Shown: positions 1 through 64,000 of the stretch, in pieces
Position numbering within the stretch: the first letter of the stretch is position 1
Layout: each line of letters begins with the position of its first letter
Source of the DNA: a virus
Length of the DNA stretch: 64,000 bases
Strand: one strand, 5' to 3'
Virus record (IMG/VR): IMGVR_UViG_3300034072_001395
Location: 1-64,000 of that record
Program-made: the position numbers and the translations under genes
Notes under the pieces: generated by a model
The model's database searches: none
What the model was told of the DNA's origin: nothing
The model's input: only the letters and a program-made list of their open reading frames with translations

Positions 1-653
1 AGCAGGTCCTCTGCGGAGACGGAGAGCAGCGCGTCGAGGTCGATGGCGGCGGTGACCCGGCCCGTTGCGTTCGGGCCGATGAGGACAACCCCGGTCCCGT
101 TCGTGACGCCGACCGTGTGTACCGCGCTGCTGTCGGGGTCCACCACGATGGAGCACAGCGCCGTCGCGCCCGAGCCCGTCGTGACGGCCAGCGTGCCACT
201 GTTGATGCCGGACAAGGTGTCGGCGGTCGTGAAGTCGATGTCGACCGCGCCCACGGTCCACTGCGCGCCAGTCGACGGAGATGCGATGTCCACGCCATGA
301 ACGGCCGTCGCCAGGGTGTTCCCTTCCGCGTCCTTGGCAAGCAGCATGTGGACGAAGGCTTCGCCGTCCGCCGCGCCCGAGTAGGTGTAGGGGCCGAGCC
401 CCGTCCCGGTCGCGCTCACAGTTCCGGTCACTTGCTCGATCACGGACTGGTACGACGCGATCAGGCCGTCGGCGTCGGTGAACGCGCCGAAGGTCTTGGC
501 CGATGGCGAGCCTCCCGCGGCGACGCTCTGCGACGTGGAGGACGGCGCGACCACCTGCGCGGGCGGATCGACCGACGCCACCGGCGGGGTGAACGGAGAC
601 GCGCCGAGCGCCCCGTTGCGAGGGCGGATCGAGTTCCAGCCCTGGTTCGCCAT
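1..653 (-). CDS. Virion structural / tail-fibre-like protein, runs off the left edge (partial)
   Basis: ATG at 653 overlaps the TGA of the upstream gene (TGATG). Frame is open to position 1 (MANQGWNSIRPRNGALGASPFTPPV...), T/S/G/A-rich. Absent from the ORF track because it has no stop in the window. Confidence 0.6.
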   Translation of the reverse strand, partial: MANQGWNSIRPRNGALGASPFTPPVASVDPPAQVVAPSSTSQSVAAGGSPSAKTFGAFTDADGLIASYQSVIEQVTGTVSATGTGLGPYTYSGAADGEAFVHMLLAKDAEGNTLATAVHGVDIASPSTGAQWTVGAVDIDFTTADTLSGINSGTLAVTTGSGATALCSIVVDPDSSAVHTVGVTNGTGVVLIGPNATGRVTAAIDLDALLSVSAEDL

Positions 654-1078
654 CAGCCGCGCCCGGCGTGCATGTAGACGGCGCGCGCGGTCACGTTCGC
701 CGTGCCTGCGTCCAGCTTGAGCTGGAGGTACAGCGTCCGGTGGATCCGCGAGGCCGTCTCCTCGCCGGCGATGTGCGCGTGCGCAGTCTCGCAGTCCACC
801 GCCGCGGTGTATTGCGTGCTGCCGTCCGCAAGGGTCTGCCACGCGGCCGCCTCGACGACGGCGGTGATCGGGTAGCCGCCGGCCTCGTCGGCGGACAGAT
901 ACCAGTCGAAGCTCACGGCCGTGACAATGTTCGAGAACACGATAGTGATCTGCCCGACCTTCGTGTAGCTCGGCTTCGTGCCGGCCTCGAAGTCGGTGAA
1001 CTGGTACTCCGCCCAGGAACTCGACGCTGCCGCTTCGGTGGTCGAGCACCCGCTGGGTACGAGCTGCCAGGTCGCCAT
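653..1078 (-). CDS. Hypothetical virion protein (141 aa)
   Basis: Start MATWQLVPSG with GGAGGG RBS; beta-rich; coupled to the downstream gene. Confidence 0.65.
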   Translation of the reverse strand: MATWQLVPSGCSTTEAAASSSWAEYQFTDFEAGTKPSYTKVGQITIVFSNIVTAVSFDWYLSADEAGGYPITAVVEAAAWQTLADGSTQYTAAVDCETAHAHIAGEETASRIHRTLYLQLKLDAGTANVTARAVYMHAGRG

Positions 1079-1127
1079 CGCGCCCTCCGTCCCCGCCAGT
1101 CTAACACGATCGGGGGCGATCGGCCAC

Positions 1128-1156
1128 TTGCGCGTGCGCGCGAGACAGGCTATGCG
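1128..1156 (+). promoter_or_regulatory. Putative sigma70-like promoter TTGCGC-17-TATGCG
   Basis: Upstream of the 1182 ORF; same hexamers as the promoter at 52317-52345. Confidence 0.45.
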
Positions 1157-1181
1157 TGTGTGATAGAAGAAGGCGCTCCCA

Positions 1182-2783
1182 ATGAGCCTGATGGATCGGC
1201 ACTTCGCCGACATGGTCAGTCGGCTGACCACCTCGACGCGCTACGACGGCATGGCGTCTGTGCCCGGCTACGGTCTGGCGAACACCAAGCCGCCGAACGT
1301 CACCACGTCGAACATCACGGTGCAGCCGTTCAATATCACGGACCTTGACAGGAAGGAGGCGCCTGTGGCGACCGTCCCCGCGACTTTCAAGCTGGAGCCT
1401 GGCGCCTTCTACGCGGCCGTGATCGTGCCGCGTGGTGCGGGCAAGCTCACGATGGACAGCGAGTTCCTCGGCTACGCCTACGCCGCGGGCAACTCCGCGC
1501 AGATCCGCGAAGAACTGCGCAAGCAGGGTACGCTCTCCCGTCTCAAGGAGGACAGCGCGTGCGTCCTGATCGGCGCGTGGATCACGGTGACCGGGGACAT
1601 CGCATCGCTCAATGCCCCGAAGTACGTCTCCGCGGTCCTTGTCGAGGAGTGCGGCTACGATCTGGAGCGCAGCGCGTGGCTTTACGCACAAGCCCGCCAG
1701 GGCAATCGAGACTTCGCCCACGTCAAGCCGATGGCGCAGCCGGCGAAGGCGCAGGAGGCGCCCGCTCCTGTCCCGGTGGGGAAGGAAGCGCCCGCCCCGG
1801 CGAAGAAGGCGCCCACGAAGAAGGTTTCCAAGAAGAAGGAGCCCGGCGTGATCATCGAGCCGAACACGTTCTACGCGGCTGCTCTGGTGCGTGATGGCGA
1901 AGGCCCGCTGCGCGACGAGGACATCGTGGCGGTCACGCCTGCGGGTGAGCACTTCTACGAAACCCCGCAGGAGATCGCAGAGGCGCTCGGGCTCGCGGGA
2001 TCCGATCACATCCCTGACGGGCGCAGCGTTGTCATCGGCCTTTGGCGTGAGTTCACGGTGCGGCGTGACATTGGGCTCTACGACTACATGGACTCGGGCA
2101 CAACGGCGGAGTGGTTGGTGCGCATGATCGACGACGCGATCGCATCCTTCGAGGAGGAGCAGCGCACCGCTTCGCCAACTTCTTCCTTGAAGTCCTTGCG
2201 CGCCTCCGAGCCCGCTGTTACCCCTGTTGAGGCGGTCGCCCCCGCGATCGTCGCCACCCCCGCCGCGGCTGCCGCCGCGATCGTCACCACCCCCGAGCCG
2301 GTCGTCGAGCCGGTGATCACCAAGCAGGAGCCCCCGATGGCCGCCACTCCCTCCACGCCCGCCAGCACCAACCCCACCGACGCCAGCACCGCGCTGACCA
2401 CGCACGCGGACTGGAACCGCAAGTTCCTCTCCTCCGGCATGGAGGGCGCGAAGGACGGCGTCGCGGCCGCCGCCGCGGAGCTGGTCACCGACGCCACGCT
2501 CAAGGCCCTGTGCGCCGCCTTCCCGTCCGCGAAGATGTGGGTCAGCATCATCAACGACACCGACATCGGCCGCGCGACGCTGCTCCTCCTGACGCCCTTC
2601 CTGATCGGGCACCTCACGCTCGTGATGCCCGGCGTCGTCCCCGGCGACCCCGAGAACGTGCGCGCCATCTGCGGCCGCGCGTCCCGCGCCATCGTCAGCG
2701 GCCGGTTCGCGTCCTTCCTGACGAACCTCCGCAGCGGGCTCGTCGGCGCCTTCAAGGGCATCGACGAACTCAGCGCCGACTAA
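1182..2783 (+). CDS. Hypothetical protein with an internally duplicated domain (533 aa)
   Basis: Long ORF with GC3-biased codons; two copies of EPxxFYAAxxVxxG...VxIGxW; inverted relative to its neighbours. Confidence 0.8.
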   Translation: MSLMDRHFADMVSRLTTSTRYDGMASVPGYGLANTKPPNVTTSNITVQPFNITDLDRKEAPVATVPATFKLEPGAFYAAVIVPRGAGKLTMDSEFLGYAYAAGNSAQIREELRKQGTLSRLKEDSACVLIGAWITVTGDIASLNAPKYVSAVLVEECGYDLERSAWLYAQARQGNRDFAHVKPMAQPAKAQEAPAPVPVGKEAPAPAKKAPTKKVSKKKEPGVIIEPNTFYAAALVRDGEGPLRDEDIVAVTPAGEHFYETPQEIAEALGLAGSDHIPDGRSVVIGLWREFTVRRDIGLYDYMDSGTTAEWLVRMIDDAIASFEEEQRTASPTSSLKSLRASEPAVTPVEAVAPAIVATPAAAAAAIVTTPEPVVEPVITKQEPPMAATPSTPASTNPTDASTALTTHADWNRKFLSSGMEGAKDGVAAAAAELVTDATLKALCAAFPSAKMWVSIINDTDIGRATLLLLTPFLIGHLTLVMPGVVPGDPENVRAICGRASRAIVSGRFASFLTNLRSGLVGAFKGIDELSAD

Positions 2784-5700
2784 CGGCCGCCAACCCGCGG
2801 CGGCCTCTCCTTCATCGCCGCCGGGTCGAATGGCAGCGTCGGGTCCGGGTCCGCGATGATCGTCGCGGGCCGCCCGAGCGCCGCCGCCCAGAGCTTGAAC
2901 ACCGTAGCCGCCGGGTCGGTGGTGTCGGCCTCCTCGATGACCTTCTTGACCGCCTCGATGTCCTTGACGGTCTTGAGCGCATCCGAGGGCATGTAGTTCG
3001 TAAACAGGTTCACGGCGGCGATGACCGTCGCGCTGGTCCGGTACTCGGTCACATGTGTGACCGTCTCGCCGTTGGCGCTCTCAAAGGGCAGCGGGAGCGC
3101 CGTGCGCTTCACCTGCACGAAGTCGGGGTTGGCGCGGATCAGCAGGCTCGCCAGCGTCTCGGGGATCCGCACCGTCGCGCCCGTCGGGGTCTGCGCGCTC
3201 GCCCCCTCAAGGACCGTGCGCACCTCTTGGAAGAAGGGCACGTCCATCGCGGTGTCGGCCGAGAGGAGCGGATCCGTCGCCGGCAGGTAGTCGATCGGCT
3301 CGCCCATCGCGGTCGTGATGCCGCTGGCGGACGCTCCGAGGACGTAGCCGGCGAGGTTGCCGAGGGACGCGAAGTGCGAGATCGCCGACGCCAACTCGGG
3401 CTCCTGCATGATGAACAGGGCCGTCTCGTGAGGCGACGCCGTGCGGGGGTTGTAGTAGCGCAGGCCGACGACGCCGCGGTCGCGCGCGTACTGCGGCAGC
3501 GTCGTCTCCGACCCGCGCCCAGGGGCGATCCGCCGCGGGACGCTCTGCTCATCGTCACGGCTGGCGAAGGCGCGCGCCCCGATGGCGGCCCGGCTGGCCT
3601 GCGCCGCCGGGAGCGTGGTGTACGCCTGCCCCTTCACGAACACGCGGGCGCCAACGCTACCGCGGACGATGCCGCGGAGGGACGCCACACGCTCGGGCGG
3701 GAGCGGGTAGCCGTACTCGTCCTCCAGGGCGCCAACCATCGACCAGTAGAAGTCCCGCTGGGTCGGGGTCATGGCCCGCGCGTCGATGCCGTACTCGTCG
3801 GTGCCGTAGGCGTCGACGACGTTCTGCATCAGGGAGAAGGTGCCCTGGTAGTAGCGGCGCATCCGCTTGAGCGCCACGAGCCCCTGCGCGGTCGCGCCGA
3901 GGTCGAGCATCCGGCGGTTGTTGTTCTTTGACCAGGCCCAGAATGGCAGGAAGAACCGGAGGATCAGGCTCCGGTCGACGCCGTGGACGGTGCGGCCGTA
4001 GTTGAGGAGCACGGCGGCAGTCGACCGCGCGGCGCTCACGGGGTCGAGCCCGTCGCGCATCATGGTGACGTACAGGGACAGCCGCTCGATCTGGCCGACC
4101 GCCTCGATCGTGTTGGTGGTGGTGTCCGCCATGAAGTTGACGAACTTCCAGGGGGCGCGCAGGATCTCGCGGGCGACGCTCGGCGGCGTGTCCGGGTTCG
4201 CGGCCAGGAAGGCGCGCGCAGCCTTGGCCGGGTTCTTGCGCGCGTCCTCGATGGACATGCCGACGAGGAGGGCGAAGTTGGCGTTCGAGCGCACCGCGGT
4301 GTCGAACGAGGACAGGACGCCGTAGGTCTGCGCGACCGCTCGGAGTTCCTGCGCCGTCATGGCGCCCGCCGGCGTGCGGACCGTCACCGGCTCGCCGAGC
4401 CAGATCGCCCGGACCGATGGGTCGAACATGCCGCGCGCCGCCGCATCCGCAGCCGCATCGGCCGCCTTCTGGCGAGCTGCCGGGTCGGCGGTGCGGAAGA
4501 ACTCGATGATCCGCTCGGCCGCCGCCGCGCCCTGCTCGCCCACGTCGAGGAGCGTGCCGCGCAGGGAGGCCGCGTCTGCGCCGCTCTTGATGCTCTGCAT
4601 CACGGGGGCCAGCCCGGGGATCATGCCGTACAGCGTGCTCGGAGCCGAGCGCACCAGCGACAGGATGCCGGCCTTGACGCCGATGTCCGTGATCACCCGC
4701 ATGAAGCTGTCCACGGTGTCCGTGACGATCTTGCCCTGGCGGAGCGCGAACACGCCCCGGATGGCCGCCACGTTGGCGAGGCGCACGAGCCGGTCGGCGG
4801 TCGCCTGCGCCATCGCGCCCGCGCCCCGCGCCCGGAAGGCGGAGAGCGACGGGTCGCGGGCCTTCATCAAGGACTGCCCGAGGGCCTGCGCCGCCGAGGA
4901 CGGCAGGTACTCGCGCCGGCCGGCGATGTCGACCTCGACCAGCGTGTCCGCGGGACCGAACACCCGGAGGAGCCGGTCGGCCTCGGCGCGCTCGCTGGGC
5001 TCGATGTATTCGCCGTTGAGCGCCCGGCTGAGGAGCGCGCGCTGGTCGGGCGAGACGGCGACGCCGGCCTGCATCTGGCGCCAGGCCGCGTGCCGGGCCT
5101 GCGCGTAGGCCGCGAACATGACGGCGAGGTTGATCGCGCGGGTGTTCTGCGCCTGCGCCGCGTCCGTCGTGTTGAGGCCGACGATGCTGGTGATGTCGTC
5201 GAACAGGCGCTTGATCGCCATCGGGTCGGCGTAGTCGGGCGCCGGGTCGAGCAGCCGCTCCAGCAGCGGGAGGTCGCTCGGGGTATACACGTTGGGGTCG
5301 GTGTCACCCTGCATGAACAGCGTCCGGCGGAGGTCGCCCAGGAACTCGGGGGCGATCTTGCCCTGCTCGACGCTGATGGTCTGGCGCACGGGCGCCCGGT
5401 CGACCTGGGCGCGCATGATGACGCCGAGGGCGGCCTCGACCTTCGGGGACACCTTCGAGGCGGCGCTGGCGCCGTCCGTCGTGGTGACGATGTAGTGCTC
5501 GTTGATCCACGCCGGCACGTCGATGCGCTCGCCGCGCTTGCGGGCCTCGCGGGTGGCCTCGATCAGCTCGGAGAGCAGCATCTCCGCGGTGACCTTCACG
5601 TCGGGCACGGGCTGGTCGGTGAACTCGCCGCCAACCACCTGCCGGGGGGCGATGTTCGGCAGGACCGCCTTGCCCTCGTCGGACGCGCGCCACGCCTCAA

Positions 5701-8700
5701 AGACCTCCTGCATGCCGCCCCGGATGACCTCGGCGGCGTTCACGTTGCCGCTCGACGTGATCGGGGCACCGTAGGGGTCCACGAGGCCCGGCTCCCCGGA
5801 CAGGTAGCGGTACATCAGGTCGCTGCTCGGCGACTTCTGGATGATGTTGATCGCGTCGCCGATCCCCTGCTCGACCTCGTTGGCGAGCGTGGCGAGGAAG
5901 GACCGGATGGGCGCCGGGGCGCGCAGGTACGGCGCCTGGGCGGCCGCCCCGATGAAGGGGATGGAGAGGATCTGCGCGATCTGCCGGATGAGGGGCGGGC
6001 CCTTGCCGTCGTCGTAGAACGGCGCGCTCAGGGCCTTGTCGATGGCCTCGGTCAGCGACCGGGCAACGACCCGCTCGCCCGCACGGCGGACACCGATGGG
6101 CGGCGTGACGGCCTCCACGTCGATCGCCTTCTGCGCCGACCGCCCCGACCGGATGGCGGGGATGTCCGCGGGCGACACGGGGGCGAACCCGCGCGCCGTG
6201 AACAGCGGGACCGGGTGGTAGTTCACGGACAGGTGGGGTTGATCGTCGATGAACGCCTGCAAGTCGTCGGGCGGCGTGACGCTCTTGTCGGCGGCCTTCT
6301 GCCACGGGGTCGCAGGCACCGGGACGTGGAGATCTCCAGTAGCAAGGTTGCTGCCCGCCATGAACTCGACCAGCTCGTCTTCCGTCATGCTCGACTTGAT
6401 GATCCGCTCGTAGATCGCCACGCCGAGCGCCTTGCGGGTCTCACGGTCCGCCCGGTTGAACTCGGCGCCCGTGATGCCGGCCGCCTGGAGCGCCTTGCGC
6501 TTGGCGGTGTAGCGGATGAGCGCGTCGTCGAGCGCCTTCTCGTAGGCCGCCGCCGAGTACGGGATGTCCTCGCCAGCGAACCGGATGACGATCTGGTAGT
6601 CGTCCGTCTCCTCGGCGGGCGGCTTGAGGTGCTTGGCGATGACGGCCTCGGCCTCGTCGGACATCGGCTTGACGAGCGCCTTGGCGGGGACGCCGCCCGG
6701 CGGGTCGATCATCAGCGGCACGGTGGAAGCGCCGTAGGACACGCGCGTCTGGATGCCGCCGGTCGCCGGCGGGGAGCGCACGCCCTCCAGGGCGGTCAGG
6801 GCGCTCTTGAGCGCGCGGGCCATGCTCGGATCCTCCAGCGCCGCCTGCGTGGCCTCCGCCGCCTCTGGGACCGCCCCGAAGAACGGCGCCGCCGTCTGGC
6901 CGCGGAGCATGGCCGCCGTGCGCTTGGCCGCGAGGCCGCGGATCTCGGCGTTGATGCGCAGCGCGCTCTCGATGGCGTCGAGTTCCGCCGACTGCGCCAC
7001 GAGGCCGTTGGCCGTCCGGTACTGCTGCGCGTCCGCCTGGATCTGCTCCAGGCGCGCGGCCAGCGCGGCCAGGCCACTCTCGGCGCGCTCGACGGCCTTC
7101 TCGTCGGGGGAGAGGGCCGCGCGGGCCCGCTCGTTGACGACCTTGAACACGATCGCCGCACCGGCCTCGTCGGCCTGCACGTCGTCGGCGAAGGTCAGCG
7201 GCACGTCGATGTAGTCGGCCCCGGCCAGGTCCTTGTTGCCCTGGCGGACGCGGGACGCGACGTTGAACAGCGCCTGCACGTCGGAGGCCGACCGCCCCTC
7301 GATGGCCTTGATGTCGCCCTTGTCGTCGACGACGATCCGGGCGATCACATCGAACACCGGCTCGCCGCCCTTGGCCTTCGGCGGTACGGCGGCCGGAGGG
7401 GGCGCGGGAGGTGGCGGCGGAGCGGCCTGGACGGGCGCAGGAGGCGACGCGGGCTCGGGGGCGGGTGCCTGGGTGGGCGCGGGCGCAGGCGCGGCGGAAG
7501 GGGCCTCCACGGGCGCCGCCGGGGGCGGGGCCTCAACCGGCGCCTTCGCCTTGGCCGCCTCCTTGGCCGCCTTCTCCGCCGCCTTGGCCTCGGCCTTGAT
7601 GCGCTTGGCCTCCGCGCCGAACGTCCCGGTGAACGCCTGCGGGATGCTGATGGTGCCCTTGGACCCCTTGGCGAGTGCCTCGATCTGCGCCTTGATCGCG
7701 TTGCCGTGCGCGACGATCTCGTCCGGGGTGAGCAGCGTGTTGCGCGCCACGAAGTCGAGGAAGTCGCCGTCGCCCTTGGCCGCCAGGAACGCCGCCCGGT
7801 CGAGGTCAGAGGCGAAGTCCACGTTGCGCGTGCCGACCTTGAGCGTCGGGGTGCCGCGGAGGTTCGCGGGGAGGCGCGGGTGCTTCTCCGGCTTCGCCTT
7901 CGGCGTGGCGTCCTTCGGCTTGTCCGCCTTCGCGGCGGCCTCGATGGCGCCGGGCACCTCGACCTTCTTGATGTTGTAGACGGTGTTGCTGCGGTTGCTG
8001 AAGGCCACCTCCAGGCGGAGACCCACGGCGCGGATCCGCTCGTCAACCGCCGCAGCCAGGGCGTCGCCGTACTCGCCCGTGGCATCCACGATGAGCGTCG
8101 GGAAGCCCTTCGCCGCAGACCGCTGGATGGCGGTGCGGTGGAGGCGATCGACCTCGGCCAGAGCGGCGTCGGCGTCGTCCGCCTTGTCGATGAACTCGCG
8201 GACCTTGGGGCCCTCCTCCGGGCGGCCGATGTCGTCGGTCTGCCACTTGCCGAACTTGACACCCTCGGGAGCGGGCACCGCAGCCGGCACGCGGAGGATG
8301 GTCGGCTTGTCGGGGTCGGCGCTCCCCTTGGTGGTCTTGCCGACGGCCTCGCTCAGCGCCTTGGAGACGGCCTGGATGTTCGGCATATCGGCGTTGAGCA
8401 TGTCGAACGGGCGCCCGAGCACGGAGGACAGGAAGCCTTCGATGGAGCGACGCGCATCGTCGGTGAGATCCGTACTGGCAAGCGTGTAGATTGCCGCGTC
8501 GATGGGAGACGCGAACCGCACCGCGTAGTGGCCCGTGCGGTTGCCGACCGTGGCGCGGATCGGGGCGCGGGGCAGGGCGTCGGGCAGCGGGGTCGCGCTG
8601 GCAGCCTTGCTGAACAGCGGCACGTCGCCGATCTGCTTGTTGTCGAACAGGATGGTCTTGACGGCCCGGCCGTAGTCGGGGACGTAGACCATCGCGGTGC

Positions 8701-11700
8701 GCAGGCCGAGGTCGCGGGCCACGCGATCGAACAGGCGGGGGACTTGATCGTTGTAGAAGGCCACGACGCCGTTGTACGCCTTGGGGTCACTCTCGGGCGT
8801 CGCTCCAACGGCGCGGGCTGCGAGGTCGCCCTCGGGTGCCGCGATGCCCTTGACGCCCCGGCGAGCGGCCTCGATGACGGCGGCGCGGATGCCCGCGAAC
8901 TTCCACAGGTCGCCGTCGAGGGGGCCGTCGCCCTTCACGCCGTCCTTGTTCTTCTGGTAGTGATCGCTCTGGAGTTCGTCCATACCGAACACTTCGCCCA
9001 CTTCGGAGTCGCGGGTCTTGCCGCGGACGTGAACGGCCGTCTGCTCCGTGAAGTGGTAGCGGTACTTGCCCGGCGCGGGGACCTGCGCTGCGTCCTCCAG
9101 CACAATCTCGGCCGTGTCGCGGCCGCCGGGGATCGTGTAAGTCTCGTAGCGGACACCTTCGATGTCGCGCGCCATCTCCCCGGGGCGCGAGGGGTCGATG
9201 CTCGCGCCAGCCAGTGCCTTCTGCCGCTCTTGCAGATTGGCAGCCTTCCGCCGCGCCTGCGTGTAGTCGTCCACTACGGGCTGCTTCATCTGCTCGACAA
9301 GCGCCTTGCGACTCTGCTGCGGCGCCTTTGCCAGCTCAGTCACGCCGAAGCGACGGAAGAAGCCGAGATTTGCGTCGACATGAGCAAACAAGCGCACCCA
9401 CGGGGCCATCTCCGGAGATGCCTGGCGCGCAAGGCGGTCAAGCACCGCCGCGCGGTGGCGATTGGGCACATCAAGCAGCGCATAGGGCAGTCCTGCAAGG
9501 GACACAGAAGCAACCCCATCATCAGTTGCGCCGCTCAGAAGGGAGTGCGCCTTGTATTCCCGCACGAAGTCAGCCGCGTCCTCGAAGTGTATCACGGCGA
9601 TTGGCGCGTTCACGTCAACGACAGGGAACGCCTGTTGCGCAAGCAGGGACTCCAACTCGTGCGCTTCCCCTTCCGCGCGCCTGACGAGGTCCGTCGCCGC
9701 GTCTGCCTCCGCAAGTGCGGCCTCCAGTGCCTCCTCCACCTGACGGCGCCCGACAAGCGCAACGCCGCTTCCGCGCACCGTGAACCGCTCCAGCGTCCCG
9801 CGCAGGGCCTCGCTCGCCTCCTCCTTGGTCACGAACTTGTCGCCGCGACCCTTGACGCCGTCGATGAACGCGGCGTAGCCGAGCACGTCCTTCTCGGCGT
9901 CCTTCACGCCGCGCGTCTTGAGGTGCGCCTCGAACTGGTCGACGGGCATCCGCCGGCCGGGCATGGCCTCGATGGCCTTCTCCATCCGCGAGACGAAGCC
10001 CGGGGTGACGAAGGCGGCCTCCTCGGCGACCTTGCTGAACATGGCACCAGCATCGACGCCCTCCTCGATGGCGCCCGCCGTGTCGTCGAACTTGTCCGCA
10101 GGCACCCAGGCGAGGCTCTCAAGGAACTTGCGCGTGCGGAGGTCGAAGGCACCCTGCGCGACCACGGGGGGCACGCCGTTGGCGAGGTCCTCCAAGAACG
10201 CGGTCCACCGCTCCTTCAGTGCGCGTTCGGCGGCGGCCACTTCGGTGATGTCCGAGAGCGCGCCGCTGCGCAGGCGCGCCATGAACAGGTCCTCTTGGAA
10301 GCCGCGGAACGTCTCGGCCACCGCATCGTGCCCGTGCGCCGCCGCCACCTGCGTATACATGCTGCGCGCCACGTCGGCCAGCGCGTTGAGCGCCTGCTCA
10401 GCGGGAGAGCCGACGCGCAGCGTGCCCTTGGCAACGCCCTTCTCGACGACGGCCTTGGCGCTCTGGATCAGCACGAGGTCGGTCATCTTCTCGACGACGT
10501 ACTCGTCGAAGTTGGCGTAGCGATACGCGCCTTCCGGGTGGAAGTCGGACAGTCCGCCCGCGACCGCATCGAACGCGCCGGGGGTGCGCGCTGCGAAGGC
10601 TGCGCGCTCGATGATGAACTGCTTGTAGAGCGCCGCGAGCGTGTCCTTCGGCAAGAACTGGCTCATGGTGTGCCAGACCTCGTGAATGACCGTGCGTGTG
10701 AACGCCCCCGAGTCGATCGTGTGCCGCGCGATCCCGACGACCTGGCTCGCCATGTAGTTGACGCCGCTCACCAGAGACGCCGCCGACGAGTTGATCGCAC
10801 TGGAGGGGACAACGGCAAGGGCGAGCCCCTTGAGGCGTTCGGTTCCGAGCATCGAGACGAAGTGCTTGATCACATCGTACTCGTAGTCAGTGACAGTCCG
10901 CGTCCCAGCCCCCGCGCGACCCGCCCGAGCGCGCTCACGCCGGATCACGTCGAGGATGCTCTTGCGACCCTTCCGCCTCCGAAGGGCTGCCCGCTCGAAC
11001 CACGTCAAGGTGCTCCGCTTGAAGCGCGACGCGGACGCATTGGTGAGGATCGTCGCTGCGTCATCCGTCAGCGCCTCCCCGGCCTCTGCAAGTTCGCTCC
11101 GCGCCGCTGCGCGCACGCTCTCCAGGGCCCCGCGCAGTCCGTCCGTCGTCGTGCGGCTGTCGTAGAAGCGCCCGAGCGCGGCATACACCGCAGCAGACGT
11201 CTTCGGCGGCAGCGGGATGGCCGCTTCAAGGACAGCCCGCATCGCATCCAGCGCGGGGTAGGGGACGTACTCAAGGCCGCTGAAAGTCTCGATCGTCCGC
11301 AGCATGCCCGAAGCCACCGCGTCCGCGGCACGCAGGGCGCCGCCGGCAGAGCGATCTGCGCCCCAGGGCAGAGAGCCGGCGCTGCGCTGTGCGAACACGG
11401 CGCGCATGTCGTCCACTTCCTTGATCGGGAAGGCATCGACAATCTGCGCCAGAAGGTCCGCTTCCTGCGGATCGTGGAGAAGTGCGGCGCGCAAACGTGC
11501 GGGAGATGCCTCCGGGAACGCTGCCATCAGTCGCGCCTGCGCTGCGTCGTGCGCTGCGGCCAAGAGGCGAGAGCCGCGAGACGTGCCTGCGTAGACCTCT
11601 CCCGCCTCCTGGCGCACGGCTGCGATGATGTCCTCATAAGCGCGCGGGGCTGCCGACTCCAGAACCACGTCCTCGATCGTCTCCCGCGCCACCTCGCGCG

Positions 11701-14248
11701 AGATGACGCCGGGCGGCAGCGACGCCAGCACCGTCTCCGGGTCGTCGCTCGCCTGGAGGGCGCGCTCGACGGCTGCACGGTCAATCTTCTCCGTGACCTC
11801 CTCGGCCTCGTCCACGGTCAGGAACTCGCCGTCGCCGCGCACGAGGACGTACCCGTCGTCGCCGTGGCGGGCGAGGGTGACGCCCGCGGGGAGGGCGATC
11901 TTCTCCAGATCGTTCACGTCCAGCGCGACGGGGCGGAGGTCGCGCAAGGGGATCGGCTGGCCGTTGCGCAGGTCGGGCCCCTGGCCTGCCACCTGCTCCA
12001 CGAACTCCTTGCTCTTGCGGCCGCGCAAGATCAGCGCAGCACGCGCCCGCGTCTCCGCCCGCGACTTGGCGTTGGCGACGCGGGCCTGGTCGCGCAGGAC
12101 CTCGAAGGCATCGAGGCTGTCGCGGGCCTTGGTGACGACCTGCTCGGTCGCCACGTCGCCCTTGCGGGCCATGTCCATGACCAGCGACGTGACCTCGCTC
12201 TGGATGTCGTCGAGGTCGAGCATGTTGAGCGGATCCGAACGGTCCTGCTTCTTCGCCTCCGCGAGCATCTTGCGCCAGCCCGCCGGGTTGACCGGCAGCT
12301 TGCCGGCCCTCGCCAGATCGCGCAGGCGCTCGCGGGCCTCGGCCACGAGGCGGAGGCGCTTGGCGTAGTCGTACATGTCCGCGTACCGCTCGACATCGCC
12401 CGTGGCGTCGGCCGCGCGGCGCACCGACGGGTGCATCCCCGGGTTGTCGAGGAGCAGGGCGCGCGCCACGTCCGACCCCTCGGGGTCGATGGACGACGGG
12501 CGCCACGCCGGGTCGGTCAGGACCACGCGGAGCGGCGAGGAGCCGAGCGCGTCCTCCACGTCGGCGAGCACGGCACGGTCCTGATTGTCGAGTTCCGACA
12601 TCGCCTGTGGCGCGTTGCTCCGGGCGCTGCCGCCCTCGGCGTTGCGCGCGGAGGCCAGGTCACCGCGAAGGTAACTGTCGCCGATCGTGTCAAGAACCTG
12701 CGCGGCGGCAGCCCGCTCGCTGCGACCGGCGGCCGCCTCAAGGGCTCCCACGAGGGCGGCGCCCTCACCGCGGGGGGCCTCCTGGGCGCTCGCCACGGTC
12801 GGAGCGGCGGCCACGGTGGAGGGCTTGACGCCGGCGAAGCGGGCCACGGCGCGCTTCGCCTTGACGGCGGCACTCACGCCGAAGTCGGTGAGGACGCCAG
12901 GGGAGAACAGCGATGTGCCGAGGCCGGCGACGCCGCCACCGATGGCGCCCGCGATGCGACCGGCCTGCGAGGCGGCCAGCACGTCCTCCGGGCTGGCGCC
13001 CTGCCGCCGGGCCAGGGCGCGGGCCGTCCGCTCGCCGAGGGTGCCGTAGGTCGTGCTCAGGGCGGTGACCGGCTCCTCACCAAGCGCCATCGACGACCCG
13101 ACGGACTGGATGAACCGGGAGACGTTGGCGCCGATGTCCGCCGCGCTACCCGGGTCCTTGGACGCCGCGCGGATGTTCTGCGCGGTGCCGCGCCCGGCGC
13201 CGATGGCGGCCGACATCACCTTGTCGTCGAGGTAGAACACCTGGTCCGCGACGGTCGGCGACTGGAACACCGCGTTGCCATTCACGTCGATGCCCATGTA
13301 CTGCACGGGCGCGTCGAACGCGGCGACCTTGGCGGCGGTCGCGTAGTCGCCCTCGCCGTACAGCTCGTTGAAGGACTTGCCCGTCAGGACGCTCTGCGGG
13401 ATCATGAAGCCCGCGGTGTCCGTGGCGAGGGCACCGACCTGGCGCCCCTGGAGCGAGAGCCCGGCGGCGAGCCGGACGGCGCGCGCGCGGATCCGCTGGT
13501 ACTCCAGCATGTCGGGCTCGGGGTTGCCCGTCTGCGCGATGAGCTTCTCCGTGATGGTGTCGATCAACTGCCCGAACATCTGCTCGGGCGGCAGACCGCT
13601 CCGCGTCTCCACCACGTCGGGGTTGGCCTTCTTGAACGCCTCCACGTCCTCGCGCAGACGCCGCTGCGCCGCGGACCCTGCGGCCGCGATGCCGCCGAAG
13701 GTGGTGCTCGGATCAGCGAAGAACGTCGGTGCCGGCACCACGCGCACGCCGTCGGAGCCGGCGCGGTGCGCCCGGTCGAGGTCGTCGACGAGGGCGTCGT
13801 AGGTCTGCGAGCCGGTGCGACCGGCCTCGAACCAGGGCTTGAGGTCCACGTCCGCGGCACGCTTGATCGCGTCGGGCGTGGTGCCCTTCTCGGCGGCGAC
13901 GTTGCCCAGCACGTCGTCGAAGGTCAGCGGCGACTCGGCGGCCTTGGCGCGGACACCGGCCTCGTACACCGACTTGCGCGCGTCTGCGGAGGAGACGGGC
14001 TTCGTGGTCCGCGTGGTGACGGAGGGAGGGGCGAAGGACGGCAGCGAGGGAGGCGCGTCAACCGCGCCCTTGACGGGCGGTGCGACTGGCGGCGCGGCAG
14101 TCTCATTGGCCGACGGATCGGCGGCTGGCCGCGCGACGGGAGGGGCGGAAGGCGCCAGGGAAGGGGGCGCATCCTCCGTGGCAGGCGCCGGGTCTGCGAC
14201 TCTCCGAACGACGGGAGGGCTGAACGACGGAAGGGACGGAGATGCCAC
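2780..14248 (-). CDS. Giant internal virion / ejection protein of large polyvalent type (3822 aa) with a zincin HExxH motif
   Basis: GTG start with AGGAG RBS; last of the ejection-protein series; HEVWH...E motif at about 10490-10684; ELQSD-type domain at about 8700-9960; C-terminal NY...RFFLPFWAW motif typical of such proteins. Confidence 0.8.
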   Translation of the reverse strand: MASPSLPSFSPPVVRRVADPAPATEDAPPSLAPSAPPVARPAADPSANETAAPPVAPPVKGAVDAPPSLPSFAPPSVTTRTTKPVSSADARKSVYEAGVRAKAAESPLTFDDVLGNVAAEKGTTPDAIKRAADVDLKPWFEAGRTGSQTYDALVDDLDRAHRAGSDGVRVVPAPTFFADPSTTFGGIAAAGSAAQRRLREDVEAFKKANPDVVETRSGLPPEQMFGQLIDTITEKLIAQTGNPEPDMLEYQRIRARAVRLAAGLSLQGRQVGALATDTAGFMIPQSVLTGKSFNELYGEGDYATAAKVAAFDAPVQYMGIDVNGNAVFQSPTVADQVFYLDDKVMSAAIGAGRGTAQNIRAASKDPGSAADIGANVSRFIQSVGSSMALGEEPVTALSTTYGTLGERTARALARRQGASPEDVLAASQAGRIAGAIGGGVAGLGTSLFSPGVLTDFGVSAAVKAKRAVARFAGVKPSTVAAAPTVASAQEAPRGEGAALVGALEAAAGRSERAAAAQVLDTIGDSYLRGDLASARNAEGGSARSNAPQAMSELDNQDRAVLADVEDALGSSPLRVVLTDPAWRPSSIDPEGSDVARALLLDNPGMHPSVRRAADATGDVERYADMYDYAKRLRLVAEARERLRDLARAGKLPVNPAGWRKMLAEAKKQDRSDPLNMLDLDDIQSEVTSLVMDMARKGDVATEQVVTKARDSLDAFEVLRDQARVANAKSRAETRARAALILRGRKSKEFVEQVAGQGPDLRNGQPIPLRDLRPVALDVNDLEKIALPAGVTLARHGDDGYVLVRGDGEFLTVDEAEEVTEKIDRAAVERALQASDDPETVLASLPPGVISREVARETIEDVVLESAAPRAYEDIIAAVRQEAGEVYAGTSRGSRLLAAAHDAAQARLMAAFPEASPARLRAALLHDPQEADLLAQIVDAFPIKEVDDMRAVFAQRSAGSLPWGADRSAGGALRAADAVASGMLRTIETFSGLEYVPYPALDAMRAVLEAAIPLPPKTSAAVYAALGRFYDSRTTTDGLRGALESVRAAARSELAEAGEALTDDAATILTNASASRFKRSTLTWFERAALRRRKGRKSILDVIRRERARAGRAGAGTRTVTDYEYDVIKHFVSMLGTERLKGLALAVVPSSAINSSAASLVSGVNYMASQVVGIARHTIDSGAFTRTVIHEVWHTMSQFLPKDTLAALYKQFIIERAAFAARTPGAFDAVAGGLSDFHPEGAYRYANFDEYVVEKMTDLVLIQSAKAVVEKGVAKGTLRVGSPAEQALNALADVARSMYTQVAAAHGHDAVAETFRGFQEDLFMARLRSGALSDITEVAAAERALKERWTAFLEDLANGVPPVVAQGAFDLRTRKFLESLAWVPADKFDDTAGAIEEGVDAGAMFSKVAEEAAFVTPGFVSRMEKAIEAMPGRRMPVDQFEAHLKTRGVKDAEKDVLGYAAFIDGVKGRGDKFVTKEEASEALRGTLERFTVRGSGVALVGRRQVEEALEAALAEADAATDLVRRAEGEAHELESLLAQQAFPVVDVNAPIAVIHFEDAADFVREYKAHSLLSGATDDGVASVSLAGLPYALLDVPNRHRAAVLDRLARQASPEMAPWVRLFAHVDANLGFFRRFGVTELAKAPQQSRKALVEQMKQPVVDDYTQARRKAANLQERQKALAGASIDPSRPGEMARDIEGVRYETYTIPGGRDTAEIVLEDAAQVPAPGKYRYHFTEQTAVHVRGKTRDSEVGEVFGMDELQSDHYQKNKDGVKGDGPLDGDLWKFAGIRAAVIEAARRGVKGIAAPEGDLAARAVGATPESDPKAYNGVVAFYNDQVPRLFDRVARDLGLRTAMVYVPDYGRAVKTILFDNKQIGDVPLFSKAASATPLPDALPRAPIRATVGNRTGHYAVRFASPIDAAIYTLASTDLTDDARRSIEGFLSSVLGRPFDMLNADMPNIQAVSKALSEAVGKTTKGSADPDKPTILRVPAAVPAPEGVKFGKWQTDDIGRPEEGPKVREFIDKADDADAALAEVDRLHRTAIQRSAAKGFPTLIVDATGEYGDALAAAVDERIRAVGLRLEVAFSNRSNTVYNIKKVEVPGAIEAAAKADKPKDATPKAKPEKHPRLPANLRGTPTLKVGTRNVDFASDLDRAAFLAAKGDGDFLDFVARNTLLTPDEIVAHGNAIKAQIEALAKGSKGTISIPQAFTGTFGAEAKRIKAEAKAAEKAAKEAAKAKAPVEAPPPAAPVEAPSAAPAPAPTQAPAPEPASPPAPVQAAPPPPPAPPPAAVPPKAKGGEPVFDVIARIVVDDKGDIKAIEGRSASDVQALFNVASRVRQGNKDLAGADYIDVPLTFADDVQADEAGAAIVFKVVNERARAALSPDEKAVERAESGLAALAARLEQIQADAQQYRTANGLVAQSAELDAIESALRINAEIRGLAAKRTAAMLRGQTAAPFFGAVPEAAEATQAALEDPSMARALKSALTALEGVRSPPATGGIQTRVSYGASTVPLMIDPPGGVPAKALVKPMSDEAEAVIAKHLKPPAEETDDYQIVIRFAGEDIPYSAAAYEKALDDALIRYTAKRKALQAAGITGAEFNRADRETRKALGVAIYERIIKSSMTEDELVEFMAGSNLATGDLHVPVPATPWQKAADKSVTPPDDLQAFIDDQPHLSVNYHPVPLFTARGFAPVSPADIPAIRSGRSAQKAIDVEAVTPPIGVRRAGERVVARSLTEAIDKALSAPFYDDGKGPPLIRQIAQILSIPFIGAAAQAPYLRAPAPIRSFLATLANEVEQGIGDAINIIQKSPSSDLMYRYLSGEPGLVDPYGAPITSSGNVNAAEVIRGGMQEVFEAWRASDEGKAVLPNIAPRQVVGGEFTDQPVPDVKVTAEMLLSELIEATREARKRGERIDVPAWINEHYIVTTTDGASAASKVSPKVEAALGVIMRAQVDRAPVRQTISVEQGKIAPEFLGDLRRTLFMQGDTDPNVYTPSDLPLLERLLDPAPDYADPMAIKRLFDDITSIVGLNTTDAAQAQNTRAINLAVMFAAYAQARHAAWRQMQAGVAVSPDQRALLSRALNGEYIEPSERAEADRLLRVFGPADTLVEVDIAGRREYLPSSAAQALGQSLMKARDPSLSAFRARGAGAMAQATADRLVRLANVAAIRGVFALRQGKIVTDTVDSFMRVITDIGVKAGILSLVRSAPSTLYGMIPGLAPVMQSIKSGADAASLRGTLLDVGEQGAAAAERIIEFFRTADPAARQKAADAAADAAARGMFDPSVRAIWLGEPVTVRTPAGAMTAQELRAVAQTYGVLSSFDTAVRSNANFALLVGMSIEDARKNPAKAARAFLAANPDTPPSVAREILRAPWKFVNFMADTTTNTIEAVGQIERLSLYVTMMRDGLDPVSAARSTAAVLLNYGRTVHGVDRSLILRFFLPFWAWSKNNNRRMLDLGATAQGLVALKRMRRYYQGTFSLMQNVVDAYGTDEYGIDARAMTPTQRDFYWSMVGALEDEYGYPLPPERVASLRGIVRGSVGARVFVKGQAYTTLPAAQASRAAIGARAFASRDDEQSVPRRIAPGRGSETTLPQYARDRGVVGLRYYNPRTASPHETALFIMQEPELASAISHFASLGNLAGYVLGASASGITTAMGEPIDYLPATDPLLSADTAMDVPFFQEVRTVLEGASAQTPTGATVRIPETLASLLIRANPDFVQVKRTALPLPFESANGETVTHVTEYRTSATVIAAVNLFTNYMPSDALKTVKDIEAVKKVIEEADTTDPAATVFKLWAAALGRPATIIADPDPTLPFDPAAMKERPPRVGGR

Positions 14249-14294
14249 GGGCGCTCCTGTGCGCCCCTATGCTAACCCGTTTGGCCGCGCCGGT

Positions 14295-15434
14295 CTACCT
14301 CGCCGATGGCGGTCCCACAAGGCGCGCCAGTTCGCTGAGCCAGGCGTACTGCGCGATCGCGGCGACCTGTTCGTCCTCGTCCTCGCTGAGCGCGGCGGCT
14401 CGCGCCTTGTTGATGAGCGCGTTCAACTCAGCACGCTTGGCGTCATCACTCCGGGTGGCCTCGATGTCAGCCTGGATCTGCGGCGCGTCCGGGCGCGGGA
14501 GAACAAGGGGGATGTCCTGACGGTCAGCCAGCGCGGCGAGGATCTCGTCCGTGCTCTTGGCGAACTCGCGCCGCTTCAGGAGCAGGGCGCCCGCTTCACG
14601 CATGGCCGAGTCGGGCACGTCCTCCTGGGCGTCGATCAGGTCCTTCTCGCGCTGGAGCTGCTGCGCGATGGTCGCCACTTGGATCGCGTCGGAGGCACCA
14701 GCGGCTCGGACGCGAGCATCAGCGGCCCTGTCGGACAGATCCGCTGCGGCGCTCACGTTCGTCTCCAGCGCGCGGTTGACGCGCGACAAGGCGGCGTCGG
14801 CCTCCTTCACACGCGCTACTGCGATGTCATGCATCTCCGCTGGGGCTCGATCGAGACGCGGCAGGCCGCTCAGGGCTTCTCGCCCCGCCCCTCCCCGAAC
14901 GGCTGCGGTGCGCTCGGCGGCAGCCCGCTGCTCGGGCGTATGCCGCGACAGAGAACGAACGGCGCGCGCGTAGGTTTCAAGGGCGGGCGTCACGCGCTGC
15001 GCGATCGTTGCAGGAGGCGTGGGCGCGCCATACGTCCGAAGGAACCGTTCGGAAGCGGACATCACTGGCGCGTAGGCGTCAAGGGTGGCCCGCGTCGCTG
15101 GCGCAGGCCTGAGTGCCCCTTGCGCCTGCGCGTCCGCCACGGAGATCATGCCGCTCTTCTTGATGTCGAAGTCGATCTCATCGGCGGGCGCCGGAGCGGG
15201 CGTCGGAGCCGGGGCAGGCGGTGGCGCTGAAGGCGGAGCGGGCGCAGGCGCGCGGGGCGGGGCCTGCGCCTCGACCTTCGGCGCGACCCGCGGCGCAGGC
15301 GTCGGCTTCGGCGGGGGCTTGGGCCTTGGCGCAGGCGCAGGCGCGGCCTTCGGCTCCTCCTTTGCCGCAGCGGCCGCAGCGGCCGCGGCCTTCTGCTTCG
15401 CCCGCATCTCCATGATCTCGGCGGCGGTCGCCAT
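14295..15434 (-). CDS. Pro/Ala-rich putative internal virion protein (379 aa)
   Basis: Position between ejection genes; low-complexity N-terminus and helical C-terminus. Confidence 0.6.
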   Translation of the reverse strand: MATAAEIMEMRAKQKAAAAAAAAAKEEPKAAPAPAPRPKPPPKPTPAPRVAPKVEAQAPPRAPAPAPPSAPPPAPAPTPAPAPADEIDFDIKKSGMISVADAQAQGALRPAPATRATLDAYAPVMSASERFLRTYGAPTPPATIAQRVTPALETYARAVRSLSRHTPEQRAAAERTAAVRGGAGREALSGLPRLDRAPAEMHDIAVARVKEADAALSRVNRALETNVSAAADLSDRAADARVRAAGASDAIQVATIAQQLQREKDLIDAQEDVPDSAMREAGALLLKRREFAKSTDEILAALADRQDIPLVLPRPDAPQIQADIEATRSDDAKRAELNALINKARAAALSEDEDEQVAAIAQYAWLSELARLVGPPSAR

Positions 15435-15437
15435 GTG

Positions 15438-18400
15438 TTACGCCTTCCTCATGCGGTTGGCACTGGCGAGCGGAATGGCATCCATGTCGGACGTGGCGCG
15501 GAGCGACTGCAAGAGCATCCGTGCGCCCATCGGCTTCGGCGCGGACTTGAACGCTCCCTGGCGCTCTGCTTCCTCCACGGAGATCACACCGCTGGGCTTG
15601 AACTCGAAGGTGGGCTCCTCCGCTTCCGCCGGCTTCGCGGGGGCGATACCGCCCTTGCGCAGCTCCCTGTCGAGCCCCTCGTTGTCGGACTGCTCAAGCG
15701 TCATCTCCACAGGAGGCATGCTCTCGGGCGCTGGCGCGACGCGCTCCAGGCGTTGCATCCGCGGATCGAGGCGCCTATCGGCGCCGACCGCCTGCTCGGC
15801 GCGAGGACCTTCGCCCGCCTGGACGGCGGGAGCGCCAGCCGGCCGGCCGACACGCTCACGACCAGGCGGCAGCGCCTCGCCTGCGTCGGAGGGGACCGCA
15901 GGCACGCGGCGGCGCATGGCGGCGTCGTCGCGCTCGGCGGCGCTGCCCCGGAGCAGGAGGCCCAGGCGCCCGGAGAGCGGTGCGCGCTTGGCGTCCGTAC
16001 CGCCCGCCTCCTCGAACTTGTTGCGCGCCGCGTTGGTGAGGATCTTGCCGAGGACGGACTGCGCCGCCTGCTGCTTGGTCTTGGAAGCCGGAGAGGCCAG
16101 GTCCACGGGGGTCTTCTGTCGCGGCAGCGGGTCCGGCGTGCTCTCCTCGATCGCCTCCTTCACGGCCTCCAGGCGGCCCTCGATCCGTGCTTCGCGTCCG
16201 CTGGAAGCGTCATCGGGCAGCGCGTCCAGTCGACGGCCGAGGCGGTCTGCGCGCCGTCCGAGCCGGGCCTCCTGGGGCGACGTGTTCGCCGCAGCGAGGA
16301 GGAAGGCTGCCCGCTGAGCGGCGCGCTGGACGACAGGATCGGGCGCGCCCGTCATGCCCAGGGTCACGGCACGATCCACCTGCTCACGAGCGCGGTCCTC
16401 GCGGCGCGCGGCCACGTCGGGCATCGGCGGGGACTTCTCCGGGGGCGGACCCTTGGCAACACGACGGAGTTCCTCGATCTCGGCCGCCGTGAAGGGCTTG
16501 TTAGTTGTGGGGTTGATGTCGGTGGACATCGCCGCCAAGTTCTCGGCGGGCGCCCGCTCCAGGCGGCGCTCCATGCGCTCCCTCTGCGCCTCGGCCCGCT
16601 CCGCCTTGATCTGCGCCTTGCGCGCGTCCGACCGACCGGACAGGAGAATGTCGCGGTTCGGCGTCGTGCTCTCACCGAACGCCTCCATCGCGTCGCCCTG
16701 CGAGATCCGCCGACCGATCTGCGGGACTTCCCGCCGCTCGATGTTCTGGTCGTCGCCGATGACGATGTGATCGCCGTCCGCCGTGCGGACCACGATGTCG
16801 CCGCGCTGCGTCTCCAGGGCGAAGCTCGCCGCCAGGGGCACCTCCACGGCCGTCCGCCGGACGGATCGAGGCGCCTTGTCGACGACCTCGTAGGTGTCCC
16901 GGTTGCGGTCGAGGAAGTCGGTCAGCGGATCCTTGCCCTTGGGGATCGCCTTGGGGTCGGCGTCTTCCTGCTTGTCGACCTCGCTGTAGTCGAGGCGGAG
17001 TTCCTGATCGGCCCACATCGGCGGGATCTCGGACGACTCCTCTCCGGTGGTGGTCTTGATACCCATCTGCGTGGTGAGGACCGCCACGCCCTCCGCGTCC
17101 GTCACGCCCCGTTCGCTGAGCGACTTCGCCAGGGCACTGTCGACGTTGCCGCGGATGCTGCGCACCTGCGCCGGATCGTCCTCGCTCCCGAACGCCACGT
17201 CGAGTGCGTCCTTGGCCGCGTTGGCCTTGGTGCCGAGTTCCGCCATCGACACTTCGGTGACCTTGCCGTCGATGACAGTGTACGCGGTGTCGGCGCCTTC
17301 GTTGAACAGGTAGGTGGTCGCGCCCTTCGCGTCCTGGGCAGCCACGCGCCCCTCAGCGTCCAGCATCAGGATCTTGACATGGGGCGCCGCGGCCTTCTCC
17401 AGTTCGGCGCGCGTCATGTACCGCTCGAAGCCCTTGATCTTGACGTAGCCGTCAGCGACCCTGTGCTCCGCGTCGAACTTCCTGCGCGCCTCCGGGCTGT
17501 CGAGCGGCTCATCGTACTGGATGGCGATCTCGCGCCCGGCGTGGCGGCCGATGGTCGGCGGGCGCTTCTTCTGGAACTGCCGCAGGAACTCCGCGTAGGC
17601 GTCGTAGTCGTCCGCCCCGGGCGAGTAGGTCCCGTCGTCGAGGATCTTGCCGGTGCGCTCGAAGCCGTGCTGCTTGGCCCAGGCGTGAAACCCGGGCTTC
17701 ATCAGCACGCTGCGCTTCTGGTCCACCTTGGGGTCGCCCTGCTGGAGCAACCCGCGGAACATGGCGAGGTCCTCAGTCGCCTCCGTGTAGCCGCGGAGCA
17801 CGTCGAGGGCCTGCTGCTGCAAGAGTGCTGCGCTCTCCGGGCTGTTCGCCGGGAGGCGCGACTCGAACCAGTCGGCGTTCTCCCTCTGGAGCTTCTGCGC
17901 GTCCGCCGCGATGGCGTCGGAGGACTTGCCCTTGGAGAACACCTGATCGGCGATCTTGATGTCCTCGTCGATCTTCTTGACAACCGCCGTGCCGTACTCG
18001 TGGGCCGACTTCGCTCCGACGAACAGGCCAGTGACCGCCTGTAGGGCGGCCTCAGTGCTGATCCCTGCCTCCCGCGCGCGGTCACGGAACTGCTCGGCCG
18101 TCAGGTCGTAGAGCCCATCAACGTTGATGTTGAGGCCCTCGCCCGCCGCCGCCATGAACGTCGCGGCGTACCCAGGACTGCGGTAATCCGTGTCCGTCAG
18201 GTATCCGCTGTCGCGGAGCGTCTGCGTGAACGCGCCCACCGCCGCGTCGGCGCCTTGCATCCCATTGACCGCTTTGACCTTGGAGACAGTGGCGGGGTCG
18301 CCGCGCGACATGCTGGTCTGCACGGCCGTCTGCGCGGCGAGCAGTGCCGCCTTGTGCCGCTGGGCGGCAGCGACCTGCGCCGCCGTGACGCCACCCTGCA

Positions 18401-18650
18401 TGCTGGCGATGGACGCGATCAGCTTCGCCCGGCTGTCGTGAGCGTCCGACAGCGCCTTGATCTCGGCGACGGTCCGCTGCGCGTGGGTCTTGGCGCCGGT
18501 CTGGTGGTATCGCTCGACCACCTTGGAGAGTTCCGTGAAGCCCCGCACAACGGCCGGATCGCGGGTCGCCTGGCTCGAAAGACGGTCGTAGCCGTCGAGC
18601 GCCGCGGGGGCGTTCTCTCGGAGCCAGTATTGCCACCATGCCGTCGTCAT
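15438..18650 (-). CDS. Putative internal virion / ejection protein (1070 aa)
   Basis: Large helical protein in the position of T7 gp15-like genes. Confidence 0.65.
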   Translation of the reverse strand: MTTAWWQYWLRENAPAALDGYDRLSSQATRDPAVVRGFTELSKVVERYHQTGAKTHAQRTVAEIKALSDAHDSRAKLIASIASMQGGVTAAQVAAAQRHKAALLAAQTAVQTSMSRGDPATVSKVKAVNGMQGADAAVGAFTQTLRDSGYLTDTDYRSPGYAATFMAAAGEGLNINVDGLYDLTAEQFRDRAREAGISTEAALQAVTGLFVGAKSAHEYGTAVVKKIDEDIKIADQVFSKGKSSDAIAADAQKLQRENADWFESRLPANSPESAALLQQQALDVLRGYTEATEDLAMFRGLLQQGDPKVDQKRSVLMKPGFHAWAKQHGFERTGKILDDGTYSPGADDYDAYAEFLRQFQKKRPPTIGRHAGREIAIQYDEPLDSPEARRKFDAEHRVADGYVKIKGFERYMTRAELEKAAAPHVKILMLDAEGRVAAQDAKGATTYLFNEGADTAYTVIDGKVTEVSMAELGTKANAAKDALDVAFGSEDDPAQVRSIRGNVDSALAKSLSERGVTDAEGVAVLTTQMGIKTTTGEESSEIPPMWADQELRLDYSEVDKQEDADPKAIPKGKDPLTDFLDRNRDTYEVVDKAPRSVRRTAVEVPLAASFALETQRGDIVVRTADGDHIVIGDDQNIERREVPQIGRRISQGDAMEAFGESTTPNRDILLSGRSDARKAQIKAERAEAQRERMERRLERAPAENLAAMSTDINPTTNKPFTAAEIEELRRVAKGPPPEKSPPMPDVAARREDRAREQVDRAVTLGMTGAPDPVVQRAAQRAAFLLAAANTSPQEARLGRRADRLGRRLDALPDDASSGREARIEGRLEAVKEAIEESTPDPLPRQKTPVDLASPASKTKQQAAQSVLGKILTNAARNKFEEAGGTDAKRAPLSGRLGLLLRGSAAERDDAAMRRRVPAVPSDAGEALPPGRERVGRPAGAPAVQAGEGPRAEQAVGADRRLDPRMQRLERVAPAPESMPPVEMTLEQSDNEGLDRELRKGGIAPAKPAEAEEPTFEFKPSGVISVEEAERQGAFKSAPKPMGARMLLQSLRATSDMDAIPLASANRMRKA

Positions 18651-18670
18651 GTGGAGATCCCTGTTGCGCC

Positions 18671-19300
18671 TCAGTAGTAGCGACTGACATCGGCCCCGCG
18701 GAGGTTCTGCATCGCCTGTGCCGCCGTGCTCGCCATCGCGGCCTCGTGCTCCTGCTGCTTGCCCGCCGCATAAGTGGCGAGGCCCGCATCCGTGCCCTTC
18801 TCGAACACCTGCGACAGTCCGGCGGCCGCACGATCGTAGGCGGCGACGTTCATGCCCTGCGCCTGCATGTAGAGGTTCCGCGCGTCCGCCTTGCGCTGCT
18901 GCCCCGCCGCTTGGCTCTCGGCGGCCACCCGCGCGCCAACCTGCGCAGCCATCTCGCCACGCGCCTGCGACACCGCGGCGCGATTGGCGTCGATCTGGCC
19001 TCCGCGACCGACGCCCTGCATGGCGACTTGCCGCATCTGCTCGGTGCGATCCGCCTGGGATGCCTGATCGTAGGCGCGCATCTCCGAGGCGATCAGGTTG
19101 CGCTTCTTGGCGCCCGAGTAGCCCCAGCCCTCACGCTGGCCGCGGGCCATCGCGGCCTCGGCCTGCCGGGTCATCTCCTTGCGCATCCGCCGCTGTGCGC
19201 GCGCGGCTGGCGTCAGCGCGGCGATGCCCTTGCCGAGACCGACGCCGCCAGCGGCGACGGCCCCCGCGATGATGGCCCCGCCGATGAGACCGATGGGCAT
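18671..19300 (-). CDS. Putative small ejection / pilot protein (209 aa)
   Basis: Gly/Ala-rich hydrophobic N-terminus (MPIGLIGGAIIAGAVAAGGVGLG) followed by Q/A/R-rich helices, as in gp14-like pilots; GGAGG RBS. Confidence 0.65.
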   Translation of the reverse strand: MPIGLIGGAIIAGAVAAGGVGLGKGIAALTPAARAQRRMRKEMTRQAEAAMARGQREGWGYSGAKKRNLIASEMRAYDQASQADRTEQMRQVAMQGVGRGGQIDANRAAVSQARGEMAAQVGARVAAESQAAGQQRKADARNLYMQAQGMNVAAYDRAAAGLSQVFEKGTDAGLATYAAGKQQEHEAAMASTAAQAMQNLRGADVSRYY

Positions 19301-19351
19301 ACTTCCTCCGCGTGCTCTCCCATCCTATCACGCTGGAGGCGATCGTGCCAC

Positions 19352-20221
19352 CTACGCCGGCGGTGACCCGAACGCAAGGGCTGTGACCGTCCGATGACCG
19401 AACGTGATCCGTGGGTAGAACTTCACCTTGCACGACTGCTCGACCGCGCCCTGACGGACCTTCATCGGGTACTGATCCGGGTAGAGGTCGCCCTTCCACG
19501 AGGACCCGCGAGGCGAGTCGATCCAGGCGCGGAACTCAACGGTGTTCATGCCCTTCTTGGCCGTGGCGCCCGACGTGCCGCCCGGCACGATGAAGGTGCC
19601 CGCGTGCGTGTGTGCCCGCACATCCTCGTAGCTCGACAAGATGCCGCCGTTGCCCTCCACCGTGCGAGACAGGGCGCTGCCTGCGGACAGGTCCTCGACG
19701 TGGATGGTCGACGGCATCTTGATGCGGTGCCCGTCCATGCGGACACCATTGAAGTAGAGGTCGAGGTACATGTTGGCCGCGTCCTGCCGCTGCCAGTCGA
19801 TCGCGCCCTCCGGCGGCGAACCCGCGGCGTATGCCTGCTCCATCGCAACGACGCGCCAGGCGGCGGCGTGGAAGGCGTAGGACACGCGGAGGCAGGAGGG
19901 CTGCCACGCGAGCCGGATGCGCATGCCGAAGCCGATGCTGGACGGCTCGTTGGCGTCGTTGCCGGTGATCGTCGCAGAGAGGCAGCGCAGGGTGCGACGC
20001 TGGATCTCGCCGCCCAGGAACACCATCTCGCCAGGGGCGACGTGCTCAGGGCCGTGCTCGAAGCCGGCGGCGAAGTTGCCCGTGCCGACACCCGACAGTC
20101 CGCCGTTGAGCAGGCTGTAGAAGCCCTCCTCGGGCGTCTCCGAGTAGAGGTTGTCCGCGTGCCCCGTCGCGTCAAGCGCGCTGCCGTTGGGGTAGTCGTG
20201 CGTGAGCGCGAGCGTCGGCAT
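19352..20221 (-). CDS. Virion tail-associated protein (289 aa)
   Basis: In the virion operon; N-terminus resembles the module repeated in the upstream gene. Confidence 0.6.
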   Translation of the reverse strand: MPTLALTHDYPNGSALDATGHADNLYSETPEEGFYSLLNGGLSGVGTGNFAAGFEHGPEHVAPGEMVFLGGEIQRRTLRCLSATITGNDANEPSSIGFGMRIRLAWQPSCLRVSYAFHAAAWRVVAMEQAYAAGSPPEGAIDWQRQDAANMYLDLYFNGVRMDGHRIKMPSTIHVEDLSAGSALSRTVEGNGGILSSYEDVRAHTHAGTFIVPGGTSGATAKKGMNTVEFRAWIDSPRGSSWKGDLYPDQYPMKVRQGAVEQSCKVKFYPRITFGHRTVTALAFGSPPA

Positions 20222-20223
20222 GG

Positions 20224-21864
20224 TCAGCCTCCCCGAGCGAAGGTGACGGCGATCGTCACGTCGGTGTATTGCAGATCCACGCTGGCGCTGTCGACGTAGT
20301 TCAGCGTCGCGCCGACCACGAAGAACTTCGTGATGCCCGACGCCAGAGGGACCGTGCGGAGGTCGAGGACGGCGAACAGGCTCACGTCCAGCTCGTCGTC
20401 GACGAGGCCGCCCACGGCCTCGTAGGGGTACGTCTGCACACCCGTGGGCTCGTTGACGTGCGTGGCCGCCCGCGAGAAGAAGCGCGCCGAGTTCTGGATG
20501 ACGGTGCTCGTGCCGCTGAACAGCGTGTAGCCGATGGCGAGCCCCGCCATGTGGTGAAGGGCGCCAGGGGTCTCCTCGTCAACCGTGGTGCTGCGCAGCT
20601 TGTCGACGTGGACCCGCGCGCGGATCTCCAGCACCCCGGCGTAGGTCGCCGCAGGGAAGAACACACCGACGCTGGGCGTGCAGTAGATCACCGACCCGGC
20701 GCCATCTTGGAGCGCCGTCCAGCCCGTCGAGCCCGTCAAGTTGACGAGTTCCACCGTGGTCGATGTCTCCGAGATCAGCGGGTTCTGGATCGTGACCGCG
20801 GAGCCCGACCACGCCTCGTACCCGTACATCGGCGTGCTGGACGACTTCGGGACCGGCGGGCTCAGGTGGTGGCGCACCAGGGCGAAGTCGGCGAGCGAGT
20901 CGGCCGTGATCGAGTTGAGGGCCGTTTCCAGGGCCTCGGCGTTGTCGTCGAACAGGTCGTCCTGCGCCATGCGATCGCCGGGCGCCAGGCCCGCGAGGGG
21001 GACGCTCACGAGCGCCGACCGCTCGCGGATCGACTCGATGTAAAGCCGGGTGAGCAGAGCCGTGCGCGACATGATCCCGATGCAGTCGTCATCGTCGAAG
21101 GCGCGCTGCTCCACACGGGGGATCCGGCGCGCCACGATGTCGACCGTGTGGCGACCGGGGGCGATCCCCACCTGCGCCTCCAGCGCAACGGTCATCAGCG
21201 GATGCCCCGGCGACATGCTCGCCTGCGACTTGCGCGCGATGAACCCCGGGTAGCGGGAGCCCGCCGCCTGCACCGACGGTTCGGCACGGATGCCGTCGAA
21301 GTCGCGCCACGTCGCGTCGAACACGCCGGAAACGCAGATGATCTCACCGTCCACACGGATGCCGAGCTGAAAGCTCGGCGGCTGGTTCATGCGGTAGTAG
21401 TCATTCACGCCATCCGACCACGCCTTGAACGCGCAGGCGAAGTCGTGCCGCGGCTCGTTGCCGGCGGGATCGAAGCCAGCCCACACATACTGGCAGTTGG
21501 CCGTGACGATGATCTGCTCGAACGCGGAGTCGAAGTCCTCAAACGCCTCGACGACCTCCCACTGGTAGGTGTTCGACACAACGACAACGCCGGTCAGCGC
21601 CTCCAGCTCGGCGCGCGTCTCCGGCGGCGGGTTGTGCGGCGGCGCGCCGACCGCGTAGAAGTCGAACTCCACCGTCGTGTTGATCACGTCAAACGACAGG
21701 AAGGCGTCGTCGGTGGCGTCAAAGCCGCCCGTGACCTTGGCGATGTTGGTCTCGTTGATGCCGCCAGCGAGCAGCTCGGCGGGGCGCGACACGTCCTGCA
21801 CGAAGTCGTCGGCGTCGAACGTGTCGCCCGTGCGAGGGTAGCGGCGCGGGAAGACGTAGGGCAT
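20224..21864 (-). CDS. Virion tail-associated protein with two-module structure (546 aa)
   Basis: Follows the nozzle gene with TGATG coupling; beta-rich. Confidence 0.6.
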   Translation of the reverse strand: MPYVFPRRYPRTGDTFDADDFVQDVSRPAELLAGGINETNIAKVTGGFDATDDAFLSFDVINTTVEFDFYAVGAPPHNPPPETRAELEALTGVVVVSNTYQWEVVEAFEDFDSAFEQIIVTANCQYVWAGFDPAGNEPRHDFACAFKAWSDGVNDYYRMNQPPSFQLGIRVDGEIICVSGVFDATWRDFDGIRAEPSVQAAGSRYPGFIARKSQASMSPGHPLMTVALEAQVGIAPGRHTVDIVARRIPRVEQRAFDDDDCIGIMSRTALLTRLYIESIRERSALVSVPLAGLAPGDRMAQDDLFDDNAEALETALNSITADSLADFALVRHHLSPPVPKSSSTPMYGYEAWSGSAVTIQNPLISETSTTVELVNLTGSTGWTALQDGAGSVIYCTPSVGVFFPAATYAGVLEIRARVHVDKLRSTTVDEETPGALHHMAGLAIGYTLFSGTSTVIQNSARFFSRAATHVNEPTGVQTYPYEAVGGLVDDELDVSLFAVLDLRTVPLASGITKFFVVGATLNYVDSASVDLQYTDVTIAVTFARGG

Positions 21865-23969
21865 CAGGTCTCCGTGGCCGTGGCGAGCCGGCGGCCCTGC
21901 TCCACGTCGAGGTCGGTGACTTCCATCTCCATCGAGATCAGCGCCATGCGGACGGGCGCCGTGACCTCGATCTCGAACTGGAGCCTGTGAACGTCGGACA
22001 GGTCGATGGTGAGCGCGCGGGCGACCGAGCGCCGGCGGGGTACCACCTTGTTGAGGCCCACCGATGCCGAGCCCCAGGCGCCTGCGCGCGCCGTCTGCGT
22101 GGTGTCCGTGCTGTCCACGCCGGGCACGTCGTCGAGCCGAAGCGTCTGCGTCTGCGTGAAGCCGTTCTCGAAGTTGCGGCGGAGGCGCACGGTTGCGGCG
22201 GCCCCCTCGTAGGTCTCGACGAACAAGATCCGCAGTTCAAGCACGCGGGACACTTCGCTCACGAAGGAGCCGAACGAGATCAGGTTCGACCGGAACCGCG
22301 ACACACGCGCCGGCGGCGTGTAGATGGGGATCTCCCGGTCGAGGACGTAGATGTCGTGCGAGCTGTAGGGGCCGGGCGAACCAGAGGGCGTCATCCGGGT
22401 CTGGAAGTCGGTGCCTGCCACCAGTTGCAGCGGGTCGGCGCCCGAGGTGATCGTCACCCCGGCGACGTGGATGCCGAGGTCCAGCTCCCGCCAGCCGAGC
22501 GCCGGCGAGTACGTCAAGATCAGGCGGTTGTAGGGAGAGCCGATCCGCGGCACCGCAAACCGGGCCTCGCCGTGCTCGGGCGAGTACCACGCCACGGCGC
22601 GGGAGAGCAGCGCCTTGTTGAGCCCCACGCGGAACTGACGCTCGATCGTCGCGGAGAGCCGATCGATCGTCTCGCCGTTGAACAGGTAGACGCCCGTGTC
22701 GTGGACGAAGACGAGCCCGGATCCTGGGATCAGCGTGACCGCCGAGGGGCCGACGCAGCCAACGCCGCCAGGAACCGGCTGCGGAGCGGCCAGGTCGGTC
22801 ACGTCCGTCATGCTGTTGCGCGTGAAGGCGTACATGCGGCCGTTCAGGGCAGCGAGCGCCGTGACCTGCGCGCCGTCCCGCGTGACGGTAACGTAGTCCA
22901 TCTCGGGCCACGTCCCCGGGATGCCGGGCTGCGAGCGGAACACCATGCTGCCCTCGGCAACGTAGAGGTGCCCGTGCAGCTCGGCCATGCAGTGAAAGAT
23001 GGGCGTCGGACGCAGGAAGGGCATCGGCCCCTGCGTCGCCGAAACATCGCCCGCCTCGTGGTATGCGAACTGCGCGCAGGGTACACGCGCGAGCAACTGC
23101 GGGATCGTGCTCTCGTTGAGCGTGTCCGGCGTCTGGTAGACGCGGACGTAGCGGGTGTGGTCGGGCGGGTCACAGGCCGAGCGGAGAGCGACGCCACGGG
23201 TCAGGTCGTTGATCTCGACGCCGAGCCCGGTCGTGCCATCCTTCTGGATGTTCGCGCGCAGAGGCCCGAACGTGATCGTCTGGCTCTCGGCAGACGCGAC
23301 CGAGAGGTTCCCGAGGAAGTCCTCGTACATCAACCGCCAGCGCCAGGCGCCCCTGAGCGTGCCGCTGTCCGCGTTGTTGAGCCGGTCACCGGGAGTTCCG
23401 AGGGCGCCGGGGAACGAGTAACCCAGGGATCCCGTCACGTCGGTGTTCTGGCCTTCCGGCCCAGGGTTCTCGGGGCCGAGCACATCAGGCGCCCCAGGGC
23501 GTGTCGTGAAGCCGAGCGGCATCACGTCGAGGTTCTCCGTGATGACCAGGGGCTCCGTCACGCCGTCGCAGTAGATGACGACCGAGCCGAACGTCAAGAA
23601 CTGCGGAGGGAACGGGCGCGCCACGTCGGTCGAGACGCCGGCCTTGATCAACGACCACGACCGGGTGGCCGGGACGTGCGCGTGGATCCCCGTGCTGGTC
23701 ACCGCCAGGAGCACCTCGCGCCGGCCGCCCCGCAGGTAGGCGTGGTGGACGGCGAACACGACGCCCGTGATGTTGCACAGCGAGGCCGACACGCCGCCAT
23801 CGCGGATCGTGATCGGCTCGTAGAGCGCGGGCCCCGAGACGCTGCACAGAACGCCGTCGGGGTCCATCGTCATGTTGAGGATCTGCTCTGCGCCGAGTTC
23901 CTCAGACGCGGCAAACCGCGAGGCCACCTGCCCGTAGGGGATGATCAGGGGGATCGCGCGGCTGCCCAT
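21864..23969 (-). CDS. Tail nozzle / stabilisation protein (tail tubular B / P22 gp10-like, 701 aa)
   Basis: Size and position; N-terminal 'NMTMDPDGVL..GP' pattern; beta-propeller-like repeats; GVGCVGPSAV motif. Confidence 0.7.
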   Translation of the reverse strand: MGSRAIPLIIPYGQVASRFAASEELGAEQILNMTMDPDGVLCSVSGPALYEPITIRDGGVSASLCNITGVVFAVHHAYLRGGRREVLLAVTSTGIHAHVPATRSWSLIKAGVSTDVARPFPPQFLTFGSVVIYCDGVTEPLVITENLDVMPLGFTTRPGAPDVLGPENPGPEGQNTDVTGSLGYSFPGALGTPGDRLNNADSGTLRGAWRWRLMYEDFLGNLSVASAESQTITFGPLRANIQKDGTTGLGVEINDLTRGVALRSACDPPDHTRYVRVYQTPDTLNESTIPQLLARVPCAQFAYHEAGDVSATQGPMPFLRPTPIFHCMAELHGHLYVAEGSMVFRSQPGIPGTWPEMDYVTVTRDGAQVTALAALNGRMYAFTRNSMTDVTDLAAPQPVPGGVGCVGPSAVTLIPGSGLVFVHDTGVYLFNGETIDRLSATIERQFRVGLNKALLSRAVAWYSPEHGEARFAVPRIGSPYNRLILTYSPALGWRELDLGIHVAGVTITSGADPLQLVAGTDFQTRMTPSGSPGPYSSHDIYVLDREIPIYTPPARVSRFRSNLISFGSFVSEVSRVLELRILFVETYEGAAATVRLRRNFENGFTQTQTLRLDDVPGVDSTDTTQTARAGAWGSASVGLNKVVPRRRSVARALTIDLSDVHRLQFEIEVTAPVRMALISMEMEVTDLDVEQGRRLATATET

Positions 23970-23981
23970 CCGAGGCTCCTA

Positions 23982-24521
23982 CTACGCGCGCGGGCTGTGC
24001 GCCCGCCCGATCTGCTTCAGGCGGGTCGCCTCGATGGCGGCGGCCATCTTGCGCTTGGCCTCGGCCTCGGCGTCCTGGCGTGCCTTGCGGTCCGTCTCCT
24101 TGGCGGCCCACACGGCCTTCCACTCGTCGGTGGTCAGCTTGTCGAGCCCGGGGAGCGCCGAGGCGTAGACGGTCTTGACGCGCGCGGCCCACGCCTTCGC
24201 GTCGTCGCTGTCCTCGGCGGGCGGGAAGCGGGCCGGCTCGGCGATCGGCGACCACCACAGGCCGAAGTTCAGCACCCAGCCCCGCGGGTGCCAGCCGGCG
24301 GCGGGCCACGTCGAGGTGTTGGCGGCGATCACCTGATTGTCCGGCATGACGACCTCGCGGATGGTGAGGTCGCCAGTGAGCCCGACGGTGTGGCGCACGA
24401 GGAGCGGGCGGGCCGTCTCGACCTGGCCGCGGGTGTAGTTGCGCTCGAAGATGGTGTCCTGGGACATGCCAGCGCAGACGATGGGGCCAACGACGTAGCC
24501 CGGAGGGACGTGAAGGGTCAT
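23982..24521 (-). CDS. Hypothetical protein (179 aa)
   Basis: Strong coding bias; coupled to the adaptor gene. Confidence 0.65.
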   Translation of the reverse strand: MTLHVPPGYVVGPIVCAGMSQDTIFERNYTRGQVETARPLLVRHTVGLTGDLTIREVVMPDNQVIAANTSTWPAAGWHPRGWVLNFGLWWSPIAEPARFPPAEDSDDAKAWAARVKTVYASALPGLDKLTTDEWKAVWAAKETDRKARQDAEAEAKRKMAAAIEATRLKQIGRAHSPRA

Positions 24522-26074
24522 AGGATCGGGGTCCTCTCGATTGTCTGGATGACGCCGCGGCCGGCGGTCAAGATGGTGGCGGGGTCGATGACGCCGCCCG
24601 GCTGCCCGTGGCGCGCACGGAACTCCTCGATGAACGCCTGATACCGGCCGCGGTAGACCTCGGCCATCTGCATGTCGCCGTCGTTCTGCTTGACGGCGCC
24701 GCAGATCAGGTTGAGGAGTGCATGGATGCCGTCGCGGTGCATCGGGATCACCGCGTAGTCGTCCTCCAGCGAGGCAGGCACCCGGCGGGCGTCGCCCACG
24801 AGGCTCATGGCGCGGTTGGGCGCCGGGTACAGCTCGAAGCCGTGGTAGCCAGGGGACGCGAACAGGGGGCGCTCGAAGTCGGGGATCGCCTCGCCAGTCC
24901 AGGTGTACGAGGCCGTGGTCGTCCCCACGGTGTCGGTCGGCTCGATCTCCGTCAACAGGTAGAACACGTCGGACGTGCCCACGTTGTTGTAGATGCTGCC
25001 CGACGACGTGATCACGTCGCGCACCCGGACGTAGATGCGGATCCGCAGGCCACTCCGACCGCGGAACGTGGAGCCGGTCAGCGTGCCGTGGTCGAAGCCG
25101 AGGCGCGCGTCAACGTTCTCGGCCGTGATGATGATGGACTTCGGGGCGTCCGAGACGACGTGCTCGCGGGTCACGAGCGCCGACGGGGCGCTCTCGTAGA
25201 AGGGGTCCAGTACGCCGCGGGGCGCCTCGCCCAGCACGCGCCCGGTGCGAGTGCCCCACACGAAGGTGTAGCAGAAGTCGAACGTGCCGCGCGGGAACGG
25301 CCCGATCCAAGTGTTGTCACTCCCGACCGACGTGTTCGGGACGAAGCGCGGCGTCTCCAGGGCGATCTTCGGGCCGCGCATGATGCTGTGGGGCTCGCCC
25401 GACAAGAGGGGCGCCGATCCGCTCTGGTACAGGTGCCGGTGCGTGTCGGGCGAGACGAGCATAACCTCGTTGCGGCGCACGTCCTGGGTGTAGAAGGACC
25501 GCCCCATCGCCACGAAGTCGGCGGGCAGGATGACGTACTTCTGGAAGATCTCAACGCCAGTCTGGACGCTGCCGGCGGGGATCGAGAAGGGGAGCGGGTT
25601 GACAAGGGAGACGTAGTAGCGGTAAACGGAGGGCGACACCTGTGTGTCCTCGAACACCCACCACTCGCGGGTCTGGAGTTCGTACACGTCGTCGCCGACC
25701 TTGATGCGGAGCCAGTAGCGCCCGTCCCAGGTCTTGTTGGTCGTAGGCACCCAGGCCGTCGTGAGCGTCGAGAGCAGACCGTCGGAGGCCGAGCGGAACT
25801 CCAGCACGCGGTCGTTGTAGATCGCCGGGGCCGCGGGGGAGGACGGGAGGCGCACGCCGGCGCCATAGGCGTCGAGCGAGATCACCGGGAGCACGTCGGC
25901 GCTCACGTTCGACGCCTCGAACGCCTCGACGGCATCCGCCGAGAACTGCGAGAAGGCGAGGTTGATCTCCCGGTTGATGGCCGCGAGCTGCGAGGCCGAC
26001 GCGAACGTCTTGCCCGTGCGGGCAGCGACAAGCTCGCGGATCTCCTTCCGGCTGGTCGGGGTATGCGTGCTCAA
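24518..26074 (-). CDS. Head-tail adaptor (tail tubular A-like) with inserted domains (518 aa)
   Basis: Helical N-terminus (EIRELVAART...INREINLAF) and C-terminus (LEDDYAVIP...HALL...AEVYRGRY) typical of adaptors; follows capsid and cement genes. Confidence 0.65.
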   Translation of the reverse strand: MSTHTPTSRKEIRELVAARTGKTFASASQLAAINREINLAFSQFSADAVEAFEASNVSADVLPVISLDAYGAGVRLPSSPAAPAIYNDRVLEFRSASDGLLSTLTTAWVPTTNKTWDGRYWLRIKVGDDVYELQTREWWVFEDTQVSPSVYRYYVSLVNPLPFSIPAGSVQTGVEIFQKYVILPADFVAMGRSFYTQDVRRNEVMLVSPDTHRHLYQSGSAPLLSGEPHSIMRGPKIALETPRFVPNTSVGSDNTWIGPFPRGTFDFCYTFVWGTRTGRVLGEAPRGVLDPFYESAPSALVTREHVVSDAPKSIIITAENVDARLGFDHGTLTGSTFRGRSGLRIRIYVRVRDVITSSGSIYNNVGTSDVFYLLTEIEPTDTVGTTTASYTWTGEAIPDFERPLFASPGYHGFELYPAPNRAMSLVGDARRVPASLEDDYAVIPMHRDGIHALLNLICGAVKQNDGDMQMAEVYRGRYQAFIEEFRARHGQPGGVIDPATILTAGRGVIQTIERTPIL

Positions 26075-26149
26075 CGCGGCCTCCGGTGGCAGGACGCCCC
26101 CGCGCAGTCTAACCCGCGCGAGGGCGTTTGGCGAACCGACCGGAGAGGG

Positions 26150-26665
26150 TCAGTCGGGGAGGGTCAGGGCGATGACGGCCGGGTCGCCCGCCGAGACGTT
26201 GGCGGACCCGAGAGCGAGGCCCACGGCCGCGGCCGTGACCGCGGCGACGGCCTGCACGGTGCCGCTGGTGACGGCGCCGACGCGAACCCCGATGGCCTTG
26301 GTCACGCCCGTCGAGGCATCCGCGGTGACGGTGGCGATGCCGTTGTAGATGACCCACCCGCCGTAGTTCGCGGCGAGGGCCGCCATGGTGGCGCCCCGCA
26401 CCCGGAAGGGCGAGGAGTCGTTCGGGGCGATCGACACGTAGTTGAGGTTGTTCTGGTCGGCGGTGACGGAGACCAGCTTGTTCGCCGCGATGGACGACCC
26501 GCTGGTGTTCTTCACGAAGCGGTACTTGGTCACCTGACCGGACGAGTTGGTCTCGACGCGGACAGTGCCAGGCGCGGGGGCGTTGGCGTTGAAGGAGGAC
26601 AGGTCGTAGGTGTCGGTGATCAGGCCGTCGCTGAACACCGCGGGAAGGCCAGGGGAGCTGCTCAT
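26150..26665 (-). CDS. Capsid cement / decoration protein (171 aa)
   Basis: Directly after the major capsid gene; KYRFVK and YGGWVIYNG motifs; A/V/G/T-rich. Confidence 0.65.
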   Translation of the reverse strand: MSSSPGLPAVFSDGLITDTYDLSSFNANAPAPGTVRVETNSSGQVTKYRFVKNTSGSSIAANKLVSVTADQNNLNYVSIAPNDSSPFRVRGATMAALAANYGGWVIYNGIATVTADASTGVTKAIGVRVGAVTSGTVQAVAAVTAAAVGLALGSANVSAGDPAVIALTLPD

Positions 26666-26689
26666 GGGAACCTCCGTGGTTGTCCGCGA

Positions 26690-27859
26690 TCAGGCCGCGG
26701 TGTTGGTGACGACGCCGTGCGCCGGGAGCTGGGACAGGTTGAAGTTGCCGAACCCGGTGAGGGGGACGACGATGTACCGCGTGCCGGTCGCCACGGAGTC
26801 CGTGGGCTTGCGGACGTTGAACATCTTGAGGATCGGGTCCGCGGAGGAGGACTCGGCGCCGGGGATGGCGTCCTCCTTCAGGGTGGTGATCCAGTGGAGG
26901 TAGTTGGTGTTGAGCAGGTAGATCAGCCCGCTCGCCGAGGTCGCGGCGTCCAGCGCGGTCGAGCCGAGCATGGACGAGTAGTGGACCTTGAGGCCGCCGA
27001 GGTCGGTCGTGATCAGGCCCTCGTTGGTCACCTCGCCGTTGTCGTTGGCGTCGGCCACGCGGACGTTCGCCTTCGACGAGTCGAGGATGTTGGCGAAGGT
27101 GATCGGGTCGGCGATGCCCACGTCGGGGAAGGACCCGGGGCTCACCAGGGCGCGGTTGTGGGTCGCGCAGCGGGCGCGGATCTGCCGGATGGCGGACATG
27201 CCATCGGTGTCCCAGTTCGTGGCCTGCTTGAACTGGTTGTAGTGGTGATTGCTCACCGACTTGACCAGGTCCTTGACCCGGTCGGTCTGCGAGGCCGGGG
27301 CCGCGAAGTCGAGCAGGCCGTTGGTGTTGCCGGTCAGGCTGCCGCCGGAGTAGGCGCCGTTCAGGGTGAGGATGTCCGCGTAGGTCGCGGTGGTCCCGGC
27401 CTTGAAGGGGTGGTCGGTGGCGACGTTGGCGCCGACCAGGAACCAGTTGACGAGGTCCTCGACGAGCCCGTGGACCGCGGCGTCGGTCTTGAGCTTGATG
27501 AGGTTCGAGGCGGAGCCGATGAACACGTCACCGCCGCCGGACGCGGTGCGCTCCTGCACGGAGAGCAGCTCGCGCTCGCTCAGGACCACGTTGGCCGCGA
27601 ACATGTGCGGCGTCACCTTGGTCTGGACGAGCCCGTTGGTCGAGGTCATGGCGATGGACTCGGTGCCCGAGTAGATCGCCTGGGCGGTGATGCCCGCCGA
27701 CGGGAGGTGGGCCTCCTCGAAGGGCGAGGACCCGCTGTGCAGGACCATGTTGCCGCGGCGCAGGATGTCGCGGACGAGGAGCTGCTGGGTGAGGATCTGA
27801 ACGCTGGCGGGCGCCAGCGCGTTCTTGACCTGTCCGAAGACGGCGTCGACCATGCCCAT
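26690..27859 (-). CDS. Major capsid protein (389 aa)
   Basis: Size; extreme codon bias; YSGTE...ANVVLSERELL...NLIKLK pattern of HK97-fold capsids; GGAGG RBS. Confidence 0.75.
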   Translation of the reverse strand: MGMVDAVFGQVKNALAPASVQILTQQLLVRDILRRGNMVLHSGSSPFEEAHLPSAGITAQAIYSGTESIAMTSTNGLVQTKVTPHMFAANVVLSERELLSVQERTASGGGDVFIGSASNLIKLKTDAAVHGLVEDLVNWFLVGANVATDHPFKAGTTATYADILTLNGAYSGGSLTGNTNGLLDFAAPASQTDRVKDLVKSVSNHHYNQFKQATNWDTDGMSAIRQIRARCATHNRALVSPGSFPDVGIADPITFANILDSSKANVRVADANDNGEVTNEGLITTDLGGLKVHYSSMLGSTALDAATSASGLIYLLNTNYLHWITTLKEDAIPGAESSSADPILKMFNVRKPTDSVATGTRYIVVPLTGFGNFNLSQLPAHGVVTNTAA

Positions 27860-27974
27860 GAGGGCCTCCAGAGACGGGAGAGAAGGGAGGTGCTGTGGCG
27901 CCTCGCGTCTCCCCGGACTCGGAGGACCCTTTCAGTTAGGGCTGCCCTCTCGTAGCCGGAACGCTTGCATGGAC

Positions 27975-28003
27975 AACGTACCCCGATCGCGCTCAGGTGT
28001 CAA
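27975..28003 (-). promoter_or_regulatory. Sigma70-like promoter TTGACA-17-TACGTT for the virion operon
   Basis: Consensus -35 with 17-nt spacer; 9-bp inverted repeat CGATCGCGC (27984-27992) / GCGCGATCG (28006-28014) brackets the -35. Confidence 0.6.
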
Positions 28004-28038
28004 GGGCGCGATCGCTCGAAACGTGATAGGAGGGGGCG

Positions 28039-29802
28039 ATGCCCTCTATCCCGCCGTCCATCGAGCGCAAGTTCCTGCCCGCCCTCCCGGCGAACAGCGA
28101 TCTGTGGGTGCCCGAAGGATCGTCCGTCGAGCTGATCCAGGCGATGTTCGCCAACTCGACGGCGTTCGTGTCGCTCTGCCACATTCAGACGATGGACAGC
28201 ACGCCGAGCGCGATGGGCCCGCACATCACGCCGATGCAGCGCAGGGTCGCCGAGGAGTACGACGCCCGGCAGTACCTCTGGATCAACAAGTACCGGCAGG
28301 CCATGATCTCGACGCTCATGGTCATGCTCCTCCTGCGCGACTGCATGCTGCTCCCCGGCATGCGCGGCGCGATCGTGGCGCAGAAGGAGGACCTGCACAA
28401 GGACCTGATGCGCCGCGTGGTGCTCGCCTACGAGAACCTCCCCAAGCACCTGCGGGTGCCCGTCAAGGACGGCACGCGGCCGACGGCCACGGGGATCGAG
28501 TTCGAGCACGGCGGCTACATCATCCCGATCACCGCCGGGTCGGACAGCCCGGGTGTCGGTTCGTCCCCCGATCGCGCGATCGTCTCCGAGGCGTGCGAGA
28601 TGGACGACGAGGCGTTCGCGCGCCTCACGCAGAAGTTCTTCCCGGCCGTCACCAGCAAGACGAACGGCAAGCTCGTGATGGAGAGCACGCCAGGTCGCGC
28701 CGGGACGCCGATGCACCGCCTCTGGCGCATGAGCCTGGAGCGCCGGAGCCGCTTCCACCCGATCCACCTGCGCTGGTATCAGGACCCTCGGCGGCACAGC
28801 ACCGACCCGGGGATCGTGCTCGACGACACCGACTTCGCCTACCGCGAGCGTGTGCGCCTCACGCCCGAACAGATGCCGGACGCGGCCCTGCGCTTCCGCC
28901 GCCTCGTGCTCCCCGAGTTCGACAACTCCGACGACGACTTCGAGAACAAGTACCCGCCGGACGCGCGTGCCGGGTGGGTCACGAAGCAGGCCCAGGTGTT
29001 CGACCGCGGGCCGCTCAACAAGTTGAAAGAGACGGCGGTTGCCGATCCGCCCGTGGACCCCGAGGCCAAGTGCCGGATCATCAAGCCGTACATCCCCGGG
29101 CGGACGTACCTGATCACGGCCGACCCCGCCAACTTCGGGGCGACCGGCGACGACAGCGCCTTGACCGTGTGGGACACGAGCACCTGGGAGGAGGTCGCCT
29201 TCTGGGAGGGGCGCGAGCAACCCGACGCCTTCTACCGGCGCCTGGTCGCCGTCGCGCTCGCCTACGGCCACGAGGACCAGTTGCTCGACGACACCACCAA
29301 CGGCGTCTACGTCGCCATCGAGAGCAACGCGGGCGCCGTGCTGGGCGCCGCCGTGCTGGAGAACCGGCTGCTCCTCTACCGCGACGAGGACGACAAGCCC
29401 GGGTGGGCCGCCACCACCAAGTCGATCCAAGAGGCCGAGGCCGACACGAACACGATGCTGGGTGACGGGAGCATCAAGATCCACACGCTCTCGCTGATTG
29501 ACCAGCTCATCATGTTCGACGGCAAGAAGCGCGACCGGCGCCTCGTCCGCGCAGACGGCACGCAGAGCCACTACGATCGCGCTCGGACGGCGATCATGGC
29601 CTGCCACATCCTGCGCCGGCGGCAGTTCCGCCCGCCCCTCACCTCGGAGGAAGTCGCCCGGGTCGAGGCCCGCAAGGCCCGCAAGGAGGCTGACGCCAAG
29701 TTCCGCAAGATGATGAAGCTCGCCACGGGCGGGGAGCCCGGCGTCATCGGGCTCGACCCGCTGGAAACGTGGGCTCCGCCTGCGTATGTTCACGCCTACT
29801 GA
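28039..29802 (+). CDS. terL: Terminase large subunit
   Basis: Walker A variant INKYRQAMIST, Walker B AIVSE, motif III MESTP, RNase H-like nuclease ITADPA / DDSA / IESN / HYD. Confidence 0.92.
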   Translation: MPSIPPSIERKFLPALPANSDLWVPEGSSVELIQAMFANSTAFVSLCHIQTMDSTPSAMGPHITPMQRRVAEEYDARQYLWINKYRQAMISTLMVMLLLRDCMLLPGMRGAIVAQKEDLHKDLMRRVVLAYENLPKHLRVPVKDGTRPTATGIEFEHGGYIIPITAGSDSPGVGSSPDRAIVSEACEMDDEAFARLTQKFFPAVTSKTNGKLVMESTPGRAGTPMHRLWRMSLERRSRFHPIHLRWYQDPRRHSTDPGIVLDDTDFAYRERVRLTPEQMPDAALRFRRLVLPEFDNSDDDFENKYPPDARAGWVTKQAQVFDRGPLNKLKETAVADPPVDPEAKCRIIKPYIPGRTYLITADPANFGATGDDSALTVWDTSTWEEVAFWEGREQPDAFYRRLVAVALAYGHEDQLLDDTTNGVYVAIESNAGAVLGAAVLENRLLLYRDEDDKPGWAATTKSIQEAEADTNTMLGDGSIKIHTLSLIDQLIMFDGKKRDRRLVRADGTQSHYDRARTAIMACHILRRRQFRPPLTSEEVARVEARKARKEADAKFRKMMKLATGGEPGVIGLDPLETWAPPAYVHAY

Positions 29803-29816
29803 TCAGGGGTTTGCCT

Positions 29817-31508
29817 ATGGACCGGAAGCAGATCAAGGACCTCGCCGCCGCACACCGCTCGCGGTTCGAGTCGGACGAGGCCAACCTGTTCCGCAAGAGC
29901 GCGAACTTCTACAATGGCCGCTTCGGCAGCATCGTCGCCCACCCGAACAGCCTGGCGCGCAACATGCACGCCGAGCGTCAGCCCCCGACGATCAACCTCG
30001 CGTTCGCCGTCATCGAGAGCGTGCTCAACGCGCTGTCGCCCGCCACCCAGGCCGTCTACGCCCGAGGGCTGTCGGAGGAGGGTGAGGCCATTCAGGAGAG
30101 CGTCGCCCACGTCATCAACACCGAGTTGCGGCGCAACGAGTTCGTGAGCGTCTGCCGCCTCACGCTCCTCGACGCCGCGCTGCGCCGCCGCGGGATCTTC
30201 AAGACCGTCCTCCAGCCCGACCCCGAGAACCCGGGCAAGTACGCCGGCGTGAGCATCCGCGACGTGCAGCCGGCCACGCTGTTCTATGACCGCGACGCCC
30301 GCATGGTTCAGGACGTGTCCTATTGGGGGCAGCACGTCCAGATGCCCTGGCGCGTGTTCCGCCAGCGGGTCGAGAGCGGCGTGTACGCGCGCCCGAAGAC
30401 GGACGTGCGCAAGGAGGGGCAAGCGTCCTGGCTCGGGATGGGCCTCGACAACGATCGTCTGTCGAGCAGCAACGCGACCGCCGAGGTGTTCGGGTACGCG
30501 AACGTGTGGGAAGTCTACGACCTGTTTGACGGGAAGGTCTACCACTGGCACGAGGCCAGCGACACCCTCCTGCTCGAAGGCGAGATCGCCTCGCACCCGT
30601 TCGCCATGTTCTCGCCGAACCACAACGGCGAGAACCTCGACGGCATCAGCGAGGTCGAGTTGATCCTCCCGCAGCAGGAGCAGATCAACGACATCCGCCG
30701 GCTGTTCTCGCAGGTGGCCTACCGGATGGTCCCGCGGGTCCTGTTTGACAGCGGCGTCATTGACCAGCAGGAACTCGACAAGGCGCTCAAGGACGGTGCG
30801 GGCACGTTCCGCGGCGTGCGCCGCCTGCCGACCGCCCAGGGCAAGACGTTCCAAGACGCCTTCTACGCCCTGCCGATGGCGCAGATCCCCGACGGCCTCA
30901 TCCAAATCGCGCAGATGATGGAGGCGGACACCCAGGTCGCCAGCGGGATGCTCATGCAGCAGCGCGGCATGGCGCAGAACGTCCGCACCGCGCAGGAGAT
31001 GGCCGTCATGGCGTCGGCCAGCCGCGACCGCCTCAACACCCGGACGGCGAGCTTCAACGCGGCGATCTCCCAGGTCGCCAAGCGTACGCTGCGCCTGATG
31101 ATCGAGCACGTCGAGGGCCCGTTCAGCGTCAAGGACCGGGACAAGTGGACGCAGGTGACCAACACCGACCTGCGCCGGTTCGATGGCGTGCTCGAACTCA
31201 CGCCGTTCAGCCCGATCTCCTCGAACCCCCAGGCGCTCGCCGAGGCCCTGTCGGGCATGGCGAACTGGCTCACGCAGAACCCCGAGATCGACCAGCGGGC
31301 GCTCACCGAGATGGTGATGACGGGGCTCGGCGTTCCCCTCACCCGTGCCCTCGTCCCGAAGGAGGAGAGCATGCGGAAGCAGGAGGCCATGATCGCGCAG
31401 GCCGGGGGCGCACCTCCGGGCGCGGCGATGATGTCCCCCGAGGCGATGGAACAGGCCGCTGCTGCGCAGGATGCGCAGGCGCAGGTGGACCCGACGCTCG
31501 GAACGTGA
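29817..31508 (+). CDS. Portal protein (563 aa)
   Basis: Follows terL; FYNG, INLAFAVIES, GISEVELILPQQEQIN and RTAQE motifs of P22/T7-like portals. Confidence 0.85.
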   Translation: MDRKQIKDLAAAHRSRFESDEANLFRKSANFYNGRFGSIVAHPNSLARNMHAERQPPTINLAFAVIESVLNALSPATQAVYARGLSEEGEAIQESVAHVINTELRRNEFVSVCRLTLLDAALRRRGIFKTVLQPDPENPGKYAGVSIRDVQPATLFYDRDARMVQDVSYWGQHVQMPWRVFRQRVESGVYARPKTDVRKEGQASWLGMGLDNDRLSSSNATAEVFGYANVWEVYDLFDGKVYHWHEASDTLLLEGEIASHPFAMFSPNHNGENLDGISEVELILPQQEQINDIRRLFSQVAYRMVPRVLFDSGVIDQQELDKALKDGAGTFRGVRRLPTAQGKTFQDAFYALPMAQIPDGLIQIAQMMEADTQVASGMLMQQRGMAQNVRTAQEMAVMASASRDRLNTRTASFNAAISQVAKRTLRLMIEHVEGPFSVKDRDKWTQVTNTDLRRFDGVLELTPFSPISSNPQALAEALSGMANWLTQNPEIDQRALTEMVMTGLGVPLTRALVPKEESMRKQEAMIAQAGGAPPGAAMMSPEAMEQAAAAQDAQAQVDPTLGT

Positions 31509-31538
31509 TACGCTACCTCGCAAGCGGAGGACGCGCAA

Positions 31539-31931
31539 GTGCAGATCGTTGATTGCAAGTGTCAAGACTGCGGGCACAAGGTCCTCGATGTCTACGCGGA
31601 CTCGATGCCGAAGGTGTGCCCGTGGTGTGGCACCGAGGGCAAGATGAAGCGGTGCCTCGCCACCGGCAACTACGCGACCACCGAAGTCGACGGCGTGCCC
31701 CTCAACCTCGGCGACGGCAACGTCCTCCGCGGCAAGGGCGAGCGCGAAGCCTACGCCAAGAGCCTCAACAAGCTGCACGGCACCAGCGGCCTCACGCTGG
31801 AGCCGCGTGACGGCTACAAGGACAAGGTGCGCGCGGCCGAAGCCGCCCACGTCGCCGACGGCCTCCTGCGGCGGAACGGCAACGAGGACAAGCGCCGCGC
31901 GCTCAACAACCGCCGGTGGAGGTCGATGTGA
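31539..31931 (+). CDS. Zinc-ribbon (FmdB-like) protein
   Basis: CQDC...CPWC; common position after portal genes. Confidence 0.7.
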   Translation: MQIVDCKCQDCGHKVLDVYADSMPKVCPWCGTEGKMKRCLATGNYATTEVDGVPLNLGDGNVLRGKGEREAYAKSLNKLHGTSGLTLEPRDGYKDKVRAAEAAHVADGLLRRNGNEDKRRALNNRRWRSM

Positions 31932-32092
31932 GCGCGGCCTTCACGGGCGCCCGTGTTCCTGCCGAGGAGCCGATCGAGATCGTGCCCTCGCGGGACTTCC
32001 CCCCTCTGTTCGCGGCCATCGACGAGATCGGCGGTGCCGTCGTCGGGCAGGGGTCCGATACCAACAACACCGGCGATGACCGGGGAGGTGCC

Positions 32093-32377
32093 ATGATGGA
32101 CGAGGAGAAGACCGACCCCGGCATGATGCCGGCGGAGAAGCCGATGGGCGGCGAGGGCGGCGCGCCCTCCGAGGGCGGCGGTGACGCCAAGGCCGAGCTG
32201 GCCTCGATGCTGGGGGCGAGCCCCGAGCAGATCGACATGATGCTCAAGGAGGCGAAGATCGACGCCGCCACCCTGCTCGACGCCCTGAAGCAGAACCCCA
32301 AGATGGTCGACGAGCTGAAGCAGGCGATGGCCGGCTCGCCGATGATGGCGAAGAAGCCGAAGGCCGCCATCTACTGA
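32093..32377 (+). CDS. Small Met-rich hypothetical protein (alternative start GTG 31928)
   Basis: GGAGG RBS before ATG 32093; strong codon bias. Confidence 0.65.
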   Translation: MMDEEKTDPGMMPAEKPMGGEGGAPSEGGGDAKAELASMLGASPEQIDMMLKEAKIDAATLLDALKQNPKMVDELKQAMAGSPMMAKKPKAAIY

Positions 32378-32407
32378 GCGCCTGCGACATCGAGTAGCGC
32401 ACACCAC

Positions 32408-32439
32408 GAGGGGCCGGGGTCGAAAGCCTCCGGCCTCTC
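32408..32439 (+). other. GC-rich stem-loop in front of the scaffold RBS
   Basis: GAGGGGCCGGGG-TCGAAAG-CCTCCGGCCTCTC. Confidence 0.5.
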
Positions 32440-32462
32440 TACCAACATAGGAGATGCTCCCC

Positions 32463-33497
32463 ATGTCTGCCGAAGCCACCCCGACCACGCCTGCCGTGGC
32501 CCCCGAGACGCCCCCCGCCGTGCCACCCGTCGAGGCCCAGGAGGCCGCTGCCGCGCCGGCCACGCCTGCCGCACCGGCGCCCCTGCCGCCCGAGGTCGCC
32601 CCCTGGAACGGCGAGCTGCCGGGCCTGGACAACGTGCTCTCCGTCGCCCCCGAGAACGTGCGCGACGCGCTGCGCAAGGGCATCGCGTCCGTGCGCTCGA
32701 ACATGGACCGCGCGCTCAGCGAGCGGATGCAGAAGATCGCCGAGGAGCGGCGCGAGGCCGCCCAGCAGCGCCAGCTCGCCGAGACGGAGTACCGGGCCGC
32801 CAAGGACGCCGCGCGCAAGTGGGCGATGGCCGTCGACAACGGCGACGTGCAGAGCGTTCTTGAGGCGCTCCAGGCCGACGCCGAAGGGCAGATCGCCGAG
32901 TTCCGCTCGCGCGCCGAGGTCGCCGAGGCCCAGGCCGAGGCCCTGGAGGCCCGCCAGCGGTCCATCGTCGCCAGCGTGACCGAGGCCCTCCGCAGCGAGT
33001 ACGACGCCAAGTACGCGCCCATCCTCGCCGAGCGGGACGCCGAGCGTGCCGAGCTGGAGGCCGCCCGGAAGCGCCAGCGGGAGGCCGAGGCGGCCCAGGA
33101 GGCCCTGTGGGCCCAGCAGATCGCCGAGGAGCAGGCCGCCCTCGCCAAGCGGATCGTGGCTGCCGCCGACGCCAAGGGCGCCGCCGTGCCTGCCCACATG
33201 CAGAAGTTCGATGGCCTGGCCCCGCTGTTCAACGCCATCGTGCAGACGCTCCAGGCCGAGAGCGGGATCACGGTCACCGACGACACCCCCGACGAGATCA
33301 CGAAGCCGCTGATCGAGAAGGCCGAGCAGCGTGTGGCCGCCGCGATCGCGGCCCTCCACCCGAAGCCCGCCACGGCCGCGAGCCCGAACACCGTGTCGGC
33401 GCCGCCCGTCGGTGAGGCCGTGGCGACGCAGGGGCGGTCGGGCACCAGCGTCCCGACCACCCCGCAGACCCCGAAGAAGCAGATCCGCCTCTACTGA
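32463..33497 (+). CDS. Capsid scaffolding protein
   Basis: Pro/Ala-rich N-terminus, long A/E/Q/R coiled coil, basic C-terminus; follows the portal; AGGAG RBS. Confidence 0.7.
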   Translation: MSAEATPTTPAVAPETPPAVPPVEAQEAAAAPATPAAPAPLPPEVAPWNGELPGLDNVLSVAPENVRDALRKGIASVRSNMDRALSERMQKIAEERREAAQQRQLAETEYRAAKDAARKWAMAVDNGDVQSVLEALQADAEGQIAEFRSRAEVAEAQAEALEARQRSIVASVTEALRSEYDAKYAPILAERDAERAELEAARKRQREAEAAQEALWAQQIAEEQAALAKRIVAAADAKGAAVPAHMQKFDGLAPLFNAIVQTLQAESGITVTDDTPDEITKPLIEKAEQRVAAAIAALHPKPATAASPNTVSAPPVGEAVATQGRSGTSVPTTPQTPKKQIRLY

Positions 33498-34450
33498 GGC
33501 GGGCGCGAGTTGGAGAGCATGGCGATCAGCGCCTCGTAGGAGAGGGCGCCACCCTCGACGAGGGGCGCGAGCCGGGCGGCCGCAGCCTCGCGCTTGGCGG
33601 CGGCGCGGGCCATCTCCTTCGAGGTGCGCACGTCCTCCTCGTAGACGGAGATCGCGGCGTACTCCCCGGGGCACGTCGGCGACGTGAAGATCGGGGTCGT
33701 GTCGAAGTCGCCGAGGAAGTGGACGGCGTACTCAACCCCGTCGTCGGGGAAGTACGCGCCGATCTTCGTCGGAGCCGACGTGTCGCCGGTGGTGAAGGGC
33801 GGGACGGCCGCGTCCTTCGGGGTGACGACGGCCAGGAACACCATCGGGAGCCCCGCGAGCGGGTTGTCGCCGCGGCCACGGTTCGGCGGGCGCTCGTCCC
33901 GCAGGGCGTGGGCCGTGAGGCTGTAGGCGCCGTACTGCGAGTAGTGCTCGTTGAGCGCCGACATCACGGCGGGCGAGAAGGGGACCTCGTGGGCCAGCGG
34001 CGCACCCTGCCACACGGGGACCTGGCCCACGCTGGAGGCCACCGGCACCTCGATGTCGAAGGTGTCGGCCTCCTCGACGGGTGCGGGGGGCTGCATGGGC
34101 GCCGGAGCGGGCGCCGGGGGCGGCGCGGGGGGCGCCTTCGGGCGCACGGGGAGCGGCGGAGGGGCCGGGACGGGCGCCTGGACGGGGCGCGCGGGCGGCA
34201 GGACGGCCTCGGGGGCGCCATCGAGGGCGTGAGCGAGCAGCGCGGCGCGGGATCGCTGGAACTTGCCCGGCAGGATGGTCTCCCGGCCCGGCGGCGGCTC
34301 CTTGGTGGCGCCGAACTGGAACAGGATCTCCCCGATCAGCCAGTCCTCGACGTACTCGCGCGGCGGAGGAGGCGCCCAGGGCGCCATCCGGCCCATCTCG
34401 GCGTGCATGGCGGACACGATCGTGTCGAACATCGGCTTTCCGCGGCTCAT
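33491..34450 (-). CDS. Hypothetical protein with Pro-rich linker (319 aa)
   Basis: Start MSRGKPMF with GGAGG RBS; coupled to the upstream gene. Confidence 0.7.
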   Translation of the reverse strand: MSRGKPMFDTIVSAMHAEMGRMAPWAPPPPREYVEDWLIGEILFQFGATKEPPPGRETILPGKFQRSRAALLAHALDGAPEAVLPPARPVQAPVPAPPPLPVRPKAPPAPPPAPAPAPMQPPAPVEEADTFDIEVPVASSVGQVPVWQGAPLAHEVPFSPAVMSALNEHYSQYGAYSLTAHALRDERPPNRGRGDNPLAGLPMVFLAVVTPKDAAVPPFTTGDTSAPTKIGAYFPDDGVEYAVHFLGDFDTTPIFTSPTCPGEYAAISVYEEDVRTSKEMARAAAKREAAAARLAPLVEGGALSYEALIAMLSNSRPPQ

Positions 34451-34659
34451 GGAGCCTCCTTGTCGGGCATCAGCTCGAAGCGGACGCCGTCGAACGCCTC
34501 TGGCGGGCGGGTGAAGTAGTGGTGGCGCACGATGTCTTGGTAGACAGCGAGCAAAGGGAACTTCTGGCGGTCGTCTGCGACCTCGTTGGCGATCGCCACG
34601 ATGACGTAGTACCCGCCGGTGCGCTTGTGGCGCCACACCTGGCCGACTTTGACGCTCAC
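34447..34659 (-). CDS. DUF1653-like protein
   Basis: GQVWRHKRTGGYYVI...VYQ...FTRP..F..RF signature. Confidence 0.8.
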   Translation of the reverse strand: MSVKVGQVWRHKRTGGYYVIVAIANEVADDRQKFPLLAVYQDIVRHHYFTRPPEAFDGVRFELMPDKEAP

Positions 34660-34991
34660 CACAGCCCTCCTGGCTCCAGATCGGCGTATCCAGGCAGCGT
34701 CGTGGGGTCAACTGGCGTGCGATCGACGCCAGAAGCCTCCCGATCGCCGCAGAAGGCGTGCTGATCGTACCACGCGCCGAGCTTCACGACCCTCCAGGCC
34801 CACAGAACAGGCCCGCGAGAGCGGAAACCGCCTCCTCCGTCGAAGCCGCCGTTGGCCTGGCGCACGAAACCGACCGCTTCTTGCCACGATCCGTGGCGGA
34901 AGTGGGCGTATTCGGCTCCGCAGACGCACTTACGGGCGTCGACGTGCGCCCCTGGAGGCTCCGGCGGCCTGATCTTGACGTTGACGGGCAT
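34656..34991 (-). CDS. Hypothetical protein (111 aa)
   Basis: ORF packed in the operon; CxC and HxxC residues. Confidence 0.6.
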   Translation of the reverse strand: MPVNVKIRPPEPPGAHVDARKCVCGAEYAHFRHGSWQEAVGFVRQANGGFDGGGGFRSRGPVLWAWRVVKLGAWYDQHAFCGDREASGVDRTPVDPTTLPGYADLEPGGLW

Positions 34992-35001
34992 GGATCACCC
35001 G

Positions 35002-35343
35002 TCAATCGGGGTAGACGTAGGGCTTGTAGTCCGCGCGACGGCTCCGCGGGTCGGGCGATCCGGTCCGCGCGTGCTCCGCCATCGCCCGCCACCACGCCAT
35101 CTTCTCGATGTCGCCCTCTGGATCGCCCTTCCGGCCGCCTCGGACGGCGTACTTGAGGGCGTGCGTGTCGCAGGCGTGCGCGAACAGCTTGTCCGCGACC
35201 ACCCGGATGTGCCCGTCGGGCGTGCCGGGAGGACAGAGAGCCTCCTTGGCGGTGACGAAGGCCATGTCGCGCATCATGTCGACGGCCTCGCGGGCGCCGA
35301 CGAGGTAGCGCGCGGGCGCCTTGGTGTTGCCGTTGTCGCTCAT
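35002..35343 (-). CDS. DUF3310 (SaV-like) protein
   Basis: P.RY...E..D...ALKY..R.G.KG....DIEK..WW signature. Confidence 0.8.
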   Translation of the reverse strand: MSDNGNTKAPARYLVGAREAVDMMRDMAFVTAKEALCPPGTPDGHIRVVADKLFAHACDTHALKYAVRGGRKGDPEGDIEKMAWWRAMAEHARTGSPDPRSRRADYKPYVYPD

Positions 35344-35489
35344 GCGCGCCACGCGAAGGCCGCGAAGGCCAGGAAGGGCAGGCCCGCCAGCGAGAGCATC
35401 GGGTTGTGCCCCTGGCTGTGGAGGGCCAGGGTGTTCCCGAGGACGATGGCGGCGCCGACGATGAGCGTGGGCCAGGGTGCGCGCAGCAT
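35340..35489 (-). CDS. Small two-TM membrane protein (49 aa)
   Basis: MLRAPWPTLIVGAAIVLG...LAGLPFLAFAAFAWRA; GAGGAG RBS; ATGA coupling; below the ORF-track cutoff. Confidence 0.6.
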   Translation of the reverse strand: MLRAPWPTLIVGAAIVLGNTLALHSQGHNPMLSLAGLPFLAFAAFAWRA

Positions 35490-35500
35490 GTTGGGGCTCC

Positions 35501-35896
35501 TCAGTTGTAGTCGCTGGCGTCGGCGGCGTCTCCGCCGGCGTCAGGAGCCCCGTACTCCGCTTCCAGCTCCAGCGCAAGGCCCTGCATGCGCAGCCGAGCG
35601 ATCCCAGCGTCGCCGCCCGCCTCGGCGAAGCACGCCTGATAGGCGATCTCCGCGAGCGTGCGGGCGGTCCCGAATGTCATCGGGCCCTTGTCACGGGCCG
35701 TCCGCTTGATGTAGTCGGCCAGCACGTCGCTGTCGTCGAGCAGGGTGGCGCTGGGCGCACTGAACACAGCGAACACCAGCACCTCCTCGTCGCCGTCGAA
35801 CCGCTCGCGCCCGATGGGCAGCGCGCAGTCGGCCATCTCGACGGGCACGGGCCCGTCCTTGCGAGTGGCGCGCTGAAGTCGGACGCGATCGGCCAT
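35501..35896 (-). CDS. Hypothetical protein (131 aa)
   Basis: GGGAG RBS; operon packing. Confidence 0.65.
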   Translation of the reverse strand: MADRVRLQRATRKDGPVPVEMADCALPIGRERFDGDEEVLVFAVFSAPSATLLDDSDVLADYIKRTARDKGPMTFGTARTLAEIAYQACFAEAGGDAGIARLRMQGLALELEAEYGAPDAGGDAADASDYN

Positions 35897-35905
35897 GACG
35901 GCTCC

Positions 35906-36337
35906 CTACTGCGCGTTGACGCCGAGGACACCGCGCGCCTTGCGCTCGGTCCCCCGGCTGCGGATGATGTCCAGGGCGTCGCGGATGTGCGCCAGCGCGC
36001 GGGCGTTGCTCTCGTGCGCGAAGGGGCCGGCCTGGAACGCCTCCAGGCGGTCGACCAGCACGGCGGCCAGGGCGGCGTCGACGCAGCCGGTGAGCTTGCC
36101 GTCGGGGCCGCGGGGGCCGTGCTGGAAGTCCACGGCCGCGACGATCTTGCCGCCGACGTTGACCTCGTAGTGGTGCGAGGCGCCGCCCGCGGCGGGGTCG
36201 CGCTCATCGCAGGTGATCACGAGGTCGGCGGCGCCGAAGGGGTCGATGTGTGCGAGGACCTTGCGCGGGAGCGGGTAGGGCAGGGAGCCCGTGAAGCCGG
36301 GGCAGGATGGGTTCAGGTCGATGATCTCGTCAGACAC
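35906..36337 (-). CDS. tad1: Tad1-family anti-defence sponge protein (Thoeris anti-defence 1)
   Basis: GGASHHY, FQHGPR, DRLEAFQAGPF...NARALAH and R..ER..RGVLG.N match the Tad1 motifs as I recall them. Confidence 0.85.
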   Translation of the reverse strand: MSDEIIDLNPSCPGFTGSLPYPLPRKVLAHIDPFGAADLVITCDERDPAAGGASHHYEVNVGGKIVAAVDFQHGPRGPDGKLTGCVDAALAAVLVDRLEAFQAGPFAHESNARALAHIRDALDIIRSRGTERKARGVLGVNAQ

Positions 36338-36563
36338 CGGACACCTCGGTGGACGCGGGGGCGTCCTCGGTCTCGGAGGGCGGCAGCTCGATGATCTCGG
36401 GCGCGGCCTCGACGGGCTCGCCGACCTCGGCCTCGACCTCGACGACGGGCGGGGCCTCCTCGACGGTCAGGATGATGGCGCCGTCGGTGAGCTTGAACAC
36501 CAGCAGGCCGAGCAGGGTGAGAAGCAGGGCGAAGATGCCGTGCTTGCGGTTCAGAGACGACAT
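36330..36563 (-). CDS. Single-TM membrane protein with acidic tail (77 aa)
   Basis: N-terminal TM helix IFALLLTLLGLLVF. Confidence 0.6.
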   Translation of the reverse strand: MSSLNRKHGIFALLLTLLGLLVFKLTDGAIILTVEEAPPVVEVEAEVGEPVEAAPEIIELPPSETEDAPASTEVSGV

Positions 36564-36568
36564 GACGG

Positions 36569-36793
36569 TCAGACCCCCGGGTGGGTGAGCAGGTAGAGCA
36601 TGAAGTTGAAGGCGACGAAGAAGGCTCCGCCGTCGCGGTCGAAGAACTCGGTCAGGATGCGCCAGTACGTCTTGGCGTCGAGCGTCCAGGGCGGGAACTC
36701 CTGGCGGACGCGGATGAGCGTCAGAGCGCCCACGATCAGGTAGACGCAGCACATCAGGAAGTTCAGCAGCCAGAGGACCACGGGCGGCTCCAT
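36569..36793 (-). CDS. Two-TM membrane protein, holin-like (74 aa)
   Basis: Two hydrophobic segments; holin function is a guess. Confidence 0.5.
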   Translation of the reverse strand: MEPPVVLWLLNFLMCCVYLIVGALTLIRVRQEFPPWTLDAKTYWRILTEFFDRDGGAFFVAFNFMLYLLTHPGV

Positions 36794-36828
36794 TGTCCTG
36801 CCGAGCGTAGCCCGGCGAGGCGCACCTG

Positions 36829-39800
36829 TCAACTCGACCGGATGGCGTCGTCGGGGGCGTCCTTCCGGGCGACGTACATGCCGTCCGCGTCGTCGCCAGT
36901 TGCGGCGGCCCGGCGCTCGCGGTAGTCGTCGTCCTCGACGATCCGCTCCTGCCAGCGGCGGGAGAGCGCGTCCACCAGCTCCAGGCGGTCGGTGTCGACG
37001 TGGTAGACGCGCACGATCGCGCCGTCCAGGCCGCGGGACCGACGGGACTTCAACCGGAGGCCGACGCTGCGGAGCACCTGGGCGAGATACTGCGCGTGCG
37101 AGAGCGTCGGGCCCTCGGGGATCCCGAGCGCGGCCTGCTCGCGCCGGGTGGCCGAGAGGATCTCGGCGAGCCACTCGAAGGGGATCGCGCGACCATCGAG
37201 CAAGTTGCGGCGGGCCAGCTCACGCATCGTGAAGGCCGCGAGGCGAGCCGCGGGCAAGACCGTGCGGTACGTCATCGCCGTCTCACCGCGGGAGCGGTTG
37301 ACCTCGTAGCGGGCCACGGCGTCCCGCTTGCCCGTGCGCAGGAGCGACTGCTGCGCGTAGGCGAGCACCTGCTTCGGCAGCTTCCCGCGCAGAGCCTCGG
37401 AGCAGATGTCGACCTTCTGCTCGAAGTCCGCGGAGGACAGCGCGCCGCCGAACATGTGCAGGTAGCGGGTGGCCGTGTGCCGGATCTGCTCGTCGCGGGA
37501 CCGGGGGCCCGACCGGGCGATCCGCGTCATGTCCGCTTCGGGGAGCGGCTCGGCCTCGGCGATCTTCGTGGCGCGCTCCAAGTGGATCGCCTTGGCGATC
37601 TCGCGCACGGCCTCGGCGGCGCCGCTGTCGAGCACGTCCTCGACGTACTCCTCGAAGTTGTGCGTCTCCCGCAGCTTCGGGAGCGTCCAGCCGCGGCCCG
37701 AGAGGTAGCTGGCGGCGATGGAGGCCGCCTGCGCCGAGCCGAGGCGCTGGAGGTTGAGGTCCTGGCGGTACTCGGAGAGCAGGTAGGCCGTGGACTTGGC
37801 CTCGACGCCGAGCGCCCGGCGGGCCGTCTCCACGTCGCGGAGGAAGTGCTGCTCGATGGCCGTCGGCGAGAAGCGCCAGGAGTCGGCCGCGGGCGGCTTG
37901 CGGCTGGTGCCCGAGATGAACACCCGCGGGTCGTTGGGATGGCGGACGCGGTGGAGCATCTGCTCGACGACCGACGCGCTGCCGATGAAGTCGCGCCCGA
38001 CGAGGACGTGGCGGTGGTCGTACCAGCCCACCCGGTCGAACGAGACGCCGGTGGACATCGCCGTGTTGTAGACCAGAACGTCGTGGGAGAGCGCGTCCTG
38101 GGAGAAGTCCTCGGGGTCCGCCTCGCCGTCGCTGCCGACGATCACGCGCACCGTGCGGCCGGTGCCGGCGACCCGCCCCTCCAGCAACTTGCCGATGGCC
38201 TGCGCCATCTTGCGCTCGTAGCAGGCGATCGCCACCCGCTTGCCGGCCTCGACCTGCGACACGATCAGCTCGATGTGCTTGTCGGAGGACGACGGACCCT
38301 CGCCGGGCGCGCCATCGTACACCTCGTCCTCCTCGTCGGACGGCGGGGTGCCCAGGTGGACGAAGGGCCAGCAGTGGCCGATGGTCGTCATCTCGACGAA
38401 GTTGCAAGCGCCCTGCGCGAGCGCCGACCGGGCGTGCTCGATGTCGCGGATCAGGTTGAGGGTGCCGAGGCTCGCGTGCGCGTCGGCCAGGATGATCCGC
38501 GAGGCCAGGGAGCAGCAGTAGACCAGCCGGGAGTACGTCTGCTGGGCGTCCTTCGACTTCAACATCGAGTAGATCTGCGTGAGCATCTGCTCGATCTCGT
38601 CGATGAGGATCACGCTGCCGTCGGGCTTCCACTTCTCCGTGACGTTCCGCAGGGCGGCGAAGGACGAGGACGTGTCCGCGTCGGCCACCTTGCTCCCCGA
38701 GCCAGCGGCCGCGTGGACCAGGTCGAGCCGGGCGGCGAGGTTCTTGGCGAGGGAGACGAAGGGGCTGATCGCCAGGACGCGCCGACGCTCGGCCCGCGCC
38801 TGCTTGACGGCGGCCTCCATCAAGTGCGTCTTGCCGCTGCCGGTGCGGGCCGTCAGGAGCACGAAGTCGGGCAGGTTCTCGGGGAACTGCGCGTAGCCGC
38901 GCTCGTCGAGGGGCAGCTCGACGGACGCGCGCAGGATGCCCTCGCAGTCCTGCATGGACAGCGCGTGGCGGGGCATCGCCGTGGGCACGATCTCGGACGG
39001 CAGCGCGTCGACCGTCGAGGCCACACGCGCGGACAACCGCGGCGACGTGCCCTGCTTGAACCGGGCGTAGTCGTAGCGGAACACCGTATGGCACTTCCAG
39101 CAGGTGAAGTCATCCTTGTCCTCGACGGCCCGCAGCGAGGTGTTGCTGCCGCACGACGGGCAGCCCGTCCGGTCCTCGGGACGCTCGGCGCGCGGCCAGA
39201 CCGCGAAGGTCCACGGCACCTTCTCTCGCTCGGCGCGCGGCTTCAGCGTGCGGCCCTCCTTCTTGGCCTTGCGCTGCTCGGCGCGCAGCGCACGCAGCTC
39301 GTCGCGCGACATGCGCGAAGGGGCCGGGAGCCAGTCGCTCTCGTGCTTGATGCGGTCGAACCAGGGGTCGAACGAGGGCGTGTCGTTGTGGAACAGGTCC
39401 GGCCGGTACAGCCGGGCGGTCTTGTCCGAGGCGCGGTGGCCGCCGCCAGGGACCGGGAAGATGCGGGTGCCGATGTCCTTGGCGCTGGCGTCCCACCACC
39501 AGAGCGACTCGCCCTTGAAGTTGTGCCACGCCTTGATCACGTCCTTCATACGGGAAGGCGACCAGGGGGACGAGGGGTAGCCCTCGCCATCGGGCATCCA
39601 GTAGATCAGGCAGAGGCCGTGGCCGGTGTAGATGATCCGGTTGGGACGGCCGAGTCCCGCCTCGCCGGTGGCTTCGAGGACGTGCTCGACGAACTGCACG
39701 CCGTCCATCCAGGCCAGCACGGCGTCCTCGGACATCGCGTAGAGAGCGGCCTTCCGGGCGCTGCGGTCCTCGCCGAGCGAGACAGCCAGCGGGCTATCGC

Positions 39801-39996
39801 AGATGTCAACGTCGATGGTGAGCGCCGCGACCTTCGCCAGGTCGCAGGCCCGCATCTTGTTGCCGTCGGCGTCCTTGCGGAAGAAGCCGCCGGCGGTGAA
39901 CCACTGAGCCCGGATGTCGCCGGCGCGCTTGACGGAGCGTGCCCGGAGTTCCATGCCCGCCGGAGGGCGCGGGAGGTAGTCGGCCTGGATCGCCAT
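36829..39996 (-). CDS. Replication protein: AEP/RepB-like primase + Zn finger + SF2 (origin-binding-type) helicase (1055 aa)
   Basis: IDVD, YTGHGL.LIYW and D..TRIF.VPG; CPSC...CWKC; Walker A ARTGSGKT, Walker B LIDEIE, later YNTAMSTGVSFD and EQMLHRVR. Confidence 0.8.
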   Translation of the reverse strand: MAIQADYLPRPPAGMELRARSVKRAGDIRAQWFTAGGFFRKDADGNKMRACDLAKVAALTIDVDICDSPLAVSLGEDRSARKAALYAMSEDAVLAWMDGVQFVEHVLEATGEAGLGRPNRIIYTGHGLCLIYWMPDGEGYPSSPWSPSRMKDVIKAWHNFKGESLWWWDASAKDIGTRIFPVPGGGHRASDKTARLYRPDLFHNDTPSFDPWFDRIKHESDWLPAPSRMSRDELRALRAEQRKAKKEGRTLKPRAEREKVPWTFAVWPRAERPEDRTGCPSCGSNTSLRAVEDKDDFTCWKCHTVFRYDYARFKQGTSPRLSARVASTVDALPSEIVPTAMPRHALSMQDCEGILRASVELPLDERGYAQFPENLPDFVLLTARTGSGKTHLMEAAVKQARAERRRVLAISPFVSLAKNLAARLDLVHAAAGSGSKVADADTSSSFAALRNVTEKWKPDGSVILIDEIEQMLTQIYSMLKSKDAQQTYSRLVYCCSLASRIILADAHASLGTLNLIRDIEHARSALAQGACNFVEMTTIGHCWPFVHLGTPPSDEEDEVYDGAPGEGPSSSDKHIELIVSQVEAGKRVAIACYERKMAQAIGKLLEGRVAGTGRTVRVIVGSDGEADPEDFSQDALSHDVLVYNTAMSTGVSFDRVGWYDHRHVLVGRDFIGSASVVEQMLHRVRHPNDPRVFISGTSRKPPAADSWRFSPTAIEQHFLRDVETARRALGVEAKSTAYLLSEYRQDLNLQRLGSAQAASIAASYLSGRGWTLPKLRETHNFEEYVEDVLDSGAAEAVREIAKAIHLERATKIAEAEPLPEADMTRIARSGPRSRDEQIRHTATRYLHMFGGALSSADFEQKVDICSEALRGKLPKQVLAYAQQSLLRTGKRDAVARYEVNRSRGETAMTYRTVLPAARLAAFTMRELARRNLLDGRAIPFEWLAEILSATRREQAALGIPEGPTLSHAQYLAQVLRSVGLRLKSRRSRGLDGAIVRVYHVDTDRLELVDALSRRWQERIVEDDDYRERRAAATGDDADGMYVARKDAPDDAIRSS

Positions 39997-40111
39997 GCGG
40001 TGTCCTCGAAGGTGCCGGCCGCGTAGCGCGTGCATCGGCGGCACGCCAGCCACTTAGCACGGCGGAGCGCAACGCGCACTTGACGGTGTGTGGGCGCCTC
40101 GGCCACGATCG

Positions 40112-40136
40112 CGTATCGGTCAACGATCTCACCACT
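40112..40136. repeat. 25-bp dispersed repeat CGTATCGGTCAACGATCTCACCACT, copy 1
   Basis: Identical to 52719-52743; partial copies at 52615-52630 and 40281-40294. Confidence 0.85.
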
Positions 40137-40303
40137 GGCGGGCTGATCCACGCTGCACACGGCGCGGCATTAGATCCCTTCTGGCTTGCCGCCGCTTGGT
40201 GCGATCGTCGATGGACACGGCGTTCTCGGCGTGTTACAGCATACGCGCCTACGGCGCCCGTAGGTCCGTCGGGTTCTACTGATCTCACCACTGGAGGCAT
40301 CGC

Positions 40304-40723
40304 ATGACGCCCTTTATCACGCACGTCCTCGCGTCCCCGGACGGCTACCGCACCCGCGGCCTGCTCCTCCGCGCGTCGCCGAAGCGCGTCAGCGACCTGG
40401 CGCGGCACATCCGCCTGCTGGCCGGCGTCCCGCCGGAGGGTCTGACCGAGTCGCCGCCGACGGGCTCGCTGATCAACGGGGGCTTCCTGCACACCGAAGA
40501 TCCGCACCACCTGACGCCTGGTGGTGTGATGCTCCTCCACTACCGCAAGTACGGCTTCCTGGCCGACCATGCGGTGCGTGCCCTGGCCCTGCACGTCCGC
40601 GGCGTGGAGTTCGACGCCGAGCTGGCCGAGGACGCCATCCAGGCGATCCGCGACAACTTCACGCCGGCGAGCGATGCGATCGTCGACCTGTCGGGCGTTG
40701 AGGATGTGATTGTCGAAGTGTGA
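40304..40723 (+). CDS. Hypothetical protein (139 aa)
   Basis: GGAGG RBS; coding bias. Confidence 0.7.
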   Translation: MTPFITHVLASPDGYRTRGLLLRASPKRVSDLARHIRLLAGVPPEGLTESPPTGSLINGGFLHTEDPHHLTPGGVMLLHYRKYGFLADHAVRALALHVRGVEFDAELAEDAIQAIRDNFTPASDAIVDLSGVEDVIVEV

Positions 40724-40789
40724 CGCGGGAGGGTTGACAGCGGCGGCCGGGCGGGTGACCTGAATGGCACCCAGCACCGGAGGCCATTC

Positions 40790-41611
40790 ATGCCGCCCCG
40801 CCGCAAGTCCGTCGCACAGATCACGCACTCCCGTCCGCCGCCGACGCCCGAGGAGATCGCTGCCGCCGAGCAGGGCGAGGCGTTCGCCCGAGCCTTGTTC
40901 CCGAAGGCGAAGGAGCGCGGCCTCAACGTCCAGTTCAGCTCGACGCCCGCGGAGCAGACCCGCAACGGCTACATGCGCCTGCCCGGCTTCCAGCGCCCGG
41001 CCGTGTGGTCGCCCGAGATGGCGCTCGGCTACGTCCGCAGTGTGCTGTGTGAGCGGAAGTTCCCGGGGCTGTTCATCGCGCGGGCGCGGTACGCGGACGG
41101 CGGGCGCGACGTGCTCGACATCCTCGACGGTCAGCAGCGCATCCTGGCGCTCGGCGGCGTGCTCCAGCGGGGCTCCGTCGCCGACGTGGCCGCCATGCGC
41201 GGTGAGCGGATCGTGGGCGCGGCGCCACACCTAAACCTCCTGGCGAGGTCCGCGGACGACGTGCTCGTGGCCCGGGGCGCTGACGAGCAGCCGCCACCAG
41301 TGTTCGGCGACCCGGAGGAGGGCGCGCTGGACTGCTCGCGCATCCCGGTCGCGTGCATGCGACGGGTCGCGTACTTCACCCACCGGCGTTTCTCGGACTA
41401 CATCTGCGAGAACACCGGATGCTCCCGCGAGCAGGGCTTCTCCGTTTCCGCCTGGGCCTACGCCGCCTGCGGCAACATCTACCTGCCGTTCCTGATCGTC
41501 TACCAGAGCGCCAGCTTGCAGGATGTCAAGGACATGTTCCGGTCGATCAACACGCCCGGCGTGCAGATCACGGAGGCGGAACTGGAGGCGCTGCTCGCCG
41601 CCGACGATTGA
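40790..41611 (+). CDS. DUF262 (ParB/Srx-like, GmrSD N-terminal) domain protein
   Basis: PGFQRPAVWS, ILDGQQR and MFRSINTPG motifs; no HNH domain. Confidence 0.85.
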   Translation: MPPRRKSVAQITHSRPPPTPEEIAAAEQGEAFARALFPKAKERGLNVQFSSTPAEQTRNGYMRLPGFQRPAVWSPEMALGYVRSVLCERKFPGLFIARARYADGGRDVLDILDGQQRILALGGVLQRGSVADVAAMRGERIVGAAPHLNLLARSADDVLVARGADEQPPPVFGDPEEGALDCSRIPVACMRRVAYFTHRRFSDYICENTGCSREQGFSVSAWAYAACGNIYLPFLIVYQSASLQDVKDMFRSINTPGVQITEAELEALLAADD

Positions 41612-41636
41612 CGCTCGCCTTGCGCCAAGTTATGCC
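41608..41636 (+). promoter_or_regulatory. Putative promoter TTGACG-17-TATGCC
   Basis: Upstream of the methyltransferase RBS. Confidence 0.4.
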
Positions 41637-41661
41637 CCGTTTGCCCGCAAAGGAGCCCCCA

Positions 41662-42516
41662 ATGTCCGTCGATACGATCCTCCTCCGCGCCGACTACCGC
41701 GACACCCTCGCCCACGTCGCTGCGTTGGGCGGCGCTGACCTCATCGCTTTCTCGCCGCCATACTGCGACGCCCGGAGCTACGGCATGGGCGCGTCATGGG
41801 GCGACGCTGACTATGCTGCGCTCGGAGACGCGGTGTTCGCCGCGCTCAAGCCGGGCGGGCACGCGCTGGTGAACGTCGACGCGCCGGTGCGCAACTGGCG
41901 CCCTGGCTTCGGCACCGAACGCGGCTTCCATCCGTGGCGCCTGATGCTGGACTGGGCCGAGCGTGTCGGTTTCCGGGTGCCGGACAGGCTCGCCTTCGGG
42001 CGGCTCGGCACGCCGGGCGCCTATAGCGGCCGCTTCCGCAACGACTGGGAGCCGCTGCTGTGGTTCCAGCGGCCTGGCGGTACGCCCTGGATGGACCGCT
42101 GGGCTATCGCGGAGCGGTGCGCGCCGTCCGCCGGAAAGTCTGGCGCTCGCCGAGTGGACGGCCAATTGGCTGTGCGGAAGCGGACGGGCCGTGCGGCTGA
42201 GGAGGGCTGGCGCCACCGCGGTACATTGTGGCATTACGGCGCCGTGGGTGGTGGCAACTCCGGCTCGCGTGATCTTGAGGCCGTCAACCACCCTGCCCGC
42301 TGGCCTTTGCGCCTCGCCCGCGACATCGTGCTCTGCTTCTGCCCCCCCGACGGGCTCGTGTGCGACCCGTTCGTGGGCGCGGGCACTACCGCGGTCGCAG
42401 CAGCCACCCAGGGCCGGCGCTTCGTCGGCGGGGACCTCGGCGCTCGGCAGGAGGACGGCGTACCGTGGGTGGACGTTGCGCGGGACGTGGTGCGGCGGGC
42501 GACGGCGCAACCGTGA
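41662..42516 (+). CDS. DNA N4-cytosine/N6-adenine methyltransferase, beta class
   Basis: SPPY catalytic motif before HPA and DPFVGAGTT SAM-binding motif; AAGGAG RBS. Confidence 0.9.
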   Translation: MSVDTILLRADYRDTLAHVAALGGADLIAFSPPYCDARSYGMGASWGDADYAALGDAVFAALKPGGHALVNVDAPVRNWRPGFGTERGFHPWRLMLDWAERVGFRVPDRLAFGRLGTPGAYSGRFRNDWEPLLWFQRPGGTPWMDRWAIAERCAPSAGKSGARRVDGQLAVRKRTGRAAEEGWRHRGTLWHYGAVGGGNSGSRDLEAVNHPARWPLRLARDIVLCFCPPDGLVCDPFVGAGTTAVAAATQGRRFVGGDLGARQEDGVPWVDVARDVVRRATAQP

Positions 42517-42517
42517 C

Positions 42518-43012
42518 GTGTTGACGCTCGAAGCCATTCGCGTTACGCAAGGGGCAAGTGAGGTAGACGCCGATGGTGCCGCAGTCCACGAGCACACAAT
42601 GACCTTCCGTGGCAAGCGCCTCCCCGAGGACGCATGGTGGCGTCCAGACGAGTTCACGCCCGACGGGCGTGAGCCGAAGACGGCACTGCCGTCGATCCCG
42701 CACCTGCTCACGCAGAAGCACCTGAAGCGCCCGGCAGAACTGCCTCCAGACGTCCGGCAAGCCCTGAGCGCGGTACGCGAGTTCTCGCACCCGGAGCGCC
42801 AGTTGCTCCGTGAGAGTCCGCTGGGCCGGCCGAGCTGGGCGCCGACGCTCGCGCGCCGAGGCTACCTGACCATCGGCCCGATGGGCGTCCGCACGCTCAC
42901 GCCGACCGGGCGCTGGATGAAGTGGTGCCTGGAGGTCCTGTTCGACTACCAGATGGGCGTTCCGCTGCGCCCAGCGCCGGCCGACGTGGTCGCCTTCCTG
43001 GCGGACGAATGA
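42518..43012 (+). CDS. Hypothetical protein with C-terminal winged-helix-like segment
   Basis: LARRGYL...LTPTGR pattern; start uncertain (42518 or 42599). Confidence 0.55.
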   Translation: MLTLEAIRVTQGASEVDADGAAVHEHTMTFRGKRLPEDAWWRPDEFTPDGREPKTALPSIPHLLTQKHLKRPAELPPDVRQALSAVREFSHPERQLLRESPLGRPSWAPTLARRGYLTIGPMGVRTLTPTGRWMKWCLEVLFDYQMGVPLRPAPADVVAFLADE

Positions 43013-43416
43013 CGCCCTGGAGCATCCGCCGCGCGCTGCGCCTGCGGGCCGCCGACGCCATCGTCGGCGTCGTCGACCGGGTGGACGACCTGGCCGACGC
43101 GCTCAACGGTCTCGCCGACCGCGTGCGCGGCGAAGACGCTGAGCATGGAGAGGCCGCCCCCACCGACGGCGAGCCGACTGGCGACATCGTGGCGAAGGCG
43201 ATGGCCGGCTGCATCGAGATCCCCGAGGGCCTCCCGAAGATCATGCGGATGATCGACCGCGACTACAAGGGGATGAAGATCGCAGATTTCGTCGTGGCGT
43301 ACCTTGACGCTGATGGGCAACTGGCGATAGGTCTTGCGGGCCACCACCCCGACCTCTTCGCGCTCCTGTTGTGGGAACTGCAAGAGCAAGTCAGGGGAAC
43401 CCGCCAGGAGGAATGA
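43009..43416 (+). CDS. Hypothetical protein
   Basis: ATGA-coupled on both sides. Confidence 0.65.
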   Translation: MTPWSIRRALRLRAADAIVGVVDRVDDLADALNGLADRVRGEDAEHGEAAPTDGEPTGDIVAKAMAGCIEIPEGLPKIMRMIDRDYKGMKIADFVVAYLDADGQLAIGLAGHHPDLFALLLWELQEQVRGTRQEE

Positions 43417-43907
43417 CCCGCATGGACACCGCCCCCGTCAAGCTCGCCTACGCCGTCCTCGTGTTCCGCTACAAGCACCGGAAGGACACCGACTTCCAGT
43501 GGGGCGTGCTGTGCAACGGCAAGCGCCTGATGCCGTCGAAGCTCGCGCAGTTCGAGGGCACGACCGCCTTCTTCGGCGGCAAGATCGAGGACGGAGAGAC
43601 GCCGGAGGACGCGATGGAGCGCGAGCTGCGCGAGGAGCTGGCCTGGAACGACGAGGACTTCGACACGATGGGCCACCTCATCCGCCTCGACAGCATGGGT
43701 GGCGCGGCCTTCTTCGCCATCGACATCGGCGTCCTCGACGAGGACCGCCTGAGCAGCTTCGCGTCTGGCTGCGCCGAGGGCATCGTGGACCCGGTGCTGG
43801 AGAGCGCCTTCGCCGACACCCGCTGGGTGTCCTGGCCCGGCGGCCCGGACATCGGCGCCATCGCGCAGAAGGCCGTCGACAGCATCAAGGCCGCTGCGGC
43901 CGGGTGA
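43413..43907 (+). CDS. Nudix hydrolase
   Basis: Nudix box GGKIEDGETPEDAMERELREEL. Confidence 0.88.
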   Translation: MTRMDTAPVKLAYAVLVFRYKHRKDTDFQWGVLCNGKRLMPSKLAQFEGTTAFFGGKIEDGETPEDAMERELREELAWNDEDFDTMGHLIRLDSMGGAAFFAIDIGVLDEDRLSSFASGCAEGIVDPVLESAFADTRWVSWPGGPDIGAIAQKAVDSIKAAAAG

Positions 43908-43932
43908 CACGCGCGCCTCGGCGTGTTAGGAT
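43904..43932 (+). promoter_or_regulatory. Putative promoter GTGACA-17-TAGGAT with extended -10
   Basis: TGtTAGGAT upstream of the 43945 ORF. Confidence 0.4.
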
Positions 43933-43944
43933 GCCTGCACGCCG

Positions 43945-44259
43945 ATGTCCGACTTCACTCGCGCCATACAACGGGCCGTCAAGGCGCTTGAGGGCCCCGA
44001 CGGATGGTGCGACGAAGAACCGTCGGCCATCGCGGCCCGCGTGGCCGAGTTGCTCGGGCAGGACGTAACGCCCGAGCTGGAGCGCATGGTGCCGGTCGTC
44101 ATGCGCCGGATGGCCGGCTACCGTGCGCTCCTCCACCGCCAAGACCCGCCCCCTCCTGCCTGGTCGAAGTCGCTCGCCGAGAAGCAAGCGGCCGGCAGGC
44201 AAGAGGGGGTCGAGGTCATCCGGCTGAGGGCACCTCGGCGGAGGGGAACGCCCGATTGA
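43945..44259 (+). CDS. Hypothetical protein (104 aa)
   Basis: ORF converging on the leftward operon. Confidence 0.55.
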   Translation: MSDFTRAIQRAVKALEGPDGWCDEEPSAIAARVAELLGQDVTPELERMVPVVMRRMAGYRALLHRQDPPPPAWSKSLAEKQAAGRQEGVEVIRLRAPRRRGTPD

Positions 44260-44731
44260 GGCGCGCCTCGATGCTGCTGCGGATCTCGCCTCGGAAGGTG
44301 TCGAAGAACTCGGGCGTGAACCAGACCGTGATGCCCGTCACGCTCTCCTGCGGCTGCACGTCGTCGCGCCCGAACAGGAAGGACGACACCTTCTTCGGCG
44401 GAACGTCGAACACGAACTCACGCCCTTCGAAGGGGATTCGCGCCAGCGCGTTGTCGACCGTGATGTCGTAGGCGAAGAACTCCGCCGGGTAGCGCGGCCA
44501 CCTGCACGTCATCTGCTCCAGCACCATCTCCTGCGCACGTACGACGCCGCACATGGCAAGCTCCGTCTCGGTCAGCGCGTGCGAGGCCAGATGCGGATGG
44601 TTGTGCCACAGGTTGTGGCCCCTTGCGGGCGTCAGCAACCACCAGCCGGCGTCACTGTCGCCGACGCGGCGGACCCTCGCTGCCCCGTTGGCGTCCTTGT
44701 AGATCACGAACCGGCGCTTGTTTTCAGGCAT
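44216..44731 (-). CDS. Hypothetical protein, paralogue array C member
   Basis: MPENKRRF start with GGAGG RBS; FVFDVP..VSSFLFGRDD motif. Confidence 0.65.
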   Translation of the reverse strand: MPENKRRFVIYKDANGAARVRRVGDSDAGWWLLTPARGHNLWHNHPHLASHALTETELAMCGVVRAQEMVLEQMTCRWPRYPAEFFAYDITVDNALARIPFEGREFVFDVPPKKVSSFLFGRDDVQPQESVTGITVWFTPEFFDTFRGEIRSSIEARLNRAFPSAEVPSAG

Positions 44732-45311
44732 GCTGCACCTCCAGAACGCAGCGGAGGCTCTCGCAGACCTGCTCGGTGAGGCACTCCTGCATGTTGGTGT
44801 TGAAGTGTTCGAGGAAGGCGCGCGCCTGCACGTCGTACAGGTCAACGGCGCAGGCGGCGACGGTGCCGCCCTCCGGCGTGCCCGTCAGCCAGGCGTGGAG
44901 CTTCCGCATCATGATCTGCCCGAGGAACGCGATGGCGTTGTCGAAGCAGAGGTAGACGTGGACGACGTTGCTCGCAGGCTCAAGGACGGTGCGAAGCCGC
45001 GCCACGCCCGGTGCTCCGGCGTCGGCGGACGGGGCAGAGGACGTGTGGATGCCCACCAACAGCCGTCGCGCGATGCTAAGGTAGAGGGCGGCGGCCTCGC
45101 GGGGGCTGAGGCGCGCGTCGCCCTCGGCCGTCGCTTGCAGCACGTTCCACACCGGAGACGTGATCTGCTCCGGCAGCGGCAGGTCGCTGAAGAGCTGCTC
45201 ACCGTAGTCCTTCTGCTCGTAGAACGTGCGGAAGTGCCACGTCACGTTGCCGAGGGCGTCGGGGCCGTGGCACAGGGAGATCATCTTCTCGTCGGGGTCA
45301 ATCTTCAGCAC
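44724..45311 (-). CDS. Hypothetical protein, paralogue array C member
   Basis: GTG start with AAGGAG RBS; LHAWLTG motif. Confidence 0.6.
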   Translation of the reverse strand: MLKIDPDEKMISLCHGPDALGNVTWHFRTFYEQKDYGEQLFSDLPLPEQITSPVWNVLQATAEGDARLSPREAAALYLSIARRLLVGIHTSSAPSADAGAPGVARLRTVLEPASNVVHVYLCFDNAIAFLGQIMMRKLHAWLTGTPEGGTVAACAVDLYDVQARAFLEHFNTNMQECLTEQVCESLRCVLEVQHA

Positions 45312-45862
45312 TTGCCACGCTCCTTGGCGTACTTGATGTTGCTCACGTCGTTCTTGAAGCCTCGCAGCGCGGCGGCGACGAACGCCTGGCGCACGCTGGT
45401 CAGGACGCGCGCGAAGGCGCTCCTGCGAGGGTACATGCGCCCGGCCATCGACAGCGCCGCGAGATCCGCGTCGCGCCGCCCCGTGAAGATGGCGATCAGG
45501 TCCTCGGACGGGACTTCCACTTCGAGCACACACCGAGGCGCCGCGAAGGTGACGAAGCCGACCTCGGTGCGCCCCTCGTCGTCGAAGAACTCGATGTGCA
45601 GGTCGTCGCACAGCCCCCGCTGCCGCTTCGCGCGTTCCAGCATGTACGCGACCTGGGCCTCCGCGGCCTGCTCCAGCGTCACCGTCGCGGGCAGTCCCTC
45701 CGGAGGAAGGAAGCGCGCGTCCATCTCGGCGTGCGCCCGGGAGCACACGCTCCCATCCTCGAACTCCACGACCACGCGAAGCTCGCGGATCCCGGGCTGG
45801 TGTGGCATCTCGACGACAGCCACATGCGCACTTCGCACTTCCATCGAAGCCTCCTTGCCCAC
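45305..45862 (-). CDS. Hypothetical protein, paralogue array C member
   Basis: LEVEVP..LIAIFTGRRD motif; start may be the internal ATG after AAGGAGG. Confidence 0.65.
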   Translation of the reverse strand: MGKEASMEVRSAHVAVVEMPHQPGIRELRVVVEFEDGSVCSRAHAEMDARFLPPEGLPATVTLEQAAEAQVAYMLERAKRQRGLCDDLHIEFFDDEGRTEVGFVTFAAPRCVLEVEVPSEDLIAIFTGRRDADLAALSMAGRMYPRRSAFARVLTSVRQAFVAAALRGFKNDVSNIKYAKERGKC

Positions 45863-45867
45863 AGGGC

Positions 45868-46227
45868 CTATCGCTGCTGGGCGAAGTCGTCAAGCAGGCA
45901 GTCGAGGTGCCAGAGCAGGTCGATCCGCTCGCCGTCATCCGGCGTCGGGCAGAAGGCCAGGACCTCGGGCGGCAGGCGCGCCCACGCACGGAGCGCCTGG
46001 GCCTCGATGACGCGGGCACGAGCGCGCTTGCGGGCGGCGTTGCTCATGTGGTAGTCGCGCCAAGCAGGGTCACCGTCCGCGCGGGCCTCCCGATCTGCGC
46101 ACTCATCCGCGTCCTCCGCGGCCATGCTCCAGGCGCCCGCTGTACCCATCAGCAAGCGCGCACGCGCCACCCGTTTGCGGCAGAGGGTGACGTAGGTGTA
46201 GGAGCCGAGGGGCGGCTTGATGGTCAT
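45868..46227 (-). CDS. Helical hypothetical protein (119 aa)
   Basis: ATGA coupling; GGAG RBS. Confidence 0.6.
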   Translation of the reverse strand: MTIKPPLGSYTYVTLCRKRVARARLLMGTAGAWSMAAEDADECADREARADGDPAWRDYHMSNAARKRARARVIEAQALRAWARLPPEVLAFCPTPDDGERIDLLWHLDCLLDDFAQQR

Positions 46228-46640
46228 GCCATCTCCGCGCCACCCAGGGCGGCGATGCTGTCGCGGATGCCCGCCGCTGCGAAGGCGAGGGCAAGCATGG
46301 CGTCGGTGTCGAGGACACCCTTGGTCTCCAGGGCGTGCGCGAGCGCCTTGGTGGCGTTCTCATCCGCACGGATGAGCATGTCCAGGGTGTTCTGCGCGTT
46401 GTCCGGCGCCCTGCTGACGGTCGGCGTACTCGCAGCGTGGCGCCGGTGCCCCGTGCGACCGCCCGGCTTCCGTCGCATGATCTTGTAGCCCTGCTCTCCG
46501 AGGCGAAGGGTCGCGGTGTGGACCCAGGCGTAGGAGCGGTTGAAGGCATACGCGATCTCCACGACCGAGTCGCCGCGCTCCCACATGTGCAGGAACCGCT
46601 CGGCATCTTGCGGGGAGAACAACCACTTCTTACGGCTCAT
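46224..46640 (-). CDS. GcrA/Myb-like HTH protein
   Basis: FS.QD.E.F..MW.RG.S..EIA..FNRS...V....RL pattern. Confidence 0.7.
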   Translation of the reverse strand: MSRKKWLFSPQDAERFLHMWERGDSVVEIAYAFNRSYAWVHTATLRLGEQGYKIMRRKPGGRTGHRRHAASTPTVSRAPDNAQNTLDMLIRADENATKALAHALETKGVLDTDAMLALAFAAAGIRDSIAALGGAEMA

Positions 46641-46711
46641 CGGTCACTCCAATCGCCTTGTTGGCGATCCACAGGTAGCCCACGCCGGCGGGAGGCGCCA
46701 GCCCCCGTCAC

Positions 46712-47023
46712 CTATCGATCGGCAACGTCGATCAGGGCATCGCGGATCTTGCCGCCGATCGTGAGCCTGACGGTCCGGCGGGGGACCGTCATGCGCTCCG
46801 CGCCGGTGATCTTGTCGACCATCATGCGCTCGCTCGTGCGCATGGCCGTCAGGGTGCCGAAGCCGCCGAGCGACACCTCGGCCGCGTCGATGTCCGGGTC
46901 GGTGAGCGCCGTGATGAGCGCGCCGTTCCGGGGGTTGAAGATCGCGTCGACGACCACGGAGGCCACTTCGACATCGACGCCGGCGTTCTGCGCGACGTGC
47001 GCCACGAGCTGCTTGTAGTTCAC
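46712..47023 (-). CDS. HU/IHF-family DNA-binding protein
   Basis: MNYKQLV..VA..AG, V.L.GFGT, R......TG, P..TVRL..GK..RD; AAGGAGG RBS, GTG start. Confidence 0.88.
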   Translation of the reverse strand: MNYKQLVAHVAQNAGVDVEVASVVVDAIFNPRNGALITALTDPDIDAAEVSLGGFGTLTAMRTSERMMVDKITGAERMTVPRRTVRLTIGGKIRDALIDVADR

Positions 47024-47499
47024 GGGGCCTCCTTGCGGCGGATGACATCGGCGAAGTTGCGGATGTGCAGGGTGTCGATCATCATCGGGGCGGCCAGGCC
47101 GCGCGCCGTCGTGCTCAGCGTGAGGATGAACGCGGTGCCCTGGTGGTCGACGCACCAGACGTGCCGGTTGGAGCGGTGCCAGGCCACCTCGGCGCGGCGC
47201 AGGTACATGGTCGAGCAGATCGGCGTGCCGTCCGAGGCGGGCGACGTGATGACCTCCCGCAGTCCGGCGTCCCGGTGCCACAGGTCGGCGTTCTCGCCGG
47301 GGCCGCCAGGGAGGATCCAGCCGTAGTGCGTGATCGCCGAGGACGCTTCACGCAGGGTGGCGGGACCGTAGCGGGCCAGGAGTTCGTCCACCTGAGCATC
47401 GGCGCAGGGCGCCAGGCAGGCGACGATCTCGGGCAGCGAGCGGAGGCGCCCGTCGAGGAGCGCCTCGTGGACGGCGTTGAGCCGTGGGTCGATGGTCAC
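47020..47499 (-). CDS. Hypothetical protein (159 aa)
   Basis: GTGA-coupled on both sides. Confidence 0.6.
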   Translation of the reverse strand: MTIDPRLNAVHEALLDGRLRSLPEIVACLAPCADAQVDELLARYGPATLREASSAITHYGWILPGGPGENADLWHRDAGLREVITSPASDGTPICSTMYLRRAEVAWHRSNRHVWCVDHQGTAFILTLSTTARGLAAPMMIDTLHIRNFADVIRRKEAP

Positions 47500-47900
47500 G
47501 ACGGCACCGAGATCGCGTCGTCGATCATCTCCGCCATGAAGTCGGCGTCGATGTTGCGGATGGCGTCGTCGATGTCGTCGGGCAGATCGGCGCGAGCCTC
47601 GTCGGCCAGGTCCCACCACGCATCGAGGAGCTGGTTGGCGGCGGCATCCCGTTCACTGCGGGATGCCGCAACAGCCTTGTCGGCACGCAGGGCCGCGACT
47701 ACGGCCATGACGACGGCCAGGTCGTCCTCGCGCGCGCTCTCGCCGGCGAACTGCTCCCAGGACTGGAGGACCACGCTCCCGGTCGAGCGGACGGCCGCCC
47801 AGGCGGCGCGGCGCGCGTCACGCGCCTCGCTGTGGCGCAGCTCGGCGGCCTGCGCCGCGCTGAGCAGGCTGCGGAGGTTGTTGGCGATCTCGCTGTCCAT
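47496..47900 (-). CDS. Helical hypothetical protein, array B member
   Basis: TGATG coupling; GGAGG RBS. Confidence 0.65.
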   Translation of the reverse strand: MDSEIANNLRSLLSAAQAAELRHSEARDARRAAWAAVRSTGSVVLQSWEQFAGESAREDDLAVVMAVVAALRADKAVAASRSERDAAANQLLDAWWDLADEARADLPDDIDDAIRNIDADFMAEMIDDAISVPS

Positions 47901-48280
47901 CAGTCCTCCGAGCCGCCGAACCGGCGATCGTCGAGGGCGCAGACGTAGTCGCAGAACTTGTCGCCGAAGCGTTCGCGCCCGGCGCTGTAGGCGAAGATCC
48001 TGTCAACGGCACACATGCCGTACCAGGCGTTGTCGAACGCCGTCGTGGTGTCGCGCGCAGACCAGTCGTGGCGGGGGCGGTTCTCGTAGCTGCGCCAGGC
48101 GTCGACGAAGGCACGCGCGTCCTCGTCCGTGTACGAGGGGCCGCTGACGCGAGAGGACGCCGCGTTGAGGGCGTTGTTGCGCCGCAAGAACTCGCGCTGG
48201 ATCTCGTCCGCGCGCTTCGACGCGGCGATCATCGCCTCGTAGAGCCCCAGCACCTTCTCGGTCACGTCATGCTCGCCCAT
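47900..48280 (-). CDS. Helical hypothetical protein, array B member
   Basis: MGEHDVTE start; AAGGAG RBS. Confidence 0.65.
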   Translation of the reverse strand: MGEHDVTEKVLGLYEAMIAASKRADEIQREFLRRNNALNAASSRVSGPSYTDEDARAFVDAWRSYENRPRHDWSARDTTTAFDNAWYGMCAVDRIFAYSAGRERFGDKFCDYVCALDDRRFGGSED

Positions 48281-48669
48281 CGCGGCTCCTTGCTGTATTC
48301 GGTGATCCAGACGGCACGGATGCGGCGCAGGATGGCGTCGTCCGCGTCGGCCGGCACGGGGCGGGCCATCATGTAGGCCGCCTCCGAGACGATCACGTCG
48401 TATTCCGACGCGAGCCAGCGCGCAAGCTCGGAAGCGCGCGTGAACTCGAACCACGCCTCCGCGTGTGCCTTGCCGAGCGCGTGCCAGGGCGTGTCGAGCG
48501 GCGGGCGGTCGTTGACGTAGGAGACGCGCAGGTTGGCGAGCGTGCGCTGCACGGCGGCGTCCGCCGAGGCGACGGCCTGGCGCGCGTCGAGGAGGCGCTG
48601 ACGCACAGCCTCGGCGTCCTCAAGCCACGCCTCGACGACGGGCTTGTCCATGTAGTCGATGCAGCGCAT
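48262..48669 (-). CDS. Helical hypothetical protein, array B member
   Basis: Starts in the GAAGGAGAACACCTGATG junction. Confidence 0.65.
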   Translation of the reverse strand: MRCIDYMDKPVVEAWLEDAEAVRQRLLDARQAVASADAAVQRTLANLRVSYVNDRPPLDTPWHALGKAHAEAWFEFTRASELARWLASEYDVIVSEAAYMMARPVPADADDAILRRIRAVWITEYSKEPRWASMT

Positions 48670-48684
48670 CAGGTGTTCTCCTTC
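48667..48684 (-). repeat. Junction cassette GAAGGAGAACACCTGATG (RBS + overlapping stop/start)
   Basis: Identical at 51850-51867 (-) and 63491-63508 (+); variant at 50482-50498. Confidence 0.85.
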
Positions 48685-48980
48685 GTGGCTTCCGCGCGTC
48701 CCGCGTAGTAGCCGTTCGCGTAGGCGATGCTGACCGCCTCGAAGATGTCGGTGGGCCGATTGGTCCCGAGCGCGAGCATGGCGCGGCGCTCCTCTCCGGA
48801 GCGCCTGTCGATGTCGCCGGAGAACTCCAGGCGCATGGTGGCGCGCATCTTCTCGATGTCGTCGCCCTCGACCATCGACTTCACGGCCGCCTTCAGGCGC
48901 TCGACTTCAGCCCTCAGCGCCGAGGTCTGCGCGCGGAGGTCGTCGTAGTCGGCGAGGGCCATCGTCACGGTCGAGGGCAT
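48669..48980 (-). CDS. Coiled-coil hypothetical protein (103 aa)
   Basis: MPSTVTM start with TGATG coupling; ends in KENT. Confidence 0.65.
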   Translation of the reverse strand: MPSTVTMALADYDDLRAQTSALRAEVERLKAAVKSMVEGDDIEKMRATMRLEFSGDIDRRSGEERRAMLALGTNRPTDIFEAVSIAYANGYYAGRAEATKENT

Positions 48981-49228
48981 CACCGCACAACGCGGGCCAC
49001 GCGGCGCACGATCATCAGCGGCGTCACGAGGATGGCGTACACGACGACGAGCAGGTAGCCGAGGATCCGCTGCGAGAGCGACAGGACCATGTACCGCTGG
49101 GTCGCGTTGGCCGCGTCGACGTGGAGGTACACGCTGGCCGCGGTGAGCAGCAGATAGACGGCCGCGAGGGCCGCCAGGACAGGGTGCTGGTGCGCGAAGG
49201 TCAGGGCGTCCGAGAAGAAGGGCATCAT
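48980..49228 (-). CDS. Two-TM membrane protein (82 aa)
   Basis: Two hydrophobic helices with a basic C-terminus. Confidence 0.65.
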   Translation of the reverse strand: MMPFFSDALTFAHQHPVLAALAAVYLLLTAASVYLHVDAANATQRYMVLSLSQRILGYLLVVVYAILVTPLMIVRRVARVVR

Positions 49229-49275
49229 GGCGAAGCTCCGTTGTACCAGTCAAGTACCCCGGCAGTCGGCGTGCG

Positions 49276-49617
49276 TCAAGGCTCTTGAGGCTCGTTTGCG
49301 ATGTGCTTCTCCAGCGCGAGGATGTCCGCCTGGCGCGCTCCGAACGGCCACCGCTTCAAGCGCTCGGCCAGCTCTCGGGCCGCGGAGGCCACGTCGAACG
49401 CCTCCTCCGTGCCGGCCATCAGGTCGCAGATCACGGCGCCCGCGTAGGGATGCGCGCCCCTGCCGTGCCAGCACTCCGTCACGAGGCTGATGTGCTGCTT
49501 CAGCGCCCCGCGCGACCCCCACACCTTCCCGTTGCGGCTGGACTTGAGGTACGACCCTCCGCAGGCGAACCGGCCGTTGGGGAGGCGGATCTTGAAGGCT
49601 TCGTTGCGCTGCATCAC
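49276..49617 (-). CDS. Hypothetical phage protein (113 aa)
   Basis: FKIR...G.F..GG......GKVW...G.LK.H pattern that I recall from other phage proteins. Confidence 0.7.
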   Translation of the reverse strand: MMQRNEAFKIRLPNGRFACGGSYLKSSRNGKVWGSRGALKQHISLVTECWHGRGAHPYAGAVICDLMAGTEEAFDVASAARELAERLKRWPFGARQADILALEKHIANEPQEP

Positions 49618-50057
49618 GCGCCTCCGATGAGCGACACGCCCGTGCGCGCGAAGGTCGACACGTCCGCGATCACGTTCTGGTCGACGAGCACCCAGGAGCC
49701 GTGGTAGCCGCGCCCAGCGGGGTCCTGCCAGTTCCGCTTCCAGACGCAGAAGTCGCCGTCGGCGCCGACCATGATGGCCGCGTAGCGGAGGGAGCCGCCG
49801 TTCTCGCGCAACTCCGCGCTCATGTAGTAGATCGCCAGACCGCGGTTGCCCTCGTCACCGACGATCATGGTCGGCGGCGCGCCGAGTTCCGCGGCGAGCG
49901 TGACGATGCGCACGGCCTCGGCGATGACCGCATCCGGCACATCGTACCCGGCCGTCGTGACGCGCATGCCTCCGCGCCCTTGGATGGGACGCAGCGCGTC
50001 GGCGAGGCGCCGGGTGGCCGGGTCGTCAAAGATGGCGAGGTCGTCGGTGTCAGACAT
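49614..50057 (-). CDS. Hypothetical protein (147 aa)
   Basis: Operon packing. Confidence 0.65.
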   Translation of the reverse strand: MSDTDDLAIFDDPATRRLADALRPIQGRGGMRVTTAGYDVPDAVIAEAVRIVTLAAELGAPPTMIVGDEGNRGLAIYYMSAELRENGGSLRYAAIMVGADGDFCVWKRNWQDPAGRGYHGSWVLVDQNVIADVSTFARTGVSLIGGA

Positions 50058-50484
50058 CGGGGTGTTCCGAGACGTACTTGAGGGTGGCCCACAGAGCGTT
50101 GAAGCTGGCGGCCATGCAGGCGCGCTTGGCGCTGTCGCACTGCCGGATCGTCGCCCTGCGCCAGTCGGCCAAGGAGTCCCCGGGCGAACTGCGCCAAGCG
50201 CGCTCGGCCTCCGTCATCCGCGCCTCCGCCTCAGCGCGCGCCTTCCGCGCGTCGGCCCACGAGCGGGCGTGCTCGTCCAGAGAGCCGTCGGGCGCGATGA
50301 CGTTCAGCGCCGGAGGGAGAAGGCCCGCGAGCCCGGTGGACCCGACCTCGACGTAGCCCTGGCGTTTGAGGCTATCGAGCAGAGTCGCCTCGAAGTAGTT
50401 CGCCGCAGTAGCGCCACGCGCCAGGATGAGCAGCGCCGCTCGGATGTCGGCGCGGGAGGGCTCGGGGGTCTTGCGGGGTGTCAT
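50050..50484 (-). CDS. Winged-helix + helical hairpin protein, array A copy 5
   Basis: ALLILARG...LDSLKRQGYV. Confidence 0.7.
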   Translation of the reverse strand: MTPRKTPEPSRADIRAALLILARGATAANYFEATLLDSLKRQGYVEVGSTGLAGLLPPALNVIAPDGSLDEHARSWADARKARAEAEARMTEAERAWRSSPGDSLADWRRATIRQCDSAKRACMAASFNALWATLKYVSEHPDV

Positions 50485-50936
50485 CAGGTGCTCTCCAGCA
50501 ATGCACGGAGTTCGCGGACGGCGGCCTGGCGGGCATCGCGGGCGACCATCGCCGCCTGCCCTCCGCGGTCCTGCGCTTCGTCGAGGCGGAGCTGCGCCAT
50601 CGCGCGCTCGGAGTTCGTCACGGTGCGCCCCCAGGCGCGGTTGGCTTCGCGGACATCGTGCGCGGCGTCCAGAAGGGCGATGTGCGCAACCGCGTAGGCG
50701 CGCAGCACGGGGGACACCGCGTTGCCCGGCGTGAGATACCGGATGCCACGGGGCGTGACCTGGCGCTGCGTGAAGTCGTCGACGCAGGCGAGCCCCCGCA
50801 AGCAGGAGAGCATGTCGGGCGTGTAGCGCCGAGCGACGCCGTTGGCGAGGTCGAGGAGCGCCTTGCGCTGGCCCGGCGTCAGCTTGAGGCCGGCGAGGTC
50901 GAGGTGGCGGTCTGGCCGGTTGTCGTTGTGCGTCAC
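50484..50936 (-). CDS. Winged-helix + helical hairpin protein, array A copy 4
   Basis: LDLAGLKLTPGQRKALLDLANG...VTPRGIR. Confidence 0.75.
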   Translation of the reverse strand: MTHNDNRPDRHLDLAGLKLTPGQRKALLDLANGVARRYTPDMLSCLRGLACVDDFTQRQVTPRGIRYLTPGNAVSPVLRAYAVAHIALLDAAHDVREANRAWGRTVTNSERAMAQLRLDEAQDRGGQAAMVARDARQAAVRELRALLEST

Positions 50937-51397
50937 TTCCACTGTACCTCCAGAATGGAACGGAGTTCTTCGCCCGCCGCGGCGCAGGGCTCTTGACACG
51001 CAACCCACGCATCTCCACGGCGGCCAAGTGCTTCGTCGTGCGCGGAGATCGTAGCAACGACATACGGGGTCATCTGGAAGTGGTCGCGCAGGTAAGCGTC
51101 AGTCATCACCCGCTCAAGGGAGCCCACTGCTCGATCCAGAGCGAGGTACACCGCGAAAGCATCAGCGTAAGCCCTGAGCGCCTCGGAGATGACGTGCCCT
51201 GGCGTGACAAGGCGGATGCCCTTCGGTGTCGCGCGCTGCTGGCAGTACGGATCGAGGAGGCCGGCGTTGAGCAGCGCGATCCGTGTGCCCACCGCCATGC
51301 GAGGGCAGGTGCCGAGGGCGCGGAACAGCAAGGCGCGCTTCTGGCCGCGGGTCAGCGTTATGCCGTCGATGTCGAGGACTTCTTCGATGGTCGGCAT
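50933..51397 (-). CDS. Winged-helix + helical hairpin protein, array A copy 3
   Basis: LDIDGITLTRGQKRALL...LLNAGLL...ATPKGIR. Confidence 0.75.
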   Translation of the reverse strand: MPTIEEVLDIDGITLTRGQKRALLFRALGTCPRMAVGTRIALLNAGLLDPYCQQRATPKGIRLVTPGHVISEALRAYADAFAVYLALDRAVGSLERVMTDAYLRDHFQMTPYVVATISAHDEALGRRGDAWVACQEPCAAAGEELRSILEVQWK

Positions 51398-51852
51398 TAG
51401 AGGATCTCCCGAAGTTCTGCGAGAGCCACATCACGCGCGCTGCGGCACTTGTCAAGGGCCGCCTCGTACTTCGCGTGCTCGGCGGTCACAAGCGCGGAGA
51501 GCTGCGCGCTCGTGAGGTCGGGGAGGAGCCAGATCCGTCCTGCTTTGCTCCACTCGTGTGCGGCGGCGACGTATGCGTCGTGCGCGATGGACCACTGGAT
51601 GAGCGACCACGGTAAGGCAGCGTCAGGCTGCAAGCAGCGAGCGCCGAGGGGTGAGACCGTCAAGCAGCAGCTCTCGTAGTAGCACAGGAGGCCCTTGCGC
51701 AGAAGCGCGTCGACCACCTGCTGTTTGTAGCGCACAGGCGCGCCAGTTGCAAGGTCGCGCAGGAGCGTCACCTGCGCCGCCGACAGTTTGATGCCCGTGG
51801 TGTCGAGGTGCTCGCGGGCGCGCTCCTTCAAGTCGTTGGCGATCTTGTCCAT
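51397..51852 (-). CDS. Winged-helix + helical hairpin protein, array A copy 2
   Basis: LDTTGIKLSAAQVTLLRDLATG...LLRKGLL...VSPLGAR. Confidence 0.75.
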   Translation of the reverse strand: MDKIANDLKERAREHLDTTGIKLSAAQVTLLRDLATGAPVRYKQQVVDALLRKGLLCYYESCCLTVSPLGARCLQPDAALPWSLIQWSIAHDAYVAAAHEWSKAGRIWLLPDLTSAQLSALVTAEHAKYEAALDKCRSARDVALAELREIL

Positions 51853-52286
51853 CAGGTGTTCTCCTTCAGAAGGTGCGCCCGCAGAGCCTCGACCATGCGC
51901 GCCTCGGCCTCGGCGGCGAGAACGCGCATCGCTTCGTGCGCTGCGGCAGCCGCTTCGATCGCGTCGAGCAGCGTCGGAGTGAAGTTCTCCCGGTCGTTGG
52001 CGTAGTCGTTCACGCCCGTGAGCGTGTGGCCCGTCTCCCAGTGAAGCGATGCGGCATCGAACCACGCCTTGTAGGCGCGTGTGCCCGTGAAGTCGCGGGC
52101 CACCATGCCCAGGCCGAGCGATGTGAGCATCCAGGGCGGTGACTTGTCGTAGCGCCCGCGCTGGATCAGGCCGGCGTCGATCAGCTTGTGGCGCACGGCC
52201 CGCGGGATGCCGACCAGCATGCCGGTGAGGGCCACTTTGCGCAGATCCTCGATGAGGTGCCCGTGGGCGGCGGTGTTCTTGTTCAT
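51852..52286 (-). CDS. Winged-helix + helical hairpin protein, array A copy 1
   Basis: LIDAGLI...LTSLG; GGAG RBS; ends in KENT. Confidence 0.7.
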   Translation of the reverse strand: MNKNTAAHGHLIEDLRKVALTGMLVGIPRAVRHKLIDAGLIQRGRYDKSPPWMLTSLGLGMVARDFTGTRAYKAWFDAASLHWETGHTLTGVNDYANDRENFTPTLLDAIEAAAAAHEAMRVLAAEAEARMVEALRAHLLKENT

Positions 52287-52316
52287 GGCGGCTGCATCTC
52301 CAGTGATGACACACAT

Positions 52317-52345
52317 CGCATAGCCGGCCGAGCGTCCGAGCGCAA
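52317..52345 (-). promoter_or_regulatory. Putative promoter TTGCGC-17-TATGCG for the leftward paralogue operon
   Basis: About 30 nt upstream of ATG 52286; same hexamers as 1128-1156. Confidence 0.55.
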
Positions 52346-52718
52346 GGGGGCGCCCCAGCGAAACAGGTTGAACGAACCATCCAGCCCTATGGCAGCCCCC
52401 CATGCGCAAACACTCGAACCACCTGGCAACTCCTACCCTCACCGGCTCGAACGGGTCATGCAAGGGCCAGATAGCCAGGCGAGACTCGGTGCGAGAACAT
52501 TCAGCATCCAACCGCCATCAGGCGCAACAAGACCACCGCACACCCCCGCAACATCACACGCCTGGGGACGTTCCATAACGGACAACTTCGCCCGTCAGTC
52601 GTCGAGAACGTAGCATCGGTCAACGATCTCGTCACCGGAAGGCGCCAAACGGCCGTTCGGGCGCGGAAAGTGGGTCCGTAGACCTACGGATGACAAGAAG
52701 TACGTTCGGCGAGAACGT

Positions 52719-52743
52719 CGTATCGGTCAACGATCTCACCACT
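52719..52743. repeat. 25-bp dispersed repeat, copy 2
   Basis: Identical to 40112-40136. Confidence 0.85.
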
Positions 52744-52763
52744 CGGCTGTGTCGCGGTGCTCG

Positions 52764-52789
52764 CAAAAAGCCCCTTGGAGGAAGGAGGC
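52764..52789 (-). terminator. Intrinsic terminator
   Basis: Minus strand GCCTCCTT-CCTCC-AAGGGGC followed by TTTTT. Confidence 0.5.
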
Positions 52790-53363
52790 ACATGGTGACC
52801 GCGATGCGCGGTACTTGTGGCTGTAGAGTATGAGCCGGATACCGCACACCGGCCGTCAGGTGCGTAGGTGGTTCGCCCGATGTGGGTGGGCTATCGGCAG
52901 GTAGGCGGGTGGGCGGGTGGTCGGTGGGACATATGTAACTGGAGTTGGCTGGAGAATGACACATAGCAAACGGAAGGGGTCGTGTACCCCCCGCGCGTGT
53001 GTCGCGGGGGGACCGCCCCGGGGGCCCTTGAGCTGGCGCATCGTCGATGCCCCCATCGGTGTCATCGCTGGGGGAGGTGGGGGGTGTCCCTCTCACCCGG
53101 GGGGTGGGCGGACATCCCCTCTCCCCGCGCATGACCGGACGGTCATCATGCAACGGGCGCGCGGGGCGGCCCCTCCCTTGAGGGGGGCAGACTCACCCGA
53201 TGACACCGGGCGCGGCGCGGCGGGAGCTCCGGTGTTCGGGAGGCCCGGGCAGACTCACCCGTGGTCGACGGTTCGGGGCGCCTGTCAGGGGACAGGGAGG
53301 GGAGGCAGGGAGGGGGGCGCTTGTGGTAGCTGCCCCGGCGGCGGGCGCCTTGCCCCGAACGCG

Positions 53364-53396
53364 AAAAGCCCCCCGGCGCGTGAGCACCGAGGGGCC
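53364..53396 (-). terminator. Intrinsic terminator after the 53465-53959 gene
   Basis: Minus strand GCCCCTCGGTGC-TCAC-GCGCCGGGGGGC-TTTT. Confidence 0.65.
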
Positions 53397-53464
53397 TACA
53401 GGGCGGGCGGCTATGTCGGGCGGGCGAGGGTACCGGCTACCAGGGAGGCGCGCTCCTTGCCCCC

Positions 53465-53959
53465 TTAGCGCCCGATGCGCGGCCCGTCCGTCCGGCGCAC
53501 CAGCTCCGCCACCGACGGGCGAGCGGCCCGAATCCAGGCGCCCCCGATGGCGAGGGCTGCCACGTAGCCCGCCACGGTGAAGCCCGTACCAGCGGCAAGC
53601 TCCAGCATCGTCCACGGGGCGAGCCAAACGGCCAGCGTCAACGCGAGGGCGCCCGCCCGATCCGTCTGACGGTCCGCGGCGAGGGCGGCCCGGCGGGCGG
53701 AGCGGGTGACAGTCTCCCCGATGGCGCGGGTGAGGGTCAGCGCGGCGCGCCCGGCGCGGGTGAGGCTGCCCCGGTTGATGCGGATCGACCCGATGACCCG
53801 CTGACCCTTCGCGCCCACCTTCGACCGGCGCGAGACAACAACGGCAATCTCAAGCCCGTCACAAGCGCGGGTGAGGATCGATGCGACAATCGCCAGCGCG
53901 GCGATCGGGAAGGCGAGCAGGTACGCGAGGGACAGAGCGAAGAGGGCGGGGAGGAACAT
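53465..53959 (-). CDS. Membrane protein (164 aa)
   Basis: MFLPALFALSLAYLL... with three hydrophobic segments; AGGA RBS; downstream terminator. Confidence 0.55.
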   Translation of the reverse strand: MFLPALFALSLAYLLAFPIAALAIVASILTRACDGLEIAVVVSRRSKVGAKGQRVIGSIRINRGSLTRAGRAALTLTRAIGETVTRSARRAALAADRQTDRAGALALTLAVWLAPWTMLELAAGTGFTVAGYVAALAIGGAWIRAARPSVAELVRRTDGPRIGR

Positions 53960-54059
53960 CGGCGGGATCCTGTGTCGGTTCGGGGTGCCCACACTGTCTA
54001 TCGAGCTTCCATGGATTGTCCAGCCTGTTTTATAGATAGCTGCACTATCCGTAGGAGGG

Positions 54060-54098
54060 TGTTTCATGCAATGTTTCACCGTGTTTCACCGTGAAACA
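54060..54098. promoter_or_regulatory. parS-like palindrome TGTTTCAC-C-GTGAAACA plus two extra half-sites
   Basis: 54082-54098 equals canonical parS TGTTTCACGTGAAACA with one inserted base; half-sites at 54060 and 54072. Confidence 0.5.
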
Positions 54099-54308
54099 TG
54101 CAAGTAGATCCCCGTACAGTCTACGATCCGATCCGCAAGGCGGACAGATTCTGTCCGGGCCCGTCCATCGGGCGGGCGGGCTCGAGCTTCGCCCGGAGTG
54201 ACAGATATAGCGGTGTCGGTGGCGGCCTGGTCGATCGGCTACGATCCGCATGAATAGCGCACCTTAGAAGTTTTTTCGGAAAGTTAGAGGTTTCGGGGTC
54301 GATTCTAC

Positions 54309-54337
54309 TTGGCACGGGGCGTAGCGTTGACTATGCT
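54309..54337 (+). promoter_or_regulatory. Early promoter TTGGCA-17-TATGCT
   Basis: AT-rich upstream region; precedes the first rightward gene. Confidence 0.55.
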
Positions 54338-54406
54338 TTGTGTGTCGGCGGGCGGCGCCCCCGACAGATTGACCGGCTCCCCTCCCCCTCCCTACAGGAT
54401 GCCCCG

Positions 54407-54682
54407 ATGACCTTCGCGCCCGATACCGTCGAATACTGCCTCATCACCGCCCGCGGCTTCACCGCCTCCCCCGCGGGCGACGCCCTGACCGCCCCGAACG
54501 GCTGCCACGTCTCCTGCCCCGTCTCCATCGTTGACGGGCACGTCAACGTCACCGGCCCCGATGGGAACGATGTGGAAGACGTGCGCGTTCCCGTCTTTCC
54601 CGAAACTGCCCCGGGCGCGGTCGCGGTCTTCGTCGCCATGGCGACCCGCAAGGCCGCTGACATCATGCGCGCCCGGCGCTGA
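54407..54682 (+). CDS. Early hypothetical protein
   Basis: AGGA RBS; MTFAPDTVEY. Confidence 0.65.
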   Translation: MTFAPDTVEYCLITARGFTASPAGDALTAPNGCHVSCPVSIVDGHVNVTGPDGNDVEDVRVPVFPETAPGAVAVFVAMATRKAADIMRARR

Positions 54683-54755
54683 CCTGCCCCTCTGCCCGGC
54701 CGGCCCCTGCCCCGGTCCGGTCGGGCTCCCCCTCCCACGTTTGGGCCCGCCCGCC

Positions 54756-54792
54756 GGACCGCCGGGTAGCTTATCGAGCTATTCGACGGTCC
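54756..54792 (+). other. Intergenic long hairpin H1
   Basis: 16-bp stem with two G-U pairs and one mismatch. Confidence 0.65.
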
Positions 54793-54862
54793 GCCCGGCC
54801 CGCCCGGCCGACACGGGTGCGCAATACCGCGCACCCTCCCCTGTAGATACTGGAGTGTCGCC

Positions 54863-55072
54863 ATGTCCGGTAAGGCTTTCAAGCGCGCGATCCGCGCGGC
54901 GGTCAACGTCACCCGCGAGAACATCGCCTATGAGGCGGAGCAGGCCGAACACGCGGCCCGTTGCGCGCAGTCTCGCGCGGACATGGACGAGGCCCGGCGG
55001 GCTGCGGCCTTCGACGCTTCGGCCGAATGGCGCGCGGAGAACGCCGTGCGAGACTTCTACTACTTCGCCTGA
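54863..55072 (+). CDS. Early hypothetical protein (69 aa)
   Basis: GGAG RBS. Confidence 0.7.
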   Translation: MSGKAFKRAIRAAVNVTRENIAYEAEQAEHAARCAQSRADMDEARRAAAFDASAEWRAENAVRDFYYFA

Positions 55073-55095
55073 CCCTTGCGCCCCTGGTGCGGGCG

Positions 55096-55138
55096 CCCCT
55101 TGACCGGCCGGTCTGTTCCGGTCGGCCGGTCAACGGGC
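55096..55138 (+). other. Intergenic long hairpin H2
   Basis: TTGACCGGCCG / CGGCCGGTCAA perfect 11-bp core, extendable. Confidence 0.65.
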
Positions 55139-55198
55139 TATCGCGCCCATGCTGAACACTCGTTCAGGCCAGACCGACCTGGCCTAAAGGATGCTGCT

Positions 55199-55522
55199 AT
55201 GTCTCGCTTCGGCCGCAAGCCCTCCCCCCTGCTCACGCTCCCCCGCCCGCCGACGCCCTACCCGGAGCAGTCTTTCATCACGCTGGACGGTCGCGCCGTC
55301 TGGCACACGACGGTCGAGGCGCCGTGGTCCGGCCGCACGGCCAGCGGCTACGGCGCCCGGATCCCCACGTCTCGCGCCGTCTTCGACGGGCACCGCTGGC
55401 GGCGCGTCAAGGTCGCTGTGTGGTCGAATAGCGGATCGCCCTATGTCGGGCGAGACCTCCGCTCCGGGCGCAGCGTCGGCGGCTTCTTTGTCGCCGGTGA
55501 TCCCGGCTACCTCGCCCCGTAG
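55199..55522 (+). CDS. Conserved phage early protein
   Basis: TASGYG..IPT...RWRRV....SNSG..Y motif that I recall from other phage early regions; AAGGA RBS. Confidence 0.7.
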   Translation: MSRFGRKPSPLLTLPRPPTPYPEQSFITLDGRAVWHTTVEAPWSGRTASGYGARIPTSRAVFDGHRWRRVKVAVWSNSGSPYVGRDLRSGRSVGGFFVAGDPGYLAP

Positions 55523-55558
55523 GGGCGTCCCCGCTCCCCCCTTCGGGGGGCCCCGCGC

Positions 55559-55600
55559 TTGACGTAGCGGCCGGGTTTGTGCGCTCGCCTGCTACGTCAA
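55559..55600 (+). other. Intergenic long hairpin H3
   Basis: TTGACGTAGC / GCTACGTCAA core. Confidence 0.65.
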
Positions 55601-55664
55601 CCCCGGCGCCCGCCGGCTGCAAGGGCCGTCGCCCTTGCCCCTCACACTGTATGGAGTGTCCACA

Positions 55665-56090
55665 ATGCGCGGATCTGTCGCTTCCCTCCTCGTTACCTTC
55701 AATCGCATGACCGCCAGCCGGCCGGATCTCCGCGCCGCGGACGTGGTCAAGACCCTCGTCGACCGCCTGCCCCACGGGTCCGGCTTCGACGCCCCGCCGA
55801 CGGTCGAGATCCGCCCCGCCCGCCGCAAGGGCGCCCCGCCTGAGCTGCGGATCGCGGTCCCCTTTCACCGGATGAACGATGCCGGGTTCTACGTGGGATG
55901 GGTCGAGTACCGGATCGCCGTCTACCCCGCGTGGGACGGCGGGATCGACCTGACGATCCGGGGGCCCGACGCTGACGGGTTGCGGGAGTATGTCGAGACC
56001 ACGTACTTCAACACTTTGAGCGAACCCGCTGACGCTGACTACATCCCGGGCGAGGGCTGGCGCCTGCTGCCCCTCCCCGCCGACGGGTAG
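55665..56090 (+). CDS. Conserved phage early protein (LPHGSGFD motif)
   Basis: GGAGTGTCCACAATG start context; FH.MND.G.Y.GW motif. Confidence 0.7.
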   Translation: MRGSVASLLVTFNRMTASRPDLRAADVVKTLVDRLPHGSGFDAPPTVEIRPARRKGAPPELRIAVPFHRMNDAGFYVGWVEYRIAVYPAWDGGIDLTIRGPDADGLREYVETTYFNTLSEPADADYIPGEGWRLLPLPADG

Positions 56091-56136
56091 CCCGCCCGCC
56101 GGCTGCCCCGCCCTGCCCCTCCCGGGGGCCCCGAGC

Positions 56137-56171
56137 TTACCCGCCGGTCCGACCTTCGGATCGACGGGTAA
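56137..56171 (+). other. Intergenic long hairpin H4
   Basis: 16-bp stem TTACCCGCCGGTCCGA / TCGGATCGACGGGTAA; flanks shared with H3. Confidence 0.65.
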
Positions 56172-56213
56172 CCCCGGCGCCCCGCCGGACCCGCCCACCT
56201 ATGGAGATATCCC

Positions 56214-56438
56214 ATGCCCTCCCCGATCCGCTTTGACGTGTACCGCTCCGATCGCCACGGGCCCGCCCTCGCCGCTGACGGTTGGCCCGATGTCACCCGC
56301 GCCCGCGCCGCCCGCGCCCGCCGGCTGAGCTACGCGCGCGCCGTCAAGGTCGACCGTGCGATCGCCGCGGCCGCCGGCGCCGTGGCCGTCGGGGCTGAGC
56401 TTCCCCGCCGGGCCGGCCGCCGGGGCGATCGGATCTGA
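56214..56438 (+). CDS. Early basic hypothetical protein (74 aa)
   Basis: GGAG RBS. Confidence 0.6.
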   Translation: MPSPIRFDVYRSDRHGPALAADGWPDVTRARAARARRLSYARAVKVDRAIAAAAGAVAVGAELPRRAGRRGDRI

Positions 56439-56457
56439 GGATCTTTCGGCCGGACGC

Positions 56458-56486
56458 TTGACGGTATCCGGCCGATAGAGTAAGAT
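56458..56486 (+). promoter_or_regulatory. Early promoter TTGACG-17-TAAGAT
   Basis: Near-consensus; shares CGCTTGACGGTATCCGGC with the 58603 promoter. Confidence 0.75.
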
Positions 56487-56569
56487 AGCAACGTAACCCG
56501 GGCGCTCCGCCGCCCCCCTCCCCTCCCCGCCGCCGGCCGGTCTGCCGGCACCCCGTAGGAGTGTCCACA

Positions 56570-56941
56570 ATGCCCCGCAAGCCCGACCCCCGCGCCGCCG
56601 TCGCGCGGATCCTCAACGCCCCCCGCCGCCACACCGATCACATCATGGGCGTGGTCGACGGGAAGATCGCCGTCATCGCCCGCCTGACGTGGTCGCTCCC
56701 GAAGGACGGCATGGGCCCGCTCCGGGTCGCCGTCTGGAGCTGGGGCCCCGACGGGGGCGCCGCGTGCGACGGGCCTCAGGTCGGCAGCGCCTCCGGGTGC
56801 GGCTACGATAAGGAGACCGCCGCCCTCACCGGCTTGACGATCGGGGGCGTGGAGCTGGGCGATCACTGCGACCACCGCGGCCGCCCCCGGCTGGAGACCG
56901 TCTGCAACGAGCGCGGGTGGTGCTGGGTCCGCGGCCGATAG
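56570..56941 (+). CDS. Conserved phage early protein (ASGCGYDK.TAAL motif)
   Basis: GGAGTGTCCACAATG start context. Confidence 0.7.
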   Translation: MPRKPDPRAAVARILNAPRRHTDHIMGVVDGKIAVIARLTWSLPKDGMGPLRVAVWSWGPDGGAACDGPQVGSASGCGYDKETAALTGLTIGGVELGDHCDHRGRPRLETVCNERGWCWVRGR

Positions 56942-57093
56942 CAGTTACCCACGGCGAACGGCGCCCGCCGACAAACGGCGCCGGCACGGTCTGTATCGGA
57001 GGTCTGCCGCGTGGTGCGGCGACCGCCGGTGTAGTCCGCCCCGCGGCTGTACGATGCCGCATAGGTCCGGGGTATGGGCCGGGAGAGAGATTG

Positions 57094-57498
57094 ATGGATG
57101 ACCGCCGCCCTGTTTGGGGCCTGTACGCGCACCACGTCGCCGCCCACCCGCGCGGATACTGGCCGGAACACGTCGAGGTCCTGCTCGTGGACCGCGCCTT
57201 CAACGGCGGCGGCGTCATGGACGCATGCGCCGCGTTCTACGCCGACCCGACGACGGGCAAGGCTCAGGGGGACCCGACGGATCCGGGGGAGTGTTCCGCC
57301 GCCGAACGTCCCTACACCGTCCATGACGGCACGATCGATGACGCCGGCATCCTGACCCCCGGCCCCGCCTTCCGCCCGCTCCCCCTCCCCCCGTCCGTCC
57401 GCCGGGCGCGCGACTGGCCCACCGCCATGCGCGCCGCGACCGGGAAGCGGACCCTGCCCCGCCTGCTCCGCGCCGCGCGGGAGGTGACCCGTGCCTGA
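57094..57498 (+). CDS. Early hypothetical protein
   Basis: GGAG RBS; overlaps the next gene. Confidence 0.6.
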   Translation: MDDRRPVWGLYAHHVAAHPRGYWPEHVEVLLVDRAFNGGGVMDACAAFYADPTTGKAQGDPTDPGECSAAERPYTVHDGTIDDAGILTPGPAFRPLPLPPSVRRARDWPTAMRAATGKRTLPRLLRAAREVTRA

Positions 57499-57862
57499 GT
57501 TCTACGTCATCCGCTACACTGAGCGATACCCCGCTCCCCCCGATGACGCCGACGACGCCGACGACGGGTGCCCGGATCCCGAGGTCGACGGGCCGGAAGA
57601 GATCCCGATCGACCTCGACGAGCTGGACCTCGACGATGCCGACGGCTTCCGCGACGCCGTGCGCGAGGTCGGCCGCGCCGTCGACGTGTGCGGCGAGCCG
57701 TCCTGCCTGCCGCTCCCGGCCGGGGATCTGGACCACGTCTGGGTCACGGGTGAGGGGAGCATGGACCCCCGCACGGGCGAGACTGAGCGCCCCAGCTTCC
57801 ACCGCGGCACCGTCCCCGGCCCTTTGTGGGCCGCCTTCCTCCGCCACCGCTTTGTCAAGTGA
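57491..57862 (+). CDS. Acidic early hypothetical protein (123 aa)
   Basis: GGAGG RBS; Asp-rich. Confidence 0.65.
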   Translation: MPEFYVIRYTERYPAPPDDADDADDGCPDPEVDGPEEIPIDLDELDLDDADGFRDAVREVGRAVDVCGEPSCLPLPAGDLDHVWVTGEGSMDPRTGETERPSFHRGTVPGPLWAAFLRHRFVK

Positions 57863-57873
57863 GGACATTCACC

Positions 57874-58107
57874 ATGCTGAACCCCGATGATCTGACCTTG
57901 CGCAAGGGCGCCGTCAGCGTTGACCTCTACTGCGGCGATCGCGTGATCGCGCGTGACCTGCTCGACACGGCGGCCGCGGAAGACGCCGTGTTTGACGCCC
58001 TCGTCTCGGCCGGCATGACGCGCGGGCCAGCAAGCACCGCCGCCCGTCGGCGGGTGCGAGACGAGGAGGCGCGCCTGACCGCGCTGTACCCGCCGCCCGC
58101 CGAGTAG
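57874..58107 (+). CDS. Early hypothetical protein
   Basis: GAGGA RBS. Confidence 0.65.
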   Translation: MLNPDDLTLRKGAVSVDLYCGDRVIARDLLDTAAAEDAVFDALVSAGMTRGPASTAARRRVRDEEARLTALYPPPAE

Positions 58108-58232
58108 CCCCCACCGCGCCCGCCTCGCCCCCTCCCCCACGCCGGGGGAGGGCGTGACACCGGCCCCTCTCCCCTCCCTCTCCCCGTGCGAGGGGGGCCG
58201 CTTTCACGCCCTCGCCTATCTGGAGTGCCCCT

Positions 58233-58583
58233 ATGCCCTCGCCTGGCTTTACCTGCCCCTCCCCCGTCGCCCGCGCCGCGCTTCGGCGCTGGCTCGCCGC
58301 CCTCCCCGCCGGCCGCCGCGCCCGGCTCGACGCCGACGATCTGCCGGGCTGGTACGATGCCGATCTTGGGGAGCTGCTCGCCGGCTGGCCGGACGGCGGC
58401 GCCCTTCGGACCTGCCCCGCGTGCCGGGGCACGGGCTGGGCCGTGGCGGGCGCCGTGGCGGGCGAGGTCGGCGGTGAGGTCTGCCCGATCTGCGACGGTG
58501 AGCGGGTGCAGGTCTACACCGGGTCTGACGCCGTGATCTTGGGGATCACTGAGGCCGATCGGGCCGCCGCGCTGGCCGACTGA
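58233..58583 (+). CDS. Protein with a DnaJ-type CxxCxGxG zinc finger
   Basis: CPACRGTG...CPICDG. Confidence 0.7.
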   Translation: MPSPGFTCPSPVARAALRRWLAALPAGRRARLDADDLPGWYDADLGELLAGWPDGGALRTCPACRGTGWAVAGAVAGEVGGEVCPICDGERVQVYTGSDAVILGITEADRAAALAD

Positions 58584-58602
58584 GATTGTTTGCGGGTATC
58601 GC

Positions 58603-58631
58603 TTGACGGTATCCGGCTGGAATGATAAGTA
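58603..58631 (+). promoter_or_regulatory. Early promoter TTGACG-17-TAAGTA
   Basis: Duplicate of the 56458 promoter upstream half; TG extension. Confidence 0.65.
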
Positions 58632-58683
58632 AACAGTGTCCCCCGCCGGCCGCAACGCCGGCCACCTGAGAGGAGAGACCGCC

Positions 58684-58956
58684 ATGACGTATGCGATGAT
58701 CCATATCCCCGGCGACTGCCGCACCCCCACGGGGCGCCTCGCGCCGGCCGCCCGGAAGCGCATCGTGCGCGCCCTCGCCCGCCGCTGGGGCGCGAACCCC
58801 ACCACCGGCGCGCACCTCGTCGGGGTGCGCAACGGGACCGTGACCGTGGCGTGCTCGGACTTCCACGCCGGGCAGGGATACAACCTGCGCGACGCGCTGG
58901 AGGCCGTCACGGTCGCCGCCCTCGCCGGCGGCCGGCGGGAGGTGTCCGATGTCTGA
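58684..58956 (+). CDS. Early hypothetical protein
   Basis: GAGGAG RBS. Confidence 0.65.
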   Translation: MTYAMIHIPGDCRTPTGRLAPAARKRIVRALARRWGANPTTGAHLVGVRNGTVTVACSDFHAGQGYNLRDALEAVTVAALAGGRREVSDV

Positions 58957-59278
58957 GGTCACCCTGACGGTTTACGACGCGGGCCGCCCCTGGATCTTGC
59001 GGGTTGTCCCGCAGGGCGGCCGCTACGGCCTCGACGACTGCCTGACGTGGGATGATCCGTCGCCCCTCGTGGAGTTCTACGATGCGCGCGGCATCGACCG
59101 CTTCGGCCCGCGCGGTCAGTTCGCCAGCCGCTACCGGCTGGCGGAGCTGGCCGGCCACGAGGGCGGCCTGCTCCTGCACGGCGGCGTGCCGGAATGGTCC
59201 GTGTCCGCCGAGACCGTGAGCATCGCCGTGGGCCTCGCCCGCAACGTGGCTGAGGGCCTGGAGGTGGCCGATGTCTGA
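58949..59278 (+). CDS. Conserved phage early protein (VEFYD...GQF.SRY motif)
   Basis: Motif that I recall from other phages; flanked on both sides by GGAGGTG(T/G)CCGATGTCTGAG. Confidence 0.75.
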   Translation: MSEVTLTVYDAGRPWILRVVPQGGRYGLDDCLTWDDPSPLVEFYDARGIDRFGPRGQFASRYRLAELAGHEGGLLLHGGVPEWSVSAETVSIAVGLARNVAEGLEVADV

Positions 59279-59516
59279 GCCGTACAACCGCCCGTGTGAC
59301 CCGGGCTTCAACCCCCGCCTGCCCCACGTCGTCCGGGTCGACGCCCGCTGCTACGTCGTCGCGCGGCAGGATCCTACCGACCCCCGCGTCTGGTGCGCGA
59401 ACGCGGGGAAGTACGGCACGGCGTACGGCCGACTGCCCGACCTCCCCACGCTGGCCGGCGTGCGCGTCTTCCGGTGCGCGCCGCCCGCGCAACGCTACCT
59501 CGACGGGGGCTTGTGA
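59271..59516 (+). CDS. Early hypothetical protein (81 aa)
   Basis: GGAGG RBS; coupled. Confidence 0.65.
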   Translation: MSEPYNRPCDPGFNPRLPHVVRVDARCYVVARQDPTDPRVWCANAGKYGTAYGRLPDLPTLAGVRVFRCAPPAQRYLDGGL

Positions 59517-59929
59517 TGCCTGCGACCCTGCCTGACCGACTGCGCTTCACGCGCTACGCCGACGCCCGGCACGCCGTCGACACCGCCGCCGACGTGCGGG
59601 ATGTCGCGGATGGCCTGGCCGAAGACTTCGGCCTGCTCGTCGAGGCCCTCGACGACTTGGCCGACGAGGTCGAGGCCGTCCGCAAGGAGGGTGACGACGC
59701 CGTCGCCGCCGTCGAGGCGAAGTACGCCGACGCGGCGGCCGCCGTCAAGGCTGCCGAGGAGCCGCTTCAGCGGCAGATCGCGGACCTCGAACACGAGCTG
59801 CGCCGGACGCTGACCCGTCGTAACGATCTCCTGCGCCGTCTGGCGAAGGAGGTCAAGGCCGCCCGAAAGGACCCGACGCTCTGCCTCGATCGCATCGACG
59901 CGATCCTGGCAACCCACCTCGCCGGCTGA
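59516..59929 (+). CDS. Coiled-coil hypothetical protein
   Basis: TGATG coupling; heptad pattern. Confidence 0.7.
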   Translation: MPATLPDRLRFTRYADARHAVDTAADVRDVADGLAEDFGLLVEALDDLADEVEAVRKEGDDAVAAVEAKYADAAAAVKAAEEPLQRQIADLEHELRRTLTRRNDLLRRLAKEVKAARKDPTLCLDRIDAILATHLAG

Positions 59930-59942
59930 GAGGCCCCCCGCC

Positions 59943-60278
59943 ATGACCACCGTGCCACCCACCGCGCCCCTCGTCCTCCCCTTCGCCGCCGTCGACGCTG
60001 ACGGGGTGCCGCACTTCGGCACGGTCACGGTCACGGGGCTGCGCCGCCTCCCGATGATCGCCCTGGTCGGGGTGCCCGACCCTCGGACTGCCCGCGACCT
60101 CATCGATCTGGCTTTCGCTGGGGCGCGCCTGAGCCGCCCGCGGTGGCGCCTCGTGGTCGAAGTCGACGTGCCGGGCGCTGACGAGCGCACCGTGGCGCGC
60201 ATGGGCCCCGGCATCCATGCGGCCGTGACGATGAGCTTGATGGTTTACGCCGCCCGGTGCGGTCTGGTTGTTGAGTAA
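59943..60278 (+). CDS. Stand-alone ComM/YifB (ChlI-like) N-terminal domain-like protein
   Basis: LPMIALVGVPD...RDLIDLAF.GA.L..P.WRLVV resembles ComM LP...IVGLPD...R.RV..AL...G...P..RITV. Confidence 0.5.
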   Translation: MTTVPPTAPLVLPFAAVDADGVPHFGTVTVTGLRRLPMIALVGVPDPRTARDLIDLAFAGARLSRPRWRLVVEVDVPGADERTVARMGPGIHAAVTMSLMVYAARCGLVVE

Positions 60279-60281
60279 CCC

Positions 60282-60310
60282 TTGCGCCTGTCGTATGGCC
60301 GAGATACTGT
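60282..60310 (+). promoter_or_regulatory. Promoter TTGCGC-17-TACTGT
   Basis: AT-rich intergenic patch with correct spacing. Confidence 0.55.
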
Positions 60311-60399
60311 ATAGAGAGACATCGAGCCCGCCGGTCGGCCACGTCGACCCGCGCGCCCGGTGCCTCTGCCGGACCTGACCGCCTGAACTTGGAGCCCAC

Positions 60400-60693
60400 A
60401 TGCCCACCACCCGTCACGACTTCTTCCCCCCTCCGGCCATCGACCAGGACGTGCGGGCCATCCGCAGCGCCCTCGCCATCGCATACGGCGGGGCATCGCA
60501 GTACGGGCCCGCGGTGTTCGGGGCCTGCATCTTTGGCCACCAGAACAACGGCGGCATCCTGAGCGCGTACCCGCCGGCCGAGGTGGCCGCGGAGTTCGGC
60601 CGACAGGAGGCCGAGCAGTTTGAGGCGCTCGACGCTGCCGTCGAGGCCGCCGTCGTGCTGCAGGCCGTGCAGGCCCTTTGGGGGCAGGTGTGA
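60400..60693 (+). CDS. Hypothetical protein (97 aa)
   Basis: GGAG RBS. Confidence 0.65.
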   Translation: MPTTRHDFFPPPAIDQDVRAIRSALAIAYGGASQYGPAVFGACIFGHQNNGGILSAYPPAEVAAEFGRQEAEQFEALDAAVEAAVVLQAVQALWGQV

Positions 60694-60763
60694 GCGCCTG
60701 GACCTTCGCCGCCGACGCGGCCCTCACCACCGCCCACGCCTCCTCTCACCTCTGGAGCCTGCA

Positions 60764-61375
60764 ATGAATGACCCGACCTTCCTGCACTGGAACATTCACC
60801 TTGCCGTCGCGGGCGCGCTTTCCGTCGCCAGCCTCAACCTCGCGGGCCCCGCTCGTGACGGCGAGAAGCCCACGCATGCTTTCGTTCGCCGCATGCTCCC
60901 GCAACTCCGCCGGGCCTACGGAAGCCTGGTCAACATCAGCGGCGTGGAGGCCCTCATCGAGCCGTGGAACGTCCTCGGCTGCGAGATCGCAACCCGCATG
61001 GGCTGGATCGATGCCAGCGCGTTTGTGAACTTCCGGTCGGTGCGGCACACCCAGGAGGGCCACGACATCTCGCGTGCGACGGAGATCCTCTACAAGTGGG
61101 CGCTTCGCGGCTACCCTGCTGGCTGGGTGGTGCCTCCGGCCAAGGAGCCCTTCTACTGGATCCGCATCGCCGATGTCCGGTTCGCGCTCAAGTTCACCCT
61201 CGGGCAGCACGACCCGCGGCCCATCACCTGCGCCATCCTCCCCGAGGAGGCCATGGTTCCGTGGCCGGTGGCCGGCCAGCCCGCGCCCGCCGAGGCAGCC
61301 TACGCCGTCCGCTACCACGCGCGCCCCGAGGACACGCGGCAGGCCGTCAAGGATCTTTCCGGGGAGGACTGGTAG
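60764..61375 (+). CDS. Hypothetical protein (203 aa)
   Basis: GGAG RBS; MNDPTFLHWN. Confidence 0.7.
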   Translation: MNDPTFLHWNIHLAVAGALSVASLNLAGPARDGEKPTHAFVRRMLPQLRRAYGSLVNISGVEALIEPWNVLGCEIATRMGWIDASAFVNFRSVRHTQEGHDISRATEILYKWALRGYPAGWVVPPAKEPFYWIRIADVRFALKFTLGQHDPRPITCAILPEEAMVPWPVAGQPAPAEAAYAVRYHARPEDTRQAVKDLSGEDW

Positions 61376-61648
61376 ATGCCCGTCTACAACGTCTCACGCT
61401 ACCGCCCCGGCCCCAACGCCACGCCGCAGCCCGGCCTCATCGAGCGCGCAGTCATCGTCTCGGAGCGCGGCCTGCCCCCCGAAACGCCCGGCACGCTGTT
61501 CTTCTGCGACACGGCGGTCGCCGTTCGGGCCGCTGGCCTCGGCCGGAAGGACGTGGCGGGCGAGCAACTCGGCTGGGTCCTGCGCGACGACGCCCCTGCG
61601 TTTGCGCCCCCGCCGCCGACCTGGGCGGACCTCACCCGCATCCCGTGA
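61376..61648 (+). CDS. Hypothetical protein (90 aa)
   Basis: GGAGG RBS; abuts the previous stop. Confidence 0.65.
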   Translation: MPVYNVSRYRPGPNATPQPGLIERAVIVSERGLPPETPGTLFFCDTAVAVRAAGLGRKDVAGEQLGWVLRDDAPAFAPPPPTWADLTRIP

Positions 61649-61658
61649 TGGAGCACCC

Positions 61659-61910
61659 GTGACTTCCCCTGGGACCCTCTCCACCCTCACCCTCCGCCGC
61701 TCCGCCCTCCGAGGCGCCCGTGGCGTTGGCCGCCTGGCCCGGCTGCGCCCCCTCGACCTGGGCCGCTGGCTCCTCGTGGTGCCGGCCACCGCCCGCGTCG
61801 GGCGCATCCACCGGCTCCGCCTGATCGCCGAGGACTACATGCCCGGCGACCTGTCGGACACCTTCACCCTGGTCCCGGGCCATCGCCGGCCCGACCTCCT
61901 CCCCTTCTGA
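61659..61910 (+). CDS. Basic hypothetical protein
   Basis: GGAG RBS; GTG start. Confidence 0.55.
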   Translation: MTSPGTLSTLTLRRSALRGARGVGRLARLRPLDLGRWLLVVPATARVGRIHRLRLIAEDYMPGDLSDTFTLVPGHRRPDLLPF

Positions 61911-61918
61911 GGCCCCGC

Positions 61919-62254
61919 ATGACTGACCCCTCCCCTCCGCCGATGTCCGCCCGCCCGTGGGGGCTGGATGACGACCGGCTCCGCGAGCTGGTCGCCACCA
62001 GCACGGCCGCGACGTTCGATGTCGAGGCCATCGCCGCTGACCTCGGCCGCACGGTGTCCGCCGTGCGGATGCGGATGTCCTCCCTCGGCATCCCCTCACC
62101 CCGCCCGCAGGGCAAGCCGCGGAGCGTGGTGTCCTTCTCGGACCCCACCCTGTACGCGAAGCTCCAGGCGCATGGCGATCCGGGCGAGGTTGCCAAGTCC
62201 ATCATCACCGACTACTTCGCTGCGCAGGAGGCCGCCCGTGTCCACGATCGCTGA
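61919..62254 (+). CDS. Myb-like HTH + ribbon-helix-helix-like DNA-binding protein
   Basis: W..DDD.L.EL...IAADLGRT.SAVR.R...LG; C-terminal SVVSFSD..LY.KL....EV.K.II.DYF. Confidence 0.65.
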   Translation: MTDPSPPPMSARPWGLDDDRLRELVATSTAATFDVEAIAADLGRTVSAVRMRMSSLGIPSPRPQGKPRSVVSFSDPTLYAKLQAHGDPGEVAKSIITDYFAAQEAARVHDR

Positions 62255-62411
62255 CCAGTCCGCCACAGCGGCGGCGCTGCTGATGCTCGCCGCCGCCATC
62301 AACCTCCTCCTCGGCGTGACGCTTCACGTCGACCACCTGCTCGCCGCCCTGGCGTGCAGCACCATCTCCGCCCTGGCTCTCACCGTCCACGTCCTCACCC
62401 GGAGCGTCTGA
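62238..62411 (+). CDS. Small two-TM membrane protein
   Basis: GGAGG RBS; hydrophobic. Confidence 0.55.
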   Translation: MSTIADQSATAAALLMLAAAINLLLGVTLHVDHLLAALACSTISALALTVHVLTRSV

Positions 62412-62413
62412 CT

Positions 62414-62704
62414 ATGCCCATCACCGCAAACGGAACGCCCACGTTCAACGTCGGCCGCCTGCCCTTCACCCCGAGCCTGCGCGTCGAGCCCGACACCGAC
62501 GGCGACAAGTGCGCCCTGGTGGTCGGCAACTGCATCGACCCCATGGGCGCCTGGGGGGAGTGGTACGTCACGGACACGCCCGCCTACTCCTACAAGGAGC
62601 TGGAGGGCCTGCTCGCCGAGGCCGTCGTGCGCGGCGACCTCGACACCGCCCAGCGCGACGCGCTGCTGACCCAGGCGCATGGCGTCTGGAAGGTGGTCGC
62701 ATGA
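62414..62704 (+). CDS. Hypothetical protein
   Basis: GGAG RBS; MPITANG. Confidence 0.65.
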   Translation: MPITANGTPTFNVGRLPFTPSLRVEPDTDGDKCALVVGNCIDPMGAWGEWYVTDTPAYSYKELEGLLAEAVVRGDLDTAQRDALLTQAHGVWKVVA

Positions 62705-63093
62705 GCGCGCGTGTGATGGGTATTCTGAATGCCCGGCCGGCGACGGCCTTCGAGAAGAGCCAGATCGACAAGCTGATCGTCCTCGTCCGTGAGGAGGAGG
62801 GCATCAAGGTCGAGCTGTTCGAGGACCGTATCGCCCTTCTCACTGAGGACGACGACACCCTGGCGTGCGCTGCGGATCGCCTCTCACTCTGCATCGAGTT
62901 CACCGGCAGCGCCCTGTCGTGGCCGAACATCACGGGGGAGTGGCGCTATCGGGAGGACGACACGCGCTGCCGCGTTGACGAGATGGTCCGCTACGCCTAC
63001 GGCAAAGAGGCCCAGGCCATCGCCAACCTCACCGGCGTCGCCATCACGGACGACTGCACCGGCGCCGTCTACCGCCCCGAGGAGATCAACTGA
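62701..63093 (+). CDS. Hypothetical protein
   Basis: ATGA / TGATG coupling. Confidence 0.65.
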   Translation: MSARVMGILNARPATAFEKSQIDKLIVLVREEEGIKVELFEDRIALLTEDDDTLACAADRLSLCIEFTGSALSWPNITGEWRYREDDTRCRVDEMVRYAYGKEAQAIANLTGVAITDDCTGAVYRPEEIN

Positions 63094-63506
63094 TGGATCC
63101 GATCATCAAGCTGCCCGCCCCCATCGAGACGCCCGCCACCGACCGCCTGCGCGCCCTGATCGCGGCCTGCGCTGAGGCTGACGCGAAGTACCGCGCGGCG
63201 TCCACCGCGCATGACGCCGAGGTCCTGGCGGCGGCCTACGCGGGCGACACGGAGAGGGTCCAGGCCCTCGCGCAGTCGGCGCCGAAACCCAACACCGATC
63301 CGGAGCAGGCCCTTCGGCGCGAGGCAAGCGGCTTGCGCACGGCGGCGTGGCAGGAATACAGCGCCCTCCAAGTGCGGGCGCACACGCTGGAGGTGCTGAT
63401 CGCGTGCGCGGATGAGGCGCTGTACGAGTGCCGTCGCCGCCAGGATGACATCCACGCCGCGATCGAGTACGCCGAGAACCTGCCCGCAGAGAAGGAGAAC
63501 ACCTGA
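63093..63506 (+). CDS. Helical hypothetical protein (137 aa)
   Basis: Ends in KENT within the junction cassette. Confidence 0.7.
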   Translation: MDPIIKLPAPIETPATDRLRALIAACAEADAKYRAASTAHDAEVLAAAYAGDTERVQALAQSAPKPNTDPEQALRREASGLRTAAWQEYSALQVRAHTLEVLIACADEALYECRRRQDDIHAAIEYAENLPAEKENT

Positions 63507-63730
63507 TGGGCGTCATCGGTACGCCGGCCACCTACCGCTGCGATGCGTGTGGTGCGCTCGGCCAGGGCTTCACCCGCGAGATCCCCGACGGCTGGCTGGC
63601 GATCGTGTGGGTGCCCGGCTACCTTCGCCCGCCCGGCTTCGTGCCGCCACCCACCCGCGTCGTGTGCTCGAAGGCTTGCGCCGACGCGCTCGCCCCCCTC
63701 TGCAAGCCCCCGGAGATCGATCTGCCATGA
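63506..63730 (+). CDS. Small zinc-finger protein
   Basis: CDAC...P.GW...CSKAC. Confidence 0.7.
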   Translation: MGVIGTPATYRCDACGALGQGFTREIPDGWLAIVWVPGYLRPPGFVPPPTRVVCSKACADALAPLCKPPEIDLP

Positions 63731-63993
63731 GCACCATCGCCCTCGACCACCCGCACCTGACGCTGCCCCGCCTCGACGGGAAGTTCCCGCCCGAGATGCT
63801 GGACGAGTTCTACTTCTACTGCCTCCACTTCGACGGGGAGCGCGACGCGGACGGGAAGCTCACATACCTCGTCATGGCGTCCTCCCTCGTCACCAACCGG
63901 GAGATGGCCGTCGGGTTCCTGCGCTCGACCGAGCGGGCCTCCAAGGCGCAGGTCGCCGCGCATGTCGGCATCCCCCTGGAGATGCTGCGTTGA
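63727..63993 (+). CDS. Hypothetical protein (88 aa)
   Basis: GGAG RBS; ATGA coupling. Confidence 0.6.
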   Translation: MSTIALDHPHLTLPRLDGKFPPEMLDEFYFYCLHFDGERDADGKLTYLVMASSLVTNREMAVGFLRSTERASKAQVAAHVGIPLEMLR

Positions 63994-64000
63994 TCCCGCT

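Follow-up and report, generated by a model that had tools for sequence, protein, structure and literature searches.

Long stem-loops with a conserved base and a variable top between the early genes of a high-GC phage, a candidate family of intercistronic RNA elements

The 120-180 nt gaps between the rightward genes at 54683-58232 of a high-GC phage each contain a strong stem-loop (H1-H4, H6 and H7). These early-gap stem-loops, in which a conserved base carries a varying paired top, are most likely a variant of arrangements known from T7 and T4. We tentatively favor the explanation that the stems are intercistronic RNA punctuation, processing or stabilizing the transcript in the manner of T7 RNase III sites, and that the repeated blocks around them double as crossover points, as in T4-type PeSLs. 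The window (the whole stretch of DNA analyzed, 64,000 nt) belongs to a 96.6-kb IMG/VR phage of 70% GC with host-type promoters.

Phages house their host-takeover and anti-defense functions among the accessory early genes. To our knowledge, T4-type PeSLs are the only case in which the exchange and expression of such genes as plug-in units has been worked out in detail. The junctions described here would represent PeSL-like logic in a distant, uncultured high-GC lineage, built with a different part, a stem of fixed base and free top. The conserved base is a compact, testable handle on the factor that recognizes it, the covariance model can be used for tracing the lineage in metagenomes, and the borders at the junctions offer a way to mark off exchangeable early-gene cassettes.

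Strong stem-loops are regularly placed in the rightward operon

The rightward operon has sigma70-like promoters at 54309, 56458 and 58601 (the last spotted by eye), and we take it to be early from its position next to a divergent control region. The original prediction had placed a long stem in most early gaps and had proposed a test by folding energy. All six listed stems are present and fold below dinucleotide-shuffled controls (z -2.7 to -4.4; RNA fold of each single hairpin against 200 dinucleotide shuffles).

54309-54337, + strand: site resembling a sigma70 promoter (TTGGCA-17-TATGCT), upstream of gene 54407-54682, the first in the rightward direction
54743-54805, + strand: H1 long stem-loop (fold z -3.72)
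55086-55148, + strand: H2 long stem-loop (fold z -4.30)
55543-55616, + strand: H3 type-A hairpin (fold z -3.03; covariance model 83 bits)
56120-56189, + strand: H4 type-A hairpin (fold z -3.42; covariance model 79 bits)
56980-57044, + strand: H6 long stem-loop (fold z -2.71)
58144-58217, + strand: H7 long stem-loop (fold z -4.39)

The stems lie 18-60 nt past the stop codon and 16-57 nt ahead of the next start, a placement seen in the rightward operon only. In a seventh gap (56439-56569) the hairpin is shorter and coincides in part with a sigma70-like promoter. Whole-gap RNA folds gave z values of -5.0 to -0.9. Hairpins as strong are found elsewhere in the genome, some within genes; what is distinctive of these gaps is the regular placement and the common base, not folding energy alone. 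H2 has the inner stem TTGAC...GTCAA closed by a C.C mismatch, while H7 has a C/T-rich loop of 18 nt and a 5´ arm with which an upstream C-run can alternatively pair. A search of 52000-64000 with the Rfam 15 covariance models gave no match up to E = 1.

The G-U pairs had been read as favoring the sense RNA, but this reading failed a reciprocal test, in which the strand used for picking always looked better (+ in 16 of 21, - in 19 of 21). The complementary strand folds equally well (z -2.8 to -4.6), H4 reaching -56.3 kcal/mol (z -4.55) on that strand compared with -44.7 kcal/mol (z -3.42) on +. Folded as DNA, the stems still outperform shuffles (z -1.3 to -3.6).

The long stems show neither U-tails nor promoters of their own

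A terminator scan found no site at the long stems, in agreement with the earlier claim that none has a U-tail, and by direct reading their 3´ sides are C-rich and lack the U-tract of an intrinsic terminator. A scan for sigma70-like promoters in the H1-H4, H6 and H7 gaps, the type-A gaps included, found none. Together with the intercistronic position and a mismatched base under a variable top, these features make a family of RNA-processing or stabilizing elements a live reading.

The closest parallel for such a family is T7, whose early RNase III sites, as Dunn and Studier described them in 1983, are reportedly intercistronic irregular hairpins without U-tails. Like the T7 sites R0.3 to R1.3, which are irregular 50-70-nt hairpins in the gaps of an early operon read by host polymerase, with no U-tail and a helix interrupted by unpaired bases, the present stems lie between the cistrons of an operon with host-type promoters, and their 20-30 pairs with 1x1 mismatches provide the roughly two-turn helix of T7-type sites. 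In T7 sites the internal-loop region is more conserved than the upper stem, a further likeness. The present base, however, is GC-rich with single C.C mismatches where T7 has an asymmetric internal loop, the flanks are invariant over 13-14 nt, and the stems have no sequence similarity to T7 sites.

A different view of the same gaps is that the stems attenuate or terminate transcription, so that expression is graded from gene to gene of the operon and restarts at the promoters at 56458 and 58601; they would then be the stem-loop half of a PeSL-like terminator-promoter cassette. The stems are GC-rich and directly follow stop codons, the spacers are C-rich and G-poor like Rho-loading sites, and a hairpin is combined with a sigma70-like promoter in two gaps here and one in the relative G001 (46515-46647). 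Moreover, G-run/C-run PeSL stem-loops terminate efficiently in reporters (PMC2839356). Nevertheless, the long stems have no U-tract or terminator-like site, and four strong stems without a promoter stand between the 54309 promoter and the gene at 56214-56438, so that efficient termination would silence genes there. Tail-less hairpins also terminate poorly with the bacterial polymerases tested. We consider this view unlikely.

The stems are also far longer than the hairpin promoters of the N4 type, which are read by a virion RNA polymerase and have a 5-7-bp stem and a 3-nt loop. No phage RNA polymerase was detected. An 835-aa protein has methyltransferase motifs, and a 3729-aa protein of virion size gave no detectable match to a polymerase family, a solved relative or a catalytic motif.

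Type-A stems combine a fixed base with a variable upper stem

As the original prediction stated, H3 and H4 share the flanks GGGGCCCCG(C/A)GCTT ... AACCCCGGCGCCC, while their inner stems are unrelated and both pair. In H3 the left flank, inner stem and right flank occupy 55547-55560, 55559-55600 and 55599-55611; in H4 they occupy 56125-56138, 56137-56171 and 56170-56182. The base consists of CCG/CGG, one mismatch (C.C or A.C), one G-C pair and another C.C mismatch, in that order. The repeated C-C mismatches of the original prediction occupy fixed places. Above the base stand 13-18 pairs of any sequence that pairs; pair 11 of the inner stem has an invariant G, in most cases as G.U. A syntenic relative with ~70% identity and non-homologous early genes carries two hairpins with the same flanks and other inner stems. 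The same flanks surround four unrelated inner stems in two phages whose neighboring genes are non-homologous.

Covariation was assessed with homologous loci, as had been proposed, and is supported. In an alignment of seven copies, which represent only about four or five independent sequences, 96% of cells pair, compared to 32-47% when the partners are slid, and both sides have changed in 11 of 26 pairs. None of 500 shuffles reached the covariation score, and RNAalifold independently recovered the same main helix. The covariance model is asymmetric: on the + strand true members reach 69-84 bits, on the - strand no more than 27-34 bits. Its extra matches are all on the + strand and all in early gaps. 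One of these, H1 (54731-54813, 41.4 bits, E 1e-4), was outside the training set and has the base GCC-C-G-C ... C-C-C-GGC, making it a diverged, more distant type-A member alongside H3 and H4. H2 matched weakly (22 bits, E 0.29).

The flanks are invariant over 13-14 nt, which exceeds the known needs of bacterial RNase III; this weighs against RNase III as the reader and suggests a sequence-specific partner. In another reading, the stems would be RNA sites for a phage or host regulator recognizing the invariant base (a nut/put-type antiterminator or a translational repressor), or would hide ribosome-binding sites through C/T-rich tracts. The cross-phage invariance of the flank, the fixed mismatches, the G at the 11th pair, the conserved ribosome-binding box adjoining the stems and the sense-strand bias of CCCCT-type tracts are all in line with such sites, and the SAS/ESAS elements of Cluster K mycobacteriophages are a precedent for start-associated repeats (PMC3203893). 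We nonetheless judge a regulator improbable, as the 52 genes at 40-64 kb contain no candidate RNA-binding protein, the 16-57 nt between stem and start are mostly too great for occlusion, and relatives can dispense with stems. More speculatively, the type-A base may be the site of a dedicated factor, from phage or host, whose substrate is the folded strand and which either cuts the early RNA at each cassette border or moves cassettes without a classical integrase. We regard this as quite improbable; if true, the array would be the phage equivalent of an integron, or of a transcript processed in a CRISPR-like manner.

Relatives differ by single genes bordered in the junctions

The relatives differ in single genes, some replaced, others lost or gained, and the borders of these changes lie within the junctions. 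A cassette flanked by two junction copies in G001 and L030 is replaced by one junction in L020; genes are replaced in L031, and segments in marine and estuary contigs. H7 is kept in marine and estuary relatives whose upstream gene is replaced (joint 57864 to 58129). The hairpins themselves contain exchange borders no more often than the neighboring leader or first codons do, and borders of replaced segments also lie just before stop codons, so no single hairpin point is fixed. One deletion, in L030, begins inside a hairpin and stops in a C-rich spacer, and looks like illegitimate rather than site-specific joining.

The stems themselves come and go. H6 is unrelated in sequence to the hairpin in the same place of G001, H2 is absent at the equivalent junction of L031, and the 48.6-kb stem of G001 is missing in L020. 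Because long stems can be absent at equivalent junctions, an individual stem is dispensable. L031 has three changes in its H3 junction, each of them structure-neutral (U.G to C-G, mismatch to mismatch, and one in a loop).

The suggestion that the hairpins define single-gene cassettes is supported as a description of gene differences bordered in junctions and remains a live reading; the pattern does not fit a dedicated hairpin recombinase, and none was found. In the whole genome the best match to the tyrosine recombinase family (PF00589) scores 13.6 bits, below the cut-off of 27.1 and in the wrong frame context, and no serine recombinase or resolvase is present. These results bear on a DNA-level reading, in which hairpins or cruciforms from one or both strands would be bound by a protein (e.g. 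HU-like) or would serve structure-specific, attC-like cassette recombination. Like integron attC sites, the junctions have conserved imperfect inverted ends round a variable self-complementary center, fixed unpaired bases and a position at the borders of single-gene cassettes that are gained and lost; folding shows no strand bias, DNA folds beat shuffles, and an HU-family gene lies at 46712-47023. By direct reading, however, the R''/R' end boxes of attC (RYYYAAC ... GTTRRRY) are absent. The genome has no integron-type integrase, and neither the scattered exchange borders nor the L030 deletion resembles action at a fixed hairpin point. This reading is, in our estimation, a rather poor prospect.

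The pattern of exchange instead fits homologous exchange between repeated junction blocks, as in PeSLs. The T4-type PeSL (promoter-early stem-loop) is a conserved intergenic motif of ~100 nt with a G-run/C-run stem-loop, and its 3´ end supplies a small orphan gene with Shine-Dalgarno sequence and start codon. Where one phage has a gene between two motif copies, a relative may have just one motif, and most copies cluster in a hyperplastic accessory region (PMC2839356, PMC4122927). The present junctions likewise unite a stem-loop, a Shine-Dalgarno sequence and the start codon of a small orphan gene, and relatives have genes inserted, deleted or replaced between motif copies. Unlike PeSLs, type-A junctions lack an internal sigma70-like promoter, and their stems, which have a conserved base, a freely varying top and no U-rich or AT-rich tract, exceed those of PeSLs two- to threefold in length.

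Exchange might also be all that the blocks are for, as linkers with no direct role in expression whose palindromes are kept perfect by quasi-palindrome template switching in replication. Relatives are indeed mosaic, single stems can be lost, and three clustered substitutions between G001 and L020 convert an unpaired apex to a perfect 4-bp extension (TCGA/TCGA), a signature of templated correction. But linkers need neither fixed mismatches nor an invariant base, and differing inner stems break homology rather than lengthen it. Furthermore, junctions are 91-95% identical between relatives and the enclosed gene 66%, and a comparison of 11 homologous junctions found variation in 11.7% of stem columns and 31.9% of unpaired columns, the stems thus being less variable than the adjacent spacers. 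We view pure linkers as quite improbable.

A model for the junctions

For the favored intercistronic RNA elements, we infer action at the RNA level, by cleavage or stabilization. An early polycistronic transcript would be made by host RNA polymerase, with the stems as cis-elements that a double-strand-specific factor reads at the conserved mismatched base. The prime candidate for this factor would be host RNase III. The phage genome yielded no RNase III gene, and no RNA sequencing run containing the stretch was found. The RNA would then be cut, retained with a 3´ protective hairpin, or both, so that each small accessory gene could be expressed from its own stabilized segment with a standard ribosome-binding box. 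Blocks of 13-30 nt are shared by many junctions, and for this reason they may also act as crossover points for homologous recombination, by which single genes would be swapped, deleted or inserted. Weighing against the model, neither folding energy nor G-U use favors one strand, single stems are dispensable in relatives, and the invariance of the flanks goes beyond what RNase III would require.

Smaller elements complete the junction layout

Each junction runs from the stop codon through a C-rich, G-poor spacer (unpaired bases 45-47% C, 13-14% G) to the long GC-rich stem-loop, often a 6-8-bp stem-loop, and a conserved ribosome-binding box, GGAGTGTyC..ATG. GGAGTG[TC]C has five copies on the + strand of the genome, of which four (54852, 55653, 56558 and 58222) immediately precede a start codon. 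Tracts of the CCCCT type, which could pair with GGAG, number 123 on the sense strand versus 37.

54814-54835, + strand: small stem-loop with a perfect 8-bp stem, located between H1 and the ribosome-binding box (direct reading, fold)
54852-54865, + strand: conserved ribosome-binding box GGAGTGTCGCC-ATG of gene 54863-55072 (a GGAGTG[TC]C copy)
55151-55184, + strand: two mini stem-loops (CTGAAC-N4-GTTCAG; 7-bp stem) abutting the RBS of gene 55199-55522
55537-55550, + strand: C-run/TTCG/G-run mini hairpin that competes with the outermost H3 pairs and is preferred by RNAalifold
55619-55638, + strand: short perfect 8-bp stem-loop 3´ of H3, where the sole L031 change falls in the loop
55647-55667, + strand: conserved CTGTATGGAGTGTCCACA-ATG, the leader plus ribosome-binding box of gene 55665-56090
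56443-56486, + strand: hairpin of 9 bp with the -35 hexamer of the sigma70-like promoter TTGACG-17-TAAGAT in its loop
56951-56986, + strand: 36-nt non-coding block just before H6, kept in G001 with one 1-nt indel
58594-58629, + strand: second copy of the promoter-in-hairpin module
60303-60378, + strand: further intergenic stem-loop, a marginal match to the type-A model (17 bits, E 2)

This layout is analogous to that of the Cluster K SAS/ESAS elements, in which an asymmetric box including the ribosome-binding site stands before many starts and about half of the boxes are preceded by imperfect inverted repeats with a variable spacer; the elements are conserved across sub-lineages before unrelated genes and are start-associated, with function and partner not known (PMC3203893). 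The dimensions differ, with 17 bp and a 4-13-bp spacer in ESAS and a 13-bp start box, compared to repeats of 13-14 nt here around a spacer that is a 33-42-nt paired stem with covariation, and the consensus sequences, here GGAGTGTyC.., are unrelated.

Several of the smaller elements recur or covary. The first mini stem at 55151-55184 has a C-G to U-A double change, observed in both lineages. A 15-mer of the leader box at 55647-55667 is identical at 56558, and a 13-mer is identical in G001. The 18-mer CGCTTGACGGTATCCGGC of the promoter hairpin at 56443-56486 recurs at 58600.

Genome context of the early block

The 96,570-bp record that contains the window carries a 127-bp terminal repeat and has a G + C content of ~70%. 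No close DNA relative was found among deposited phages, and the large terminase shares ~23% identity with Rhizobium and Ralstonia phage terminases. Genes were called with our own heuristic codon-bias caller, and the features needed here are as follows.

2780-13969, minus strand: 3729-aa open frame with no PHROG match, no Pfam family over the cut-off, no solved relative and no polymerase family or motif
43422-43907, plus strand: NUDIX hydrolase gene, at the end of the block preceding the leftward block
44216-53959, minus strand: leftward block of tightly packed genes
46712-47023, minus strand: HU/IHF-family DNA-binding protein gene within the leftward block
53960-54406: divergent non-coding region
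From 54407, plus strand: rightward block
54309 and 56458: sigma70-like promoter-like sites from a promoter scan
58601: near-copy of the promoter-like site at 56458

Gaps of 120-180 nt lie between the first rightward genes; genes further along overlap or almost abut. The gaps are non-coding, because third-position G + C is low (~63% by direct count in the open frame of gap 56942-57093 versus 80-93% in genes) and relatives carry 1-nt indels in them.

No phage RNA polymerase was found when the 835-aa protein that closes the early block and the 3729-aa protein were checked for motifs, families and solved relatives, and the simplest reading is therefore that host RNA polymerase transcribes the early operon. 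The protein searches likewise gave no support for hairpin promoters. The two sigma70-like promoter copies (56443-56486 and 58594-58629) have in common the 18-mer CGCTTGACGGTATCCGGC. The upstream arm differs between the copies, as does the portion of the conserved spacer with which it pairs, and in both the -35 hexamer thereby lies in a hairpin loop.

Six long stem-loops occupy the early gaps

The original prediction described a family of long irregular hairpins before the early genes, and all six were present on inspection and folding. Their z-scores, computed for single-hairpin RNA against dinucleotide shuffles, are listed with their plus-strand positions.

54743-54805: H1, z -3.72
55086-55148: H2, z -4.30
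55543-55616: H3, z -3.03
56120-56189: H4, z -3.42
56980-57044: H6, z -2.71
58144-58217: H7, z -4.39

In a genome-wide 70-nt scan these stems were among the strongest peaks, yet were not unique. The flanks of H3 and H4 proved to be as first described, and their inner stems lack similarity. H1, H3 and H4 are built on a common base: three pairs are followed by a mismatch (C.C or A.C), a single G-C pair and a further mismatch (C.C), above which the inner stem begins; we term stems with this fixed base and variable inner stem type-A, H1 being a more distant member. The proposal that G-U pairs favor the sense RNA did not survive, as the complementary strand folds equally well and, in a reciprocal test, the strand used for picking hairpins always looks better; once corrected, the preference reflects ascertainment bias only.

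As had been claimed, no U-tract follows any of the six stems, which are therefore not canonical terminators; this also argues against the stems being transcription attenuators, a reading we consider unlikely. A promoter function was rejected since the type-A gaps lack hexamers. The TTGAC sequences at the base of H2 and of H3 were rejected as -35 elements, as direct reading showed no -10 hexamer at proper spacing.

Type-A stems covary across this phage and its relatives

G001, a 94-kb IMG/VR contig, is syntenic with this phage and shares ~70% identity in core genes, while being unalignable over 42.5 to 62.5 kb of our genome's coordinates. Its rightward early block has the same gap-with-stem design, and two of its stems place the H3/H4 flanks around two further unrelated inner stems. 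Near-copies were found in metagenome contigs, one (L031) close to this phage and two (L020 and L030) close to G001. An alignment of seven type-A sequences, only four or five of which are independent, has standard pairs in 96% of cells, compared to 32-47% with partners slid; both sides have changed in 11 of 26 pairs, and no shuffle reached the covariation score. RNAalifold independently gave the same main helix and formed two small hairpins in place of the outermost four pairs, so the full reach of the "outer arms" is tentative. The flank pairs are invariant and, as they never vary, uninformative on pairing; that they are unchanged between two genomes sharing 70% identity points to sequence-specific constraint. 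That the stems are a regulator-binding RNA site appears less likely again than attenuation.

A covariance model built from this alignment recovered H1, on which it had not been trained (41 bits, E 1e-4), and gave weak matches to H2, to a stem at 60303 and, in L020, to the G001-type stem at 1921-1997. These extra matches are all on the plus strand and all in early gaps, and true members score 69-84 bits forward versus 27-34 bits in reverse. Outside the lineage, flank patterns from viral and metagenome contigs and from one genome per species were chance matches that do not fold and score <24 bits with the model, which rules out a host REP-like repeat within the genomes searched. A search of Rfam gave no match, and the stems are not a known RNA family. 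The hairpin family was also absent from the more distant relatives reached via the 835-aa protein or the 123-aa early gene family.

Junctions are constrained and serve as recombination borders

Across 11 homologous junctions (the gap unit of stop codon, spacer, stem-loop and ribosome-binding box), 11.7% of stem columns vary versus 31.9% of unpaired columns. The H3 junction of L031 differs from that of this phage by a U.G to C-G pair change, a C.C to C.U mismatch change and one loop base. Both phage lineages have kept a mini stem-loop, CTGAAY-N4-RTTCAG (55151-55166, as CTGAAC-N4-GTTCAG, and around G001 44876-44893, in its sequence piece L014), and each shows an identical C-G to U-A double change. 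Long stems are missing at some equivalent junctions: L031 lacks H2, and L020 lacks the stem that G001 has at 48.6 kb. A stem whose apex is unpaired in G001 (L014:5770-5912) gains a perfect TCGA/TCGA extension in L020 (1907-2046) through three substitutions lying close together, the pattern that template switching within a quasi-palindrome would produce.

Comparison of relatives showed recombination at the repeated junction blocks as an evolutionary consequence. When L031 is compared with this phage, junction 3 shows 95% identity and junction 4 shows 91%, compared to 66% for the enclosed gene; upstream of that gene, L031 has a whole gene replaced, with borders a few codons past the start and just before the H3 C-run. 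Other genes are replaced from just past the start codon to just short of the stop. Where L020 has a single junction, G001 and L030 have two copies of a type-A junction enclosing a small gene, and a deletion in L030 runs from within a hairpin to a C-rich spacer. Marine and estuary contigs contain further replaced segments with borders in junctions, for example 57864 to 58129, with H7 retained. That the stems are mere recombination linkers is the reading to which we assign the lowest probability.

Candidate functions of the stems

The stems most resemble the T7 early-operon RNase III sites, in their placement and size, in their irregular helix and in combining a conserved base with a variable top. 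The PeSL cassettes of T4-type phages similarly show repeated modular junctions and gene-by-gene mosaicism; however, a PeSL is defined by its own promoter (PMC2839356), which type-A junctions lack. The SAS/ESAS of Cluster K mycobacteriophages (PMC3203893) also combine a box at gene starts with inverted repeats upstream of it, but differ in dimensions and sequence. On the basis of the T7 and PeSL likenesses we tentatively favor, of the alternatives originally offered (RNA-processing or stabilizing elements, or cassette-defining recombination hairpins), intercistronic RNA punctuation, whereby the stems may serve in processing and/or 3' stabilization, with recombination at the repeated blocks following as an evolutionary consequence. 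No phage-encoded RNase III gene was found in the genome, and a search for RNA runs containing the stretch returned none. A DNA-level hairpin site is improbable, ranking just after a regulator-binding RNA site; its attC-like form fails on two defining tests, as no integrase was found in the genome and the end boxes are absent.

Early-block proteins and gap composition

The 835-aa protein is encoded beyond the window at genome 65468-67975 (L033:1468-3972). Pfam, PHROG, PDB and deposited phages yielded no match to it, but its NPPY and DPAAGTGN methyltransferase motifs make it look like an N6-adenine DNA methyltransferase. Its relatives, at 30-60% identity, are spread over 17 IMG/VR contigs with a GC content of 23-70%, some of them >250 kb. 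In the 123-aa early protein (56570-56941), G-C-G-Y-D-K and H-C-D motifs are invariant; the protein belongs to no known family and has 12 metagenome homologues (42-96% identity), and its gene also occurs in unrelated lower-GC phage contigs without hairpins.

A sense-strand C-skew was rejected as a general gap rule, being weak (0.08-0.09) in rightward gaps and ~0 in leftward gaps. Intergenic gaps (54683-58232 and 52287-53464) often contain CCCCT/CCCTC tracts, which are complementary to GGAG; these favor the sense strand of the flanking genes in both directions, with 123 sense and 37 antisense over both genomes.
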